Below, one piece after another: positions 1 to 53,184 of a stretch of DNA of 53,184 bases. The position numbers and the translations under genes are program-made. The stretch covers positions 1 through 53,184 of the forward strand of contig CAYMAF010000002.1 in NCBI GenBank assembly GCA_964388365.1. Reading direction: 5' to 3'. Below the pieces are notes generated by a model. The model did not search any database and was not told the origin of the DNA. It saw only the letters and a program-made list of their open reading frames with translations. Origin of the DNA: an uncultured Gammaproteobacteria bacterium. GTDB lineage: Bacteria; Pseudomonadota; Gammaproteobacteria; Steroidobacterales; Rariloculaceae. Positions within the stretch are counted from its first letter, which is position 1; each line of letters begins with the position of its first letter.

Positions 1-93
1 ATCGTCGCATTCCTCGAGTCGCTTTCGGGGCCGTTCCCGGAGCTGACGCTGCCGCAGCTGCCCCCGACCCCGGGTGACTTGCTCGAGCCGTGA
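1..93 (+). CDS. 3' end of a gene cut by the window edge; the tail resembles a di-haem cytochrome c peroxidase / MauG-family protein
   Basis: Frame 1 reads IVAFLESLSGPFPELTLPQLPPTPGDLLEP, then TGA at 91-93. Only 30 codons are visible. The family call rests on the remembered ..AFL.SL.G.. C-terminal pattern. Confidence 0.3.
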   Translation: MVAFLESLSGPFPELTLPQLPPTPGDLLEP

Positions 94-105
94 TCGCTAA
101 GAGCT

Positions 106-134
106 GCGCGGCCGCCGCCCGCAGGCGGCCGCGC
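106..134. terminator. Perfect GC-rich hairpin between convergent genes (candidate bidirectional intrinsic terminator)
   Basis: GCGCGGCCGCC (106-116), 7-nt loop gcccgca, GGCGGCCGCGC (124-134): a perfect 11-bp stem followed by ttcttc. It lies between the stop at 91-93 (+) and the pchF stop at 151-153 (-). Confidence 0.6.
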
Positions 135-150
135 TTCTTCGCCTCGACTC

Positions 151-1722
151 TCAGGCGCCGTCGTACGCGTCCAGGTCGATACCCGAGCGGCCGGGTGCGA
201 GGATATTGTTCGGATCCAAGGCACGCTTGATCGAGTGCTCCAGATCCCGCTTCACCTGCCCGTAGCTGCGCGCGACGCGTTCCTGGAAACGGGTCGCGAC
301 GCGGTACACCGCGTAGCCCTCCTTCTCGAACTCGTCGAGCAGCTCGTTGAAGCACGCATCGGCACGCTGGCTCTCCTCGGGATTCGCACGATTGAAAAGC
401 ACGTCGATCACGTGATGCATGTCGCGCGGCCCGACGATGAACTCGGCCACGTAGTCGAGGCCGTGCTTGTGCAGAATCTCCTTCGCCATCCGCGCCTGCT
501 TACGGCATTCGCTGCCGCGTGCCTCGCTCACGGGCGCGAACCACATCGACCCGCCGCCGCCGCGCCAGTTGTATAGCCCGAACTCTTGCAGATTCGGCAC
601 GCCGGACATCAGCTCCGCGCGGTACTTGAACGGCTGCGTGTCGCCGGCCTCCTCCTGCGTGACGATACGGCCCTTGCCTAGCCTCGAGAACGCATCGGTG
701 ACGATCTTCCAGTTCACGTCGACCTGCTCCTCAGTGCCGTAGAGCGCGGCGTATAGGTTCCAGGCGCCCATGCCCGTGTCTTCCTGGATCCTCCTCAAGA
801 CGTGGTCCGGCGTATGGCCCGGCTCGGTCGTGTAGTCGGAGCGGCGCACCTGCGCACTACCGGCTTCCCAGAGCACGTTCGCGATCACGACGGCGTTCGG
901 AATCGTCCCGGTAATCCGTAGCGGCCGAAGGACGTCGACGATCTCGACGATGTCCTCCTCGCTGTCGAAGATCACCTCGAACGGCTTGTACGCCGGAGGC
1001 TTCGGCATCAGCCAGAAGCCCATCTTCGTCACGATGCCGTAATTCGCCTGAGTGAACATGCCGTCGAGCGTCGGCCCGAACCCCCATTTGAAAATCTGCC
1101 ACGTATTGCTGCCTTGCACGCCGCCCATGCCCGTTCGATAGACCTCGCCGCTCGGCAGCACGACCTCCATGCCGCACTGCATCATGAAGTGCTCTCCGTA
1201 AGGCGTGTAGCCGACGCCGCGGTCCATCGTGTTCCCGACGGGCCCGGCGATTGCCGAAGGCGCGGGGAACGACAGCATCAACGGCAGATCATTCTCTTCG
1301 ATGTAATCGTAAAGCTGCTGGTAGGTGACGCCCGGCTCGACTAGCGCGTAGCACATCTCCGGATCGACCTTGAGGATTCGGTTCATCTTCTTCAGGTCGA
1401 GAATCACCTGACCGCGCTGGCCCGGTGCAGCCGAGCCGTAGCCGAAGTTGCGGCCGGTCGAGATCGGCCAGATCGGCACCTTGTGCTCGTTGCAGATCCG
1501 TACGATGCCCTGCACCTGCTCGACGGTGGTCGCGGTCAGCGCTGCCGAAGGAGCGTGCTCGGCGTTGCTCGCCGACATCATGATCTTGTTGTACGGCAGC
1601 AGGTGCTCGGAATCGACGAGCACGTTCTCCTCGCCGAGCAACGCGCGGAACTTCTCGACCGCCTGCCTGAACTCGTCCTGCGTGAGCCCTCTCGGCAACA
1701 CGTCGAAGTTTTCGTCCGCCAT
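151..1722 (-). CDS. pchF: Flavoprotein subunit of a flavocytochrome c 4-alkylphenol / p-cresol methylhydroxylase (VAO/PCMH FAD-binding family)
   Basis: 523-aa ORF with VAO/PCMH-type segments (PISTGRNFGYGSAAP, LYNWRGGGGSMWFAPV). It lies directly downstream of a small cytochrome c gene and a pchX-like ORF, the order described for pchCXF clusters. Confidence 0.85.
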   Translation of the reverse strand: MADENFDVLPRGLTQDEFRQAVEKFRALLGEENVLVDSEHLLPYNKIMMSASNAEHAPSAALTATTVEQVQGIVRICNEHKVPIWPISTGRNFGYGSAAPGQRGQVILDLKKMNRILKVDPEMCYALVEPGVTYQQLYDYIEENDLPLMLSFPAPSAIAGPVGNTMDRGVGYTPYGEHFMMQCGMEVVLPSGEVYRTGMGGVQGSNTWQIFKWGFGPTLDGMFTQANYGIVTKMGFWLMPKPPAYKPFEVIFDSEEDIVEIVDVLRPLRITGTIPNAVVIANVLWEAGSAQVRRSDYTTEPGHTPDHVLRRIQEDTGMGAWNLYAALYGTEEQVDVNWKIVTDAFSRLGKGRIVTQEEAGDTQPFKYRAELMSGVPNLQEFGLYNWRGGGGSMWFAPVSEARGSECRKQARMAKEILHKHGLDYVAEFIVGPRDMHHVIDVLFNRANPEESQRADACFNELLDEFEKEGYAVYRVATRFQERVARSYGQVKRDLEHSIKRALDPNNILAPGRSGIDLDAYDGA

Positions 1723-1735
1723 GGATCAGACTCCT

Positions 1736-2434
1736 TCAAGCCGTGATCGAAAAGGAAGCGAAGCTGCCGCTCGGCCCAGGCTCGACGCGCGGCGCAGCCC
1801 GTGTCCACGGCGCGGCGAGCGGCGCGACGAGCGACGCGAGCGCATAGCCGACACCCGAGGCCCAGTCGGCCGTCGACCGGCCGCCGCGGTGAGGCGGCGC
1901 CCAGCGAGTCGACGAAGCGATGCGACTTCGGCGCTCCTCGATCAGCTCGAAGGCCGTGCCGTCGACTTCGAGCCGGCGCGCGAGGTCGACCAGCGAGCCG
2001 GCCGAGCGATCGGTATCGAATACCCGATGACGCGTGAAGCCCGCTTCCGACGTATGCAGTCCGAGCCACTGGACGCGGGCCCCGTGAGCTCTCGCGAGGT
2101 CGACGGCCAAGGTCGCCGACGCGTTATCCAGCAGGCCGATGATTCGGGTCGGTCGACTGCCGGCCGAAAGCAGCCGTTCGAAGCGCGTCAAGAACGCGAA
2201 ACCGGTGTCGACCCGCTCGGCTTGCAGCCGCGCACCGCTCGCGATCGCGGCGCCGTGCAGGAACATCGAGCCCGCCGCGTCGTCATTGACGAACGCAAGC
2301 AGCGGCGGCGCACTCGAGGGTGCCGAGCGTTCGCCGGGCGAAGCGGCGAGCCAGTCGATCGAGCCGTGCGCCGCCCATCCGGCGACGCTTCCGAGCGCAA
2401 AGCCCTTCAGCACGAGGCGGCGATTGATCTCCAT
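1736..2434 (-). CDS. PchX-like protein of unknown function with a twin-arginine-type leader
   Basis: Start moved from the ORF-track 2602 to ATG 2434 (MEINRRLVLKGFALGSVAGWAAHG; RRLVLK fits the Tat consensus). It sits 10 nt after the cytochrome gene stop and 13 nt before the pchF start. No catalytic motif recognised. The position equals pchX of described pchACXF clusters. Confidence 0.6.
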   Translation of the reverse strand: MEINRRLVLKGFALGSVAGWAAHGSIDWLAASPGERSAPSSAPPLLAFVNDDAAGSMFLHGAAIASGARLQAERVDTGFAFLTRFERLLSAGSRPTRIIGLLDNASATLAVDLARAHGARVQWLGLHTSEAGFTRHRVFDTDRSAGSLVDLARRLEVDGTAFELIEERRSRIASSTRWAPPHRGGRSTADWASGVGYALASLVAPLAAPWTRAAPRVEPGPSGSFASFSITA

Positions 2435-2444
2435 CGTCAGCTCC

Positions 2445-2819
2445 TCAAGGCTGGGACGCCGGGGCCGGCAGACTCGACAGATACTCCGCGACGAGAGCGA
2501 TCGATTCGTCGTCGATATAGGACGCCGGGAACGCCGGCATCGCATTGAGTCCGCTCCGTAGGATTGCGCGGACGTACACTTCCGGCAGGACACGGCCGGC
2601 AAGCACTGTGCCCACGCCGACCGCGGGATCGTGGCAGTAGGCGCAGACCTTCTCGTACAGCTCCTTTCCGCTTTCCCATCGGCGCTCCGACGGCGCCTGC
2701 CGCTGGGCGGCGGTCTCGTGCTCGCCGCTCGTCTGGGCCGTCGCCGTCAGGCAGGCGAACGGCAGTACGACGGCCGCAGCCAGCACCCATCCCGTCTTGA
2801 TGCTCAGCGGAGCTCGCAT
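2445..2819 (-). CDS. pchC: Mono-haem cytochrome c subunit of the flavocytochrome hydroxylase
   Basis: Start moved to ATG 2819 (MRAPLSIKTGWVLAAAVVLPFACLTATAQT signal peptide). Single CAYCH haem-binding motif, with a downstream Met region LNAMPAF. About 124 aa. Confidence 0.8.
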   Translation of the reverse strand: MRAPLSIKTGWVLAAAVVLPFACLTATAQTSGEHETAAQRQAPSERRWESGKELYEKVCAYCHDPAVGVGTVLAGRVLPEVYVRAILRSGLNAMPAFPASYIDDESIALVAEYLSSLPAPASQP

Positions 2820-2952
2820 GCTCGAACCTCCCGTCACCGACCGATGCCGCACAACCAAGACGGCACCGACTGCACGTCTTGCTTTTCGGAGCGAGCTTCG
2901 TGCCACCCGCCGAGGCAGCGGGGCGCATCCGAGCTCGCAAGCCGCATCATCG

Positions 2953-4041
2953 TCAGCCCAGCCGCAGGATCGGCTTGATCGTCACGCCCCGCGCCGAATC
3001 CTCGAAAGCCTCGTTGATCTGCTCGAACCGATAAAACTTCACGAGCTTGTCGAACGGAAAGCGGCCCGCCTTGAAGTACTCGACCAACTTCGGGATGAAA
3101 ACCCGCGGAACCGAGTCGCCTTCGATGACGCCGATCATGCTCTTGCCTTCGGCCATCAGGTCGTTATGCACGTCGATATTCATTTCCGGCGTCACGCCGA
3201 CGATCGCGGCTTCGCCGAGCGGCCGCAACGCGTGCAGGCATTGGCGCACGACGGCCGGCACGCCCGTGCTCTCGACCGCGTAGTGCGTGCCGCCGCCGGA
3301 CGCGCTCCTGATCGCTTCGACGACGTTCACATTCTTGCCGTTCAGCGCGTGTGTCGCGCCGAGCTCCTTCGCGAGCTCGAGGCGGTTGTCGTGCACATCG
3401 ATCGCAAATATCCGGCTGCAGCCCGCGATCCTCGCCGCCATGATCGCGCTCAGGCCGACCGCGCCGCAACCGTAAATCGCGATCGAGGTGCCGAACGCGG
3501 GTCTCAAGCGGTTGAGGACCGTGCCTGCCCCGGTCTGGATCCCGCAACCCAACGGTCCGAGCAGCGCCAAATCGACGTCTTTGTCGACCTTCACGACGTT
3601 GCGCTCATGCGCGACCGCGTACGTGCCGAACGACGATTGACCGAAGAAGGTCGCGAGCGGCGTCTCGCCTTGATGCAGACGATGGGAATCGTCTTCCATC
3701 CGCCCGCCGAAGTTGAGGTCGTTGAAGCGCAGGCAAACGCTCGGGTACCCCGTCAGACAGTTCTCGCAACGGCCGCAATGCGCGAACGAGAGGACCACGT
3801 GATCGCCCGGCGCGACGCTCGTGACATTGTCTCCGACCTGCTCGATGACGCCCGCGCCTTCGTGGCCGAGGACGATCGGATACGGAGCGATGCCGAGATC
3901 GCGCGCGACGGCGTCGGTATGACAGACCCCGGTCGCGACGACCTTGATCAGCGCTTCGTTCGCCTTCGGCGTCGACAGAGTCACTTCCTCGATTACGAAA
4001 TCCTCACCCTTCGCGCGGGTGATCGCGGCTTGAATCTTCAT
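2953..4041 (-). CDS. Zn-dependent aryl/benzyl-alcohol dehydrogenase (MDR family, XylB-like)
   Basis: Start at ATG 4041 (MKIQAAITRAKGEDF). Motifs: GVCHTD, GHEGAGVIEQVG, structural-Zn CGRCENC, Rossmann IAIYGCGAVGL. Same strand and upstream of pchC. Confidence 0.85.
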   Translation of the reverse strand: MKIQAAITRAKGEDFVIEEVTLSTPKANEALIKVVATGVCHTDAVARDLGIAPYPIVLGHEGAGVIEQVGDNVTSVAPGDHVVLSFAHCGRCENCLTGYPSVCLRFNDLNFGGRMEDDSHRLHQGETPLATFFGQSSFGTYAVAHERNVVKVDKDVDLALLGPLGCGIQTGAGTVLNRLRPAFGTSIAIYGCGAVGLSAIMAARIAGCSRIFAIDVHDNRLELAKELGATHALNGKNVNVVEAIRSASGGGTHYAVESTGVPAVVRQCLHALRPLGEAAIVGVTPEMNIDVHNDLMAEGKSMIGVIEGDSVPRVFIPKLVEYFKAGRFPFDKLVKFYRFEQINEAFEDSARGVTIKPILRLG

Positions 4042-4237
4042 GCCGTTGCTCCGTGCGCTCGCCCTTTTGAACATCGTCGAAGATAGTCTAGCGCGTGAGG
4101 CCGCCTCGGTCGCTACCCACAACTTTCAACGAATGAGCGCGCGACGGCGCCGTTGCCACATTTCGCCAGAACATCGGCCGCGGATCGCCATTCGAGACGA
4201 CGAGACTATCGGCACCTCCAGCTCGAAGGGTTTGAGC

Positions 4238-5716
4238 ATGGGTGAACGTCTCGATCGAGCTCGCGGGAGCGTCACGCTCAAGATCCTGCTCATCGGCTTC
4301 CTAGCGCTGCTGCTGCTGATACCGGCGAAGATGATCGAAGGTCTGATCGGCGAGCGCGGCGCACGCGCCGCCGCGGCGCGAGCGGAGGTCGGCAACTTCT
4401 GGGGTAACGCCCAGACGGCCGGCGGTCCGATGCTCGCGCTGCCTTTTCGGTATACGGAGACGGTCGGCGGCGAGCCGACTCGCATCGGCGATGTGCTGCT
4501 CGTGCTGCCCGAGCGGCTGACGATCGACGGTCGGCTCGAGATCGAGACGCGGCGGCGCAGTATCTACGAGGTGCCAGTCTATACGGCGAAGCTCGACATC
4601 GCCGGTGACCTGCGACCGCCGGATCTCGCCGACCTTACGGATACGTTTCCGGACATCGAGTTTCTTTGGAACGACGCGACGATCGTCCTGCCGCTGTCCG
4701 ACCCGCGCGCGCTCTCCGAGCCCGTACGAATTCGACTCGCGGATGCGGAGGCCGAGCTCGAGGCCGCGAGCGGCCCGCGCTGCGTCGGGAGCGCACCGAC
4801 ACCGGGCGCGCTGCCAGCCGTTGCCGGGACGCCCCCATTTCGCTCCGCCGCAAGCCCGCTGAACGCGCTCGCCGCGGCGGCGCCGGCTCGGGTCTGCATC
4901 TCGGGAAGCCGGCTCACGGCCCGATACGCGGCCCTCGGTCTCGAGCCGCTCGACGCGGCGCAGCGCTTCTCGATGCAGCTCACGATTCGCGGCACCGGCC
5001 GGCTCCATTTCCTTCCGCTCGGCGACGTGACGGACGTGAATCTCGTATCGTCGTGGCGATCGCCGAGCTTCAACGGATCGTTCGCGCCGATCCAGCGTAC
5101 CGTCACGGACGACGGTTTCACCGCCGCCTGGCGCGTGCTCGCTTTCGGCCGCGGCTATCCGTCGAGCGGGCTGCGATCCGAGGGCTACGAGCAGATGTTC
5201 GCGGTATCGTCGTTCGGCGTCGACCTTCTGCCGCCGCTCGGCGTGCACCAGGCGAGCCTGCGCGCGGTGAAATACGCGATCCTCTTCGTCGGCTTGACGT
5301 TCCTCGTCTATTTTCTCTGCGAAGTCTTTGCGGGCCTCAGGCTGCACGCGCTGCAATATCTCTCGGTCGGAGTCGCGAACTCGCTGTTCTTTCTGCTGCT
5401 CCTCGCGCTCGCCGAGCATATCGGCTTCGAGCTCGCCTACGTCGCGAGCGCGCTCGGGTCGATACTACTGATCACCGCGTACAGCGCGGCGGCCCTCGGG
5501 ACCGGGCGGCGCGCGCTCTATGTCGCGGGCCTGCTTTCGCTCGTCTATGCGTATCTCTACATCGCGGTCAGAGCCGAGGACTACGCGCTGCTGATCGGCG
5601 CACTCGGCCTGTTCGCAGCGGTCGCGGCGTTCATGATGCTCACTCGAAGAGTCGACTGGTTCGCGCTGAGCTTCGAGGCGCAGCGGGACGGCTCTCCATA
5701 CGATCGGACCTCGTAA
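4238..5716 (+). CDS. creD: Cell-envelope integrity inner-membrane protein CreD
   Basis: Start at ATG 4238 (MGERLDRARGSVTLKILLIGFLALLLLIP). The C-terminal membrane block KYAILFVGLTFLVYFLCEVF...LQYLSVGVANSLFFLLLLALAEHIGF closely parallels E. coli CreD. Confidence 0.8.
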   Translation: MGERLDRARGSVTLKILLIGFLALLLLIPAKMIEGLIGERGARAAAARAEVGNFWGNAQTAGGPMLALPFRYTETVGGEPTRIGDVLLVLPERLTIDGRLEIETRRRSIYEVPVYTAKLDIAGDLRPPDLADLTDTFPDIEFLWNDATIVLPLSDPRALSEPVRIRLADAEAELEAASGPRCVGSAPTPGALPAVAGTPPFRSAASPLNALAAAAPARVCISGSRLTARYAALGLEPLDAAQRFSMQLTIRGTGRLHFLPLGDVTDVNLVSSWRSPSFNGSFAPIQRTVTDDGFTAAWRVLAFGRGYPSSGLRSEGYEQMFAVSSFGVDLLPPLGVHQASLRAVKYAILFVGLTFLVYFLCEVFAGLRLHALQYLSVGVANSLFFLLLLALAEHIGFELAYVASALGSILLITAYSAAALGTGRRALYVAGLLSLVYAYLYIAVRAEDYALLIGALGLFAAVAAFMMLTRRVDWFALSFEAQRDGSPYDRTS

Positions 5717-5866
5717 GAGCGCGCGCGTGCTCTCGCACGCCCGGATCGCCGGCGACGCGCTGCAGATCGTCGGTTACACGGCGGCCTGCGCCTGCCGCTC
5801 ACGTTCGGCGGCCGCACCGGATGCAAGCGCCGTGCACCGGAGCGCGGCGCCGACGCGACGATAGCG

Positions 5867-6622
5867 TCAGAGGTCGGCCGCCGGCTTACGAGCGGACAGC
5901 GCGAAATACGACTGCGAGCGCATACCGCTCCCGAAACGGCCTGCCGTGTAGAGCACCGACGCGAAGATGCGGTTCATGAAGCCGAGGAACTCGGGGTTGA
6001 ACCGCGCGGTCATGAAATCGACACGCACGTCGGTAAACCCCGCTGCAAGCAGCTCTTCGGTGACCTTTTCCGGATCGAGATATACCTCGTCGTCGGAATA
6101 GATCTTGATCATCTTGCGGATGAGCTCTCGATCCCGGAGAAAGCGCATGACGCCCCGGTACCACGCCCGATCGTTGGGCTCGAAGCAGAAAAAGCAGCCG
6201 CCCGGTCTCAGCACGCGAAACGCGCCGGCGAGCGCCTTCTTCATGTCCGGAAGATGGTGCAGTCCAGAAAAGAGCAGCACGACGTCGAATTCCTCGTCTC
6301 CGAAGGGAAGATCCTGGGCATCACCGTACACGGCCCTGACGTGCGGCAATCGGTTCTGCAGCGCGGCGAGCAGAGTACGAGAAAGATCGACGCCGGTATA
6401 CGAGCGATATCGTTTCGGAATCTTCCGAGCGAACGCGCCCCCTCCGATGCACAGCTCGAGAACGTCGCCGTCGAGCTTCGGAATGCACGCTATCGCTCGA
6501 TCCTTCGTCTCGTCCGAAGACCAATCGTAATCTTCGTACGTTTCCCAGTAAGACTGCTCTATGGCAAGAGCTCGATCGTCGGTCGAGCCCTGGGCGGGGC
6601 TATTGCTGGCTACATCACTCAC
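5867..6622 (-). CDS. Class I SAM-dependent methyltransferase (Methyltransf_11/UbiE-like)
   Basis: GTG start at 6622-6620 overlaps the upstream TGA (GTGA, 6619-6622). Motif I VLELCIGGGAFA, post-I TGVDLS, motif II/III FDVVLLFSGLHHLPD...LRPGGCFFCFEP. The long 5' extension in the ORF track overlaps the upstream gene and is not credible. Confidence 0.8.
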   Translation of the reverse strand: MSDVASNSPAQGSTDDRALAIEQSYWETYEDYDWSSDETKDRAIACIPKLDGDVLELCIGGGAFARKIPKRYRSYTGVDLSRTLLAALQNRLPHVRAVYGDAQDLPFGDEEFDVVLLFSGLHHLPDMKKALAGAFRVLRPGGCFFCFEPNDRAWYRGVMRFLRDRELIRKMIKIYSDDEVYLDPEKVTEELLAAGFTDVRVDFMTARFNPEFLGFMNRIFASVLYTAGRFGSGMRSQSYFALSARKPAADL

Positions 6623-7971
6623 GAGACTGCTCCTCGACCGCCTTTTCCTATCGAGTTCAACCAGGATCTCAGCTGACGCATTCGACCCAGCGTCCTCCAG
6701 TAGATATCTTCCATCAGGATATGCGCGAACTCTGCGTTCCGGCCCGCGCAGTACAAGCCCTCGATCGGCAGCCCTTTCTCGAGCTCCCGGCGCTCCGCCT
6801 CGTACTCGTTCAAATACACGGGATAGCCGACCGGAGTCTTGACCACGCGGCACCCCTCGAAGCGTTGCCGTGCGGAGGGGAACATCGCCTCCAGATGATC
6901 GAGACAAAGCTCCCCGATCGCTTCCTCGTCCATCTGATAGTACTCGCTGTCGGTCTCGCAACCGATGTCCACATTGACGGTCGTCATGCCGTCCGGCGCG
7001 AGCCACGGCACCGATTGCGGAACCTCGGTGAGCCGAAAGAACGGATGTTCCTTCCCGGGAACCCATGTCGTGACGGCGGGAAGGAACGGGCGGCCGCGAA
7101 AAATCAATGTGGCGAGCACCATCGGCCGGTACCTGAAACGCTCGAGATGCTCGAGAGCGTCCGAGCCCTCGACGAGCCGCGGCAATATGTGCACCGGCGC
7201 GGTGCTTATCGCCGCTGCGACTTCCTGTTCTCGACCGTTGACGCGTATCGCGCGCACCCGATTACTCTCGACGAGGATCGACTCCACTCGCGTCTCCAGC
7301 ACGATCTGGTCTTCCATCCCCGCTGCGAGACTTTGACACAGCTCTACCATGCCTCCCCGCGGATAGACGTGCCAGACATGCGGACTTTCGGCCTTCTCCC
7401 GGGAGAATCCGTTCGCCACCGCACGGCCGCTCGCGCGACCCGAGATCTTCAGCGTGAGGACGTTCAGCACGCCTCTATCGACATGCGGCGGGATGACCGC
7501 CGGAGAAAGCTCGTCTGCGGAAACGCCGGACCATTTCTCGAGCAGCGGGATGGCGACGTCCTCCGCCATCCGATTCCCGTAGGTCACACGATAGCTTTCC
7601 GCCGCCGACGTTACGTTGGTCTTGCCGAGCGAACGGAGCCGTGCGGCCATTGCGCTCGCGACGAGCCGCGGAGACCGCAGCAGGCCGAACGGAAAGCCGT
7701 ATACCTTTCCGTTAAGATAGACCGCCTCGTCATAGTGCGTGACCGTATAGCACCTCTCCGACACCCCTAGCGCCGTCGCGAGACGATTGGTAATGAGATG
7801 GGCGCCGAAGTCGTACTTCACGCCGCGCTTATCCGTGAAGGACTGCGCCATGCCGGCGATCGCTTTGCCCGCTTCGTACACCTGTACTGCGTAGCCCCTT
7901 CGGTGCAAATCATTGGCAGCCGTCAGCCCGGCGATGCCCGCACCCAAAACCGCAACAGGCGGGATATTCAT
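6619..7971 (-). CDS. NAD(P)/FAD-dependent oxidoreductase (amine-oxidase / phytoene-desaturase / protoporphyrinogen-oxidase-like fold)
   Basis: N-terminal dinucleotide fold VAVLGAGIAGLTAANDLHRRGYAVQVYEAGKAIAGMA followed by YDFGAHLI. 450 aa. Confidence 0.8.
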   Translation of the reverse strand: MNIPPVAVLGAGIAGLTAANDLHRRGYAVQVYEAGKAIAGMAQSFTDKRGVKYDFGAHLITNRLATALGVSERCYTVTHYDEAVYLNGKVYGFPFGLLRSPRLVASAMAARLRSLGKTNVTSAAESYRVTYGNRMAEDVAIPLLEKWSGVSADELSPAVIPPHVDRGVLNVLTLKISGRASGRAVANGFSREKAESPHVWHVYPRGGMVELCQSLAAGMEDQIVLETRVESILVESNRVRAIRVNGREQEVAAAISTAPVHILPRLVEGSDALEHLERFRYRPMVLATLIFRGRPFLPAVTTWVPGKEHPFFRLTEVPQSVPWLAPDGMTTVNVDIGCETDSEYYQMDEEAIGELCLDHLEAMFPSARQRFEGCRVVKTPVGYPVYLNEYEAERRELEKGLPIEGLYCAGRNAEFAHILMEDIYWRTLGRMRQLRSWLNSIGKGGRGAVS

Positions 7972-7984
7972 TTCTTGAACGCCT

Positions 7985-8800
7985 TTAGTTCTTTTCCAGT
8001 CGGGCGACGAGGATGGCCCCCTTGCCGCGCGCCGCGGCGACGGCCTCGATCAGGTAGGCCACGGCCGCGGGAACGACCCAGCCGCCCGTCATCAGCTTCG
8101 TCGTGAGCTTCGACGCCCTCCAATCGGCCAGCCAGTTTCGAACCGACTGCAGCCAAGCCTCGGGAGCCGAAACCGTTCGGCTTCCGGTCACTTTGAAGCC
8201 CGCTTGCTCGGCGAGCCTTTCGATTCCGCGAATGGAAAAGTGCTGACGCGATCCGGGGAAGCGATATGCGAACCAATGCCTGCCGCCGAACACTTCGAAG
8301 CAGCTCGAGCGGACGTTTCCGACGACGACATCCACGGTGCCATCGTCTTTGAGCATCCTCCTTAGGCGCTGCAACAATTGCGCAGGCGACGAGGACGATT
8401 CCAACGCGAGCGGCAACAATATGTGATCGAAGCACTGCCCCTCCGGGCATCGTGCAAGCAGCTCGGCTTCGTCGGTCGGTGCGAGCATAAAATGATAGCC
8501 CGCCGAAACCTCGAGCTTCTGGCGATCGATAACCCGCTCGAAGACGGCCACCGCGTCTCGCGTGGCGTCGGCCGAGCCCTGACCCTTCTCGTAAGGCGGA
8601 GCCAGGTAAACCGTGCCGCAATCTTCGCACTGCATGACGACCGCAGCGGCGAGGGAACCGCCGAAGGCTCCTGTCACGCCCAAAGTTTCACCGCCGTCTG
8701 AGCCGCACACCGGGCACAGCATCATGAGCGTTGCCGCGTGCTCTTGCCCATCAGCGGCCTCAGGCCCCATCGATCCAGCCGTCGACGCCATATCAGCCAT
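7985..8800 (-). CDS. Methyltransferase-like protein with an N-terminal CxxC...CxxC zinc-ribbon; motif I apparently degenerate
   Basis: CPVCGSDGG...CEDCGTVY ribbon. The C-terminal half matches the class I MTase pattern (FDHILLPLALESSSSPAQLLQRLRRMLKDDGTVDVVVGN), but I cannot find a GxGxG motif. The start overlaps the upstream gene stop by 8 nt (8793-8800). Confidence 0.55.
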   Translation of the reverse strand: MADMASTAGSMGPEAADGQEHAATLMMLCPVCGSDGGETLGVTGAFGGSLAAAVVMQCEDCGTVYLAPPYEKGQGSADATRDAVAVFERVIDRQKLEVSAGYHFMLAPTDEAELLARCPEGQCFDHILLPLALESSSSPAQLLQRLRRMLKDDGTVDVVVGNVRSSCFEVFGGRHWFAYRFPGSRQHFSIRGIERLAEQAGFKVTGSRTVSAPEAWLQSVRNWLADWRASKLTTKLMTGGWVVPAAVAYLIEAVAAARGKGAILVARLEKN

Positions 8801-9845
8801 GAAATTTGCCCTTAATGAAAAGGCCGCTACCGGCCAACATGACCGGTATGATGAGAAAAGCCGTGTACACGACCGACGCTGCGACCGCCGTCGCTGCCGG
8901 TGTGCCGTCCAGCCCGAAGCCCATGACGAACGCTACCTGGGTCGTGCCGATCTGCATCGGTGAGTTCGGGATCGACAACCCCAGAACGAGAAGCAAGAGC
9001 GTCACCATTGCACCGGACAGCGTCACAGTCGATCCAACCGCGAGCCCGCTGAACCATATCGCGGCGACGATGAATACCCATTGAGCGACGGAGCCGACGA
9101 CAACGAGCACCATGAGGCGCCGGCTTCCGAACACGGACATTCCGGCTCGCACGCGCTCGAGTTGCTCGCTCAGCCGTCGACGAAGCTTCTCGGGAAGCCG
9201 ATCGAGCAACCGCCCGCTGGCCTGCGCGAGCCAGCGAGGCGTCCGAAGCATGAGGTACAGCACCGCGACGGCGGCGACGAGCGCTGCCGATACGACCGCA
9301 GCCGCGGCATAGACGATTTCCGGCAGATTCGTCGCGACCGCCGCATAGCCTGCGAGCAAGGCGAGCAGGGCCAAGAAGTCCAACATTCGCTCGACGAATA
9401 TCGTGCTGATCACGGTCCCGAAGGGCACCGCGCACCGCCTCGTGATCCAAGTTGCGCGTATGGCCTCCCCCACGTGGGCGATGAGGAAATTGACGGCCAA
9501 GCCCACGTAAACGGCGGAATGAAGGTGACGAAACGTTGCGCTCGGCACCATAAGTAATAGCCGCCATCGCCACGCTTTGAGAATCACGAAAGCCGCGGTC
9601 GCGCCTAGGATCGCCGCTCCGAACAGGTAGTTCGCGGAGCCCATCGCCGACACGAGCGAAGGCATGTCGACCTTGGTCAGGGCCGCATACAACAGAATCG
9701 CTCCGATTGCGATTCCGAGCGCGCTCCAGACGAAGGCCTTCGAGCGATCGAGCGAAGGCTGCGCCCCGGCGCGCGTCACCGCGCTGCGATCATCCTCGGC
9801 CCCGATCCCGGGCATTGGACGCGGCTTTGCCGGGCTGTCCATCAT
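8793..9845 (-). CDS. Polytopic membrane protein of the UPF0104 / lysyl-phosphatidylglycerol-synthase-TM (MprF flippase-like) family
   Basis: Start moved to ATG 9845 (MMDSPAKPRP...), which forms an ATGA overlap with the upstream stop (9842-9845). Multiple hydrophobic helices and the KAWRWRLLL segment typical of this family. Confidence 0.65.
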   Translation of the reverse strand: MMDSPAKPRPMPGIGAEDDRSAVTRAGAQPSLDRSKAFVWSALGIAIGAILLYAALTKVDMPSLVSAMGSANYLFGAAILGATAAFVILKAWRWRLLLMVPSATFRHLHSAVYVGLAVNFLIAHVGEAIRATWITRRCAVPFGTVISTIFVERMLDFLALLALLAGYAAVATNLPEIVYAAAAVVSAALVAAVAVLYLMLRTPRWLAQASGRLLDRLPEKLRRRLSEQLERVRAGMSVFGSRRLMVLVVVGSVAQWVFIVAAIWFSGLAVGSTVTLSGAMVTLLLLVLGLSIPNSPMQIGTTQVAFVMGFGLDGTPAATAVAASVVYTAFLIIPVMLAGSGLFIKGKFHG

Positions 9846-10789
9846 CGCCGTGCCTCTGACGGAGCAAGCGAAAGCTCCGCGGTGATGGGATAGTGATCGG
9901 AACCAATGGCCGGCAGCACTCGAAAATCCTCCGCGACGAACGAGCGGGTGTGCAGAACATGATCGATCGGCGCCCCGAGCAGGGGTATCGACGGCCACGT
10001 CGGCGCGATACTGTACCCCTTGCGCGCATTCTCGAGTTTCGCAGTCGTCACGAAATCGCGGTAGTGCGGGCTCCACATTGAAAGATTGAAGTCCCCGAAT
10101 ACCACCGCATCGTGCGGGGACTCTGCGATATGAGCCGAGATGGCGCGCAACTGTTCATCTCTGCGCTTCGCGAGGTCGGCTGTCATCGGGGGATAAGGGT
10201 GCACGAGCAGAAGCTCGACGGCTCGTGCGCCCCACTGCAGCGTGGCGGCGATCGCCGACGGCTCGTCGCCTGCAAAATGAATCTTTCGCGCATTTCCGAG
10301 AGGCATCTTGCTCAGCAGCGCCATCCCCCAAAAGCCTTCCTCGGGAGCTTCGAAACGATATGGATATTCGCCGGCGACATGCTCCAGCCGCGCGAGAAAG
10401 GAAGGCGAGAGCTCTATGAGACCGACGATATCCGGTTGCTCCTTGCGTATCAGCGCTTCGAGGCGTGTAGGGTCGGAGATCCACGGCGAAACATTGGACG
10501 CGACGATCTTGAGCGTCGGAGCCCCTTCGGCGCTGTTCCCGCGATGCGAAGGCACGTACCAGGGGACGACGGATGCGGAGCCGACCGCGAGCCCGATCGC
10601 CGACGCGGCGAGCCAGGCCCGCTCGCGCGCAATCAGAAACACGACGCAGCAAATGAGCAGCGCCGGCACGAAATGAGGGCGGAAGCTCGACAGGTTGTCC
10701 AGAACGTAATGCCATCTACCGTTCAAAGACAGCAGCAGGCTTCCGGCCAGCATTAGCGTGACGAGCTTCGTGATACGGATCAGCCACAT
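9842..10789 (-). CDS. Membrane-anchored endonuclease/exonuclease/phosphatase (EEP) family phosphoesterase
   Basis: N-terminal TM helices (MWLIRITKLVTLMLAGSLLLSL..., PALLICCVVFLIA). EEP motifs IVGLIELS, VVFGDFNLS and C-terminal GSDHYPITAEL. The start is uncertain: ATG 10789 is chosen, and ATG 11026 is also in frame. Confidence 0.7.
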   Translation of the reverse strand: MWLIRITKLVTLMLAGSLLLSLNGRWHYVLDNLSSFRPHFVPALLICCVVFLIARERAWLAASAIGLAVGSASVVPWYVPSHRGNSAEGAPTLKIVASNVSPWISDPTRLEALIRKEQPDIVGLIELSPSFLARLEHVAGEYPYRFEAPEEGFWGMALLSKMPLGNARKIHFAGDEPSAIAATLQWGARAVELLLVHPYPPMTADLAKRRDEQLRAISAHIAESPHDAVVFGDFNLSMWSPHYRDFVTTAKLENARKGYSIAPTWPSIPLLGAPIDHVLHTRSFVAEDFRVLPAIGSDHYPITAELSLAPSEARR

Positions 10790-11223
10790 CTCGTATATGC
10801 TCTGATGCAGAGCCTTCACTCGAAGCCGTTCGACTCGCCCTCGCGCGGTTATGTCAACGGGCCCGCGCTTCGGGTCGTCCCAGATGAGGTTCGTCAGCGT
10901 TTCGAGAAGCGCACATAAGGGCCCGCGCCTCGTCAGCGATGTCGACACCTGGCTCCGGGAAAGGCCGCGATATCGTTCTAGGTTCGAATTCTTCCGGTCG
11001 TTGGCCCGCCGTCGATCTACGAGCATAGCGCTACGGGCGGGGACGCGGCCACTCGAGCGAGCCCGGCGACGCTCCAAGGCCTCGGTGTGGCATGCGGCCG
11101 GGAAAGCCAGGCTGCGGCGAGGGAGCGGACCGCGGCACCCGCCGGCACGCGAGGATCGGCGTTGAAATCGGACCCGCGCTGGAAGATGATCGCACCGTTT
11201 CGGCTCGAGTGCGAGGCAATCCG

Positions 11224-11625
11224 ATGAACGCGAAGCTCCTGATGATGACGAGCAGCGCGATCCTGGCCGTCGGCGGCCTCACCGCGCTGTTCGCGCCTCA
11301 CGAGCTCGCGGCGGCGCTGGGTGCGCCGATCGCCGGATCGGGCGTACCGATCCAGCTCCTCGGGAGCGCATACTTCGCGTCGGCGATCGCGAACTGGACC
11401 GGGAAGGACAAGCCGATCGGCGGCATCTATTCGAGGCCGCTATCGCTCGGCAATTTCGTGCACTTCTCGATCGGCGCGCTCGTCCTACTGAACGGCGCGG
11501 TGGACGGCAGCGCTTCCGCCGCGCTCGTGACCGCCTGCGCGGTCTATGCCGCTCTCGCGGCGGCATTCGCGCGGTTGGCGTTCGGCGGAAGCGCCGCGGC
11601 CGCCGGGGCCGGCGCGGACCGGTAA
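11224..11625 (+). CDS. Small hydrophobic (about 4 TM) protein, function unknown
   Basis: Start at ATG 11224 (MNAKLLMMTSSAILAVGGLTALFAP). Coding-like GC3. No family recognised. Confidence 0.45.
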   Translation: MNAKLLMMTSSAILAVGGLTALFAPHELAAALGAPIAGSGVPIQLLGSAYFASAIANWTGKDKPIGGIYSRPLSLGNFVHFSIGALVLLNGAVDGSASAALVTACAVYAALAAAFARLAFGGSAAAAGAGADR

Positions 11626-11633
11626 CGGGCCCG

Positions 11634-12242
11634 TTAAGGCACGAGCCCTTCGGCCCGCAAGGCCGCCTGCACCGCCGGACGGCGGCCGACGCGCTCGTGG
11701 AACGCGAGCACGTTATCGAGCCCCGAATAATCCACGTTCAGGAAGTCCTTCCAGCCGACCATGACGAACAGGTAGGCGTCCGCCGCGGTGAAGCGGCCGC
11801 CGAGCAGGAATTCCTTGCCGTCGAGCCATCGATCCACCAAGTCGAAGCGCTTGCGCATGTACGCGACCCGCTCCTCGCGCGCCTCCGGCGTCAGGCGCGG
11901 ATCGAAAAACGGCCCGTAGCCCTTGTGGATCTCGGTGCTGATGAACGCGAGCATTTCCTGTAGCCGATAGCGCTCCCACGTGCCGTTCGGCGGCGCGAGC
12001 CCCGAGTCGGGCTTCAAGTCCGCGAGATACTGCGCGATCACCGGCCCTTCCGTGAGGATCTCGCCGTTGTCTAGCTCGAGCGCCGGCACGTAGCCCTTTG
12101 GATTTACTGAAAAATAGTCGCGGCCGCTCCCGGTCTTCTTCGTCTCGAGATCCACTTTCTCCAGCGCGAGCTCGATCCCGGCCTCTTGGGCGACGATGTG
12201 CGGCGCCAGCGAGCACGCACCCGGCGTGTAGTAGAGCTTCAT
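11634..12242 (-). CDS. gstA: Glutathione S-transferase, beta class
   Basis: MKLYYTPGACSLAPHIV...NPKGYVPALELDNGEILTEGPVIAQYLAD...TAADAYLF is collinear with E. coli GstA over its full length of 202 aa. Confidence 0.9.
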   Translation of the reverse strand: MKLYYTPGACSLAPHIVAQEAGIELALEKVDLETKKTGSGRDYFSVNPKGYVPALELDNGEILTEGPVIAQYLADLKPDSGLAPPNGTWERYRLQEMLAFISTEIHKGYGPFFDPRLTPEAREERVAYMRKRFDLVDRWLDGKEFLLGGRFTAADAYLFVMVGWKDFLNVDYSGLDNVLAFHERVGRRPAVQAALRAEGLVP

Positions 12243-12443
12243 CGAGATCTCCTTGAACTCTCCAAGCGGCTATGGTGACGGCGCCCGAGAGGCGAAGCGT
12301 TACCGCCGTCTCGGCCCGTCCTGGTGATCTATGTCGGCTCAGCTTGCCTCCACGCAGAGCCTCCGACAATGACCTGGAAGCGAGAGACGGAGCCCGGCGT
12401 CCGCAAGCGATCCGTTCTGCAATCCCGTGCTCCGCTCCGGGCG

Positions 12444-13274
12444 CTACCAGGGCCGATCGCTTGCCGCAGCGTTCTCGGCGGCACAGCGTGTCGCGTCCGG
12501 CGGTGCCGCGCCCGCTTGCCGCAGCGCCGCGAGCTCGTCGCGCGCGCTCGCGACATCCGCTTGAAACTCGGCGTTGCCCGCGAGCGCGGCGAACACCGCG
12601 GACGAAGCAAGCCGGCCCGCATCCACATCGGACACGTAATGCACTCCGCAGACGACCCGGCTCTCGCCGTACGCGCGACCGCGCGCGAGGATCGCGGCGG
12701 CCCGCTCGGGCTCGACTTGAGCGAGCACGAGCGCATAGATCCATCCCGCGGCCGAATGACCCGAGGGGTAGGAGCCGCTCGCCGCGAATTCCTCCGACGC
12801 GACGACGCACGTCGGACCGCTTTCGACGCGAAACGGGCGCTCGCGCTGATAGTCGCTCTTCGCGCGTCCGACGATCGGCGACACGTCGGCGACCGCTCGG
12901 CCGACGAGGCGCGACAGATACGGCGTAGAAACGCTGTCGAGGTCGATCCCGAGCGCGCAACCGAAGTTCGCGAGCAGGGCCGGCCCCGCTTCGGCGTCCT
13001 TCACGGCGAGCTCCCAGCGGGGGGTGCCCTCGAGCGCGCGTGTCGCACGAAACACCTCGATGTCGGCAATGCCGAGGGGGGCCTCGTCCGCCGGCGGCGG
13101 AGGCATGAACACGCGGTGGTCCGGGATGCCATCGCGCCCGAGATAGCCGGCGAAGCGGCCGGGGGCCGGGGTGGCCGCCATCCCGGGGGCCGCCTCGCGC
13201 GCGCTTTGCGCCCCGACGTCGCCGGCCGAGACGCCGACGCACAAGCAAACAATGGCAATCCAGCGTCGATTCAA
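12444..13274 (-). CDS. Class A non-specific acid phosphatase (PAP2 superfamily), secreted
   Basis: Signal peptide MNRRWIAIVCLCVGVSAGDVGAQS. All three PAP2 motifs are present: KSDYQRERP, YPSGHS, SRVVCGVHYVSD. Confidence 0.85.
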   Translation of the reverse strand: MNRRWIAIVCLCVGVSAGDVGAQSAREAAPGMAATPAPGRFAGYLGRDGIPDHRVFMPPPPADEAPLGIADIEVFRATRALEGTPRWELAVKDAEAGPALLANFGCALGIDLDSVSTPYLSRLVGRAVADVSPIVGRAKSDYQRERPFRVESGPTCVVASEEFAASGSYPSGHSAAGWIYALVLAQVEPERAAAILARGRAYGESRVVCGVHYVSDVDAGRLASSAVFAALAGNAEFQADVASARDELAALRQAGAAPPDATRCAAENAAASDRPW

Positions 13275-13349
13275 GCTCCTCTCCCCGGCAGCTGCAAGTC
13301 GGAAGCGGAGAATTGTATCCTCTCCGTCTCACCCGAAAGAGAGGTAGTA

Positions 13350-13916
13350 ATGAAGAGAATCACTTGTCTCACCGCAGCCGTGCTGCTCGCCTCGACGGCC
13401 TTCGCCCAGGATGATGCCCCGGGCCGGGGCGGTGCAAGCCAGCGGGCCGCGGCCCGCGGACCCAACTGCGACGCGCCCGTGCCGTCCGCCGTTCCCGTGA
13501 CCGGCGATACGACGCGGGAAGGCCAGCTCGCGATGCTGGAGCACGATGATCCGCAGCTAGCAGCCAATAAGCGCCTGGTTTGGGACATGTGGCGGACCCT
13601 GCTGAACGCCTATCAGATCGACCGAGCCGGCGACTTCATCGACGAGAATTATATCCAGCACAATCCGCTCGCTGACACGGGACTCGCCGGCATGCAGAAC
13701 TTCTTCCGCGCGCTCGGCATCCCGCCGGGCGAGATTCCGGACGCGATTCCCGAAGGCGTCGTGGACATCATCGCCGAACGGGATCTCGTGCTGATCGCGT
13801 TCCCGCGTACGTTCACGGACTCGTGCGGCCGCGAATACACGTCGACCTGGTTCGACCTCTTCCGGATCAAGGACGGAAAGATCGTCGAGCACTGGGATCC
13901 GGCGACTCGGCCCTGA
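13350..13916 (+). CDS. Secreted SnoaL-like / NTF2-fold protein
   Basis: Start at ATG 13350 after GAGAGG (MKRITCLTAAVLLASTAFAQ signal peptide). The FIDENYIQHNP...DGKIVEHWD pattern is typical of SnoaL-like polyketide-cyclase-fold proteins. The upstream 1 kb of the ORF-track ORF is antisense to the phosphatase and spurious. Confidence 0.7.
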   Translation: MKRITCLTAAVLLASTAFAQDDAPGRGGASQRAAARGPNCDAPVPSAVPVTGDTTREGQLAMLEHDDPQLAANKRLVWDMWRTLLNAYQIDRAGDFIDENYIQHNPLADTGLAGMQNFFRALGIPPGEIPDAIPEGVVDIIAERDLVLIAFPRTFTDSCGREYTSTWFDLFRIKDGKIVEHWDPATRP

Positions 13917-14065
13917 CGATCCGCGGTTGCCGCGACGGCGCCCGTCACATGTTGCCGAGGCGCCGTCGTCCGGCACGACCGTCGACCTCGTGGGAGCGCG
14001 AACGACTGTGGTTCAGCAAGGCGCCGGGCGGCCCGAAGCCTTTAAGCCCACGTTCGCGACGCCGG

Positions 14066-14559
14066 CTACGGACGGCCGGCGGCCTTCCTGCAATGCAAGA
14101 AGATTCCGTGCGCGCCCGACGCGATGCCGCGGTTGAGGTCGCGCCACGCCCAATCCCGCACGGATACGATCTCGCCCCTCGGCTCGAATAGCCGCAGATA
14201 GTCCTCGAACCGGTTGTCGTGCACGACGCGACCGGGCCCGCCCTTGCGGCCGCTGAAGTCGGTCGTGATCTCGAGGACAAACACGGGGCAGTGGCTCGCT
14301 CGATACCGATCGCGGAGGCGTCGACCGCCGTCACCGTCAATCCGAGGTCGCTCAATAGGCGCGCTTGAAGGCCCATTCCGCAGCCGATCTCGAGCACGTG
14401 GTGCCCACGCTTCCAGCCGGCGGTCGGCACGACCCACTTCTTCAGTTTCCGCCGTTCCTCGCGCAGCGAGTACTCCCAGCCGCCGTCCGCGTAGAACCGG
14501 TCGTAGTGACCTCGCTTCTTCGGTTCGTCCGTCGATTGCCGATCCATCACCACGTTCAT
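14066..14559 (-). pseudogene. Frameshifted (and probably internally shortened) class I SAM-dependent methyltransferase
   Basis: The frame of ORF 13945..14625 gives a good N-terminal part (MNVVMDRQ...HHVLEIGCGMGLQARLLSDLGLTVTAVDASAIGIERA) and then degenerates to Ser/Arg junk. The frame of ORF 14066..14656 becomes protein-like from about 14297 (SHCPVFVLEITTDFSGRKGGPGRVVHDNRFEDYLRLFEPRGEIVSV...). The switch point lies near 14290-14300. Confidence 0.5.
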
Positions 14560-14864
14560 GCTCCTGATATCGATCCGACTCGAACCGAACGCCGCGAGAC
14601 CGAAGATGCCGACAGCATGCGACATACAACATCTCTGCTACGCGGCTTTCCCGCACCGAGATATAGGATCGGCTGCGACGATGTCTGCATCGCTGCGCGC
14701 GGCTCGACCGGGGCTCTCGTCGCTCGCGAGGGCCCGGGGTTGCCTCGAGCGGCGAAATCGTTCAGGGTTCGCCCCCTGCGGATCCTACGCATCGCATCGA
14801 TCCTCGTCACGATGGCTCGACACGGAGGAAGACCAGTGCCGCCACGGCCGGCGCGCCCGTCGCA

Positions 14865-16589
14865 ATGAGAAAGAAGACGACGACGAATTCCGATCCGACC
14901 GCGTACACCTCGACGGGCGTCCCGCCCGTCACTGCGAGCGGAACCGACATCCTCGTATTCGCAGTCGTCGCCGTGCTGATGTTCACGCTCGTCGGATGGG
15001 GCGGACTCGCGACCGACTCTCTCGCAGCCGTTACGGCGGGCGCGCTCGAGTGGCTCATCGTGAATCTCGGCTGGTTCTTCGTGCTCTCGGCGACCGGCTT
15101 CGTCGCGTTCGCGCTCTATCTCGCGTTCAGCCGCTTCGGCCGAGTGCCGCTCGGCGCCGACGACGAAGAGCCCGAGTTTCGGACGACATCGTGGATCGCG
15201 ATGATGTTCAGTGCCGGCATGGGCATCGGGCTCATGTTCTTCGGCGTCAGCGAGCCGCTATCGCACTTCCTGAGCCCGCCGCCCGGCACCGTGCCGCTGA
15301 CGCCCGACGGCGTCCCGGCCCCGAGCGCGGAGTCCGTCGCGATCCGCACGGCCATGGCGACCACGCTGTTTCACTGGACGCTGCATCCGTGGTCCATCTA
15401 TGCCGTCGCCGGCCTCGCGATCGCGTACAGCGTGTTCCGCAAGGGACGCAGGCATCTGATCAGCTCCGTGTTCGCTCCTTTTCTCGGCGAAAGCCGGGCG
15501 AGCGGTCCGGCCGCGAAGCTCATCGACATCCTCGCCCTCTTCGCGACCCTATTCGGCTCGGCGGCCTCGCTCGGCATCGGCACGCTGCAGATCAGGACGG
15601 GGATGATCGAAGCGGGCTGGATCGAAGGCGCGAGCATCAGCGTGCTCGTGCTGATCATCGTCGTGCTCACGATCTGTTTCATCGCATCCGCCGTTTCGGG
15701 GGTCGCCCGGGGCATCCAGTATCTTTCGAATATCAATATGGTGCTCGCGGTATTGCTCGCCGTCTTCGTGTTTCTCGTCGGCCCGACGGTGTTCATGCTG
15801 AACCTCGTGCCGACGTCGATCGGCAGTTATCTCAGTGACTTCGGCCTGATGGCATCGCGCTCCGGGGCGACCGGCGGCGATGCGATGAGCCGCTGGCTGC
15901 AGAGCTGGACGATCTTCTACTGGGCCTGGTGGATCTCTTGGACGCCTTTTGTCGGCATGTTCATCGCGCGGATCAGCCGCGGGCGAACGATTCGTCAGTT
16001 CGTCGGCGGAGTCCTGCTCGTGCCTAGCATCGTCAGCGTGCTCTGGTTCTCGATCTTCGGCGGCGCGGCGATCGATCTCGCGCGGGCCGGCGTGCCGGTC
16101 GCCGAAGGGGGCCCGGAGGCCCAGACGTTCAACGTGCTCGCGGAGCTGCCGTTCACCGGAATCACGTCGGCGATCGTGATGCTGCTCGTCGCGATTTTCT
16201 TCGTCTCGGGAGCGGACGCCGCATCGGTCGTGATGGGAACGCTGTCGCAGCGCGGCTCGCTCGCCCCGTCCCGCTGGGTCGTCATCTTCTGGGGCGCGGC
16301 GACGGGCGCGGTGGCCGCGGTCATGCTTGCGATCGGAGGGAGCGCCGCCCTTTCCGGCGTTCAAAACCTCACGTTCATCGCCGCGCTGCCGTTCACCGTC
16401 GTGATGGTCGCGATGTGTTTCGCGCTGATGAAGGATCTGCTGCACGACCCGGTCATCCTGCGCGAGAACAAAGCCGCCGAGGTGCTCGAAGCGGCCGTCG
16501 TCCAGGGCATCGAGGAGCACGACGGCGAATTTCAGCTCGAGATCAGTCAGCCGGATACCGCGAGCAAGGATCCGAGTTCCGCGGGCTGA
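14865..16589 (+). CDS. BCCT-family (betaine/carnitine/choline) transporter
   Basis: 574 aa and polytopic. BCCT signature region WTIFYWAWWISWTPFVGMFIARISRGRTIRQF. Confidence 0.9.
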   Translation: MRKKTTTNSDPTAYTSTGVPPVTASGTDILVFAVVAVLMFTLVGWGGLATDSLAAVTAGALEWLIVNLGWFFVLSATGFVAFALYLAFSRFGRVPLGADDEEPEFRTTSWIAMMFSAGMGIGLMFFGVSEPLSHFLSPPPGTVPLTPDGVPAPSAESVAIRTAMATTLFHWTLHPWSIYAVAGLAIAYSVFRKGRRHLISSVFAPFLGESRASGPAAKLIDILALFATLFGSAASLGIGTLQIRTGMIEAGWIEGASISVLVLIIVVLTICFIASAVSGVARGIQYLSNINMVLAVLLAVFVFLVGPTVFMLNLVPTSIGSYLSDFGLMASRSGATGGDAMSRWLQSWTIFYWAWWISWTPFVGMFIARISRGRTIRQFVGGVLLVPSIVSVLWFSIFGGAAIDLARAGVPVAEGGPEAQTFNVLAELPFTGITSAIVMLLVAIFFVSGADAASVVMGTLSQRGSLAPSRWVVIFWGAATGAVAAVMLAIGGSAALSGVQNLTFIAALPFTVVMVAMCFALMKDLLHDPVILRENKAAEVLEAAVVQGIEEHDGEFQLEISQPDTASKDPSSAG

Positions 16590-16675
16590 CGCGGCGGATC
16601 GCGCCTGTCTCGAGGCAGCTCAAGACTTGGGTTCGACTTACACTATCCCTCACTCGCCGCGCATAGGGGGGACTC

Positions 16676-17887
16676 ATGCCGGAGCCACTTACGCCGCTGC
16701 TATCGCGCCGCGCGCTGCTGCGCTTTCTTTCCGCGAGCCCGCTCGCATACGGTCTCGGGCTCGGACTCGGCCTGCGCGCCGGCGATGCGCTCGCGCAGCT
16801 CGACGGCTTGATCGAGGACGCGGCGCACGCCGTCAACGTGTTCGATTTCGAAGCGTACGTGAAGCGGCACATGCCGATCGGCCACTACACGTACATGGCG
16901 TACGGCGCGGACGATTCCGCGATGCTCGAGGTGAACCGGGAAGGTTTCCGGAAGATTCGGCTCCGTCCCCGGCGGCTCGTCGACGTCTCGACGATCGACA
17001 CGTCGGTCGCGCTGTTCGGCGCGCGCTACGCCGTGCCGATCTTCTGCGCGCCGTGCGGTGCGCAGCAGGCCTTCCATCCAGAAGGCGAGGTCGCGGTGGC
17101 GCGCGCGGCGCGCGCGAAGAATACGCTGCAGATTCTGTCGACCGTGACGAACCGCTCGGTTGAGGACGTCGCGAGCGCGCGGGGCGCGCCGATCTGGTTT
17201 CAGCTCTATCCGACGTCCGACTGGAACGTAACCCGCGCGATGATTCGCCGAGCCGAAGCTGCCGGCTGCACCGCGCTCGCGCTGACCGTCGATATCCCAG
17301 CGCGCAATATGGAAGCCAGCGCGAGACTGCGCCGCGACACGAACCGCGAGTGCATGAGCTGCCATACCGGCGATGCGTGGAGCACGAAAGCGATGTTCGC
17401 CGGCGTCAATATGTCGCGCTTGCGAATGGGAAGCGCCGGTCTCACCTGGGACTACGTCGACCGGCTGAAGGACTCGACGTCGATGAAGGTGCTCGTCAAG
17501 GGCATCGTGACGGCCGACGATGCGCTGATCGCGCTCGAGCGCGGCGTCGACGGCATCATCGTGTCGAATCACGGCGGACGGGCCGAGGCGAGCGGCGTCT
17601 CGAGCATCGAATCGCTTCAAGAAGTCGTGCCGGCCGTTCAAGGGCGCGTGCCGGTGCTCGTGGACAGCGGCTTTCGCCGCGGCACGGACATCTTCAAGGC
17701 GCTCGCGATCGGCGCGGACGCGATCTGCATCGGTCGGCCGTATCTCTGGGGTCTCGGCGCGTTCGGGCAATCGGGCGTCGAGCGCGTGCTCGATATCCTG
17801 ACCCGGGAGCTCGAGATCGTGATGGCGCAGATGGGCGCGGCAAACCTTGCAGAAATTTCCGCTCGCTCGATCGCCCTCTCGGGTTGA
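16676..17887 (+). CDS. FMN-dependent alpha-hydroxy-acid oxidase/dehydrogenase (glycolate oxidase / LldD family) with a twin-arginine leader
   Basis: Leader MPEPLTPLLSRRALLRFLSASPLAYGLGLGLGLRAGDALAQ. Family motifs include VSNHGGR and the TIM-barrel C-terminal GADAICIGRPYLWGL. Confidence 0.8.
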   Translation: MPEPLTPLLSRRALLRFLSASPLAYGLGLGLGLRAGDALAQLDGLIEDAAHAVNVFDFEAYVKRHMPIGHYTYMAYGADDSAMLEVNREGFRKIRLRPRRLVDVSTIDTSVALFGARYAVPIFCAPCGAQQAFHPEGEVAVARAARAKNTLQILSTVTNRSVEDVASARGAPIWFQLYPTSDWNVTRAMIRRAEAAGCTALALTVDIPARNMEASARLRRDTNRECMSCHTGDAWSTKAMFAGVNMSRLRMGSAGLTWDYVDRLKDSTSMKVLVKGIVTADDALIALERGVDGIIVSNHGGRAEASGVSSIESLQEVVPAVQGRVPVLVDSGFRRGTDIFKALAIGADAICIGRPYLWGLGAFGQSGVERVLDILTRELEIVMAQMGAANLAEISARSIALSG

Positions 17888-17908
17888 GCCGGCCGCGGGC
17901 AGGCGGGG

Positions 17909-18364
17909 TCAGTAGATCCCGCCGTGCGCCCAGATCACGCCCGCGGCCGAGGTCACGAGCGCAAGCGCGAGCAAGACCACGTGCATCAGGAGGAACGCGC
18001 GGGGCTTTCTCGCGATGCCGGTGCGGCGCATCAGCGCGAGCGGCTCGAGCACGAACAGGATCAGCATAAAGACCGCCCAGGTGACGATCATCAGGTCGAT
18101 CCACCAGCCAGCGGGCACCCACCGCAGGCGCGCGATACCGCCGAGGTACGCGAGCAGATACGCGCCGCTCACGCCGACGAGCAGCAGCGCAGCACGGGCC
18201 TGCCACACGAACCGCGCCCGGATCGTCCTGAAGATGCGCAACCGCTCGTCGTCCGAGAGACCTGCATTCCTCAGGGCCGGGAGAATCGAAGCGGTGACCA
18301 TCGCGACGCCGCCAACCCACCAGATCACGCCGAGCACATGCACGGCACGAGCGAGACTCAGCAT
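17909..18364 (-). CDS. Small 4-TM membrane protein, unknown function (CopD-like appearance)
   Basis: Start moved to ATG 18364 (MLSLARAVHVLGVIWWVGGVAMV). Four hydrophobic helices. Divergent from the Crp/Fnr gene across an FNR box. Confidence 0.5.
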   Translation of the reverse strand: MLSLARAVHVLGVIWWVGGVAMVTASILPALRNAGLSDDERLRIFRTIRARFVWQARAALLLVGVSGAYLLAYLGGIARLRWVPAGWWIDLMIVTWAVFMLILFVLEPLALMRRTGIARKPRAFLLMHVVLLALALVTSAAGVIWAHGGIY

Positions 18365-18486
18365 ACTCTGCGCCTCCGTTGCGTTAAGATCGCGCGTACC
18401 CTCTCGCTCTCTCGGGCAACCGTGATGCTGCCGAGCGCCGGGCACGGAAGTGCAGATAGTCTGAGAGACCGCGGACGGCTCGCGCC

Positions 18487-18500
18487 TTGATCGAGATCAA
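18487..18500. promoter_or_regulatory. Perfect FNR/Anr/Dnr-type box TTGAT-N4-ATCAA
   Basis: TTGATCGAGATCAA at 18487-18500. It ends 36 nt upstream of the Crp/Fnr-family ATG (18537), inside the 172-nt divergent intergenic region. It is the only perfect box I found in the window. Confidence 0.7.
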
Positions 18501-18536
18501 GACGGGCCGTTTCTCGAGGCGACGAGCATTCGGCCG

Positions 18537-19229
18537 ATGACCGACGATCCCGCAACTTCGCTGGCGGATCTCCGCAACCATCATCTATTTGCGGCCTTGA
18601 CCGACGAGCAGTGGTATCGGCTGATCCCACGCATCCACGCCCACGCCGTCGACACGAACGAGCACCTCTTCGCCCGCGGCGATCCGGCCCGGGCGTTCCT
18701 CCTGCTTCGGGAGGGTCTGATCAAGCTCTCTCGGGTCTCGCCGGAAGGTCACGAGAAGATCATGCGGTTGATCCGCACCGGCATGACGTTCGCGGAAAGC
18801 GTGATGTTCATGGACGAGCCTCGCTACCCGGTCCACGCGCAGGCGATCGAGCCGGGCACGGTGCTCGCAATCGAGTCGGACGCTTACCTCGAGATACTGC
18901 GCGAATCGTTCGAGACGTGCCGGACGGTGCTCGCGACGATGACGCAGCGGATCCACGCCCACTGGGACGAGATCGAGGCGCTGACGCTGCAGAACAGCCG
19001 CTACCGTGTCGTCACCTATCTGCTGAGACAGCTGCCGGACCAGGACCTCGAGGAGGCGCGCATCACGCTGCCGTCGCGCAAGGCGTTGATCGCCGCTCAG
19101 CTCGCGGCGACGCCCGAGACGCTGTCGCGCATCCTGCATGCGCTGCGCGAGGAAGGCCTCATCGAGATGCACGACTACGACGTCTACCTGCCGAGCGTCT
19201 CGAAGCTGCGGGCGAGCATCGGAGGCTAG
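18537..19229 (+). CDS. Crp/Fnr-family transcriptional regulator (Dnr/NnrR-like; no N-terminal Cys cluster)
   Basis: cNMP-binding-like beta-roll (FARGDPARAFLLLREGLIKLSRVSPEGHEKIM) and a C-terminal HTH with the E--SR recognition motif (PETLSRIL) used by FNR-type proteins to read TTGAT half-sites. Confidence 0.85.
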   Translation: MTDDPATSLADLRNHHLFAALTDEQWYRLIPRIHAHAVDTNEHLFARGDPARAFLLLREGLIKLSRVSPEGHEKIMRLIRTGMTFAESVMFMDEPRYPVHAQAIEPGTVLAIESDAYLEILRESFETCRTVLATMTQRIHAHWDEIEALTLQNSRYRVVTYLLRQLPDQDLEEARITLPSRKALIAAQLAATPETLSRILHALREEGLIEMHDYDVYLPSVSKLRASIGG

Positions 19230-19267
19230 CCACCTTGCTCCGTGCTCGGCGGCGTCCACTTGATTTT

Positions 19268-19295
19268 CTAATGGAGACGGCTACAGTTCCATTGG
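19268..19295. promoter_or_regulatory. Inverted repeat AATGGA-N12-TCCATT directly upstream of padR (candidate PadR operator)
   Basis: ctAATGGAgacggctacagtTCCATTgg. Arms at 19270-19275 and 19288-19293. It ends 2 nt before the padR ATG (19297). Confidence 0.35.
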
Positions 19296-19296
19296 G

Positions 19297-19641
19297 ATGT
19301 CTAATAAAGACAACAAGACGAGCTTCCTGCGCGGCACGCTGGACCTGATGATCCTGCAGTCGCTGGCGTCGGTCGGGTCGATGCACGGCTATACCCTCGC
19401 CGCGCGTATCGAGCAGGTCTCGGGGGGTGCGCTGAAGCCGAATATGGGCACGTTGTATCCGGGGCTGATGCGCCTCGAGCAGCGCGGGCTCATCCGAGGA
19501 AGCTGGGGCACGACCGAGAACAACCGGCAGGCCCGCTTTTACTCGATCACGCCGGCGGGGCGGCGGCATCTCGTCACGGAGAAGGAAAGCTGGGAGCAGA
19601 TGGTGTCGATCATGCAGACCCTGTTCAACGACCCCGCGTGA
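19297..19641 (+). CDS. PadR-family transcriptional regulator
   Basis: 114 aa. LRGTLDLMILQSLASVGSMHGYTLAARIEQVSGGALKPNMGTLYPGLMRLEQRGLI is the canonical PadR winged helix. Confidence 0.9.
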   Translation: MSNKDNKTSFLRGTLDLMILQSLASVGSMHGYTLAARIEQVSGGALKPNMGTLYPGLMRLEQRGLIRGSWGTTENNRQARFYSITPAGRRHLVTEKESWEQMVSIMQTLFNDPA

Positions 19642-19683
19642 GGTCTCGGCGGACGGTATGCAGCACGACCGAGGGGGAAGCGA

Positions 19684-22383
19684 ATGAAATACCTCGAGAT
19701 CGTGCGCGAATGGGCCGTTCGCCTTTGGGGGACTTATCGGCACTCGCCGAGCGACCGTGATCTGGAGCGCGAGCTCGACTTCCATCTCGAGATGATCGAG
19801 CAGGACTTGCTGCGCGAAGGCCACACGCCGCACGAGGCCGCTCGGCTCGCGCGCTTGCAGGTCGGCAGACCCTCGAGCGTCCTGAATGCACTGCAGGAGC
19901 AGCGCGGCATCCCTTGGCTCGGCCGCTTCTCGACCGATGTCGTGCTCGGCTGGCGCATGTTGCGCAAATCCTGGGGCATAACCCTGGTCGGCGGTCTCGC
20001 GATCACGATCGTCATCACGGTCGCGGCCGGTCTCGCGAGCTTTTTCCAGGTATTTACCGGAAGCAGCGTGCCGCTCGAGGAGGGCGATCGCGTCGTCGCG
20101 ATACAAATCTACGATCCGGCATCGAGGCAGCCGGCGAGGCCGACCCTTGCCGACTACGAGCGATGGCGCGGCGAGCTCGATTCCGTCGAGAACGTCGGCG
20201 CGTTCCGGACGGTGCGCCGCAGCCTCGTCGTCGGAGACGGGACCGGCTCGGCCGCATCCGAAGGAGCCGCCGAGGCGGTGTCCGTGGCCGAGATGTCGGC
20301 GTCCGGTTTTCGGCTCGCGCGCGTCGCTCCGCTCTTCGGCCGACCGCTGCTCGCTCGGGACGAGGCTCCGAGCGCGCCGCCCGTCGTCGTGATCGGCGAG
20401 AGCGTGTGGCGATCGCGTTTCGGTGCCGACCCGCAAGTCCTCGGGCAGAACATTCGACTGGGCGACAAAGTGCACACCGTCGTCGGCGTGATGCCGAACG
20501 ACTTCGGCTTTCCGGTCAATCATCGATACTGGGTGCCGCTGCGCGCGGACCGAATGGCCGATACCTGGAGCACCGGCCCCGATATCGTCGTGTTCGGAAG
20601 GCTCGCTCCGAGCGCGACGCTCGAACGCGCCGAGGCCGAGCTTTCCGCGATGGGCTTGTTCGCGGATCGAGCTGCTGCGGACGAGAACCTCGGCCGGCTG
20701 CGGCCTCGCGCGATGCCTTATGCCCGCGCATTCGCTCACATCGCGCCCGGCGATGCGGCGACCATCCTGCTGGTGGTGACGCTGCTGCTCGTGCCCCCGT
20801 GCGCGAACATCGCGATCCTCGTCTACGCCCGCACGGTCACCCGGCACGCGGAGTTCGCCGCCCGGGTCGCGTTCGGCGCGAGCCGTACCCGCATCGTCGC
20901 TCAAATCTTCATCGAGACGCTCGTGCTCGCGGCGCTCGCGGCGCTCGTCGCGCTCGCGGTCGCGCATTGGATCGTGTCCGGCGTCGAGGTCAGCATCGAT
21001 CAGAGCCCGGGCGCCAATCCGTTCTGGATCCGTCCGGGGATCTCGATACAGACGATCGCGTACGTCGCCGGCCTCGCCGTTTTCGCCGCGCTGATCGCCG
21101 GTGCCGTGCCGGCCCTGAAGGCCACGAGCGGCCTGCTGGGCGAAGGGCTGCGCGCACTAGGTAATCGCGTGAGCGCACGACTCGGCGCTACGTGGACCTC
21201 GCTCGTCGTCGCGCAGATCGCGCTGGCCGTCGCGATCCTTCCGACAGCGGCGGGCGTCACGTGGGGATTCTTACGTCCGAGCCTGCTCGAGCCGGGCTTT
21301 CCGGTCGCCGAATTCGCGACGGCGCGCCTCGAGCTCGACGCCATCGCTGTCCCGAACGGTCAGGCCGACGAGCGGGGCGCGCTCGAGCGCGAGCTCGCCG
21401 AGCTGCAACGCGAGCTTGCCGAGCGGCTCGGCGGCGAAGGCATCTCGGTCGTGTCGTTCTCGAGCGCCGTCGCGGGCGCAGAGCCGGCGCTCGAGATCGT
21501 CGTCGACGAAGCCGGCGACACCGGCGAGCGCCGGCTTACTGCGCACCACGACGTGCGCGTCAACCGAATCGATGCCGCGTTCCTCGACGCGTTCGGAGCG
21601 CGAATCCTCACCGGGCGCCGGTTCGAAGCAGGCGATTTCGACGCCGACAGCACGGCGGTGATCGTGAGCCGCTCGTTCGCGCGCGACATCCTCGGCGACG
21701 CGAGCCCGTTGGGTCGCGAGGTACGCTACGCGGAGCCGTCGCCGGGGATCGAGCGGCGCTACGAGATCGTCGGTGTCTCGACCGACGTGCCCGCAAACGA
21801 CGAGAGGCCGGCGATGTATCACCCGCTCGCGCCCGGACAGCAGAATCCGGTCACGCTGGCGTTGCGATTGCCGATGGATCGAGCCGGCCTGGCGGACCGG
21901 CTGCGGGCGCTTGCGACACGCATCGACGCGCGGCTCGGCGTCGACGAGTACAGAACGCTCGACGAGACATACGCCGAGCTACGCGCGCAAAACGAGGCCG
22001 CGGCTCGCGCCCTGTTGATCGTGACCTCGAGCGTGCTGCTGCTGTCGGCGGCGGGCATGTATGCGCTGATGTCCTTCACGGTGAATCAACGCCGACGGGA
22101 GATCGGCATTCGTGCCGCGCTCGGCGCGCAACCGGGGCAGCTCCTTGCCGGCGTGTTCCGCCGGGCATTCGCTCAGGTCTCGATCGGGGCCGCGGCCGGA
22201 ATGGTCCTCGCGTCCATCGTGGGCCGATACCTGCCGATGGATCGGCTCGGCGTCCCGGCGATCCCGGGCCTGCCGCTCGCGGCCGCCGTGTTCATGGTGC
22301 TCGTCGGCGTCGTCGCGGCGATCGGCCCCGCGAGACGCGCGCTGCGTGCCGATCCTACTGAAGGCTTGCGCGAGGATGGCTGA
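19684..22383 (+). CDS. ADOP-type duplicated orphan permease (two MacB/FtsX-like permease modules, no adjacent ATPase gene)
   Basis: 899 aa. The characteristic N-terminal cytoplasmic segment (RDLERELDFHLEMIEQDLLREGHTPHEAARLARLQ) is followed by TM, a large periplasmic domain and an FtsX block, and this is repeated. The gene sits directly downstream of padR, as in described PadR-ADOP pairs. Confidence 0.8.
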   Translation: MKYLEIVREWAVRLWGTYRHSPSDRDLERELDFHLEMIEQDLLREGHTPHEAARLARLQVGRPSSVLNALQEQRGIPWLGRFSTDVVLGWRMLRKSWGITLVGGLAITIVITVAAGLASFFQVFTGSSVPLEEGDRVVAIQIYDPASRQPARPTLADYERWRGELDSVENVGAFRTVRRSLVVGDGTGSAASEGAAEAVSVAEMSASGFRLARVAPLFGRPLLARDEAPSAPPVVVIGESVWRSRFGADPQVLGQNIRLGDKVHTVVGVMPNDFGFPVNHRYWVPLRADRMADTWSTGPDIVVFGRLAPSATLERAEAELSAMGLFADRAAADENLGRLRPRAMPYARAFAHIAPGDAATILLVVTLLLVPPCANIAILVYARTVTRHAEFAARVAFGASRTRIVAQIFIETLVLAALAALVALAVAHWIVSGVEVSIDQSPGANPFWIRPGISIQTIAYVAGLAVFAALIAGAVPALKATSGLLGEGLRALGNRVSARLGATWTSLVVAQIALAVAILPTAAGVTWGFLRPSLLEPGFPVAEFATARLELDAIAVPNGQADERGALERELAELQRELAERLGGEGISVVSFSSAVAGAEPALEIVVDEAGDTGERRLTAHHDVRVNRIDAAFLDAFGARILTGRRFEAGDFDADSTAVIVSRSFARDILGDASPLGREVRYAEPSPGIERRYEIVGVSTDVPANDERPAMYHPLAPGQQNPVTLALRLPMDRAGLADRLRALATRIDARLGVDEYRTLDETYAELRAQNEAAARALLIVTSSVLLLSAAGMYALMSFTVNQRRREIGIRAALGAQPGQLLAGVFRRAFAQVSIGAAAGMVLASIVGRYLPMDRLGVPAIPGLPLAAAVFMVLVGVVAAIGPARRALRADPTEGLREDG

Positions 22384-22495
22384 GCTTCCGAAACGCGAGG
22401 CGCCCGTCGAGCCGCTTGAGATAAGGTTCGGTGATACGACCTATCCGGCGCGCGAATACCGCGCGTACCGTGCGGCGCCGCGACTGTCACGTATG

Positions 22496-22519
22496 GAGGA
22501 TAGTTCCCGCTCATCTGTC
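22496..22519 (+). promoter_or_regulatory. Candidate ECF-type promoter, copy 1 (GAGGAT-N6-CGCTCATCTGTC)
   Basis: GAGGATagttccCGCTCATCTGTC ends 22 nt before the sigma-factor ATG (22542). The same 18 fixed positions recur at 24086-24109 upstream of the TonB-dependent transducer. Confidence 0.5.
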
Positions 22520-22541
22520 ATACTGCGGGGCGGGAGTGCGC

Positions 22542-23048
22542 ATGGCCGAGAAGCGGAGAAACGTGGCAAGCATCTTCGGCGACGTCGAGGCGTCGCTGAC
22601 CCGATTTCTGCTGCGGTTTCTCGACCGGCCCGAAGACGTGCAGGACATCGTGCAAGAGGCGTATCTTAGAACCTTCGAGGCGAGCGCGTCGTCGAAAATC
22701 CATGCGCCGGTCGCGTTCCTGTACAAGACCGCGAAGAACCTCGCGCTCAATGAGCGAGCGCGCCACCACAACAGCAGGACGAGCACGGTCGGCGACTTCG
22801 ACGAGCTGTCGGCGACGTTCACGGAGCGGTCCGCGGAGCTCGAAGCGGCCGTGACCGAGGAGCTGTCCCGGGCGATGGCGGCGCTCGAGGAGCTGTCGCC
22901 TCGGGTCAGGCAGGTCTATATCCTCCGGAAAGTGCACGGCCTGAGCCAAAAGGAGACCGCCGAGTATCTCGGCATTTCGCAAAGCACGGTCGAGAAGCAC
23001 GTCGCGAAAGGGCTCGCGACCCTGCTGCGGCTACGGCGCGATGACTGA
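22542..23048 (+). CDS. ECF (sigma-70 group 4, FecI-like) RNA polymerase sigma factor
   Basis: Start moved to ATG 22542 (MAEKRRNVASIFG). Region 2 is DVQDIVQEAYLRTF. The region 4 HTH is LSQKETAEYLGISQSTVEKHVAKG. It overlaps the fecR-like start by 8 nt. Confidence 0.85.
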   Translation: MAEKRRNVASIFGDVEASLTRFLLRFLDRPEDVQDIVQEAYLRTFEASASSKIHAPVAFLYKTAKNLALNERARHHNSRTSTVGDFDELSATFTERSAELEAAVTEELSRAMAALEELSPRVRQVYILRKVHGLSQKETAEYLGISQSTVEKHVAKGLATLLRLRRDD

Positions 23049-24030
23049 CGAGAACGACCATCCGGATACGGCGGAGATCGCGGCACGCTGGGTCGCCCGG
23101 CTCGACCGCGGCGATCTTTCTGCCGACGAGCTGATCGCTCTGCGCGAATGGGCAATCGCTCATCCGTCGCATATGCGCGAGCTCGAATATGCCGTTAGGA
23201 TATGGGAGAGCCTCGACGCGCTCGCCGCGCTTCGCACGATCGTCGCACGGCCGGAGCGCTCGAGGCGCAAGACGACGATGCCGCGCGCCGTCGCGGCCGG
23301 CGTCGCCGCGCTGGCCGCCGCGCTCTCGCTCCTGCTCTGGATCGGGGTGGGCGAGCCGGCGGAGTACAACGGATCCTTCGTGACGCGGATCGGCGAGATT
23401 CAGGTCATCGAGCCCGGCGAAGGATCGAGAATCTCGCTCAACACCGATAGTCACCTCGCCGTCGAGTTCGACTCGACGTTTCGGCGGGTCAGGCTCGACC
23501 GGGGCGAAGCCTATTTCGACGTCGCACCGGACGACGAGCGGCCGTTCGTCGTCGAGACCGATTTCGGCAACATCGTCGTCACCGGCACGGCCTTCCTCGT
23601 CCGCGTCGAAGAGGCAGGCCTCGAGGTGACGGTCAAAGAAGGCCACGTGCAATTGCAGAGATCGGCGGCCGATCCCGAGGAGGGCCACGTTTCGATCGCG
23701 TTGCTGACGGCTGGCGAGGTGGCGTCGATCGAGTCGGACGGCAGCCGCCGGATCGAGCCGATTGAGACCACACGTCTGGTTCGCAAGCTCGGCTGGCGCG
23801 ACGGCATGCTGATGTTCAACGGCGAATCGCTCGAAGAAGTCGTTCGCGAGGTCGGCCGCTATACGCCGATCAAGATCAACATCGAGGACCACGCGCTGCG
23901 CACCCGGCGCGTCGGGGGCTACTTCCGAGCGGGCGAGATCGACGATCTGCTCGCTACGCTCGAGAGCGATTTCGGTATTCGCGTCGAAAAGGTCGGTGAC
24001 AGCGAGGTCAACTTATCGCTCAAGAACTAA
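23041..24030 (+). CDS. FecR-family anti-sigma / signal-transducing transmembrane sensor
   Basis: 329 aa. N-terminal AARWVARLDRGDLSADELIALREW, a single TM (AVAAGVAALAAALSLLLWIG) and a periplasmic FecR domain (GEAYFDVAPDDERPFVVETDFGNIVVTGTAFLV). Confidence 0.85.
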   Translation: MTDENDHPDTAEIAARWVARLDRGDLSADELIALREWAIAHPSHMRELEYAVRIWESLDALAALRTIVARPERSRRKTTMPRAVAAGVAALAAALSLLLWIGVGEPAEYNGSFVTRIGEIQVIEPGEGSRISLNTDSHLAVEFDSTFRRVRLDRGEAYFDVAPDDERPFVVETDFGNIVVTGTAFLVRVEEAGLEVTVKEGHVQLQRSAADPEEGHVSIALLTAGEVASIESDGSRRIEPIETTRLVRKLGWRDGMLMFNGESLEEVVREVGRYTPIKINIEDHALRTRRVGGYFRAGEIDDLLATLESDFGIRVEKVGDSEVNLSLKN

Positions 24031-24085
24031 GCCGGTGCTGGGGAGTACGGTGATATTCCTGCTGACCGCGAAACTCTCGCCGATA

Positions 24086-24109
24086 GAGGATTTCCGCCGC
24101 TCATCTGTC
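24086..24109 (+). promoter_or_regulatory. Candidate ECF-type promoter, copy 2 (GAGGAT-N6-CGCTCATCTGTC)
   Basis: GAGGATttccgcCGCTCATCTGTC lies in the 109-nt gap between fecR (stop 24030) and the transducer ATG (24140). Spacing is identical to copy 1. Confidence 0.5.
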
Positions 24110-24139
24110 GATAGGGGAACGGAACCTGCATCTCGCGAG

Positions 24140-26851
24140 ATGTGCAGACCGGCTTTGGGGCGCTGCCTGGCGTTGGCTGGCAGCGTATGGCTGCTTTGTG
24201 CAGGGCCAGTCCTTGCCGGCGAGGCAATCGACTTCGATATCCCCGCGCAGCCTGCAAGCACGGCGCTGATCTTGCTGGGTCAGCAGTCCAACGAGCCGGT
24301 TCTCTACTTCTACGACGACGTGCAGGGCAAGACGAGTCAGGCAGTGAACGGGGTCTATACCACGGACGCTGCGATCGACCTGATGCTCAACGGCACGGGC
24401 CTCGTGGCACAAAGGAACGATCGCGGCGTTCTCACCGTTGCGCTGTCGGAGAACACTTCGATCCAAACGGGGGAACGCAAAGTGAAAGCTTCGACACAGC
24501 GGCGCGGCCTTCTGGCAGCGCTCGCGACGATATTCGGCGCTCAGTCCGAGACTCTGGCCCAACCGGCGCCGGAGGCGCGTCCGGCGCTAGAGGAAATCGT
24601 CGTCACGGCGCGCCGCCGGGCGGAGGATTTGCAATCCGTGCCGGTTGCCGTCACCGCGCTCACGGCAGATGCGCTCGAGCGACGGCAGATCCAGGCGACG
24701 ACGGATCTCGACCGGGTCGCGCCGAGCTTGCAGTTCACGAGCTATGGCCAGCTTTCCGGCAACAACTCGGCGGCGGTGGTTTTCATACGCGGAGTCGGTC
24801 AGCTCGATCCGACGCCGGCCGTCGACCCGGGCGTCGGCATCTACATCGATGACGTCTACATGGGCCGTGCGGTCGGCGGTGCGATGGACTTCTTCGATGT
24901 CGACAACATACAGGTGCTGCGCGGACCTCAAGGCACGCTGTTCGGCCGTAACACGATCGGCGGCGCGGTGCTGATCAACACGGTCCTGCCGAGTGACGAG
25001 CTCGAGGGGACGCTTCGCGCCCGGGTCGGCGAGGACAACCTGCGCGAGGTGTTCGGCGCCGTGAGCATTCCGCTCGGCGAACGCGCTGCGGCGAGATTCT
25101 CGGGCGGAACTCGCCAACGCGACGGCTATGTGACCCGTATCTTCGACGGCCAGGATCTCGGCGACGACGACGTCGTCGCGTTCAACGCGTCATTGCGCTG
25201 GGATATTTCCGACACGCTCGAGCTGATCCTCCGAGCCGACTACTCGAAGGAGGACGAGAACGGCTCGCCGTTCGTCTTCAAGGGGGTCAATACGACGGCG
25301 CCCGTGACCGCGATCGCGAGCGTCGCCGCAGGCTGCCCGGGCGCGACGATTCCGTTCGCGCCCCTCGCGCCCGGCGATCCGGCTTTCGGGCCTCCGTTCG
25401 TTCCCGACACGCCCGATCCGCGATGCGCGAACAACGCGTGGGATCTCGGGCCGTACACGAACGGCGGCAATGCGCCGGTCGAGAGCACTTTCGACGTCAA
25501 GGGCACGTCGGCAACGCTGAACTGGAATATCAACGACCGGCTGACGCTGCATTCGATCTCGGCGTACCGCAACACGGACTGGACCGGCATCCGCGATGCG
25601 GACAACACGCCGCTGACGCTGATCACGACCGATTACACGAGCGAATCGACGCAGATCAGCCAGGAGCTTCGGCTGCACTATGCCGGAGATCGTGTGAACG
25701 GGGTCGTCGGCGTCTATTACTTCGACGAGGACACCGACGATCGCGTCACCGTGCCGCTGGCGTTTCCGCCCTCACCGCCGGTGATCGCTTCATTGATCGC
25801 CGGAGGACCGGGCACGCGCGACCTGCAATTCGTCAATCTCGTCACCGAATCGATCGCCGTCTTCACGGAGTGGACTTACGACCTTACCGACTCGTTGAGC
25901 CTGACCGGCGGCGTTCGCTACACGGAGGACGACAAGTCGATGCAGGCCAGGATTTGGAACGTCTTCCCGGAGACCGATCCCGATCCGAGCCCGCTGCCCG
26001 ACCTCGCGATTCCGGACGGCGGTCCGCTATTCATCTATCCGGATCGTTTCCGCGAGAAGTTCGACAAGGTCACGGGCTCCGCGAGCCTAAGGTACACGTT
26101 CGAGAACGGCTGGATGGTGTACGGCAGCTACTCGAGCAGCTTCAAGTCGGGCGGCTTCAACCAGCGCTACAACGCACCGCCCGAAGGCTTCATGCCGCTG
26201 CCGTTCTCGGAGGAGACGGTCGACACGATCGAGCTCGGCTTCAAGGCCGACATCACCGACACGTTCAGGCTGAACGGCGCGCTATTCTCGTCCGACTACG
26301 ACGACATCCAGCTGATCTACCGGCAGGGTGTCGTGCCGCTGCTCTTCAACGCGGGCGAGGCCGCGATCGACGGCATCGAGCTCGAGTTTCAGTTCGTGCC
26401 GAGCGAGCGGCTGATCGTCGAAGGAGGTCTGAGCTACCTCGACGACGAGATCAAGGACATCACCGAAGTCCCCGGTGCGACGGCGACGATCACGCCGGAC
26501 AATACGCTCCCGTTCACGCCGAAGCTGCAGGGCAACCTCGGAATCGGCTACCGCATCCCGCTCGCCAACGGCTGGAGCCTGACGCCGCGCGTCGACGCGT
26601 CCTATACCGACAAGCAATACTTCGATGCCGGTAACACGGAAATCACTGCGCAGCAGGAGTCCGTGACGGTCACGAACCTGTCGCTCGCCCTCGACAGCGG
26701 CCGCCGCTGGAGAGCGACGCTGCTCGTCGAGAATCTGACCGACGAGCTCTATCCGGTGCAGGGCAACGCGTCGCTCGCGACGCTGGGCTACGCGGAGATC
26801 ATCTACGCGCGAGGCCGCAACGTTCAAGCGAGCCTGAGCTATCAGTTCTGA
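24140..26851 (+). CDS. TonB-dependent transducer (outer-membrane receptor with N-terminal STN signalling domain)
   Basis: Start moved to ATG 24140 (MCRPALGRCLALAGSVWLLCAGPVLAGEA). STN-like IDFDIPAQPASTALILLGQQSN...LNGTGL, plug EEIVVTARRRAEDLQSVPVAVTA, and a C-terminal ...ASLSYQF aromatic terminus. Confidence 0.85.
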   Translation: MCRPALGRCLALAGSVWLLCAGPVLAGEAIDFDIPAQPASTALILLGQQSNEPVLYFYDDVQGKTSQAVNGVYTTDAAIDLMLNGTGLVAQRNDRGVLTVALSENTSIQTGERKVKASTQRRGLLAALATIFGAQSETLAQPAPEARPALEEIVVTARRRAEDLQSVPVAVTALTADALERRQIQATTDLDRVAPSLQFTSYGQLSGNNSAAVVFIRGVGQLDPTPAVDPGVGIYIDDVYMGRAVGGAMDFFDVDNIQVLRGPQGTLFGRNTIGGAVLINTVLPSDELEGTLRARVGEDNLREVFGAVSIPLGERAAARFSGGTRQRDGYVTRIFDGQDLGDDDVVAFNASLRWDISDTLELILRADYSKEDENGSPFVFKGVNTTAPVTAIASVAAGCPGATIPFAPLAPGDPAFGPPFVPDTPDPRCANNAWDLGPYTNGGNAPVESTFDVKGTSATLNWNINDRLTLHSISAYRNTDWTGIRDADNTPLTLITTDYTSESTQISQELRLHYAGDRVNGVVGVYYFDEDTDDRVTVPLAFPPSPPVIASLIAGGPGTRDLQFVNLVTESIAVFTEWTYDLTDSLSLTGGVRYTEDDKSMQARIWNVFPETDPDPSPLPDLAIPDGGPLFIYPDRFREKFDKVTGSASLRYTFENGWMVYGSYSSSFKSGGFNQRYNAPPEGFMPLPFSEETVDTIELGFKADITDTFRLNGALFSSDYDDIQLIYRQGVVPLLFNAGEAAIDGIELEFQFVPSERLIVEGGLSYLDDEIKDITEVPGATATITPDNTLPFTPKLQGNLGIGYRIPLANGWSLTPRVDASYTDKQYFDAGNTEITAQQESVTVTNLSLALDSGRRWRATLLVENLTDELYPVQGNASLATLGYAEIIYARGRNVQASLSYQF

Positions 26852-26893
26852 GCGACGTGCGAGCGCGTCGCTATCGGCCTGCGCATCGAAGTT

Positions 26894-26928
26894 GCCGGAG
26901 CGCTCGGCGTTCGCACGAGCGCTCCGGC
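26894..26928. terminator. Perfect 13-bp GC-rich hairpin between convergent genes
   Basis: GCCGGAGCGCTCG, 9-nt loop, CGAGCGCTCCGGC. A smaller 7-bp hairpin (AGCGACG...CGTCGCT) sits at 26851-26872. There is no clear U tract. Confidence 0.45.
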
Positions 26929-26974
26929 TCATCACGCGCGGATCGTGCTTCCTTCGGCGGAACGGTCGAAGGGG

Positions 26975-27544
26975 CTACTCTTCCGCGAGATTACGCGGCG
27001 GCATGTCCTCGGGACGGTCCGTCCACTCGATTTCCGGCCACACGTGCACGCGGGACTTGAACCGCCAGCCGGCCGGCGTCTTCTCGAACGTGTCTTCGTA
27101 CCCGCCTTGCCAATGCACGACGTCGCCGCGTGCATCGGTATCGTTCGTGATCATCACCAGCGTCGAGATCGCCTTCGCACCGCCGGGCGCCGGCGTGATC
27201 ACGGGGTTGATCGTCAGGTGATAGCTTTGCTTCTCGGGCGCCGGGCGACAGCCCGTCGTACCGCCGCCGACCCGCGCAAGCTCCTCGCGGCCGCGGAACC
27301 ATATTTTCGCTTCGCCCCACGCCGAAGAGACGCCGAAGGTTCCGTCGTCGGTATAAAGGTCCGCGTAGCGGTAGCCGTTGCCCACGCAGTTGTCGAGAAC
27401 GTGCGGATACTGATCGATAAGCGCTCGGATCTCGAGGTAGTCCTCCATCGTGAGCGGTCCATTGCCGTTCTGGGCCGTCGTCGTGGTCGCGATCAACACC
27501 GCGGCGAGCCCGGCCGTCAGGAATCCGAGTGCGAAGTGCTTCAT
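26975..27544 (-). CDS. Secreted NTF2-fold (SnoaL_4-like) protein
   Basis: Start at ATG 27544 (MKHFALGFLTAGLAAVLIATTTTAQ signal peptide). LTMEDYLEIRALIDQYPHVLD...YADLYTDDGTF is the typical NTF2-like opening. Confidence 0.65.
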   Translation of the reverse strand: MKHFALGFLTAGLAAVLIATTTTAQNGNGPLTMEDYLEIRALIDQYPHVLDNCVGNGYRYADLYTDDGTFGVSSAWGEAKIWFRGREELARVGGGTTGCRPAPEKQSYHLTINPVITPAPGGAKAISTLVMITNDTDARGDVVHWQGGYEDTFEKTPAGWRFKSRVHVWPEIEWTDRPEDMPPRNLAEE

Positions 27545-27800
27545 GGTGTCCCCCATCGTGGTGATGCCGCGAAATCATAGCTTGGGTCCGGGCGGCCTCG
27601 CGAGAAGAAGCGTTCTGCTCGTACGGCTCGCGAGCGTGCCGCACAGTACGCTCCGTTTCGGAGTGCTCCTCGGACGCATCGAGACAGGAGAGCATGGCTT
27701 CTCGCCGGCCATAGCGCCTCGAGCCGTGCTTGGCCAAGTCCCGATTCTGTGATTTCGCTCCCCGCGGACCGATGACGCTGGCCGTTACATTTCAGGCGCC

Positions 27801-29540
27801 ATGCACCCGATAACGATCTATTACGACGGCGACTGCCCGTTTTGCACGCGCTATGTGCGCTACACACGGCTGAAGCGGGCGGCCGGGGAACCGAAGCTCG
27901 TCGACTTGCGACGGGACCGAGAGAGCCGGGAAGCTCTCGAGCGCGCCGGCTACGATCTCGACAAGGGCATGGTCGTCGAGATAGGCGACCGGCGCTTCTT
28001 CGGCGCGGAGGCGATGAATGCGCTCGCGCTGATGACGACGCGGAGCGGCCTCTTCAACCGACTCACGTCGTCTCTCTTCTCGAGACGTGCCGCAGCCGCC
28101 GCGCTCTATCCGTTGCTGCGTGGCTGCCGCAATTTCGTCGTCAGCGTATTGGGACGCGGCCCTCTCCAGCCGAGGGCGGACGACAGCCGCCTCGTGCTGT
28201 TCTCCGTTTGCTGGGGCATCTTCGCCTGCTTCCACTTTCTGGTTTACGCGTTCGATTTCTATGCCGAAGCCTATCCGACGACCTACCTGATTCCGGTGCT
28301 CGGCGTCTGGGTGGCCCTTCGGCCGCGCTTCCGGCTCTCGTTGGCGCTGCTGCTGTGTGTGATGGCGGTCGATGCATGGCTGCATATGCCGGTCTTCTCG
28401 AATCACACGATCATGAAGAACTTTCTTCTGGCAGCCGCCCTTGCCGGCGGGATCGTGGCGGTGCTTCGCGCCGAAAGCTGGTCTTCATGGCTCGAAGACG
28501 TAGCTCCGATCGGCAGGGCTCTGCTGCTCGTGATGTACGTGTTCGGGGTCTTCCATAAGCTGAACACCGATTTTTTGAACCCCGATGTCAGCTGCGCGAA
28601 CGAGCTGTGGAGGGAGATGTTATGGCCGCTCTCTTCGATCGACGCTCCGTGGTTCGGTTACGTGACGGTGTACGGCACGCTCGTCATCGAGACGCTGATT
28701 CTGATCTTTCTCCTCGTGCCGACACTGCGGCACGTGGGGATCGTCACGGGCATCGCCTTTCACATGCTGCTCGCGCTCAGCGGTTACGCACTCTATAGCG
28801 GGTTCTCGGCGCTCTCGGTGGCCCTCCACGCCCTGTTCCTGTCGCCGGCTGCCGCCGAGCGAATCGTGACGTCGCCTCCGTGGACGCAAGCCGCACGTTT
28901 CGTACGCAGCTACCTCGGCGTGACGACGATCGTTGCGTACGGCATCGCGCTGCTGCTCGCGAGCTTCATCAATGCTTACCCTGTCGTCGCTCTCCTGTGG
29001 TTCGCATTGACCGTTCCGCTGCTCGGCATGGTCGTTCGCTACGGCCGTGATGAGACGGACAGACGCGTCACAGGCATCTTCGTCTCCCGGCAAGCGTGGC
29101 TCAACGTCTTGTCCGTGGCCTTCGTCATCAACTGCATCACGCCGTATCTCGGGCTGAAGACGGCGCAGTCGATCAACATGTTCGCGAACCTTCGACTCGA
29201 GGGCGGCGTCAGCAACCATATCGTCCTGTCGAATCCGCCTGGCCCCTTCAAGTACCTCGAGGATCTCGTCGAGATCCGCGCGTCGGCCGGCGCGCCGTAC
29301 TTGGATTACGTGATGCGAGAGGGTTTACGGCTTACGTATTACGACCTATTGAATCAGGTCGAGCGCGTTCCGGGCGCGAAAGTCACCTTCGAGCGGGGCG
29401 GTCACATTCACGTCGACCAATCCGCGGAGACGCTTAGAAACGAAATCGAAGCGATCCTGCATCCCCGCTGGATCAGGAAGTGGTTTCACTTCACTCCGGT
29501 CGATGTCAGGACGCCGAAGGTCTGCGCACGGAACCGGTAG
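27801..29540 (+). CDS. Fusion protein: N-terminal DCC-family (DUF393) thiol-disulfide oxidoreductase plus a large polytopic membrane domain (HTTM / vitamin-K-carboxylase-like appearance)
   Basis: N-terminus MHPITIYYDGDCPFCTRYV (DCC CxxC motif), then more than 10 hydrophobic helices. Segments YVFGVFHKLNTDFLNP, GIAFHMLLAL and MFANLRLEGGVSNHIVLS resemble HTTM-domain proteins from memory. 579 aa. Confidence 0.6.
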   Translation: MHPITIYYDGDCPFCTRYVRYTRLKRAAGEPKLVDLRRDRESREALERAGYDLDKGMVVEIGDRRFFGAEAMNALALMTTRSGLFNRLTSSLFSRRAAAAALYPLLRGCRNFVVSVLGRGPLQPRADDSRLVLFSVCWGIFACFHFLVYAFDFYAEAYPTTYLIPVLGVWVALRPRFRLSLALLLCVMAVDAWLHMPVFSNHTIMKNFLLAAALAGGIVAVLRAESWSSWLEDVAPIGRALLLVMYVFGVFHKLNTDFLNPDVSCANELWREMLWPLSSIDAPWFGYVTVYGTLVIETLILIFLLVPTLRHVGIVTGIAFHMLLALSGYALYSGFSALSVALHALFLSPAAAERIVTSPPWTQAARFVRSYLGVTTIVAYGIALLLASFINAYPVVALLWFALTVPLLGMVVRYGRDETDRRVTGIFVSRQAWLNVLSVAFVINCITPYLGLKTAQSINMFANLRLEGGVSNHIVLSNPPGPFKYLEDLVEIRASAGAPYLDYVMREGLRLTYYDLLNQVERVPGAKVTFERGGHIHVDQSAETLRNEIEAILHPRWIRKWFHFTPVDVRTPKVCARNR

Positions 29541-29591
29541 CGAACGGAACGAAAGCACGCTGTCGTCGCTCGAGCGCGCCGAAAAGACAGA

Positions 29592-30863
29592 CTATCGCGA
29601 AACGGACCTTCCGACGCGGCGCCCGCCGTAGCCTCCGGACAGCGCTCGCTCCCGCTCCACGAACCCCTCGAAGCACGGCCCGCTCGCGGTGCGCTCCATT
29701 GCTCGCGCCTCGGCATCGAGGCGGCGAATCGCGTGAAGCCGATCGGCGTTGCCGAGCTTCGCGCGATTCACCGCGCTCTTCAGGACGCGAATCGTCTCGT
29801 CGTACACGTCGAGCGGCACGGGGAACGGGTGCCCGTCTTTGCCGCCGTGGGCGAGGGAGAAGCGCGCCGGATCCGAGAAGCGGCACGGCGCCCCGTGCAC
29901 GACCTCGGCAACGAGGGCGAGCGCGGCAACCGTGCGCGCGCCGACGCGCGGCGTCAGCAGCACGTCCGTGAAGTCGCGCGGATCGCGCTCCGCCGCCGCG
30001 GCGAGCGCGCCTCGCAGGCGCCTCAGCACGACGTCGGAGGCGCGAATGTCGTGACGCGCCGGCATCTGAAGGTGCGGGAGCTGGGCTTCCGCGGCGAGCT
30101 CGAGGGTCTCTTCGTCCGTCTCGAGCTCCGGGAATAAGCTGAGCGCGGCATGGGTGGGTTCACGGAGCCGCCGGAGAACGCCTATTGCCCTATCCGGCCC
30201 GTTGCGCAGGAGATCGAGCCCGGCGCTGCGGTTTCGTGCGGCGCGCGCATCGGCCAGATTGAGGATCGGACCTTGATTTCGCCCCTCGATCGCGGCGTGC
30301 GGCGAGTCCAAAAAGCTCTCGAGATTCTCGGAGAGCCAGTGGTAACGGCGCGCTTCGCGGCGGGCGCCGTTCATGCCCTGCTGCACGACGCACCAATCAC
30401 CGCCGGCGCTGACGATGAACGCATGCAGGTAGAGGTCGAACCCGTCCTGCACCGCAGCGGAGTCGATCTTCGCGACGAGGCGGCTCGTTCGTGCGAGCGA
30501 ATCGCCGTCGAGGCCCGTTCGCTCGCCGACGTGTGCGAGCTCTGCGGGCGTACGGCGCGAATGCCTGCCGCGCCCGCCGCAAACGTAGATGCCGAGTTCT
30601 CTCTGAAGCGGCTCGAGCCCGCGCTTCAACGCACCGATTACGCTCGTCGTGATACCCGATGAATGCCAATCCATCCCCATCACGGCGCCGAGCGATTGAA
30701 ACCAGAACGGGTGGGCGAGCCTTCTAAGCAGCTCGTCGCGCCCGTAATGAAGGACGATGGCTTCGACGATCACTCGGCCGAGAGCCGCCATACGCGCCGC
30801 GAGCCACTGCGGGACTCGCCCGCCGTGCAAAGGAAGATCGGCGCTGCCGGTGCGCTTCGCCAT
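29592..30863 (-). CDS. DUF763-family protein
   Basis: MAKRTGSADLPLHGGRVPQWL...HPFWFQSLGAVMGMDWHSSGITTSVIGALK matches the conserved N-terminal block of DUF763 proteins. 423 aa. Confidence 0.6.
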   Translation of the reverse strand: MAKRTGSADLPLHGGRVPQWLAARMAALGRVIVEAIVLHYGRDELLRRLAHPFWFQSLGAVMGMDWHSSGITTSVIGALKRGLEPLQRELGIYVCGGRGRHSRRTPAELAHVGERTGLDGDSLARTSRLVAKIDSAAVQDGFDLYLHAFIVSAGGDWCVVQQGMNGARREARRYHWLSENLESFLDSPHAAIEGRNQGPILNLADARAARNRSAGLDLLRNGPDRAIGVLRRLREPTHAALSLFPELETDEETLELAAEAQLPHLQMPARHDIRASDVVLRRLRGALAAAAERDPRDFTDVLLTPRVGARTVAALALVAEVVHGAPCRFSDPARFSLAHGGKDGHPFPVPLDVYDETIRVLKSAVNRAKLGNADRLHAIRRLDAEARAMERTASGPCFEGFVERERALSGGYGGRRVGRSVSR

Positions 30864-30893
30864 GGCCGGAGTATCGGCGAGGTGCCCGCGCCG

Positions 30894-31796
30894 TCAAGCC
30901 ATTAGCGGCTCGAGCACCTCGCGCAAGCTCCGCGGCCGAACGCCGGTCAGGTGCTCGACGGCATCCGTGCAGCTCTCCATGTAGCCCTCACGGATCGAGC
31001 GCCCAAACGACGCGACGAGCTCGGCGCCGTAGCGCAAGTGATCGTCTTCGCCTTCCGCGTTTTCGATCAAGCCGGCGACGAACTGCTCGTCATCGAGCAC
31101 AACGGCAGCAACTTCGCGTCCGCCGAGCTCCGAATAGAGCTTCGCGAGGTCGGACGCGTCGTATCGCTCGGGACCGGTGATGTCGTAGACGACGTTCTCG
31201 TGCCCGATGCCGACGAGCACCGCGGCCGCCGCGCGCGCGCAATCGTCGCGCGAGACATACGCAACGCCACCTTCTCCTCGGTTGTGTACGAGCTTGCCGG
31301 TCTCGATCGCGCGCTGCGCTTCGATCGCCTGATACTCCGCGTAAAGGCTGTTGCGGAGAATCGTCCAGCCGATACCCTGCGCGGCGAGCGCTTGCTCCGT
31401 CGCGTAGTGGCTCGGCGCAACGGCGGCCGGGTTCCCGGGCTCGGACGCGAGCCCGGACGTATAGATAATATGCTTGACGCCCGCTTTCGAGGCCGCACGG
31501 ATCGCGTCGCGATGCTGCTGCACACGGTGCTTGAGGTCCGTGGCGCTGACCAGCAGCATCCGGTCCGCGCCTTCGAAGGCCGCGGGCAGCGACGCGGGAT
31601 CCGCGAAGTCGCCGAACCGGATTTCGGCTCCGCGGGCCTCGAGATCCTTAAGCTTCTCGGGGCTGCGGGTCACGAGAATGAGGTTTCCCGCCGCGCCGGC
31701 GTCGAGCACGAGCTCGGCGGTGCGCCGGCCGAGTTGTCCGGATGCCCCGGTGATCAAGAGCCACGCGGCTCCGGGCGCGTGTCGTAGCTCGCTCAT
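30894..31796 (-). CDS. NmrA-like / atypical SDR NAD(P)H-binding oxidoreductase (quinone-reductase-2-like)
   Basis: Start at ATG 31796 (MSELRHAPGAAWLLITGASGQLG Rossmann motif). NmrA-like GWTILRNSLY segment. Confidence 0.8.
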   Translation of the reverse strand: MSELRHAPGAAWLLITGASGQLGRRTAELVLDAGAAGNLILVTRSPEKLKDLEARGAEIRFGDFADPASLPAAFEGADRMLLVSATDLKHRVQQHRDAIRAASKAGVKHIIYTSGLASEPGNPAAVAPSHYATEQALAAQGIGWTILRNSLYAEYQAIEAQRAIETGKLVHNRGEGGVAYVSRDDCARAAAAVLVGIGHENVVYDITGPERYDASDLAKLYSELGGREVAAVVLDDEQFVAGLIENAEGEDDHLRYGAELVASFGRSIREGYMESCTDAVEHLTGVRPRSLREVLEPLMA

Positions 31797-31820
31797 ACTC
31801 CCCCCATACGAGAAGCTAGT

Positions 31821-32111
31821 ATGCGTGAGCATACGCTAAGACCGGCTTCGACCGCGAAAGCTGGGATCGTCGCAGCAGCCGTCATCGGCATCTCGATCGG
31901 GCATTACGCATTCCTCGTGAGCGAGAGCGAGTTCGACGAGATCTTCGCGCGCATCGGCGAGCGAGGACTCGACTTCTGGGCGGACCCGGCGCACGAGCGG
32001 CGCTTCGAGATCAATCGCAACGACGGCGGCCGCGGCGTCTACTGGAACGATCCGAGCGGCCACTACCTCGAGATCATCACGCGGCCGTACGGCGCCGGCT
32101 CCGGAGAGTGA
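31821..32111 (+). pseudogene. Probable 5'-truncated VOC (glyoxalase/bleomycin-resistance fold) gene remnant
   Basis: The 96-aa ORF carries only the second beta-alpha-beta-beta-beta half (GHYAFLVSESEFDEIFARIGERGLDFWADP...GGRGVYWNDPSGHYLEIITRPYG). The first about 25 aa are non-homologous, and there is no room for the first half before the divergent NmrA start at 31796. Confidence 0.45.
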
Positions 32112-32246
32112 ACGATCGCCGCCAACGAGTGGCGAGCGAAGAAGGGCAGTCGCAATGCAGGATCGACGTCCGCACCGGATCGATGACGGGCGCGCCGACC
32201 CGGCTCCTGGCGGAGGAGGTCAACGCTCGTGGCTGACCGCGCGTCG

Positions 32247-32699
32247 TTAGAGGACGATCAGCTTGCCCTGCATCAGAACGTAGTGCGCCGGAAAGCTGCA
32301 GAAGAACGTGTAATCGCCGCCCGGCTCGAGGATCGACGGATCGAAGCTGATCGTGGTTTCCTCGCCGCCGCCGATGACCTTGGTGGCGGCCAGCACGCGC
32401 TCGTCGCCCGGCTTGACGAAGTCGTTGTCGATACCGGCGAGCTGGCCATCGGCCACCGCGCCTTCGAAATCCTCGGTCCTCGTCAGCACCCAGTTATGCC
32501 CCATCGAATTGACGGGCAGCTTACCGACGTGCCTGAGCGTGAGGCTGAACGACTCGCAGCTCGAATCGACGATGATCTCTCTCTGGCTGAACTGGAGCGC
32601 GTCCGGGACCTCGACCGTGACCGCGCAGGCCTCGCCGGCGTCGGCCTTGCCCGAGAGCCACAGCACCGCCGCGAGAGCAGCGCTCAGAATCCGCCTCAT
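32247..32699 (-). CDS. azu: Azurin (type 1 blue copper protein)
   Basis: Signal peptide, then ...SMGHNWVL... and ...FFCSFPAHYVLMQG (Cu ligands His, Cys, His, Met in azurin spacing). 150 aa. Confidence 0.9.
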   Translation of the reverse strand: MRRILSAALAAVLWLSGKADAGEACAVTVEVPDALQFSQREIIVDSSCESFSLTLRHVGKLPVNSMGHNWVLTRTEDFEGAVADGQLAGIDNDFVKPGDERVLAATKVIGGGEETTISFDPSILEPGGDYTFFCSFPAHYVLMQGKLIVL

Positions 32700-32842
32700 A
32701 CGCGTGGTCCTTTCGACGGTATCGGTATCGCCACGATTCGGGGGGTCGATGTTAGCAAACTCCGCGCCGGTGCACGGGCCTCACGGCGAGCTCGCCCGAG
32801 CTTAAACAAGGACTTACCGAACCAGACCTAGGCCGGCGGCCG

Positions 32843-32935
32843 TTTTGCTCGTTTATCAAGATTTATTGTTTCGGAATTTTTCTCATGTCCAACATCGCTT
32901 ACGCTAGGCGTCCAGGGGAGTCCGTTCTTTTTTGG
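32843..32935. promoter_or_regulatory. Locally AT-rich tract in the azurin / G8-protein divergent intergenic region (probable promoter / regulatory region)
   Basis: ttttgctcgtttatcaagatttattgtttcggaatttttctcatgtcc...gttcttttttggttgc stands out against the flanking high-GC DNA. Confidence 0.4.
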
Positions 32936-32962
32936 TTGCTCGAGTACGGGGATCGATAAGCC

Positions 32963-35614
32963 ATGTCAATGAAATCTCGCGTGCCGCTTCTTGCGTTAGC
33001 CGTGCCGGCGTGCTTCCTGTTCGGCGGTCATACGATTGTCGAGGCGAAGCCGACTCTGTGGTCGGATCCCGCGACCTGGCCCGAAGGCCGCGTGCCCGCC
33101 GAAGGCGATGCCGTCGTCATCGACAGGGACATGGAGGTCGTGCTCGACGTCAGCCCGCCGCCGCTCCGCAGCTTGACGATCGGCGGGAAACTCAGCTTCG
33201 CGAACGATAAGGACCTCGAGCTGATCACCGACTGGATCCTGTTGCACGGCGAGCTGCATATCGGCAGCGAGGCCGAGCCGCATACGCGCAACGCGACGAT
33301 CACGCTGGTCGACAACGTCCCCGGCGAGGACATCAACACGATGGGCGACCGCGGGATCCTGATCATGGGCGGGACCCTGAGCCTGCACGGCGATCGCGTC
33401 CACACGTGGACGAAGCTCGCGAGGACCGCCGAGGCCGGCAGCACGACGATCGAGGTGTTGGACGCGAGCGGCTGGCGGGTCGGCGATGTGATCGTCCTCG
33501 CGTCGACGGACTTCGATTTCAAGCAAGCCGAGAAGCGGACGATCGCCGCGATCGACGGCAACGTCATCACGCTCGACCGCGCGCTAGAGTACATGCATTT
33601 CGGCGAGATCACGTTCGGCGTCGACGAGCGCGGCGAGGTGGGCTTGCTCACGCGCAACATTCGCATTCAGGCGGCCGAGGATGCCGACCGCACGTACCAG
33701 GGCGGGCACATCATGGCGATGCCCGGCAGCAAGATGTACGTTTCGGGCGTCGAGCTCTATCGGATGGGCCAGCACCTGCAGCTCGCCCGGTATCCGATTC
33801 ACTGGCATCTGCTCGGCGACGCGACGGGGCAGTTCCTCAAGAACTCCGCGATCCACAACACCTACAGCCGGTGCGTGACCGTGCACGGCACGGACAACCT
33901 GCTGATCGAGAACAACGTGACCTACGACAACGTCGGTCACTGCTTCTTCATGGAGGACGGCATCGAGACCGGTAATCGGTTCGTCCGGAACTTGGGGATG
34001 ATGACGAAGTGTCATCCGACGAAGCCGTGCAATCCGACGAATCTAGGGGTTCCCGGAGAAAGAGGCGACGGGAACGGCCAACGCGCCGACGATGTGCTGA
34101 TCCCGTCGGACAACACGGTCTCGACGTTCTGGATCACGAATCCGTCGAACCATTATATCGGCAATGTCGCCGCGGGCTCGGAGGCGAACGGCTTTTGGGT
34201 CTCGCTGCCGGAGCACCCGACCGGCCAGTTCGAGGGCACGGAGATCAGCCTGAACACCTGGCCGCGGCGGATGCCGCAAGGGGAGTTTCGCGGCAACGTC
34301 GCGCACTCTAACTTCGACGGCCTGATGTTCGATCGGAACGCCGGGGCCGACGGGACGTTCGGCGTGACCGGCAGCTCGCATATCGCCCGCGAGAATCCCG
34401 CGGACCCGAATAGTAAGTCGATCGAGTCGCTGATCGAAGACTTTACCGCGTACAAGAACCGGAACGGAGGCATCTGGGCCCGGGGCGAGATGAAGGTCTT
34501 CAGAGACCTGAAGCTCGCGGACAACGCGATCGGCTTCACGATGGCGTCCGGCTCGATCGGCCGCGATCCCTTCACGTCGAAGGTCGTCGACTCGCTGTTC
34601 GTCGGGGAGACCGACAACATCGGCAACCCGCGCACTCCGGAGGAGAAGGCCTACGGCCGCAGCCTGCCGAAGCCGCACGTCCCGGATTTCCCGATTCGCG
34701 GCTACGAGTTCTACGACTACCTTCATTCGGTCGAGAACACGACCTTCGTGAACTACGAGGACAACGACACGCGCGAGACCGGAGCGATGTCGTATCTGCT
34801 GTACACGAGCTTCGGAATGAGCGTAGAGAACGCCGTGAAGGGCGCGAAGTTCGTCAATGCGAAGCCGGTGCACTTCCCTCGGAAGGAGCGTAAGTGGGCC
34901 AACGATACCGGGAGCAGCTCCGCCTATACGAGCGCGACGATCCATGATCTCGACGGCTCGGTCAGCGGTGTGCCGAACTCGTACATCGTCATCGACAACG
35001 GTATCGCGTCCGACGACGAAGCGTGCGAGATCAAGCCTTCGTGGGGCGCCGCCGTGTGCCGTGGCGACTTCGGCCGCCTCAGCGTCGGCGGCCCCGGCGG
35101 CCCTGGCGGCCCCGGCTTCGGCGGATTCGCCGGCTTTGCCGGCCCGGGCGGGGCGCCCGGCTCCGGCGCGGCCCCGGGTCGCTCCAGGCCTCCCGGTGCC
35201 GGCGGGCCTCCCGGTGCCGGGGCGCCGGCCGGTCCGGGCGGAGGCTTCGCGGGATTCGGCGGTCCTCCGGCCGAGCCCGTGACGCTCAGCCGTAACGGAA
35301 GACAGTTCGAATATACCGGGCAGACGACGATTCGGAGCGGTGCCGAGGTCCGGGTCGACACGGCCAGGGAGTCCGTATCCCTTACGCTGTCGGAGATGGA
35401 CCACGGCTCCTGGGTAATCTTCGAGCTGCCGGGATTCAAGACCGCCGCCTCGGGCAAGAAGCAGAGGAGCCTCGACGCGCTGCACAAGGCCGATGAGACC
35501 TCGTACTACAAGAGCGGCGACACGCTGTGGGTCAAGCTCGTCGTCGAGAATCCCGAAGGCGTGAACCGTCCCGGCCCGATGGGCCCCAGCACCCGCATCG
35601 ACGTCAGCAGGTAA
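32963..35614 (+). CDS. Secreted G8-domain / right-handed beta-helix protein (CEMIP/KIAA1199-TMEM2-like), with an internal Gly/Pro-rich linker
   Basis: Signal peptide MSMKSRVPLLALAVPACFLFGGHTIVEA. G8-like N-terminus (WSDPATWPEGRVPAEGDAVVIDRDMEVVLD...LTIGGKLSF...LHGELHIG...ILIMGGTLSLHG). Beta-helix block YPIHWHLLGD...HNTYSRCVTVHGTDNLLIENNVTYDNVGHCFFMEDG. 883 aa. Confidence 0.7.
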   Translation: MSMKSRVPLLALAVPACFLFGGHTIVEAKPTLWSDPATWPEGRVPAEGDAVVIDRDMEVVLDVSPPPLRSLTIGGKLSFANDKDLELITDWILLHGELHIGSEAEPHTRNATITLVDNVPGEDINTMGDRGILIMGGTLSLHGDRVHTWTKLARTAEAGSTTIEVLDASGWRVGDVIVLASTDFDFKQAEKRTIAAIDGNVITLDRALEYMHFGEITFGVDERGEVGLLTRNIRIQAAEDADRTYQGGHIMAMPGSKMYVSGVELYRMGQHLQLARYPIHWHLLGDATGQFLKNSAIHNTYSRCVTVHGTDNLLIENNVTYDNVGHCFFMEDGIETGNRFVRNLGMMTKCHPTKPCNPTNLGVPGERGDGNGQRADDVLIPSDNTVSTFWITNPSNHYIGNVAAGSEANGFWVSLPEHPTGQFEGTEISLNTWPRRMPQGEFRGNVAHSNFDGLMFDRNAGADGTFGVTGSSHIARENPADPNSKSIESLIEDFTAYKNRNGGIWARGEMKVFRDLKLADNAIGFTMASGSIGRDPFTSKVVDSLFVGETDNIGNPRTPEEKAYGRSLPKPHVPDFPIRGYEFYDYLHSVENTTFVNYEDNDTRETGAMSYLLYTSFGMSVENAVKGAKFVNAKPVHFPRKERKWANDTGSSSAYTSATIHDLDGSVSGVPNSYIVIDNGIASDDEACEIKPSWGAAVCRGDFGRLSVGGPGGPGGPGFGGFAGFAGPGGAPGSGAAPGRSRPPGAGGPPGAGAPAGPGGGFAGFGGPPAEPVTLSRNGRQFEYTGQTTIRSGAEVRVDTARESVSLTLSEMDHGSWVIFELPGFKTAASGKKQRSLDALHKADETSYYKSGDTLWVKLVVENPEGVNRPGPMGPSTRIDVSR
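35087..35277 (+). repeat. Low-complexity Gly/Pro/Ala/Phe-rich linker inside the G8 protein
   Basis: GGPGGPGGPGFGGFAGFAGPGGAPGSGAAPGRSRPPGAGGPPGAGAPAGPGGGFAGFGGPPAEP. It contains the direct repeat cctcccggtgccgg at 35189-35202 and 35207-35220 (18-bp period). Confidence 0.8.
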
Positions 35615-35637
35615 GACGCACGCGGCCATCAGCGCGG

Positions 35638-35656
35638 GCCCCGGCGGAGCCGGGGC
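35638..35656. terminator. Short GC hairpin downstream of the G8 gene
   Basis: GCCCCGG-cggag-CCGGGGC, 24 nt after the TAA at 35612-35614, between convergent genes. Weak, with no U tract. Confidence 0.3.
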
Positions 35657-35720
35657 TCGTGCGACCGGCGGTCGTCCGTTCCCTCGGCGGAGACGGCGCT
35701 CGTTCTTGACTTGGCGCTCT

Positions 35721-36398
35721 TCAGCGCCGGCCGCCGACCTCGTCGATGTGCTTGAGAAGATCCGCCGGATCCTCGTAGACCCGGTATGCGCTGGCCCGCA
35801 CGAGCTCGTCCTCGCCGTAGCCTCCGGAGAGCAACCCTACGCCGAGCGCACCTGCACGCCGCGCGGCGAGCATGTCCCACACGCTATCGCCGACGACACA
35901 CGCGCTCTCGATGGGGTGCCCGAGCAGCTCCGCCGCCGCGAGAAACAGGTCGGGGTCCGGTTTCGCGTATTTGACCATGTCGCGGGTGACGACCGGCGTG
36001 CGCTCGCGATCGATCCCTAGCATCGAGAGTATCGGCCCCGCTGTCTCGATGTGGCCGCTCGTCGCGACCGCCCAGGGGATACCCGCATCCGTCAGGTAAT
36101 CGAGCAGCTCGCGGGCGCCCGGCAGCGGACGTACTTGCCCGGAACGTCGCTTGTACGCTTCGCGGTGAGCCTTGACCAGCCGCTCGATCCGGCTGGGTTC
36201 GATCTCGACCCCGGTCTCGCGCAGCAGCATGTTCGTGAACAGGCCGCCCGACATGCCGATCTTGCGGTGTATGCGCCAGACGGCGAGGTCGATGCCGTCG
36301 CTGCGCAGCGCTTCGTGCCAGGCGAGCACATGCTCGTAGACGCTGTCGACCAGCGTGCCGTCGAGATCGAAGATGAAGGATGTTTGGCGCGCGGGCAT
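35721..36398 (-). CDS. HAD-superfamily hydrolase (phosphoglycolate phosphatase / beta-phosphoglucomutase-like subfamily IA)
   Basis: Motif I FIFDLDGTLVDS, motif II ATSG, motif III/IV KPDPDLF...VGDSVWDMLAARRAG. 225 aa. Confidence 0.85.
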   Translation of the reverse strand: MPARQTSFIFDLDGTLVDSVYEHVLAWHEALRSDGIDLAVWRIHRKIGMSGGLFTNMLLRETGVEIEPSRIERLVKAHREAYKRRSGQVRPLPGARELLDYLTDAGIPWAVATSGHIETAGPILSMLGIDRERTPVVTRDMVKYAKPDPDLFLAAAELLGHPIESACVVGDSVWDMLAARRAGALGVGLLSGGYGEDELVRASAYRVYEDPADLLKHIDEVGGRR

Positions 36399-36613
36399 GT
36401 TGAAATCTTAGCGCAACCCTTTCGCGGCGAAAGCCTCGTGCGCGAAGCGTGCCAAGACCGGGCTGGTCTTCCGCTGTATTGGAAGGAAGCGCACAGCGCA
36501 TAGGATTGCATTCACACGTCATCGCTTGCCAGTCGGGACCCGGTGCCGCCCCCAGCATCAAGTCTATCTCCTCACGGTAGACTGAGTTCCGACACCTTGC
36601 ACAGGAGGCGGCA

Positions 36614-37276
36614 ATGAGCGAGCTATACGGCGAAGCACACCGCGCGTATCAGGATCGGCACGGCACCCGACGCCTGGCAGATCGGCTCGAAGCGCTCGCA
36701 CACGCCGAGCTCGATCCGAACGAGCGCGCCTTCATCGAAAGCGCCGCGTACTTTTTTCTGAGCACCGTCGATGAGCGGGGCAGGCCCACGGTCTCGTACA
36801 AGGGCGGGCGGCCGGGTTTCGTCCGCGTCGCAGGCCCTGCCGAGCTCGAGTTTCCAGTCTACGACGGTAACGGCATGTTTCTCTCGCTGGGCAACATCGC
36901 GAGCACGGCGCAGATCGGGCTCCTTTTCATCGACTTCGAGTCGCCGCGCCGACTGCGCATCCACGGCACCGCGCGGCTGGTCCCGAACGACGGCCCCCGT
37001 CGGACTGCCGGCGCACTGTATTGGGTACACATCACGGTCGAGCAGGCGTTCGTCAACTGCGGGCGATACATCCACCAGCTCGAGTCCCGCAAGCTCTCCC
37101 CTCACGTGCCCGATCAGAATGGACGTCAGCCCTTCCCCGCGTGGAAGCGCCTCGATTTCATCGCGGACGCGCTCCCGGATCGGGATAGGAGCAAGGTCGA
37201 AGCGGCCGGCGGGACGATTCCTCTCGAGGCCTATCCGGGCGAGGACTCGCCGGGGACGGACCAGCCCGTGGGGTGA
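36614..37276 (+). CDS. Pyridoxamine 5'-phosphate oxidase-fold (FMN-binding split barrel) family protein
   Basis: FIESAAYFFLSTVDERGRPTVSYKGGRPGFVRV...YDGNGMFLSLGNI...RLRIHGTA is the typical PNPOx-like pattern. SD-like AGGAGG precedes the ATG. Confidence 0.7.
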   Translation: MSELYGEAHRAYQDRHGTRRLADRLEALAHAELDPNERAFIESAAYFFLSTVDERGRPTVSYKGGRPGFVRVAGPAELEFPVYDGNGMFLSLGNIASTAQIGLLFIDFESPRRLRIHGTARLVPNDGPRRTAGALYWVHITVEQAFVNCGRYIHQLESRKLSPHVPDQNGRQPFPAWKRLDFIADALPDRDRSKVEAAGGTIPLEAYPGEDSPGTDQPVG

Positions 37277-37534
37277 CGCAGGGCCATGGTGGGGGACATG
37301 ATCGACACGATCGGCGCGGGACGTCGAGGACGCCGGGCGGTAACCGGGCGGGTGGCGAGCGCGGATCGGAGCGAACGAGGTCGTTGACGAAGCAATTGCC
37401 GGCGTGCAGCCGGCGCGCGGCAAAGCGAGAGGCTCGATTCGGAAGCGGCGGTCGAGCGCTTCGGCGCTTTCTCCGACGATCTCGAGCAGCAGACTGAGCT
37501 CCGCAGCTCCTTCCGCAGGAAGTGCTGGAGCATT

Positions 37535-37565
37535 GCCGGCGACGAGGCCGTGCCTCGTCGCCGGC
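37535..37565. terminator. Perfect 13-bp GC hairpin 26 nt downstream of the minus-strand hydrolase-like gene
   Basis: GCCGGCGACGAGG-ccgtg-CCTCGTCGCCGGC. No U tract. Confidence 0.45.
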
Positions 37566-37591
37566 ATCCAGCGGACGCTGCGGGCTGCTTG

Positions 37592-39163
37592 TCAGAAGGC
37601 GTTATAGGCGCGCTCTCGATTCTTCGCCTTCAGACGCATCCCATCTTCCGGCAATAGCCAACGCTGGGCGACGAGCCGCTCGATTTCAGCCTCATACAGC
37701 TTGATGTAGCGCTCGGGTGTGCCGTAGCGACGGACGAGTTCCTCGGTCGGGAGCGCCTCACGAACGAAAAACACGCTGGGATAAAGGTTATCGGCCTTGC
37801 ATCCCGGCCGGTCGTCGCGCGTATACCGGCCGTATCTCGCCAACGGCACCTCGTACTCCGCGGCCCTGATACCGCCGATCGCATTCCCGACGCTGTCGCG
37901 GACGAGGCCGTTCGCGTTGCGCTCGATGGGCAGCCCTCGAGGCGGCGTGATGCCGTGAAGGACCCAGTTCCGCAGATTCTCCACGGCGGCTCGGACGAAA
38001 GCCGCCTGGGGAATGTCGCTAGGCGGAAGATCGCATTCGAATATCGACACCGTCGACACGTCGGTGAACTGATACCCCTTATCCCGCAGCTGCACCTCAT
38101 GAGGCAGATCCAGCCACGAAAGGGTCGGATCGACCAGGTTGTCCGTGTGGACGACACCGGCGAGCTCGTAAACGCGGTGGCCGCCAATCGACTCGTCGCT
38201 GTCGGGCTCGTTCGGCGAGGTCAACGCGTTGCCCAGCTCGACTTCGCTTTCCGTCAGGAACTCGATGACGCGAGCATCCGTTTTCTTGAGGATCCTTCGA
38301 GGATCGTCGAGCGGCACGAACGGCTCGTCATTGTAGAGCGGGAGGTAGCCCGGATCGTTATGAGCCGATGAGACGCCGATCAGGTATCCATCGAATACCG
38401 GCCGTCCATCGGGCAGACGAATACGCTCGTGAAAACCTTCGTTGATGTACGTGCGCTGTATGCTCCCCGTGTACGACCAGCCGCCGATCAGCATCGCCGT
38501 CACCGTGAGGTCTTTGAGAGGGTTATCGGCGTCGTTGCTGCGTAGCTTCTTGCCGATATCCCCCATGACTTCGAAGCGAATACCTTCCTCCTCGGGCCAG
38601 CTAATCTCGGCGTAGCGCTCAGGATTGAACCACTTGAGAATGCGGTTGTGACCGATCGGCCCCGAAGGCTCCGGGAAGCTCGGGCTACCGGACCAGCCTT
38701 TCGATGCGTCCCCGACCCCGGCGAACACGTAGATGTCCCCGCGCGCCATGATGTAGTTGCTGAGCACCTGCCAGTGACCATTCCACCCATGGGTCGGGTG
38801 AACGGGCTCGAAGTGCACCACGCCGCTGAACTTCGCGGGATCGGCTGGCCGACGAATCACGATCCGCGTCGTATAAGGCAGCTTGTCCGTCCGCGCCTTG
38901 AGACCGTTGGTCGTGCGCTCGTAGGCGGCAGCCCGGCCGTCGACGAAGTACTCTTCCTCGACATAACCGAACTCGGCGAGGTTCACGCCCAAGTTCGCGC
39001 CGCGATAATCGGCAGGGCCGTACATCGGGTTATCCGCATCGAAGGGCACCGGCCCCCTGACGGCGGAAACCTGCGCGGCGGACGGCACGGCCGTTGCGAG
39101 CATCCCCGCCGCCACCAGAGCGCCCGAAACTCCGCACTTTCTTAGGAAGGCATTGTTGCGCAT
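37592..39163 (-). CDS. Secreted protein with an alpha/beta-hydrolase-domain (Abhydrolase_10-like) appearance; function unknown
   Basis: Signal peptide MRNNAFLRKCGVSGALVAAGMLATAVPSAAQ. EEEYFVDGRAAAY...YTTRIVIRRPADPAKFSGVVHFEP resembles the opening of that family from memory. Lies 51 nt downstream of a TonB receptor gene on the same strand. Confidence 0.5.
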   Translation of the reverse strand: MRNNAFLRKCGVSGALVAAGMLATAVPSAAQVSAVRGPVPFDADNPMYGPADYRGANLGVNLAEFGYVEEEYFVDGRAAAYERTTNGLKARTDKLPYTTRIVIRRPADPAKFSGVVHFEPVHPTHGWNGHWQVLSNYIMARGDIYVFAGVGDASKGWSGSPSFPEPSGPIGHNRILKWFNPERYAEISWPEEEGIRFEVMGDIGKKLRSNDADNPLKDLTVTAMLIGGWSYTGSIQRTYINEGFHERIRLPDGRPVFDGYLIGVSSAHNDPGYLPLYNDEPFVPLDDPRRILKKTDARVIEFLTESEVELGNALTSPNEPDSDESIGGHRVYELAGVVHTDNLVDPTLSWLDLPHEVQLRDKGYQFTDVSTVSIFECDLPPSDIPQAAFVRAAVENLRNWVLHGITPPRGLPIERNANGLVRDSVGNAIGGIRAAEYEVPLARYGRYTRDDRPGCKADNLYPSVFFVREALPTEELVRRYGTPERYIKLYEAEIERLVAQRWLLPEDGMRLKAKNRERAYNAF

Positions 39164-39214
39164 CGAAATCCTCTTCTATTCAAAGCGTTTTCGAAAGATT
39201 CGAAGAACGGAATC

Positions 39215-41542
39215 TCAGTACCGATAGGTTGCGTTGATACCAAAGGTCCTCGGTCTGGGCGCCTGGGCTCTGAACAGGACGGAATAGGGCGCTGCACGGA
39301 AGTGCTGCAGATTCGCCTTATCCAAGGCGTTGTCTACGAACAGGTTGACATCCACGCCGGAGCGGCGGATGCCGACGCGCAAGTCGAGGTTGTCCATCGA
39401 CTGAATGGGATCGTTCAATGGATCGAAGCCGAAGTCCGTCGGCAAACCTCGAGGTGCGGCATCGGTGTGCTGGTAATCCGCTCTCGCGTAGCCGTCCATG
39501 CTCGGCGAGAACGTGAAGTCATACTGCACGGATAGCGTAAAGGTTCGCGGAATCGTGGGAAGCTTCGAACCTTTCGTTCGCACGACCACCGGCGGCACCG
39601 AGTAGATCGTGTCGTCGAAGTACACCTTGTTGTAGCCGAACGACGAGCTGATCGTCAGACCATCGATGATTTGGGCGTTGAGCGCGACGTCGAAGCCTTT
39701 CGACGTGACTGAACCCAGATTGACGATGAAGGCGCTGCCGCACGACGGGAGAATGATTCGCTGCTGAATGTCGCTCCAGTCGATGACGAATACGCTCGAG
39801 TCGATGCTGATCGAGCGGCCGAACCTCTTCTTCGCGCCCACCTCGTAGGACCAGAGGCTGTCGGACTTGTACGTGGTAGGCGTTTCGGTGAGCCCGAGCT
39901 CGTCGAGATCCGGCACGCAGCGGATCGAGTTCTCCTTGGGCTGCGAGCCGCCCACTCTGAATCCTTTCGCGGCCGACGCGTAAAAGAGGAGGCTCGGATC
40001 GGCCTGATAGGAGATCCCGAGCTTCGGCGTGATTGGGTCCTCCTTTTGATTCACGTGCGTGAGGTCCTCCCCGCCGTTCAACGGGCCATCACCGTAAATA
40101 TCGGCCTTGAATGTGGTTCTCGACGCCCGCAAGCCCGCCGTCAGCTTGAGCTTCTCCGTAAGGTGGATATCCGCTTGCGCGAAAACGGCGGTCTGCTCGT
40201 CGACGGAATTGGTGATGCCCCGATAGAACACGTCGCCGGGCAGAAGCTCGGCCCCGAAGATGTCGACCAGCCCGAAAGCGCCGTCGGTGGCCTGCCGGAT
40301 CAGCTGATCGGTGTAGGGCGAGATGATGTCTTGGTACGACCGCTGCTTCGAGCGAAGGTAGAATGCACCGACCAGCCAGTCCACGCGATCTCCCGTGTAC
40401 TGCAGCCGGAACTCCTGCGTGAACGCCTTCTGGGTGTCTTCGTGAACGGCGCTTTCGTACTGACCGTCGATGGTGATGTACGGAACGAGCGTGCTGTTGA
40501 GCTCGGCGGACTGATACGTGTAGTCGAACATCTGATCCAGCTCGTGCTCGAAGTATGACGTGTTCGAGACGAACTGAAAGCGTCCGAGGTCGACCTCCGT
40601 CAGCAGGCTCGAAAGCAGAAACCAGTCCTTCGAAGGCAGCGGAAGCTGGTTCGGCGTGTTGTAGTCTCGCGAGTCTGGATCCGACGTGATCGTGAATATC
40701 TGCGCGATATCGTCAGCCTCGTTCTCCTGATAATAGATCGACGGAAGAATCGAAACCGCCGGGCCCGGCTCCCACAGGAAGTCCACTTTGAACGCCTGGG
40801 AATCCTGCTGGTTGATGTTCTTTTGAATCTTGGTCGGGTCGTATCCGCTCTCGACCAGCGGCCCGACCCGATCGACCCACCCGCCGTCGTGCCGATACCA
40901 GCCGCTCACGCGCATGCCGAGCTTGTTCTCGATGAGGGGAAGTCCCAGCGCGGCGCCGGCCTCGTAGTTCGCGCTTCCGCCCTCGATGCTCGACAGCTCG
41001 GTCCTTCCGTAGACTTGCATCTCGTTCAGATCCGGACGGGGCGTAATGAATCGTACCGCGCCGCCTTGGGCGCCTGCACCGAAGAGCGTACCTTGCGGTC
41101 CGCGAAGCACCTCGACGCGCTCGAGATCGAAGATCAATGGATAGGCCGCGGCGGCGGTCACTCCGATCATCCGGACTTGGACCGGAGTATCGTTGATGTA
41201 GACGCCGGTCGTGGCCGCACCGATCGTCGAGCTGATTCCGCGTATGGCCATATTGGTTTGATGACCGTTGCCGCCCGCCGATCGAGCGAAGGTAAGCCCG
41301 GGCGATATTCGGGCGATGTCGTCGACGCGGCGAACGTGCAGGGCGTCCAGAGAGTCCTGGTCGTAAGCGGAAATGCTGATCGGGACTCGGCTGATCGTTT
41401 CAGTTTGCCTTGTCGCGGTAACGACGATCTCCTCCACAGGGGGAGCAGCGCTGTCCGCCTGGGACAGCGCGGTGTTGGAAACGGGCAAAGCGGCGCCGAC
41501 GAGCAGTAGCCGAACGTACGTCGAGACGTTATAGGTGTTCAT
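39215..41542 (-). CDS. TonB-dependent outer-membrane receptor (no STN extension)
   Basis: Start chosen at ATG 41542 (MNTYNVSTYVRLLLVGAALPVSNTALSQA), preceded by GAGGAAGG. Plug EEIVVTATRQTETISRVPISISAY. C-terminal ...FGINATYRY aromatic terminus. Confidence 0.85.
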   Translation of the reverse strand: MNTYNVSTYVRLLLVGAALPVSNTALSQADSAAPPVEEIVVTATRQTETISRVPISISAYDQDSLDALHVRRVDDIARISPGLTFARSAGGNGHQTNMAIRGISSTIGAATTGVYINDTPVQVRMIGVTAAAAYPLIFDLERVEVLRGPQGTLFGAGAQGGAVRFITPRPDLNEMQVYGRTELSSIEGGSANYEAGAALGLPLIENKLGMRVSGWYRHDGGWVDRVGPLVESGYDPTKIQKNINQQDSQAFKVDFLWEPGPAVSILPSIYYQENEADDIAQIFTITSDPDSRDYNTPNQLPLPSKDWFLLSSLLTEVDLGRFQFVSNTSYFEHELDQMFDYTYQSAELNSTLVPYITIDGQYESAVHEDTQKAFTQEFRLQYTGDRVDWLVGAFYLRSKQRSYQDIISPYTDQLIRQATDGAFGLVDIFGAELLPGDVFYRGITNSVDEQTAVFAQADIHLTEKLKLTAGLRASRTTFKADIYGDGPLNGGEDLTHVNQKEDPITPKLGISYQADPSLLFYASAAKGFRVGGSQPKENSIRCVPDLDELGLTETPTTYKSDSLWSYEVGAKKRFGRSISIDSSVFVIDWSDIQQRIILPSCGSAFIVNLGSVTSKGFDVALNAQIIDGLTISSSFGYNKVYFDDTIYSVPPVVVRTKGSKLPTIPRTFTLSVQYDFTFSPSMDGYARADYQHTDAAPRGLPTDFGFDPLNDPIQSMDNLDLRVGIRRSGVDVNLFVDNALDKANLQHFRAAPYSVLFRAQAPRPRTFGINATYRY

Positions 41543-41764
41543 GTTTAATGATGCCTTCCTCTGAGCATCGTTCATGCGATGCTTGCAAGGTACCGTGCGC
41601 GTAAACGGCCGCAAGGTGTGTTGTGGACAGCGGCCATGCATAAGCGGACAGTCGCCGTTTGCGGAGGAGGATCGTTCATCGTTGCGCGAAACGCCGAAGC
41701 CTTTCGAACTGCGTAATGAGTGGTTTAGGCTTTGCCCGGCATCTCTTTTCCGCCGCCCGACGAC

Positions 41765-43228
41765 ATGATCGAAAATGACCCGGCCATCGTCGCCGCCCTT
41801 GTCGCCTACATGGCGATTTGCCTGCTGCTCGGTTTCATTGCGTACCGCCGCACGCGCACGCTAGGCGATTTCATTCTCGGCGGGCGCAAGCTCGGAAGCT
41901 GGGTCACGGCGCTGTCGGCCCAGGCGTCCGACATGAGCGGATGGCTGCTGATGGGCCTGCCCGGGCTCGCCTATCTTGCGGGTCTCGACGCCGCGTGGCT
42001 CGCGCTCGGGCTCGCGATCGGCACGTGGGCGAACTGGCGCTTCGTCGCGGCGAGACTTCGCACGAGAACCGAGCGCCTTGCAGATTCACTGACGCTGCCC
42101 GACTACTTCGAGCGCCGCTTCGTCGACCGCACGCGCGTGCTGCGCACGTTCACCGCGGTGTTCATCCTGATCTTCTTTGCGTTCTACACGAGCTCGGGGT
42201 TCGTCGCCGCGGGCAGGTTGTTCGAGACGCTGTTCGGCTTGCCGTACGTCGAAGCGATATTCTGGGGCTCGATCGTGATGCTCGCGTATACGTTCTTCGG
42301 CGGCTTTCTCGCCGTGAGCTGGTCCGACGTGCTGCAGGGCACACTCATGTTCGTCGCACTCGTGCTGGTTGCTGCGCTCGGAATCGAGCTCGCGGGCGGC
42401 CCGGAATCCGCCGTCGATGCGATCTCCGCACGGGATCCGAGCCTGCTCGATCCGTTCGTCGGCACCGGCGGCGAGGCGCTCGGGTTCATCGGCGTCGTAT
42501 CGCTCCTCGGCTGGGGCCTCGGGTATCCGGGCCAGCCGCACATCCTCGCGCGCTTCATGGCGATACGCGACGCCACGGAGCTCGTGACGTCGCGCCGCGT
42601 CGCAATGGCATGGGTCGTCACCGTGCTCGCCGCGGCCGTGATCGTCGGGCTCGTCGGCGTGGTCGCGCTCGATCCGCCGCTCGAGGGCGCGAGCAGCGAA
42701 ACGGTCTTCATCCGCCTCGCGACCGAGCTCTTCCCTCCGGCGGTCGCCGGCGTGTGCCTGGCCGGCATCCTCGCGGCGATCATGAGCACGGCGTCGGCGC
42801 AGCTTCTCGTGTCCTCGTCCGCGTTCGCGCAGGACTTCTACCGCGGGTTCTTTCGCCCGAACGCCGGCCGGGCGGAGCTGCTCTGGGCCGGCAGGCTCGC
42901 AGTGCTCGCGATCGCGATTGCCGCGTTCGTGCTCGGGCTCGATCCCGAGAGCCGAGTCCTGTCTCTCGTCGCGTGGGCGTGGGCCGGCTTCGGCGCCGCT
43001 TTCGGCCCGGCGATTCTGTTGTCGCTTTATTGGGAGCGGATGACGCGCAACGGCGCGCTCGCCGGTATCGTCGCCGGCGGCCTGACCGTGATCGTCTGGC
43101 CGCAGCTCGAGGGCACGCTGTTCGAGCTTTACGAGCTCGTGCCGGGATTCGTGCTCGCGACCGCGGCGATCGTCGTCGTTTCATTAGTCGAGTCGCGGAG
43201 CGCAAAGCGGGTCGTAGAAGGCGTGTAG
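41765..43228 (+). CDS. putP: Sodium/proline symporter (SSF family)
   Basis: Start at ATG 41765 (MIENDPAIVAALVAYMAICLLLGFIAYRRT). GGRKLGSWVTALSAQASDMSGWLLMGLPG is the PutP signature region. Confidence 0.85.
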   Translation: MIENDPAIVAALVAYMAICLLLGFIAYRRTRTLGDFILGGRKLGSWVTALSAQASDMSGWLLMGLPGLAYLAGLDAAWLALGLAIGTWANWRFVAARLRTRTERLADSLTLPDYFERRFVDRTRVLRTFTAVFILIFFAFYTSSGFVAAGRLFETLFGLPYVEAIFWGSIVMLAYTFFGGFLAVSWSDVLQGTLMFVALVLVAALGIELAGGPESAVDAISARDPSLLDPFVGTGGEALGFIGVVSLLGWGLGYPGQPHILARFMAIRDATELVTSRRVAMAWVVTVLAAAVIVGLVGVVALDPPLEGASSETVFIRLATELFPPAVAGVCLAGILAAIMSTASAQLLVSSSAFAQDFYRGFFRPNAGRAELLWAGRLAVLAIAIAAFVLGLDPESRVLSLVAWAWAGFGAAFGPAILLSLYWERMTRNGALAGIVAGGLTVIVWPQLEGTLFELYELVPGFVLATAAIVVVSLVESRSAKRVVEGV

Positions 43229-43283
43229 CCGGCACGGCGCCCGGGTGTGGCCGGCGTATTCATGCTGCTCATCGTAAGCCGCT

Positions 43284-43934
43284 TCACGGCCTGCGGCCGA
43301 CGTACCACCGAACACCGAGCGTCATCTCTCTCGTCGGCTTTCGCGGCAGATGGTACTGACGCACTTCTCCGATCAGCGCCCAGGTCGGTGCGAATGAGTA
43401 CTCCGCGCCTAAGCCGAGCAGCCAATCGCGGCCATCGATACGCGCTCGGTCGATTCGCGTTTCCTCGTTCTCGGTGGCGTAGGCGGCTTCCCAATCGAAT
43501 ACGCCGACTCGCGCGAGAAGCTCCACGCGCTCGAGAAGCGGTTGGCGATAGAGCCCGGAGACGACATAGCCGTCGCCGGAGCTCGGATGCACGTATGCGA
43601 GTCCCTCGGCCAGCTGGGGCGCGTCGAACGAGACCTTCACCTCACCCAGATCGAGATAGCCGGCTTCGACGGCCCATCGCTTCGAGACTGCATAGCCCGC
43701 TGCGATCTCGAACGTCGCGCGTTCCTCATCGACGGCCGTGACGGTCGCATTGATGCCCCGTGCCGCGAAATCGGATTCCAGATCGAACCGGCTGATGCCC
43801 GTATCCGCGAACCCGAGCCGCGCTGCAACATACAGCGAGCCGCGATCGAAACCGCGGTCGGCATACGCGATCGGATGCGCAAAGGCCATGACCGCCGCAA
43901 GGGCTGCGCACGCCGCACGCGAGACGCGGCGCAC
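43284..43934 (-). other. Signal-peptide-like segment plus 8-strand OmpA/OmpX-like beta-barrel module. It is either the true C-terminus of the giant protein or a separate 216-aa OMP starting at the in-frame GTG 43934
   Basis: VRRVSRAACAALAAVMAFAHPIAYA / DRG... is followed by eight amphipathic alternating strands: SLYVAARLGFA, TFEIAAGYAV, WAVEAGYLDLG, GYVVSGLYRQP, VELLARVGVFDW, DWLLGLGAEYSF, WALIGEVRQYH, MTLGVRWYV. Confidence 0.55.
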
Positions 43935-46900
43935 GCGGCGAGCACCGCGGTGCCGAGTCGATGTCGGCCACGACCGTGCGCCGCACCGCCGACGATAGAG
44001 CTTGCGACAGGCTGCGAAGACGAATAGGCCCAGGATGCTTTGCCACCCGAAGGCACCGCCGCCTCCACCGCCCCCGCCGGTCGTGTACGAGATCTGGCCG
44101 ATCGTGCCGACCCCGCCTGGATCGCGGATCGCACCATTCACCAAGCCGTCCGCGTCGTTCGGGCCGCCGTCCTCGATCGTGAGCTCCACGCACCAATGCC
44201 CCGGCGTGAGGCCCGGCTGGTAGTCGTCGCTGCCCGGCGGCGGGCACACGCCCGGCTCGCCGGGCGCGGAAGCCAAATGGTTCCGCGCGTCCTCGACGAA
44301 CGTGAACCATGAACCGTTGTACTTGCGATACACGGGCTGCGTCGGGATCCCAGCGCGCTGCGGGATAACGATCGAGATCGACGCTCCGGCCGTCGGAATC
44401 TCCCGTACGACGAAGTCGAAGTACCCGCCGACGTTGGTGATCGAGTCGGACTCTATGTCGACCTCGCCAACCTCATCCTCCGGAATCGCTGCGCCCGCGC
44501 CGCCGAGAAGCTGCGCGGAATCGCCGAGGACGAGCCGGACGCCAGGATCCGCCTCGATCAGGAACAACCCCCCATCGTCCGCGCGCTCCGCGAGCACGTT
44601 CAGTTGGCTTATCGCATCGAGATAGTCCGGGATCCCGTCGCCGTCCGCGTCGCCGTAGCCCTCGTCCGCGTCCGGAATCCCGTCGCCGTCGCTGTCGAGA
44701 TCCGAGGCAAGCATGGGTGCGGCAGCCACAACCCGGAACGACTCGATGACCTCGGTCTCGAGCGGCGGCATACCGTCGTCGCGAACGACGAGCCGCACCT
44801 CGTACACGCCCGGCTGCAAGCTCATCGGATCGAGCGCCTTGAGCGTATCGCCCATGTCGACGATCGCCGCCGCCGCAGGGAACGACCACTCGATGACATG
44901 CTGGTCCTGCGGATTCGGATCGTCGATCTCAGCCGAGAAGAGCACGGCTCCGCCGTCCATCGTCAGGAGCCGCGCCGGCCTCGATCCCTGACCGACCGTC
45001 AACGACGCCCGAGGCGCGACGTTCTCTTCGACGATGGTCACGACCTGTGAGCTTCGCGCACCGAAATTCCCGGAGCCAACGAGGCTGACCTCGATCGTTT
45101 CAGGGCCTTCGACGATGTCGTCCGCGAAGATCGTGAAATCGACGCGCTTCTCGGCCTCGCCTTCTTCGAACACGACCGAGCCCGGAAGGAGATCGTGGTC
45201 GACACCGACCGTCGCGGTGCCTCCGATCGCATACTCGACGACGACCGGATACGCCGGCGATTCGCCGTTCAGGTGGAAAGTCACCGATACGGTCGAGCCT
45301 TCCGCGCGCACCTGGTCTCTGCCGAGCGAGATCTGCGGGTGCAGGAGAACCCGCTGCGTCACCTGCGCCTCGTTACCGGCCGAATCCACGACGGTCCACG
45401 TGACCGTATGGGCACCCGGCGGCAGGTACGGCGCATCGCCCGAGAGGACCGGCGACAGCTCGCCGTCACGGTCGTCGAACGCGGTCGGGGCGACGAGCGC
45501 CGGGAACGGAGTCAGAAGCCCAGTCGCGTCCAGCTCGACGACCGAAGGCACAGAGAGGCGCGGAGCATAGTCGTCGACCAGCGGATTCGTTCCCGCCTCG
45601 AACTCGTCGACGTTCGGCACACCGTCCTGATCCGCGTCGGCCAAAGCATCGGATGGGTCGAACGGATCGAACCCGTGCTCGAGCTCGTATTCGTCGGGCA
45701 TTCCATCCATGTCGCTGTCGAGCACGCCGTGCACATGAATATCGAACGCCGGGAGCGCGGTGCTCGCCTCGCCGTCCGAGACGCGCAGCACGATGCCCGA
45801 GTACGTGCCGACGTGCATGGCCAGAGGCGTGCCATGCAACACGCCCGTCTCGGAATCGAGCGTGAGCCACTCGGGCAGGTTCACGGCCGACACGGTCAGC
45901 GCATCGCCTTCGACGTCCGCGATCACAGGCGCGAACGAGTAGGGCTCACCGGCATCGACCACCGTTGTAGGAGTGCCCTCGATCGTCGGCGCGTCGTTGA
46001 CAGGCAGCACCGAGATCCACACCGTCGCTTCGTTCGACACGCCGAGCTCGTCGTCGGACACGGTGTACGAGAACGAGTCCTCGCCGTTCCAATCCGGGTC
46101 GGGCACGTAGAGGATCGTGCCGTCGAGCTCGACGTGAACCTCGCCGTGTGAAGGCGCCCGAACGACCGTGACCGATTGCGGGTCGAGGTACCCGTCGATG
46201 TCCTCGTCGTTCGCGAGCACGGCGATCGTGACGGGTTGATCCTCATCGGTGGTCGCGCTGTCATCGTTCGCGAGAGGCGCGTCGTTCACGCTCTCGACCG
46301 TGAAGTAGACCGTCGCGACGTTCGACCACGCGCCGTCCTCGTCTTGAACGCGGTACGTCAAAGTATCTTCGCCGAAGAAGTTCTCGCCCGGCGTGTACGT
46401 GATGACCCCGATGACCGGATTCACCGCGGCCGTACCGTGCTGCGGGGGCGACACGATATCGACCGTCTCCGGTCTGATGGCATTGTCGACGTCGGTATCG
46501 TTGCCAAGGACGTTGACCACATGCGCGGTGTCCTCGAGCAACACGGCGGTGTCGTCCACGGCGACGGGCGGATCGTTCACGCTCTCGATCGTGATCGAAA
46601 CGCGCGCGGGCGCAGACGTCGCGCCTTCTTCGTCCCTCACGACGTACGTAAATTCATCCTCGCCGTAATAGTCCGGCGCGGGCGTATACGTGATCGTGCC
46701 GGTCGCAGCGTTGACCGTAGCCATTCCGTGATCGGGGTCGTCGACGACACGCACCGTCGTCCGATCGATCATGCTGTCGATATCGTAATCGTTCGCCAGG
46801 ACGAAGATCTCGACCGGCTCGTCCTCCTTGGTGAGGGCGATATCGTCCGTCGCACGGGGCGCATCGTTGATGCCGGCGACGTTGATGATCACGAACGCCT

Positions 46901-49868
46901 CGTTCGAGACCGCGCCGGCGTAATCTCGAACGGTGTACGTGAGCTCGTCCGTGCCGTAGAAATCGAGGTCTGGCGTGTACAGGATCATGCCGCTCACGAC
47001 CTCGGCCGTGCCGTGCTTCGGGCCGCTGACCACCGCGAGGCTCGACGGATCGATTTCGTCCGGTCCATCGACGTCAGCGTCATTGGCAAGAACATCGATG
47101 TAGGTCGGCTCGTCCTCGTCGGTCGACACCGCATCGTTCACCGCCGCCGGCGGATCGTTCACCGGATGAACGGTCACGGTTACGCGCGCTTGCGACGTGC
47201 TGCCGAGTAAGTCGTCGACCGCGTAGTAAAAGACGTCCGTGCCGTTGAAGTTCTCATCTGGGGTAAACGTTATGATCCCCGTTCCGGTATTCACGCTCGC
47301 CGAGCCGTGCTCCGGCGCTTGAACGATGCGGACGCTCGCGGGGTTGAGACTCGAGACCGCATCCGCGTCATTCGCGAGCACGGCGATCTGGACGCTCTCG
47401 TCCTCGTTCGTGTCGGCCTCGTCGTCGGCCGCGTTCGGAGGGGTCACGTCGATGATCACTGTGAGCGCCGCGGAAGACGGAGACAGATTGCCGGCGGCGT
47501 CCGCCGCGATCGCCGTGATCCCGTGCACGCCCTCGGACAGCGGGACGCTCGAGACCAATGACCAGTTACCCGCTCCGTCGGCCGTCGTCGAGCCCAAGAA
47601 TCCATCGACGTCGCTGAAGACCTCAATCGTCGCACCAGGCTCGGCCGTGCCGTTCAACTTCGGTTGGAGGACGCTCGTGATGTTGTCCGTGCTGGAGACG
47701 CCCGAATCGCTGGCCGGATCGAGATCCGGCGCGGGAGGCATGCTCGGGGGCGTCGTGTCCAGCACCGCGGCCGCCGTCGCCGGCTGCCCTTCGTTACCGA
47801 CCGCGTCGGTAAGCGTGACCGACAACGTCAATACCCCGTCCGCAAGTGCCCGGAGATCGACGGAAGAGACGGCTTGCGCAGCTTCATCCTCGATGGTGCC
47901 CGATCCCGTCACGGGTATTCCGCCGCCGCTCGACGAGATCGAGTAGGTGAAGGCCGCGCCGAACTCGCCTTGGAGGATCTCGAAGCTCGCCGAACTCGCC
48001 GTCACGGCGTTGAACGCCGGGTAGTCGAAGGTGACGCCGTACCCCGTCGGCGGAGTCGCATCGAGGTCGGCGGTGTCCGTGACGGCGTCTGCCTCACCCG
48101 CGTCGTTCGCGAGCACGGCGGACAAAGTCAGCGTGCCGTCCTCGAGCGAGCGCAGATCGATATTCGAGATCGTTTGATTCGGGCTCGTGATCGTGCCCGA
48201 CCCCGTAACAGGCGTGCCGCCGCCGCTGGAGGTGATTTGGTAGTGATAGTCCGCACCGACCTCGGCGTTCGAGAAGCTGAAACTCGCATTGGTCGCATGA
48301 GCTACCGTGAAGAGCGCGCGATCGAACGATACGCCATGCCCAGAGGGCACTACCACGCCGGTGCCCGTCACGGTAATAGCGTAGGACGCGGTCGCCGGGG
48401 CAACGACTGGAATGTTGAACGAGTCGCCCGCAGCTCCCACCGAGCTCGGCGCCATTCGAACGGTGATCGAACACGAATCGCCGAGCCCGAGCAGCGCATT
48501 CGAGCACTCGTCGACGACGATCGAGAAAGGCGGTTCGAGGGCATCAAAGTTTCCGACCGCCGCAATCGATAGAGGCTCACCGTGGTTCGTGACCGTGACG
48601 GCCCGGTCAGCCGAGCCGTCGACCGCGACGCCGCCGAAGTCGATAGTCTGCGGCGAGATGTCGTAGTCGGCGTCGATGATGGAGATTCGAGTGCTCGCGA
48701 CGTTCTCCTGAAGAATACCGCCGTCGACGATCGCGGAGATCGAGGTCACGGACGAGACTCCAGCCGGAACGCCGCTCGGAACTATCACTTCGACGGGAAC
48801 GGAAACGCGTTCCAGAGGCCGAACTTCGAAGGCGGAGCCCTGCGGAAAGCGCGTCAGCCATCCCTGACTATTGACTACGCTGAGCTCGAAGGTATGGCGA
48901 TTACTGTCATCGAGATTGTGGACCTTGAACGTCTGAACGACCGTCGCATCGGCCGGCGCGCTCGCATCCGCGGGCGAGATGACCTGCACAACCAAAGGAT
49001 GCGTCCAGGTCTCGAACATCTCGATGATCCACGTCTCGCCGGGGGCGAGCGTCGATCGATTCCATTGCAACGCGTAGCCGGCATCGATGTAGTCCGAGTT
49101 CGCGGCGTTCGGAAGGGACGTTCCGTCCCACACCGCATTGACGGTATCTTCCCAGTCGCCCGCCATGAAACCATCCGCAGGAGTGGCCGGATTCGTGTAG
49201 ACACCCATGATGCCGGATTCGGAGAACTCGCTGTTGGTGAGATACAAGATGCGGAGATCGGGATCCCACCACGAGCGCGAACTATCGTATCCGCCGAAAT
49301 AGGTATCACCGCCGTGATAGAACCGCAGATTGCTCAAAGAGGCGGAAGCCGAGCTCGTCAGCTCCCAGCGCTTCTTGACGTACAAATCACCCGGCGAATA
49401 GCTGATCGTTTGGCGCAGCTCGAGACCGGTCTCGCTCGCCCAGACGGTCTCGATCGTCCAGTCATCGGGCTTCTGGTGACTGATCAACGCCCACGAAACT
49501 GGACCACCTCCGCGATTAGGTGGGTTGTTGATCGCGAAAGGGCTCTTGAACAGCGGCGTTCCGTCGGTCCACAACGTGCTACCGAAGGAATCATCCGAAT
49601 AGTATTGCCTAATCACGCCACCGGGCTGACACACCCACGCGGCCACATCGCCGAGGCTACCGGCGGCGTACATGATCGGATCGCCTTCGATGACGAGCCA
49701 CGCCTGATTCTTGTCGAGCTGGCCACCGTAGTTCTTTTCGAACTCGGGCGTGTGGCCGTTCGCCGCGCAACCGAGCTCGACGGCGTATGCACGACTCGTC
49801 AGCACCGACACGAGGACAAGGGCAGCCGCAAAGCCGCGCGCTACGGCAATCGATGGAAATTCCCGCAT
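43284..49868 (-). CDS. Giant (2194 aa from ATG 49868) secreted multi-domain adhesin-like protein that continues in frame into an OMP-type beta-barrel
   Basis: Signal peptide MREFPSIAVARGFAAALVLVSVLTSRAYA. Approximate domain order:
- unrecognised ~300-aa N-terminal domain
- Ig / choice-of-anchor-D-like region
- 2 x ~100-aa repeats
- Big-like domain (SSTDNITS...GTAEPGATIEVF...DGAGNWS)
- 5 x 95-97-aa VNDxP...DED...LANDxD repeats
- cadherin-like putative-Ig domain
- thrombospondin-type-3 Ca-binding motifs (DSDMDGMPDEYE, DADQDGVPNVDE, DSDGDGIPDADE, DADGDGIPDYLD)
- HYR-like and Calx-beta-like domains (VEYAIGGTATVGVDHD...VEGPETIEVSL)
- choice-of-anchor-U-like domain (IEDGGPNDADGLVNGAIRDPGG)
- Gly8, TM helix, RRR
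- barrel. Confidence 0.85.
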   Translation of the reverse strand: MREFPSIAVARGFAAALVLVSVLTSRAYAVELGCAANGHTPEFEKNYGGQLDKNQAWLVIEGDPIMYAAGSLGDVAAWVCQPGGVIRQYYSDDSFGSTLWTDGTPLFKSPFAINNPPNRGGGPVSWALISHQKPDDWTIETVWASETGLELRQTISYSPGDLYVKKRWELTSSASASLSNLRFYHGGDTYFGGYDSSRSWWDPDLRILYLTNSEFSESGIMGVYTNPATPADGFMAGDWEDTVNAVWDGTSLPNAANSDYIDAGYALQWNRSTLAPGETWIIEMFETWTHPLVVQVISPADASAPADATVVQTFKVHNLDDSNRHTFELSVVNSQGWLTRFPQGSAFEVRPLERVSVPVEVIVPSGVPAGVSSVTSISAIVDGGILQENVASTRISIIDADYDISPQTIDFGGVAVDGSADRAVTVTNHGEPLSIAAVGNFDALEPPFSIVVDECSNALLGLGDSCSITVRMAPSSVGAAGDSFNIPVVAPATASYAITVTGTGVVVPSGHGVSFDRALFTVAHATNASFSFSNAEVGADYHYQITSSGGGTPVTGSGTITSPNQTISNIDLRSLEDGTLTLSAVLANDAGEADAVTDTADLDATPPTGYGVTFDYPAFNAVTASSASFEILQGEFGAAFTYSISSSGGGIPVTGSGTIEDEAAQAVSSVDLRALADGVLTLSVTLTDAVGNEGQPATAAAVLDTTPPSMPPAPDLDPASDSGVSSTDNITSVLQPKLNGTAEPGATIEVFSDVDGFLGSTTADGAGNWSLVSSVPLSEGVHGITAIAADAAGNLSPSSAALTVIIDVTPPNAADDEADTNEDESVQIAVLANDADAVSSLNPASVRIVQAPEHGSASVNTGTGIITFTPDENFNGTDVFYYAVDDLLGSTSQARVTVTVHPVNDPPAAVNDAVSTDEDEPTYIDVLANDADVDGPDEIDPSSLAVVSGPKHGTAEVVSGMILYTPDLDFYGTDELTYTVRDYAGAVSNEAFVIINVAGINDAPRATDDIALTKEDEPVEIFVLANDYDIDSMIDRTTVRVVDDPDHGMATVNAATGTITYTPAPDYYGEDEFTYVVRDEEGATSAPARVSITIESVNDPPVAVDDTAVLLEDTAHVVNVLGNDTDVDNAIRPETVDIVSPPQHGTAAVNPVIGVITYTPGENFFGEDTLTYRVQDEDGAWSNVATVYFTVESVNDAPLANDDSATTDEDQPVTIAVLANDEDIDGYLDPQSVTVVRAPSHGEVHVELDGTILYVPDPDWNGEDSFSYTVSDDELGVSNEATVWISVLPVNDAPTIEGTPTTVVDAGEPYSFAPVIADVEGDALTVSAVNLPEWLTLDSETGVLHGTPLAMHVGTYSGIVLRVSDGEASTALPAFDIHVHGVLDSDMDGMPDEYELEHGFDPFDPSDALADADQDGVPNVDEFEAGTNPLVDDYAPRLSVPSVVELDATGLLTPFPALVAPTAFDDRDGELSPVLSGDAPYLPPGAHTVTWTVVDSAGNEAQVTQRVLLHPQISLGRDQVRAEGSTVSVTFHLNGESPAYPVVVEYAIGGTATVGVDHDLLPGSVVFEEGEAEKRVDFTIFADDIVEGPETIEVSLVGSGNFGARSSQVVTIVEENVAPRASLTVGQGSRPARLLTMDGGAVLFSAEIDDPNPQDQHVIEWSFPAAAAIVDMGDTLKALDPMSLQPGVYEVRLVVRDDGMPPLETEVIESFRVVAAAPMLASDLDSDGDGIPDADEGYGDADGDGIPDYLDAISQLNVLAERADDGGLFLIEADPGVRLVLGDSAQLLGGAGAAIPEDEVGEVDIESDSITNVGGYFDFVVREIPTAGASISIVIPQRAGIPTQPVYRKYNGSWFTFVEDARNHLASAPGEPGVCPPPGSDDYQPGLTPGHWCVELTIEDGGPNDADGLVNGAIRDPGGVGTIGQISYTTGGGGGGGGAFGWQSILGLFVFAACRKLYRRRCGARSWPTSTRHRGARRVRRVSRAACAALAAVMAFAHPIAYADRGFDRGSLYVAARLGFADTGISRFDLESDFAARGINATVTAVDEERATFEIAAGYAVSKRWAVEAGYLDLGEVKVSFDAPQLAEGLAYVHPSSGDGYVVSGLYRQPLLERVELLARVGVFDWEAAYATENEETRIDRARIDGRDWLLGLGAEYSFAPTWALIGEVRQYHLPRKPTREMTLGVRWYVGRRP
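43986..44078 (-). other. Internal sorting-signal-like segment: Gly8, hydrophobic helix, basic cluster (GlyGly-CTERM / PEP-CTERM-class architecture)
   Basis: GGGGGGGGAFGWQSILGLFVFAACRKLYRRR read directly from the minus strand. The eight Gly are encoded by mixed GGN codons at 44055-44078. Confidence 0.6.
46002..47447 (-). repeat. Five tandem in-frame repeats of 285-291 bp (95-97 aa) inside the giant gene
   Basis: Unit boundaries marked by V/I-N/T-D/P-x-P codons at 47447, 47162, 46871, 46580, 46289 and 46001 (spacings 285, 291, 291, 291, 288 nt). Each unit reads xNDxPxAxxDxxxTxEDxPVxIxVLANDxDxD...TYTPxxxFxGxDxFTYxVxD. Confidence 0.85.
47745..48345 (-). repeat. Two tandem ~100-aa repeats inside the giant gene
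   Basis: GHGVSFDRALFTVAHATNASFSFSNAEVGADYHYQITSSGGGTPVTGSGTI...DGTLTLSAVLANDAGEADAVTDTADLDATPP aligns with TGYGVTFDYPAFNAVTASSASFEILQGEFGAAFTYSISSSGGGIPVTGSGTI...DGVLTLSVTLTDAVGNEGQPATAAAVLDTTPP. Confidence 0.7.
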
Positions 49869-50161
49869 CTTCACAATAGAACCGTTGAATGATTTATCGG
49901 AGCCGACCGTTTTTCTGGGTGGGCACACGAGCTTTATAGGAAAGCGGTGCACGCATGTCGTCGATCGGAGTCGCAGTTCGCAGCTTTGTAAGGAGTCGAG
50001 CGCGAGCGACGACACGAACCGAGAAGATCGAATGACTCGTGCGCGAGGAAAGAAGAAGACTGGTTGGTACAATCGAAGCCGACGGTAGCGGCATCGGGCG
50101 AGGCGTCGAAAACTTTCCTACCCAACGACGTGGATAGCAAAGCACGTCGAATCGCGGGATC

Positions 50162-51697
50162 ATGCGAGGCGAGGAGAGCGCCGTGTCCATTCTTTTCGAC
50201 AACACCTTCGCAGACCTGCCGGAACGCTTTTTCGAGCGCCGCCTTCCGACGCCCGTCCTCGCACCGAAGCTGATCCGCATCAACCGGCCGCTCGCGGAGG
50301 AGCTCGGCATCGATCCCGACTGGCTCGAAGGGCCCGAAGGGGTCGCGATGCTCGCGGGAAACCACGTTCCCGAATCCGCGGCACCTCTGGCGCAGGCGTA
50401 TGCCGGCCATCAGTTCGGCGAGCTCGTGCCGCAGCTCGGCGACGGTCGCGCGGTGCTGCTTGGCGAAGTCGTCGACCGGCACGGCGTCCGCCGCGATATC
50501 CAGCTCAAAGGCGCGGGCAGGACGGCCTTCTCGCGCGGAGGCGACGGCCGCGCCGCGCTCGGGCCCGTGCTGCGCGAGTACCTCGTCAGCGAGGGGATGG
50601 CGGCGCTCGGTATTCCGACGACGCGGGCGCTCGCCGCGGTGAAGACGGGCGAGCTCGTGTATCGCGAAAGGCCGTTGCCCGGGGCGGTGCTGACCCGCGT
50701 GGCCGCGAGCCATCTTCGCGTCGGCACGTTCGAGTATTTCGCGATTCGGCGCGACGATGCGGCCCTTCGGCGTCTCACGGAATACGCGATCGCCCGCTAC
50801 TATCCGCAGGCGCGCGACGCGGAGCGGCCGGCGCTCGCCCTCCTCGCCCATGTCGCGGAAGCGCAGGCTTCGCTCGTCGCGCAGTGGATGCTGGTCGGCT
50901 TCATCCACGGCGTGATGAATACCGACAATACGGCCATCTCGGGCGAGACGATCGACTACGGCCCGTGCGCCTTCATGGACGTCTTCCATCCCGAGACGGT
51001 CTACAGCTCGATCGACCATGGCGGACGCTACGCGTACGGCAACCAGCCGAGAATCGCGCAATGGAATCTCGCTCGCTTCGCGGAGACCCTTCTGCCGCTG
51101 ATCGACGAGAACCCGCAGAACGCGGCCGCGCTCGCCATGCGGGTGATCGAAGCGTTTCCCGGCCGGTTCGAGCTCGCGGTCGAGACCGGCTGGTGTCACA
51201 AGATAGGGCTGCCGGAGGCGACACCGGAGGATTCGGCCCTCGCGCTCGATCTGTTGAGGATCATGACCGAGCAGCGGGCCGACTTCACGCTGACGTTCCG
51301 CGCGCTCGGCGACACGCTGATCGCGGGCGCCGAGGCCGGCACCGCGGCAAAGGCGGAGCCCGGAGCCGAGGCGACGACAAGACGAGCCCGCGACCTTTTC
51401 GAGCACCCCGAGGCCTTCGACGCATGGGCCGCGCGCTGGCACACCCGTCTCGCCGCGCTCGACGCGAACCTCGCCGAGCGGCGTGCGGCGATGCACGCCG
51501 TGAACCCGCTCTTCATCCCGCGGAATCACCGCGTGGAGCAGGCGATTCGTGCGGCCGAGGATCACGGCGACTTCGGTCCGTTCGAGCGGCTCCTCGAGGT
51601 ACTCGAGAGGCCTTACGACGAGCAGCCGGGCCGCGAGGAGTACAGTCTGCCGCCGCGGCCCGAGGAGCGGGTGACTCGCACGTTCTGCGGCACTTGA
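50162..51697 (+). CDS. selO: Protein adenylyltransferase / AMPylase SelO (YdiU family pseudokinase fold)
   Basis: ILFDNTFADLPERFF...YAGHQFG...LGDGRAVLLGEV...QLKGAGRTAFSRGGDGRA...HGVMNTDNTAISGETIDYGPCAFMD are the conserved SelO blocks. 511 aa. An in-frame GTG 21 nt downstream is an alternative start. Confidence 0.9.
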   Translation: MRGEESAVSILFDNTFADLPERFFERRLPTPVLAPKLIRINRPLAEELGIDPDWLEGPEGVAMLAGNHVPESAAPLAQAYAGHQFGELVPQLGDGRAVLLGEVVDRHGVRRDIQLKGAGRTAFSRGGDGRAALGPVLREYLVSEGMAALGIPTTRALAAVKTGELVYRERPLPGAVLTRVAASHLRVGTFEYFAIRRDDAALRRLTEYAIARYYPQARDAERPALALLAHVAEAQASLVAQWMLVGFIHGVMNTDNTAISGETIDYGPCAFMDVFHPETVYSSIDHGGRYAYGNQPRIAQWNLARFAETLLPLIDENPQNAAALAMRVIEAFPGRFELAVETGWCHKIGLPEATPEDSALALDLLRIMTEQRADFTLTFRALGDTLIAGAEAGTAAKAEPGAEATTRRARDLFEHPEAFDAWAARWHTRLAALDANLAERRAAMHAVNPLFIPRNHRVEQAIRAAEDHGDFGPFERLLEVLERPYDEQPGREEYSLPPRPEERVTRTFCGT

Positions 51698-51821
51698 AGC
51701 GCTCGCTGCCGCCGGCGGGCCGCTATCGAAACCGTGTCCCGCCCCGCCTCAGCCGCTTCCTCTCGTCAACGATCCGAACCTGCTATGGTTCTCGCCAGCA
51801 CCGGTCCATGGAGGAGGTGAG

Positions 51822-53184
51822 ATGACGAGACGGGAACACGCTGTGCCTCGGCTGCGGCCCATAGCCGCCGCGTTGTCGGTGGTACTGACGGCCGCCGTAT
51901 CCGATTTCGCGTGGTCCGACCAGACGGAGCCATCGGGCGCGCTGCGGGAGCTACGTCCGGTCACGGACGAGATGCTGAAGAACCCGCCGCCGGAATCGTG
52001 GCTGTCTTATCGCCGGACACTGAACGGCTGGGGATACAGCCCCCTCGACGAGATCCACACCGGCAACGTAGAGCGTCTGCGTGAAGTGTGGTCCGCGCCG
52101 CTCGAAGTGGGTTTCATCGAGGCGGCGCCCATCGCGCACGATGGCGTGCTGTTCGTGCCGATGTCGGCAGACCGGATCGTCGCGCTCGACGCGGCGACCG
52201 GGCAGCAGCTCTGGCGATTCGCGCGCGAGTATCCCGAAGGCATCACGCCCGGCGACATCAAACGAAACGTCGCGATCTACGAGGATCGCATCATCACGAC
52301 GACGGTGGACGGCGCGCTCCTTTCGCTGGACGCGCGCACCGGCGAGATCGAGTGGGAGGTGCAGCTTACGGGGTTCGTCAAGACGTCGAGCGGTCCGATC
52401 ATCGCGGACGGCAAGATCATCTCCGGACGCGGCTGTGAGCCGGGCTATGGCCCCGAAGGCTGCGTGATCATCGCGAACGATGCGCGCACGGGCAAAGAGC
52501 TGTGGCGCAGGTCGGTCATTGCGAGGCCCGGCGAGCCGGGCGACGAAACGTGGGGCGGCGTGCCGTGGGAAGAGCGCAACCACCTCGGTGCGTGGATCCC
52601 GCCGAGCTATGACCCCGAGCTCGGGCTCTTGTATATCGGCACGTCGAGCACGACGCCGATGCCGAAATTCTTCCTGGGGGGGATCGAGCACGCCTATCTC
52701 TACCAGACGTCGACGCTCGCGCTCGATGCGGAGACGGGCGAGATCGTCTGGTACTACCAGCACATTCGCGATCACTGGGATCTCGACCATGTGTTCGACC
52801 GGATTCTGGTCGACACCGCGGTCGCGCCGGATCCGGGCGCCGTCAGCTGGATCAATCCCAATATCGCCCCCGGCGAGCGGCGCCGCGTGGTCACCGGCAT
52901 CCCGGGCAAAACCGGGATCGTCTACACGCTCGATCGGGAAACCGGCGAGTTTCTCTGGGCCGAGCCGACGGTGAAGCAGACGATCATCCTGTCTATCGAC
53001 GGCGAGACCGGTGAGCCGCAGATCAATGAGGAGCTGGTGTTCACCGGCCCCGATCAGGTCAAGGAGCTTTGTCCTGCGTTCACGGGCGGCAAGAACTGGC
53101 CGCCGGGCGCGTATAGCCCGAGAACCGGCCTCATGTACATGCCGGTCGCGAACTTGTGCTCGACCGTGACGAGCGCCGGCCCGA
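51822..53184 (+). CDS. PQQ-dependent dehydrogenase (quinoprotein alcohol/sugar dehydrogenase beta-propeller), 3' end outside the window
   Basis: Not in the ORF track because no stop lies in the window. ATG 51822 is preceded by GGAGGAGG (51810-51817). I translated it by hand: MTRREHAVPRLRPIAAALSVVLTAAVS... signal, ESWLSYRRTLNGWGYSPLDEIHTGNVERLREVWS, repeated A-x-D-x-x-T-G-x-x-x-W propeller motifs (ALDAATGQQLW, SLDARTGEIEW, ANDARTGKELW, ALDAETGEIVW, TLDRETGEFLW) and GGKNWPPGAYSPRTGLMYMP. Confidence 0.8.
   Translation, partial: MTRREHAVPRLRPIAAALSVVLTAAVSDFAWSDQTEPSGALRELRPVTDEMLKNPPPESWLSYRRTLNGWGYSPLDEIHTGNVERLREVWSAPLEVGFIEAAPIAHDGVLFVPMSADRIVALDAATGQQLWRFAREYPEGITPGDIKRNVAIYEDRIITTTVDGALLSLDARTGEIEWEVQLTGFVKTSSGPIIADGKIISGRGCEPGYGPEGCVIIANDARTGKELWRRSVIARPGEPGDETWGGVPWEERNHLGAWIPPSYDPELGLLYIGTSSTTPMPKFFLGGIEHAYLYQTSTLALDAETGEIVWYYQHIRDHWDLDHVFDRILVDTAVAPDPGAVSWINPNIAPGERRRVVTGIPGKTGIVYTLDRETGEFLWAEPTVKQTIILSIDGETGEPQINEELVFTGPDQVKELCPAFTGGKNWPPGAYSPRTGLMYMPVANLCSTVTSAGP

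Follow-up and report, generated by a model that had tools for sequence, protein, structure and literature searches.

Three-component systems (GtrABC; und-P-pentofuranose) consist of a polyprenyl-phosphate sugar synthase, a flippase and a GT-C transferase, and auxiliary cytoplasmic enzymes remodel the lipid-linked sugar before export (PMC11127046). The logic of the Arn pathway (ArnBCADTEF; L-Ara4N on lipid A), along with several of its protein families, is shared by relatives of the locus analyzed here. Stand-alone UPF0104 “flippases” are encoded in operons with head-group-tailoring enzymes, as here, in gpgSDF (P. aeruginosa GlcN-PG), hexSDF (C. difficile) and MprF/PplT (PMC12713373; bioRxiv 10.1101/2022.03.11.483950), the flippase activity of GpgF being putative (PMC12713373); in gpgSDF and hexSDF, however, the flippase is accompanied by a GT4 or GT2 and a deacetylase, with PG or diradylglycerol as the substrate, and there is no flavoprotein, methyltransferase or EEP. 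The E. coli operon ybhP-clsB-ybhN, like the present one, joins an EEP protein with a UPF0104 membrane protein, but a PLD-type cardiolipin synthase, missing here, lies in between, YbhP lacks a TM anchor, and the pairwise similarity of YbhP and YbhN to their counterparts g1 and g2 is marginal (E ~0.02 for both pairs).

The locus occupies the following positions of the window, that is, the entire 53,184-nucleotide stretch of DNA that was analyzed:

10790..11223, no strand: intergenic region upstream of g1, 434 bp, divergent; sole possible site for the operon promoter
g1, 9842..10789, minus strand: membrane-anchored EEP phosphoesterase, 315 aa, ATG start, PF03372
g2, 8793..9845, minus strand: stand-alone 8-TM MprF-flippase-type (PplT / UPF0104) protein, 350 aa, PF03706, TIGR00374
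g3, 7985..8800, minus strand: zinc-ribbon methyltransferase-like protein without SAM motifs I-III, 271 aa, partial Methyltransf_23
g4, 6619..7971, minus strand: FAD flavoprotein of the protoporphyrinogen oxidase (PPO) / UDP-galactopyranose mutase (UGM) branch, amine-oxidase fold, 450 aa
g5, 5867..6622, minus strand: canonical class I SAM methyltransferase, 251 aa, GTG start, Methyltransf_11

Organization of the five-gene unit

All five ORFs lie on the minus strand, with the coordinates and junctions given in the preliminary description: an ATGA overlap between g1 and g2 (9842-9845), an 8-nt overlap, ATGGCTGA, between g2 and g3 (8793-8800), a 13-nt gap between g3 and g4 (7972-7984) and a GTGA overlap between g4 and g5 (6619-6622). 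Public gene calls for four contigs of the same species (L063-L066) yield the same products (315, 350, 271, 450 and 251 aa) with identical boundaries. The unit comprises exactly five genes because it is bounded downstream by a convergent CreD gene (4235-5716, plus strand) and upstream by a divergent ORF for a 133-aa membrane protein (11224-11625, plus strand). No gene is called in the intergenic region upstream of g1, either in the window or in the same-species contigs, and a consensus scan detected no minus-strand sigma-70-like site there, so that the promoter is assigned to this region by position only. Given that consensus promoter and terminator scans gave no signal above chance, it is from the spacing and conservation of the genes that we infer their co-transcription as one real, conserved operon. 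The locus is flanked in the window by unrelated genes, and the GC3 of the five genes is below that of their neighbors.

Domain identities of the five proteins

HMM annotation (Pfam, NCBIfam) bore out the domain calls proposed from the sequence, and neither HMM libraries nor the literature assign the set to a characterized pathway, as had been anticipated. The g1 protein matches Exo_endo_phos (PF03372; E = 1e-26, 94 bits vs cutoff 24.5), its GDFN and SDH motifs align with those of YbhP, and its N-terminus contains 2-3 TM helices (hydrophobic segments at residues 4-22 and 36-54 and a third, weaker segment around 58-78); by the positive-inside rule, a periplasmic location is predicted for the catalytic domain. 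Homologues of g1 at 41-48% identity adjoin a Polysacc_deac_1 gene within amino-sugar clusters, those at 28-34% identity are found in unrelated gene contexts, and one EEP homologue lies in an amino-sugar cluster containing GtrA. The g2 protein, with eight hydrophobic segments, matches LPG_synthase_TM (PF03706; E = 7e-34, 118 bits vs cutoff 33.4) and the “flippase-like” TIGR00374 (59 bits vs cutoff 43.2). The g5 protein is a canonical class I methyltransferase, as described initially (Methyltransf_11, E = 2e-21, 77 bits vs cutoff 21.2; motif I, LELCIGGG), and no NCBIfam equivalog reaches its cutoff; the GTG start is supported by homologues that align from residue 1. The PDB sequence matches of g5 include phosphatidylethanolamine N-methyltransferase (8ys9, 36 bits), a likeness to PmtA that reflects generic class I similarity.

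The most conserved of the five genes is g4, with 45-81% identity across phyla and at least 1495 homologues at E <= 1e-20. The amine-oxidase part of its original assignment holds (Amino_oxidase, E = 5e-26), but the protein is nearer to the PPO/UDP-galactopyranose mutase branch than to the phytoene desaturases that were also invoked. All NCBIfam matches are far under their cutoffs, and there is no GLF match in Pfam at E <= 0.01. A Foldseek search with the structure model (pLDDT 87) retrieved PPO (2ivd, TM 0.75) and the eukaryote-type UGMs of T. cruzi (4dsg) and A. fumigatus (3ukp; TM 0.76-0.78 at an identity of only 16-18%). In a profile alignment with the T. cruzi enzyme, the invariant H58 coincides with the His loop of UGM, and the likewise invariant W303…P310-F-F-R313 with its W…PFYR motif (arginine motif W…PF[YF]R); hhalign matches residues 6-221 to E. 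coli Glf with a probability of 79%. PPO is the equal of UGM by fold and surpasses it by sequence profile, being the best full-length PDB match, and UGMs have no methyltransferase partner. The many invariant Arg residues, together with invariant Glu, Asp and His and the UGM-type motifs, suggest a polar, anionic substrate.

The g3 protein contains a CxxC...CxxC ribbon and no GxGxG, as initially noted: in the family alignment A1, C29/C32/C58/C61 and FGGRHW are conserved and GxGxG is absent. In Pfam, the match is limited to the C-terminal half of Methyltransf_23 (E = 1e-6); Methyltransf_13/14 are matched neither by g3 nor by the scanned fused homologues (for the intact L026 homologue, the NCBIfam scan applies). 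Intact homologues possess the motif [IV][LI]D[VIL]GCGDG, in its canonical form ILDVGCGDG in 27-31 of them, and the homology of g3 to these proteins starts only at residue 124; in the clade of the window, the motif is missing along with ~57 surrounding residues. The closest PDB folds to the AlphaFold model (pLDDT 84) are the zinc-ribbon NDP-sugar C-3 methyltransferases MtmC, KijD1 and TcaB9, in which, as in g3, a Cys4 ribbon at the N-terminus precedes a class I fold, although the TM-scores are only 0.44-0.47, the identity is 10-16%, and the SAM-binding strands are lacking in g3. The g3 protein descends from a zinc-ribbon methyltransferase but has lost the SAM-binding segment, and it is probably a non-catalytic, structural partner of g4. 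The “double methylation” originally envisaged is unlikely because the entire segment kept by intact homologues is absent. In the neighbor-joining tree of g4, loci with a degenerate g3 form a single clade. The loss of motif I traces back to essentially one evolutionary event, as does the presence of g5, and one Gemmatimonadales subclade combines a degenerate g3 with no adjacent g5; the idea that g5 replaces g3 is therefore weakly supported.

Conservation of gene order and genomic context

Each of the 47 loci fetched, which come from Gammaproteobacteria, Gemmatimonadota, Planctomycetota, Myxococcota and one Alcaligenaceae-labelled MAG, has g3 directly followed by g4, and five proteins (P0240, P0081, P0094, P0100 and P0101) are fusions of the two domains, in both domain orders. 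Homologous loci retain g3/g4 and g4/g5 junctions that are tight or overlap, with g5 following g4 by a stop/start overlap in the window, L001, L003, L054 and L067. The evolutionarily fixed unit is g3-g4, which g5 joins, downstream, in a single subclade. In L003 and L054, the g3-g4-g5 triad has neither EEP nor flippase beside it, in L055 g4-g5 stand without g3, and a C-terminal fragment of g2 is visible in L001.

The complete order, EEP, flippase-like, g3, g4, g5, recurs in ~10 Steroidobacterales-type gammaproteobacterial loci (g2 is upstream of g3 in L008-L013, L015, L016 and L067). The five genes thus co-occur outside this genome, but only in one gammaproteobacterial clade, and there as six genes: all gammaproteobacterial relatives with the block (L008-L016, L067) carry an HpaC/StyB-type flavin reductase gene, always between EEP and flippase, that is missing in the window. 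The reduced-flavin dependence of UGM would fit the presence of this reductase. The identical g3 protein is listed for 99 contigs; the index places it in 148 blocks of the collection, and the contigs that were read carry the same five genes.

In the relatives, the block resides inside Arn-like clusters. In a close relative (g4 75% identical), a co-directional array runs Hexapep, DegT, Epimerase_2, GFO_IDH_MocA, Polysacc_deac_1, EEP, flavin reductase, LPG_synthase_TM, g3, g4, g5, DUF2142/PMT_2. More generally, these clusters include amino-sugar nucleotide genes, a DegT aminotransferase, a GT2 with best NCBIfam matches to ArnC, PpgS and AglJ, an SDR with best matches to UXS and the ArnA C-terminal domain, an ArnD-type deacetylase (Polysacc_deac_1), the flippase step and ArnT-type GT-C transferases (PMT_2/DUF2142), although no NCBIfam score comes anywhere near the cutoff of an Arn equivalog. 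A GT2-SDR-PRK07233 triad within 10 kb was found in 14 loci, and a GT87 or PMT_2 GT-C gene directly follows g4 in ~10 planctomycete and gemmatimonadete loci. The glycosyltransferase partner reported as absent is indeed absent from the window, but this is a peculiarity of the reduced locus found here: a GT2 lies within 3-8 kb of the block in 9/9 gammaproteobacterial relatives (L008-L016).

A homologue search of the 53-kb window detected no GT2, SDR, PRK07233 paralogue, GT-C or flavin reductase, and amino-sugar nucleotide genes, ArnC-like GT2 and ArnD-like deacetylase are likewise absent from it; therefore, either a lipid-linked sugar substrate would have to come from elsewhere or the module acts on something else. 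Compared with Arn, the window contains accessory genes only, the flippase is of the MprF type rather than ArnE/F, and g3, g4, g5, EEP and the flavin reductase of the relatives have no Arn equivalent. Compared with the three-component systems, the auxiliary enzymes are a PPO/UGM-like flavoprotein, a (pseudo)methyltransferase and a methyltransferase instead of SDR epimerases or DprE1/E2, the flippase belongs to UPF0104 instead of GtrA, MATE or SMR, and those systems include no periplasmic EEP.

Alternative explanations

If the locus remodeled phospholipid head groups directly and without a polyprenyl carrier, oxidation and methylation by g4 and g5 would target the head group of a bulk membrane phospholipid (such as PE, PG or an aminolipid), g2 would flip this lipid as proposed for MprF, GpgF and HexF, and g1 would be a periplasmic phospholipase-C/sphingomyelinase-type EEP. 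Such a role is consistent with the position of the locus in the window, alone among unrelated genes and without a glycosyltransferase, with the operons gpgSDF and hexSDF (PMC12713373), in which stand-alone UPF0104 proteins are paired with enzymes for phospholipid or glycolipid head groups, with the E. coli case, where the partner is ClsB (bioRxiv 10.1101/2022.03.11.483950), and with the 8ys9 match of g5. We nevertheless consider it unlikely: every relative that has the g1-g2 block and enough flank carries polyprenyl-phosphate-sugar-type genes (ArnC-like GT2, GT-C, ArnD-like deacetylase), g4 has UGM-like sugar-phosphate motifs, and the g5-PmtA similarity is generic. It is quite improbable that two unrelated modules merely lie side by side, a membrane phosphoesterase with a flippase (g1-g2) and a soluble small-molecule tailoring set (g3-g4-g5), the latter, for example, dealkylating an amine in an FAD-dependent manner like MnmC and then N-methylating an amine or polyamine. 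The 8-nt g2/g3 overlap and the g1-(flavin reductase)-g2-g3-g4-g5 order fixed in ~10 loci argue against such a juxtaposition, even if the triad dispenses with g1 and g2 in L003 and L054, and g4-g5 with g3 in L055. The PLP-dependent decarboxylase genes that adjoin the triad in L001 and L003 are convergent rather than co-directional, and although FAD oxidoreductase and methyltransferase fusions recall MnmC, which is among the weak N-terminal NCBIfam matches, the MnmC matches span only the dinucleotide-binding motif (~37 residues).

The absence of GT2, GT-C and sugar-nucleotide genes from the window, the loss of the flavin reductase found between g1 and g2 in L008-L016 and L067, and the lower GC3 could also indicate a decaying, non-functional remnant of the larger cluster; there is a slim chance of this, given five intact, tightly coupled ORFs and the recurrence of the identical g3 across the contigs and blocks noted above, with the same genes in those contigs that were read, and the missing genes may be elsewhere in the genome. 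Finally, C-methylation of a lipid chain, as by BfaB/BfaA (tuberculostearic acid) or UfaM/UfaD, would have a methyltransferase add a methylene to a C=C bond of an acyl or polyprenyl chain, which the flavoprotein would reduce or rearrange. The pairing of an amine-oxidase-fold flavoprotein with methyltransferases, the NADH:flavin reductase encoded in relatives and the PPO and phytoene-desaturase-type folds, typical of enzymes with lipophilic substrates, would all fit; yet neither g3 nor g5 matches the CMAS family PF02353, the invariant residues and UGM-type motifs of g4 suggest a polar anionic substrate, and the genes conserved nearby concern sugars rather than fatty acids or isoprenoids, which makes this route very improbable.

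Proposed function

The best explanation, which we advance tentatively (probability about 0.45), is that g1-g5 represent a reduced accessory module of an Arn-like “three-component” periplasmic glycosylation system that tailors and exports a polyprenyl-phosphate-linked sugar. The GT2, SDR, deacetylase, amino-sugar and GT-C genes that flank the block in relatives support the initial guess of lipid or polyprenyl head-group tailoring and translocation. Speaking against a sugar-lipid substrate, the triad lacks membrane partners in L001, L003 and L054, where it adjoins PLP decarboxylases or signaling genes, and g4 has no GLF match in Pfam and PPO as its best full-length profile match in the PDB.

Building on the gene content, junctions, domain identities, g3 deletion, gene-order conservation, fusions and Arn-like neighbors observed directly, we propose a substrate, an order of reactions, a complex and a topology for g1. 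On the cytoplasmic face, the substrate of g4 would be a sugar linked to phosphate, most likely an (amino)sugar carried on undecaprenyl phosphate, and g4 would work in a fixed complex that also contains the probably structural g3; g5 would transfer a methyl group; g2 would bring the tailored lipid-linked product across to the leaflet facing the periplasm; and g1 would cleave a phosphoester in the periplasm, for either donor recycling or acceptor preparation. Dispensing with a local GT2, GT-C and flavin reductase, the pathway is, we infer, still running in the source genome.

Organization of the five-gene unit

Five genes on the minus strand of the window between positions 5867 and 10789, here denoted g1 (EEP phosphoesterase), g2 (flippase-like protein), g3 (zinc-ribbon methyltransferase-like protein), g4 (flavoprotein) and g5 (methyltransferase), form one tightly coupled unit. 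The open reading frames and their junctions, read from the sequence, are those of the preliminary description, and the products (315, 350, 271, 450 and 251 aa) are identical in the public gene calls for four contigs of the same species; ERZ23461240 is among the samples in which the contig occurs. The GTG start of g5 is supported by tblastn homologues that align from its residue 1. Hydrophobic segments are present in g1 (two to three, N-terminal) and g2 (eight), with none in g3, g4 or g5.

Junctions of the five-gene unit
g1/g2: 9842-9845, minus strand, ATGA overlap
g2/g3: 8793-8800, minus strand, ATGGCTGA
g3/g4: 7972-7984, minus strand, 13-nt gap
g4/g5: 6619-6622, minus strand, GTGA overlap

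Profile-HMM annotation with Pfam and NCBIfam confirmed the domain assignments previously made for all five proteins, the matches being generic family matches only, with none above an equivalog cutoff. Searches of the PDB with the sequences of g1, g2 and g5 likewise produced generic superfamily matches only, and the g3, g4 and g1 subfamilies have neither a member of solved structure nor a curated model of function. Full-text literature searches centred on UPF0104/ybhN proteins, on undecaprenyl phosphate with GT-C and FAD enzymes, and on the flavoprotein families PRK07233, PRK07208 and COG1232 did not turn up any treatment of these genes.

The unit is bordered by a convergent CreD gene on one side and a divergent small membrane ORF on the other; the wider flanks (Zn-ADH, GST, PAP2, SnoaL, BCCT transporter) are unrelated to it. 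Promoter and terminator scans gave matches no more numerous than in shuffled sequence, and an Rfam search of the window gave none. The GC3 of g1-g5 is 0.72-0.77 (GC 0.60-0.63), compared with a median GC3 of 0.83 for the 30 other called genes of the window; this lower GC3 is compatible with, and suggests, horizontal acquisition of the five genes as a block.

Other features of the window
10790-11223, 434-bp intergenic region parting g1 from the following ORF; same arrangement in the same-species contigs
11224-11625, plus strand, hydrophobic 133-aa ORF without a Pfam family, divergent from g1
13945-14625, minus strand, ORF with an N-terminal part of ~117 residues that resembles class I methyltransferases (Methyltransf_23/25/11) around motif I, the rest being Arg/Ser-rich and unmatched
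38000-42000, region of lower GC (0.60) with two large minus-strand genes
43284-50072, minus strand, 2263-aa ORF

The ORF at 13945-14625, where the public call in a same-species contig (L063) is a 72-aa gene only, is probably a frameshifted methyltransferase remnant.

A conserved two-gene core

A word-indexed search with g3 retrieved ten proteins only; a full HMM scan retrieved 68 representatives at E ≤ 1e-30 and 486 at E ≤ 1e-10, the matches grading into ordinary zinc-ribbon Methyltransf_23 enzymes. Scanning one genome per GTDB species yielded 47 loci, which were then searched by tblastn with the five proteins and entered in a family table; conclusions on gene neighbourhoods are based on the tblastn tables and on public gene calls with Pfam annotation. 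In 47 of the 47 loci, g3 is followed at once by g4, the latter being 45-81% identical to the window protein. The gammaproteobacterial loci come from Steroidobacteraceae, Woeseiaceae and unclassified MAGs, and the others from Gemmatimonadales, Planctomycetota (Gemmataceae, Pirellulaceae and the cultured Lacipirellula limnantheis I41), Myxococcota and a MAG labelled Alcaligenaceae. The methyltransferase-like and amine-oxidase domains also occur fused, in both orders (P0240, P0081, P0094, P0101 and P0100); P0240, the g3 part of which is degenerate, is followed by a g5 homologue. Both the universal adjacency and the fusions speak for g3 and g4 as a single physical unit.

The remaining genes are distributed more narrowly. 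Direct succession of g4 by g5 is restricted to the gammaproteobacterial clade, two lineages from Logan metagenomes and a single Gemmatimonadota MAG; g3-g4-g5 without g1 or g2 occurs in two loci (L003, L054), and g4-g5 without g3 in one (L055). The view of the five genes as one set, taken in the preliminary description, stands insofar as the full order g1-g2-g3-g4-g5 recurs in other loci (L008-L013, L015, L016, L067), so that the set is not peculiar to this genome, but its co-occurrence is clade-specific only. The five-gene set is an assembly specific to this clade, built around the older two-gene core.

In the gammaproteobacterial relatives that carry the block, a gene for an HpaC/StyB-type NADH:flavin reductase always intervenes between g1 and g2 (for example, L015:8331-8894 and L067:1485-2069). 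This gene is missing from the window at 9842-9845, where g1 overlaps g2 by ATGA, which points to a clean deletion. The closest relative is a Woeseiaceae MAG (g4 81% identical) in which the C-terminus of g2 lies just 5' of g3, at the contig edge.

The g3 protein and the role of g5

The Pfam match of g3 to Methyltransf_23 covers only profile positions 79-162 of 164, that is, the C-terminal half, which is strongly conserved and contains an FGGRHW motif. The N-terminal Cys4 ribbon is retained (C29, C32, C58, C61), and the glycine-rich loop of motif I (E/DxGxGxG, after strand beta-1) is absent from g3 and its ten closest homologues, in agreement with the CxxC ribbon without GxGxG noted earlier. Canonical motif I, [IV][LI]D[VIL]GCGDG, is found in 27-31 more distant homologues and is lacking in the clade of the window; the Lacipirellula limnantheis I41 protein (NZ_CP036339.1, near 3.262 Mb) is an example of an intact homologue. 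BLASTP of g3 against one of these intact homologues aligns only residues 124-270, and the spacing between the ribbon and strand beta-4 is ~57 residues shorter in g3. In the AlphaFold model (pLDDT 84), the stretch from helix 77-96 to strand 124-130 contains just a single short strand and a single short helix; beta1-alphaA-beta2-alphaB-beta3 is missing, leaving the seven-stranded Rossmann-like core incomplete. The closest PDB folds are the zinc-ribbon sugar C-3 methyltransferases MtmC, KijD1 and TcaB9, with TM-scores of only 0.44-0.47. With motif I absent, ~57 residues lost and the modelled core incomplete, g3 is very probably unable to bind SAM canonically.

By comparison, g5 is an intact class I methyltransferase (PF08241, 77 bits vs 21.2; PF13649, 75 bits vs 27; motif I LELCIGGG). 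Across loci, loss of motif I from g3 is associated with an adjacent g5 (Fisher p = 3e-7, a raw value for which locus L014 was counted as lacking g5). In L014, g5 begins exactly where g4 ends; once this locus is placed among those bearing g5, the gene is present in 13 of the loci devoid of motif I and absent from 4. Neighbour-joining of the g4 proteins groups every locus in which g3 is degenerate into one clade that consists of two branches, one bearing g5 and one from Gemmatimonadales without an adjacent g5. Replacement of a dead g3 by g5 is therefore a single-event correlation. Compensation was not upheld as a result, given that the tree reduces the association to about one event each, and the idea that g5 may have replaced g3 is an attractive hypothesis only.

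Affinities of the g4 flavoprotein

Pfam assigns g4 to Amino_oxidase and NAD_binding_8, and every NCBIfam match is far below its cutoff, the best being PRK07233 ('hypothetical protein', 106 bits vs 252). A phytoene desaturase, HpnE or other carotenoid enzyme was rejected because the CrtI-family matches span the first ~55 residues only (the dinucleotide-binding motif) and the HpnE match is far too weak (65 bits vs 283). For protoporphyrinogen oxidase (PPO) HemY, the scores are likewise below the equivalog cutoffs (PRK11883.1-1, 31 bits vs 517; PRK11883.1-5, 28 bits vs 560), and there are no haem-synthesis genes among the annotated neighbours. The g4 family comprises at least 1495 members at E ≤ 1e-20, of which the annotated ones are called 'protoporphyrinogen oxidase' or 'FAD-dependent oxidoreductase'.

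Foldseek places the g4 model (pLDDT 87) about equally close to M. xanthus PPO (2ivd, TM 0.75) and to eukaryote-type UDP-galactopyranose mutases (UGMs; TM 0.76-0.78). Over the full length, the family profile scores best with PPO; Pfam detects no GLF domain at E ≤ 0.01, no Glf model is among the 25 NCBIfam matches listed, and comparison with E. coli Glf by hhalign yields a probability of 79% for residues 6-221. When the profile is aligned with T. cruzi UGM, DFGAH58 of g4 falls on the DLGGH His loop, and W303…P310-F-F-R313 on the W…PFYR segment. H58, W303 and R313 are invariant in 37 g4-family sequences, in which invariant Arg, Glu, Asp and His residues are numerous, and both UGM-type motifs are absent from PPO. 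We take the W…PFYR segment to be that of A. fumigatus W315, Y317 and R327, with W303 and R313 of g4 presumably equivalent to W315 and R327; mutants of these three A. fumigatus residues are among the Foldseek matches. Taken together, the motifs and the model suggest to us that g4 is a flavoenzyme with a phospho-sugar or diphospho-sugar as its ligand, which would act either as a mutase-like enzyme with reduced flavin or as an oxidase. For pyranose-furanose mutase activity with reduced FAD, the one hint, an indirect one, is the HpaC-type flavin reductase in the block of the relatives, which the window lacks.

The membrane components

The g1 protein is a membrane-anchored member of the EEP superfamily (Exo_endo_phos PF03372, 94 bits vs a gathering score of 24.5), and its catalytic motifs, FGDFN and GSDHYP, align with those of YbhP. 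Application of the positive-inside rule to the short loop (Arg-Glu-Arg) that joins TM2 to TM3 suggests a periplasmic catalytic domain. Distant homologues (28-34% identity) occur in unrelated contexts; one with 41% identity (L060) follows a Polysacc_deac_1 gene in a cluster with GtrA in place of g2. The E. coli ybhP-clsB-ybhN operon was considered as a parallel to g1/g2. Orthology is not supported: no PLD-type cardiolipin synthase lies between g1 and g2, which overlap directly, and the BLASTP E-values (0.018 and 0.019) also disfavour it.

The g2 protein is of the MprF-flippase type and falls within UPF0104/PplT, with eight hydrophobic segments and matches to LPG_synthase_TM (PF03706, 118 bits vs a gathering score of 33.4) and the 'flippase-like' TIGR00374 of NCBIfam. 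Lipid translocation has been demonstrated for MprF only and inferred for stand-alone UPF0104 members (PMC12713373; bioRxiv 10.1101/2022.03.11.483950).

Glycan genes around the core in relatives

Most can be learned from a 12.6-kb contig (g4 75% identical) with a single co-directional array: Hexapep acetyltransferase, DegT aminotransferase, UDP-GlcNAc 2-epimerase, GFO/IDH/MocA oxidoreductase, Polysacc_deac_1, EEP, flavin reductase, LPG_synthase_TM, g3, g4, g5 and DUF2142/PMT_2 (GT-C). GT-C genes of the GT87 or PMT_2 families directly follow g4 in about ten loci from Planctomycetes and Gemmatimonadetes, and a GT2 gene lies within 3-8 kb in each of L008-L016, the nine relatives from Gammaproteobacteria in which the block is present. 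In 14 loci, a triad of GT2 (best matches ArnC, PpgS, AglJ and dolichyl-phosphate hexose transferase), an SDR resembling UXS or the C-terminal domain of ArnA, and a second amine-oxidase flavoprotein is found within 10 kb. This paralogous flavoprotein is a true member of PRK07233 (446 bits; L015:18921-20369, with equivalents in the 14 loci), a family named only 'hypothetical protein'.

The PRK07233-GT2-SDR triad is an uncharacterised conserved group in its own right. The flavoprotein recurs with ArnC-like GT2, UXS/ArnA-like SDR and WbpB/D/E/I-like amino-sugar genes across Gammaproteobacteria, Gemmatimonadota and Acidimicrobiia, and another PRK07233-type protein is encoded at L055:4069-5406. A mobile four-gene set, encoding a 222-aa protein without a Pfam match, a 462-aa protein with a weak matrixin-like match, a He_PIG Ig-domain protein and a sulfatase/phosphodiesterase-like protein, follows either g5 or a second EEP copy, depending on the relative (L015:12915-16767; also L010:3535-7314). 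In L006, a metagenomic relative, an Alginate_exp gene (3006-4412) for an AlgE-like outer-membrane porin starts on the same strand 2 nt past the g5 homologue, which we read as another link to an exported anionic glycan.

The gene logic in the relatives is that of the Arn pathway and of three-component periplasmic glycosylation (PMC11127046), to which the relatives add g3, g4, g5, the EEP protein and the flavin reductase, and from which they differ in that g2 belongs to a family other than ArnE/F and GtrA. The 53-kb window contains no homologue of the GT2, the SDR, the PRK07233 paralogue, the GT-C, the flavin reductase or the sugar-nucleotide genes; accordingly, of the components of such systems, GT2 and GT-C are not encoded with the unit, and the dedicated flippase has a candidate in g2. 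The window locus itself is a reduced derivative.

Functional interpretation

We favour tailoring and flipping of a lipid-linked sugar as the general class of explanation, with a probability of roughly 0.45; any specific chemistry within this class is very unlikely to be the correct one. Under such a scheme, g4, with g3 as a scaffold, and g5 would modify a phosphate-linked sugar, probably an undecaprenyl-phosphate-linked amino sugar, at the cytoplasmic face; g2 would then flip the product, and g1 would cleave a phosphoester in the periplasm, for carrier recycling or acceptor preparation. In this role, g1 would be analogous to lipid A phosphatases that act before GT-C modification, albeit in a different protein family.

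Direct remodelling of phospholipid head groups, to be weighed with the MprF-type flippase and the missing GT2 and GT-C on one side and the glycan genes of the relatives on the other, is unlikely. Two independent modules, with MnmC-like amine chemistry for g3-g5, are less likely still: the loci with g3-g4-g5 without g1 or g2 are to be set beside those with the full gene order. That the locus is a non-functional remnant is improbable, considering both its reduced gene content and its five intact, tightly coupled ORFs. Chain methylation of the BfaA/BfaB kind has the slimmest chance; like UfaM/UfaD, it needs a methyltransferase of the CFA-synthase type (CMAS, PF02353), and neither g3 nor g5 matches that family. 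Systems that join a flippase to the tailoring of lipid-linked sugars or head groups are of a known kind (Arn, Gtr, gpgSDF/hexSDF); the novelty lies in the tailoring enzymes, and no counterpart of the pseudo-methyltransferase/flavoprotein unit has been described.

A more far-reaching proposal, and a rather unlikely one, is that g3-g4 could represent a new, widespread class of two-subunit, sometimes fused, flavoenzymes, in which a UGM/PPO-like FAD protein is obligatorily paired with a zinc-ribbon methyltransferase or pseudo-methyltransferase. Such an enzyme would catalyse an undescribed transformation of an amino sugar bound to a lipid or a nucleotide, such as a ring contraction or oxidation that depends on flavin and is coupled to methylation. 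It would yield a methylated (furanosyl?) decoration of surface glycans or lipid A in Gemmatimonadota, Planctomycetota and Steroidobacterales, which are abundant in soil, and in the window lineage a catalytic subunit would be captured on its way to becoming a scaffold, with a separate methyltransferase recruited.

Close homologues of the g3-g4 pair number more than 1400 and are nearly all metagenomic; for these, the labels 'protoporphyrinogen oxidase' and 'FAD-dependent oxidoreductase' are almost certainly wrong, and the unit and its PPO mis-annotation merit a specialist's attention; the five-gene version in the window is a minimal configuration and, therefore, well suited as a construct for expression in a heterologous host. 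Should the pair indeed tailor lipid-linked sugars, it would add a new enzymatic step to periplasmic glycosylation of the Arn/Gtr type, put right a systematic mis-annotation, show clearly how a methyltransferase can decay in nature to a partner without catalytic function, and reveal a hitherto unknown envelope modification in dominant soil phyla.

Follow-up and report, generated by a model that had tools for sequence, protein, structure and literature searches.

A single open reading frame in the analysed stretch of DNA (53,184 nt, hereafter the window) joins a giant adhesin, a GlyGly-CTERM-type sorting tag and an OmpA-type outer-membrane beta-barrel, so that the tag lies inside the protein with the barrel behind it. 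The layout is confirmed as real, and many gammaproteobacteria from sea and soil share it. This anatomy probably belongs to a precursor of two products that would be resolved in the inner membrane.

Anatomy of the open reading frame

On the minus strand, where all the window features described here lie, the frame is open throughout 43284-50072 in the window translation. Gene callers on independent contigs place the start at the ATG at 49868, which gives 2194 codons (49868..43287) and, with the stop codon at 43284-43286, a precursor ORF of 2194 aa plus stop (43284..49868), the identical product being called on 20 contigs. The protein opens with a putative Sec-type signal peptide, MREFPSIAVARGFAAALVLVSVLTSRAYA (49782..49868), in which a basic n-region, a hydrophobic core and an AYA site can be read and which supplies the N-terminal signal expected of a GlyGly-CTERM protein, whose tag meets the membrane from the periplasm. 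The passenger (44439..49781) carries choice-of-anchor D, Big_13, He_PIG, HYR, Calx-beta and five to six tandem-95/cadherin-like repeats, and leads into a choice-of-anchor U domain (44106..44438; CPPPG ... DPGGV; NF041766, 41.7-46.5 bits, cutoff 32) that is kept in 485 GTDB loci. Nine residues past the end of this domain begins the Gly run GGGGGGGG (44055..44078), the signature motif of a GlyGly-CTERM-type tag and a candidate cleavage region for a rhomboid protease or rhombosortase. It is followed by the hydrophobic helix of the tag, TM1 (AFGWQSILGLFVFAAC, 44007..44054, predicted as a helix in the AF2 model), and by an Arg-rich loop of 30 aa (43917..44006) with 13 K/R and 0 D/E, which is probably cytoplasmic and would combine the basic cluster of the tag with the n-region of the next signal. 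A second AF2-predicted helix, TM2 (AACAALAAVMAFAHPIAYA, 43860..43916), ends in AYA and constitutes a putative internal signal peptide core and cleavage region, with the cut expected before DRGF; the 191-aa, 8-strand barrel (43287..43859) completes the protein.

A preliminary description of this DNA had proposed just such an internal sorting tag, followed in the same ORF by a signal-peptide-like segment and an 8-strand barrel, and each part was located where it had been placed. The 233 codons said to follow the RRR of the basic cluster were counted in the same ORF, and the lack of stop codons in all three minus-strand frames, noted there for 43985-43935, holds across 43900-44010. The profile models that bear on this parsing (choice_anch_U, TIGR03501 on the excised tag, PF01389 and PF13505) all score above their cutoffs.

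The tag had been described as GlyGly-CTERM/PEP-CTERM in style, and only the first half of that label stands. The excised 52-aa tag reaches 18.2 bits with TIGR03501 (GlyGly_CTERM; cutoff 15.5), a score that falls to 14.5 bits, below cutoff, in a 255-aa context, and the model matches 67 of 88 tags from fused relatives. The PEP-CTERM/exosortase reading was rejected, since the PEP motif is absent and the corresponding model touches only 2 of the 88 tags. With the GlyGly-CTERM/rhombosortase system as represented by VesB of Vibrio cholerae, in which, by an established pathway, rhombosortase removes the tag and lipid is attached to the C-terminus so created (PMC6219818), the protein shares a Gly-rich motif, hydrophobic helix and basic cluster that pass the HMM when excised, a choice-of-anchor domain ahead of the tag as in many canonical targets, and, in two fused relatives, adjoining rhombosortase genes. 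It differs in that its basic cluster would also provide the n-region for another signal peptide and in the position of the tag: GlyGly-CTERM was defined at the extreme C-terminus, with 0-5 residues past the basic cluster, a position proposed to aid substrate selection (Haft and Varghese 2011), whereas 233 residues follow it here.

The C-terminal module is an autonomous outer-membrane protein. It matches PF01389 (OmpA_membrane) at 43.0 bits (cutoff 21) and PF13505 (OMP_b-brl) at 37.1 bits (cutoff 28.7), and structure prediction bears out the suggested 8-strand, OmpA-type fold with a pLDDT of 80-95. The best PDB matches in Foldseek are OmpA transmembrane domains (TM-score 0.75-0.81 on target), and the top matches also include Ail, OprF-N, NspA and OmpX, with E down to 5e-10. 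The likeness to the OmpA 8-strand domain (PF01389; PDB 1QJP, 9FZC) is thus one of predicted fold and of a score above the Pfam gathering threshold, whereas sequence identity is only ~17% and the barrel here is the tail of a giant precursor. None of the NCBIfam models covers this barrel subfamily, the best being AcfA_fam_omp at 21.5 bits (cutoff 100). At the C-terminus, where an outer-membrane barrel would carry an aromatic beta-signal, the barrels of relatives end in ...YRF, ...FNF, ...YDF or ...LNY, and that of the window in ...VRWYVGRRP, with the aromatic residue six from the end. A reading of TM2 as a lipoprotein signal was rejected by inspection, as the lipobox is absent (the Cys lies in RAAC) and relatives lack a Cys at that position.

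Fused and split forms among gammaproteobacteria

The preliminary description called the arrangement unusual for this class of sorting signal; it is not confined to this window and proves to be a widespread feature of a family. A scan of GTDB genomes with the choice-of-anchor-U alignment A3 sampled 79 gammaproteobacterial species genomes, and 53 of them have ORFs, 54 in all, that end in the cassette of GG, TM1, basic loop, TM2 (with its small-x-small site) and barrel. Isolates with the fused form include Rheinheimera, Cellvibrio, Hahella, Litoribacillus and Shewanella. A profile search with the barrel recovered 6969 relatives, and at least 70 of the 150 best are fused with the same parts. The ordered cassette was found in more than 120 diverged proteins, far beyond chance, and homologs at 35-41% identity cover tag, hairpin and barrel alike. 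Fused forms are plentiful in the genus Cellvibrio.

The hairpin of these relatives bears the signals that the proposed topology leads one to expect: of 124 fused relatives, 119 have a GG/SG motif, and a small-x-small site ends TM2 in 119/124. For the loop, median values are 7 aa in length, 4 K/R and 0 D/E, with a net charge of about +3.8; from TM2 to the barrel the median distance is 4 aa. Some fused proteins carry an OmpA_C domain in addition to the barrel. The hairpin is wholly absent from P0102, P0104, P0110, P0204 and L027, in which the barrel directly follows the last repeat, and only one hydrophobic stretch is found in P0160 and P0194.

Most homologous adhesins end in a canonical GlyGly-CTERM tag, and in 8 species a split form occurs, with a canonical-tag adhesin, a stop codon and then a barrel gene that directly follows this stop and has its own ribosome-binding site (AAGGAGG ... 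ATG) and signal peptide. In Ferrimonas and Agarivorans the two ORFs of the split form even lie in one frame with a single stop between them. Fused and standalone barrels are intermixed by nearest neighbour. The internal, AYA-bearing segment ahead of the barrel occupies a position homologous to the N-terminal signal peptides of split-form barrel genes, and by this equivalence TM2 appears to be the signal peptide of the barrel. A stop after the tag, for which the preliminary description had proposed to check orthologous loci, is found in the 8 split-form species; the closest relatives of the window gene show no stop followed by a barrel gene with its own Shine-Dalgarno and start, as L001 and L013 are tag-only and barrel-less and L014 is likewise fused. 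At the genomic level, the fusion/fission pattern across species points strongly to a functional link between adhesin and barrel.

Two of the earlier suggestions, a precursor split after translation and two genes fused in frame, had been set out as alternatives, and the evidence supports both as true and as descriptions of the same thing.

Proposed processing of the precursor and alternative readings

In the processing scheme that we consider probable, the ~1900-aa passenger would pass through Sec by means of its N-terminal signal peptide until TM1 stopped transfer; the Arg-rich loop would remain cytoplasmic, and TM2 would then restart translocation, so that the two helices formed a hairpin. 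Signal peptidase I would cut after AYA, and the freed barrel, now starting with DRGFDRG..., would enter the outer membrane in a BAM-dependent manner, while rhombosortase or another rhomboid protease would cut at the Gly run, after which the adhesin might be lipid-modified and moved to the cell surface by analogy with VesB. The hairpin would be the discarded piece. Cleavage would be required because the median spacing of 4 aa between TM2 and barrel is too short to span the periplasm. For the same reason the covalent continuity of adhesin and outer-membrane barrel that had been entertained earlier does not hold up: the hairpin would sit in the inner membrane, with only about 4-8 residues between TM2 and the first strand. 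Made in 1:1 stoichiometry, the barrel would most likely be a dedicated outer-membrane partner or dock of the adhesin, the role of dock being a guess.

The involvement of rhombosortase is suggested by gene neighbourhood. TIGR03902 rhombosortase genes directly adjoin two independent fused genes (L008, 125.8 bits; L012, 148.1 bits; cutoff 84), which agrees with the rule that a dedicated rhombosortase stands beside its single target (PMC3237569). Searches with phmmer and jackhmmer seeded with two true rhombosortases found none in the ~63 kb of this genome represented by the window and L002, and none within 10 kb in any of the 79 GTDB loci. The only rhomboid gene nearby (L002:910-1980, 356 aa) was not supported as a rhombosortase at 39.5 bits, against the same cutoff of 84.

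It is possible, if unlikely, that signal peptidase acts alone, in which case TM1 would remain an uncut stop-transfer anchor, the barrel would be freed, and the adhesin would stay tethered to the inner membrane by the hairpin and work in the periplasm, or be shed in another way. Such a fate would suit the lack of rhombosortase genes in the searches above, the report of a tag in Cellvibrio japonicus with no rhombosortase found (Haft 2011; PMC3237569), and a tag that is not C-terminal when terminal position has been proposed to matter for rhombosortase recognition. However, a plain anchor would hardly explain the Gly-rich signature retained in 119 of 124 fused tags or the TIGR03501 matches in 67/88, and the two fused genes beside rhombosortase genes, like the ordinary GlyGly-CTERM tags that end orthologous adhesins, also speak against it. 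Long tails past the TM helix occur in classical rhomboid substrates, GlpG is reported to be able to cut VesB too (PMC11389362), and a 1900-aa passenger of cadherin/Ig repeats is typical of surface adhesins.

There is a small chance that the fusion is recent in this lineage and without function, a stop having been lost so that an Arg-rich, formerly intergenic stretch is translated and the barrel is not productively made. At 30 aa against the family median of 7, the loop is unusually long in the window, it departs from the flanking coding sequence in its codon-position GC pattern, the in-frame GTG within it could be an old start, and a barrel is lacking in the nearest relatives L001 and L013. 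Against this, the absence of acidic residues and the 13 K/R are what a cytoplasmic hairpin loop requires, the barrel is intact with a predicted fold of high confidence, and the fused form predominates across species. A similarly long basic loop of different sequence is also present in L014/P0125, the nearest of the fused relatives, from which it follows that the fused state has been maintained.

That same GTG (43932-43934), followed by a complete-looking signal peptide, had been put forward as the start of a separate outer-membrane protein. That the barrel is made on its own by internal initiation, for example at this codon, with read-through incidental, is very improbable. The 20 nt upstream (...CGGCACCGCGGTGCTCGCCGC|GTG) contain no Shine-Dalgarno-like purine run, which makes an independent start of barrel translation unlikely in this gene; a true start of this kind looks like that of the split forms (AAGGAGG ... 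ATG), and the loop of many relatives, at 1-7 aa, leaves no room for a start site.

The two-protease scheme leaves the hairpin-less and single-stretch relatives unexplained. A further, likewise very improbable reading is that the hairpin is a built-in ligation cassette, with signal peptidase exposing a new barrel N-terminus (DRGF...) and a rhomboid-type acyl intermediate being resolved onto this amine rather than onto lipid, such that adhesin and barrel would be joined covalently and the hairpin excised. The five rare hairpin-less proteins would then be the genetically hard-wired equivalent of the product, but the reading faces a topology problem in that OmpA-type barrels have their N-terminus in the periplasm.

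Finally, an artefact or a trivial pair of genes, with a stop or frameshift between tag and barrel lost in sequencing or assembly, might be suspected from the junction open in all three frames, the odd GC pattern of the loop, the split forms of other species and the closest relative P0001, which terminates directly past the tag, yet it is effectively refuted: four assemblies (L002-L005) from different sequencing runs carry the 6585-nt gene without a single base difference, a variant allele has the same tag-barrel junction, the domains flanking the junction share one frame, the fusion recurs in the 54 GTDB ORFs (complete isolate genomes included) and at least 70 diverged cluster representatives, and in L001, whose DNA homology ends at window 44004, the gene 3' of the tag encodes a PAP2 phosphatase and not a barrel.

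Comparison with known systems

The layout recalls classical (type Va) autotransporters, which likewise combine in one polypeptide a signal peptide at the N-terminus, a large passenger and an outer-membrane barrel at the C-terminus. Autotransporter barrels, however, have 12 strands, with a linker helix through the pore, where this one has 8, and a barrel of OmpA size cannot pass a passenger through; the two inner-membrane-type helices between passenger and barrel are a further difference. Both the size of the barrel and the intervening hairpin led to rejection of an autotransporter reading, and autotransporter barrels are only weak matches that rank 22nd or lower in the Foldseek list (TM-score <=0.29).

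In gene layout the family resembles TraA/TraB of Myxococcus xanthus, where the gene of a MYXO-CTERM surface adhesin lies just upstream of that of an OmpA-like partner with a 4-nt overlap and a shared function depends on both (PMC3325183). Split relatives here share the tagged adhesin and adjacent barrel, and the relatives with an OmpA_C domain add to the likeness, whereas the type of tag and the processing enzyme differ and the window has one fused ORF.

A parallel to the proposed topology comes from viruses. The polyproteins of flaviviruses and pestiviruses contain a TM hairpin in which helix 1 stops transfer and helix 2 is an internal signal cut by signal peptidase, yielding two products, and the scheme proposed here would share this hairpin by analogy, although those are eukaryotic ER systems without a rhomboid-type cut. 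We know of no bacterial precedent for such a hairpin polyprotein, and a literature search of incomplete coverage returned no description of one or of an internal-tag adhesin-barrel architecture, which is absence of evidence only. If the proposed processing is true, the gene would encode an envelope polyprotein that two membrane proteases resolve by way of a stop-transfer/re-start hairpin, a logic familiar from viral polyproteins and, to our knowledge, undescribed in bacteria.

Definitions of GlyGly-CTERM/rhombosortase sorting, and searches for it, have so far taken the signal to be strictly C-terminal. In this single large family of adhesins, internal tags outnumber terminal ones, and searches confined to termini therefore miss such targets; internal tags may also explain genomes reported to have a rhombosortase and no target. 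The OmpA-family barrel emerges as a specific and previously unremarked partner for giant adhesins of the rhombosortase type, and makes the holding or delivery of lipid-tagged giant adhesins at the outer membrane directly testable. Annotation is affected as well, since the RefSeq names of fused genes refer only to a 'tandem-95 repeat protein' or an 'Ig-like domain-containing protein'.

A single reading frame from adhesin to barrel

The whole of the adhesin and its barrel lies within one long, uninterrupted open reading frame on the minus strand (window 43284..50072), and its translation reproduces exactly the reading of 43284-44600 in the preliminary description, in which a choice-of-anchor part is followed by GGGGGGGG, AFGWQSILGLFVFAAC, RKLYRRR, CGARSWPTSTRHRGARRVRRVSR, AACAALAAVMAFAHPIAYA and DRGFDRGSLYVAARLG...MTLGVRWYVGRRP before the stop. 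On independent contigs the gene is called from ATG 49868, giving a product of 2194 aa with MREFPSIAVARGFAAALVLVSVLTSRAYA as its N-terminal signal peptide. All three minus-strand frames are open across 43900-44010, as had been claimed for the stretch between tag and barrel, and the window has a G+C content of 65 per cent.

An assembly artefact is excluded by the 20 contigs for which the exact 2194-aa product is on record, by four assemblies in which every base of the 6585-nt gene is identical (the 92.9 kb ENA contig L002, which overlaps and extends the window, and L003-L005, each a Logan assembly of a different sequencing run), by a second allele (P0236) with a G-to-E change upstream and an unchanged junction, and by the single frame shared by the domains on either side of the junction. 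Both the reality of the fusion and its conservation are close to certain.

A choice-of-anchor U domain stands directly before the Gly run (46.5 bits, NCBIfam cutoff 32), and the remaining passenger, the large repeat-domain part, consists of choice-of-anchor D, tandem-95/cadherin-like repeats, Calx-beta and related domains (NCBIfam, Pfam). Two Pfam families recognise the last 216 aa, OmpA_membrane at 43 bits (cutoff 21) and OMP_b-brl at 37 bits (cutoff 28.7). For the last 290 aa AlphaFold2, run on an alignment of seven sequences, predicts one helix for each of the two hydrophobic stretches and then a barrel (pLDDT 80-95); profiles and predicted fold agree with the eight-strand outer membrane barrel proposed earlier. 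A Foldseek search of the PDB with the barrel model puts OmpA transmembrane domains on top (E 5e-10, TM-score 0.75-0.81 on the target), followed by Ail, OprF-N, NspA and OmpX, every one of the eight-strand class. No model for the barrel subfamily or for the cassette (Gly motif, two helices, basic loop and barrel) was returned by an NCBIfam scan of the window protein, and no description of the cassette was found in the literature searched.

Junction anatomy and its spread

Two uncharged hydrophobic stretches precede the barrel in 124 of 141 fused proteins, and in these 124 the loop between them runs from 1 to 37 aa, with medians of 7 aa, 4 K/R and 0 D/E. The first helix (TM1, that of the tag) begins with a GG/SG motif and the second (TM2, signal-peptide-like) ends in a small-x-small site, each in 119 of the 124, and from there to the barrel the median distance is 4 residues. 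The loop of the window lies toward the long end of the family range (30 aa, 13 K/R, 0 D/E), and in several relatives the RRR cluster does double duty, closing the tag and serving as n-region for the signal that follows, as in the metagenomic protein P0003 (...LLRYRRTLIVVSTLVVAAQTQA/DGL). The Arg-rich loop of the window (43890-43979, minus strand) has a codon-position G+C of 0.77/0.83/0.73 versus ∼0.7/0.45/0.8 in its flanks, and contains an in-frame GTG (43932-43934) immediately ahead of a complete signal peptide; loop and GTG may be the fossil of an earlier intergenic region and start codon.

The tag had been described as of GlyGly-CTERM/PEP-CTERM style. The GlyGly-CTERM model TIGR03501 (cutoff 15.5) gives the window tag 14.5 bits within a 255-aa stretch and 18.2 bits as a 52-aa tag alone, and 67 of 88 tags cut from fused proteins match it, as against 2 of 88 for PEP-CTERM, so that the first half of that description stands and the second falls. 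The window tag would work like that of GlyGly-CTERM sorting, but does not occupy the extreme C-terminus, a defining feature, and the architecture is therefore filed as a variant of this system and not as a plain member.

With the last 471 aa as query, a homology search recovered metagenomic proteins that share 35-41 per cent identity with it over 89-99 per cent of its length, with tag, second hydrophobic stretch and barrel all covered in P0002, P0003, P0007, P0009, P0006 and P0012. Among 1.84 billion representative proteins, a seven-barrel profile matches 6969 at E<1e-3, of which 228 reach E<1e-30. In at least 70 of the best 150 the barrel closes a large protein (of up to 4896 aa), after [S/G]GG, a first hydrophobic helix, a basic cluster and a second helix with a small-x-small end, in that order; 37 of the 150 stand alone behind a signal peptide of their own, and 15 are joined to an OmpA_C peptidoglycan-binding domain. 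Isolate examples (Hahella sp. HN01 WP_216738196.1, Hahella sp. CCB-MM4 WP_094711549.1 and Ca. Thalassolituus haligoni WP_369856253.1) carry 'tandem-95 repeat protein' as their sole annotation. Among cultured strains, the fused gene is also present in Rheinheimera pacifica DSM 17616, Cellvibrio mixtus J3-8, Litoribacillus peritrichatus JCM 17551, Shewanella abyssi DSM 17171 and Hahella ganghwensis DSM 17046. The architecture is widespread and unannotated, and extends beyond a single odd gene.

Some relatives depart from this plan. In a minority of giant proteins (P0102, P0104, P0110, P0204 and L027:4349-12328) the barrel, starting with WYxWxD, comes straight after the last cadherin-like repeat, with neither tag nor hydrophobic helices. 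P0160 and P0194 have the Gly motif, a single hydrophobic stretch with a small-x-small end and the barrel, without a basic cluster. This resembles a hairpin that has collapsed, and if the single stretch is a transmembrane helix, the barrel would end up on the wrong side of the membrane.

Fused, split and tag-only loci

When GTDB species-representative genomes were scanned with an alignment of the choice-of-anchor-U domain, 485 relatives came up, and in the best 79 loci, where the named records are all Gammaproteobacteria and one MAG is labelled just Pseudomonadota, local HMM searches of the ORFs found all three states: fused at 53 (54 ORFs), split into two genes at 8, and an ordinary tag with no adjacent barrel at 18. 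The window's own clade has both tag-only (L001/P0001, L013) and fused members (L014/P0125, with a long basic loop unlike that of the window in sequence). L001, the closest relative and 76 per cent identical to the window gene in nucleotides, ends in the tag, as does L013; its homology to the window stops at 44004, the end of TM1, and a PAP2 phosphatase gene comes next. The L001 adhesin gene, with an ordinary tag at its end, is seemingly broken upstream by a transposase-like HTH_21 gene (L001:389-961 and 1062-3211).

In Ferrimonas sediminum (L085) the adhesin ends in ...SGSGGTLNWFIALFALAALCRRNLGHQVKRRG and a stop codon, the DNA continues with AAGGAGGGGTTGAGCAATG, and the barrel gene starts with MENHNKSFLVAIALPLVSAMLFVPVRASA/DESPW, the two ORFs lying in the same frame with one stop codon between them; Agarivorans (L090) is alike. 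At three further split loci (L043, L069, L078) the two genes overlap or abut, a layout shared with traA/traB, the closest precedent for an adhesin-barrel partnership (PMC3325183). The split form identifies TM2 of the fused proteins as the putative signal peptide of the barrel itself, retained in place, and in the split loci the barrel gene starts with its own signal peptide. The two readings of the preliminary description, a precursor split after translation and an in-frame fusion of two genes, gain support from the presence of both fused and split forms across relatives. By nearest neighbour, fused barrels are intermingled with standalone ones, of which 26 of 58 are closest to a fused one; this points to repeated fusion or fission.

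Cellvibrio fontiphilus has two fused choice-of-anchor-U adhesin genes in tandem (L046:3737-11092 and 11881-20331), and Litoribacillus peritrichatus has one fused and two tag-only genes in ∼45 kb (NZ_BAABBN010000012.1, 581-625 kb; L018/L033/L049). On the contig of P0003 the giant gene is called as two overlapping pieces in different frames (L006:1-7350 and 7308-9119), owing either to an assembly frameshift or to a genuine break shortly before the choice-of-anchor-U domain.

Putative processing and neighbouring genes

A true rhombosortase (TIGR03902, cutoff 84) directly follows two independent fused genes: at L008, the contig of P0002, it is convergent, 201 aa long and starts 4 nt past the stop (125.8 bits), and at L012 (P0176, whose passenger is without choice-of-anchor U) it is 214 aa long and overlaps the stop by 4 nt (148.1 bits). 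Given that rhombosortase and target lie at most one gene apart in 16 of 21 single-target genomes (Haft and Varghese, PMC3237569), this adjacency is, on gene order, the signature of a putative dedicated enzyme-target pair. No rhombosortase was found in the window or L002. Nor does any of the 79 GTDB loci have one within 10 kb, as is expected where a genome has several targets. A minus-strand rhomboid-family gene (356 aa, with a long N-terminal extension) lies outside the window ∼8 kb upstream of the adhesin (L002:910-1980, equivalent to window 57889-58959), and scores below cutoffs (rhombosortase 39.5 bits versus 84, GlpG 46.6 versus 250). The 2011 survey found no rhombosortase in Cellvibrio japonicus (PMC3237569). 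It also reports genomes with a rhombosortase and no target (table of exceptions); internal tags such as these would have eluded a search confined to the C-terminus.

From this anatomy we infer a processing route that begins with Sec export of the passenger by the N-terminal signal peptide. TM1 would halt transfer, leaving the positive loop in the cytoplasm, and TM2 would re-insert to form a helical hairpin. To our knowledge, the sole known processing logic resembling the cassette is that of flavivirus polyproteins, with their hairpin of stop-transfer and internal signal. Signal peptidase would then cleave after AYA, a cut that appears to be required because 4-8 residues cannot span the periplasm from an inner-membrane helix to an outer-membrane barrel, and the released barrel would pass to BAM. 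Left as a type I membrane protein whose helix is of the GlyGly type, the adhesin would be a plausible substrate for rhombosortase or a rhomboid; classical rhomboid substrates have long cytoplasmic tails, and one report describes VesB as also cut by GlpG (PMC11389362). By analogy with VesB (PMC6219818), the adhesin might then be lipid-modified and carried to the surface. We regard the full two-protease model as moderately probable. Its weakest step is the role of the barrel; the pattern of fusion and fission speaks for a functional partner that acts directly with the adhesin. An autotransporter is ruled out by the eight-strand barrel and the hairpin.

Two other large surface-type proteins are encoded nearby on the plus strand: an 883-aa G8/CEMIP beta-helix protein (window 32963-35614) and, outside the window, a 617-aa protein (L002:2651-4504) with no precomputed Pfam match and with trimeric-autotransporter head repeats (NCBIfam BimA, YadA and EmaA, all sub-cutoff). 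Two unrelated fused-adhesin loci, L007:1751-9991 (Hahella sp. CCB-MM4) and L009:5086-9990, have a common upstream set of Asp/Arg hydroxylase, sulfotransferase and phage-tail-collar (PF07484) genes, the last sulfotransferase stopping 10 nt ahead of the adhesin start, and this set could be an adhesin-modification cluster.
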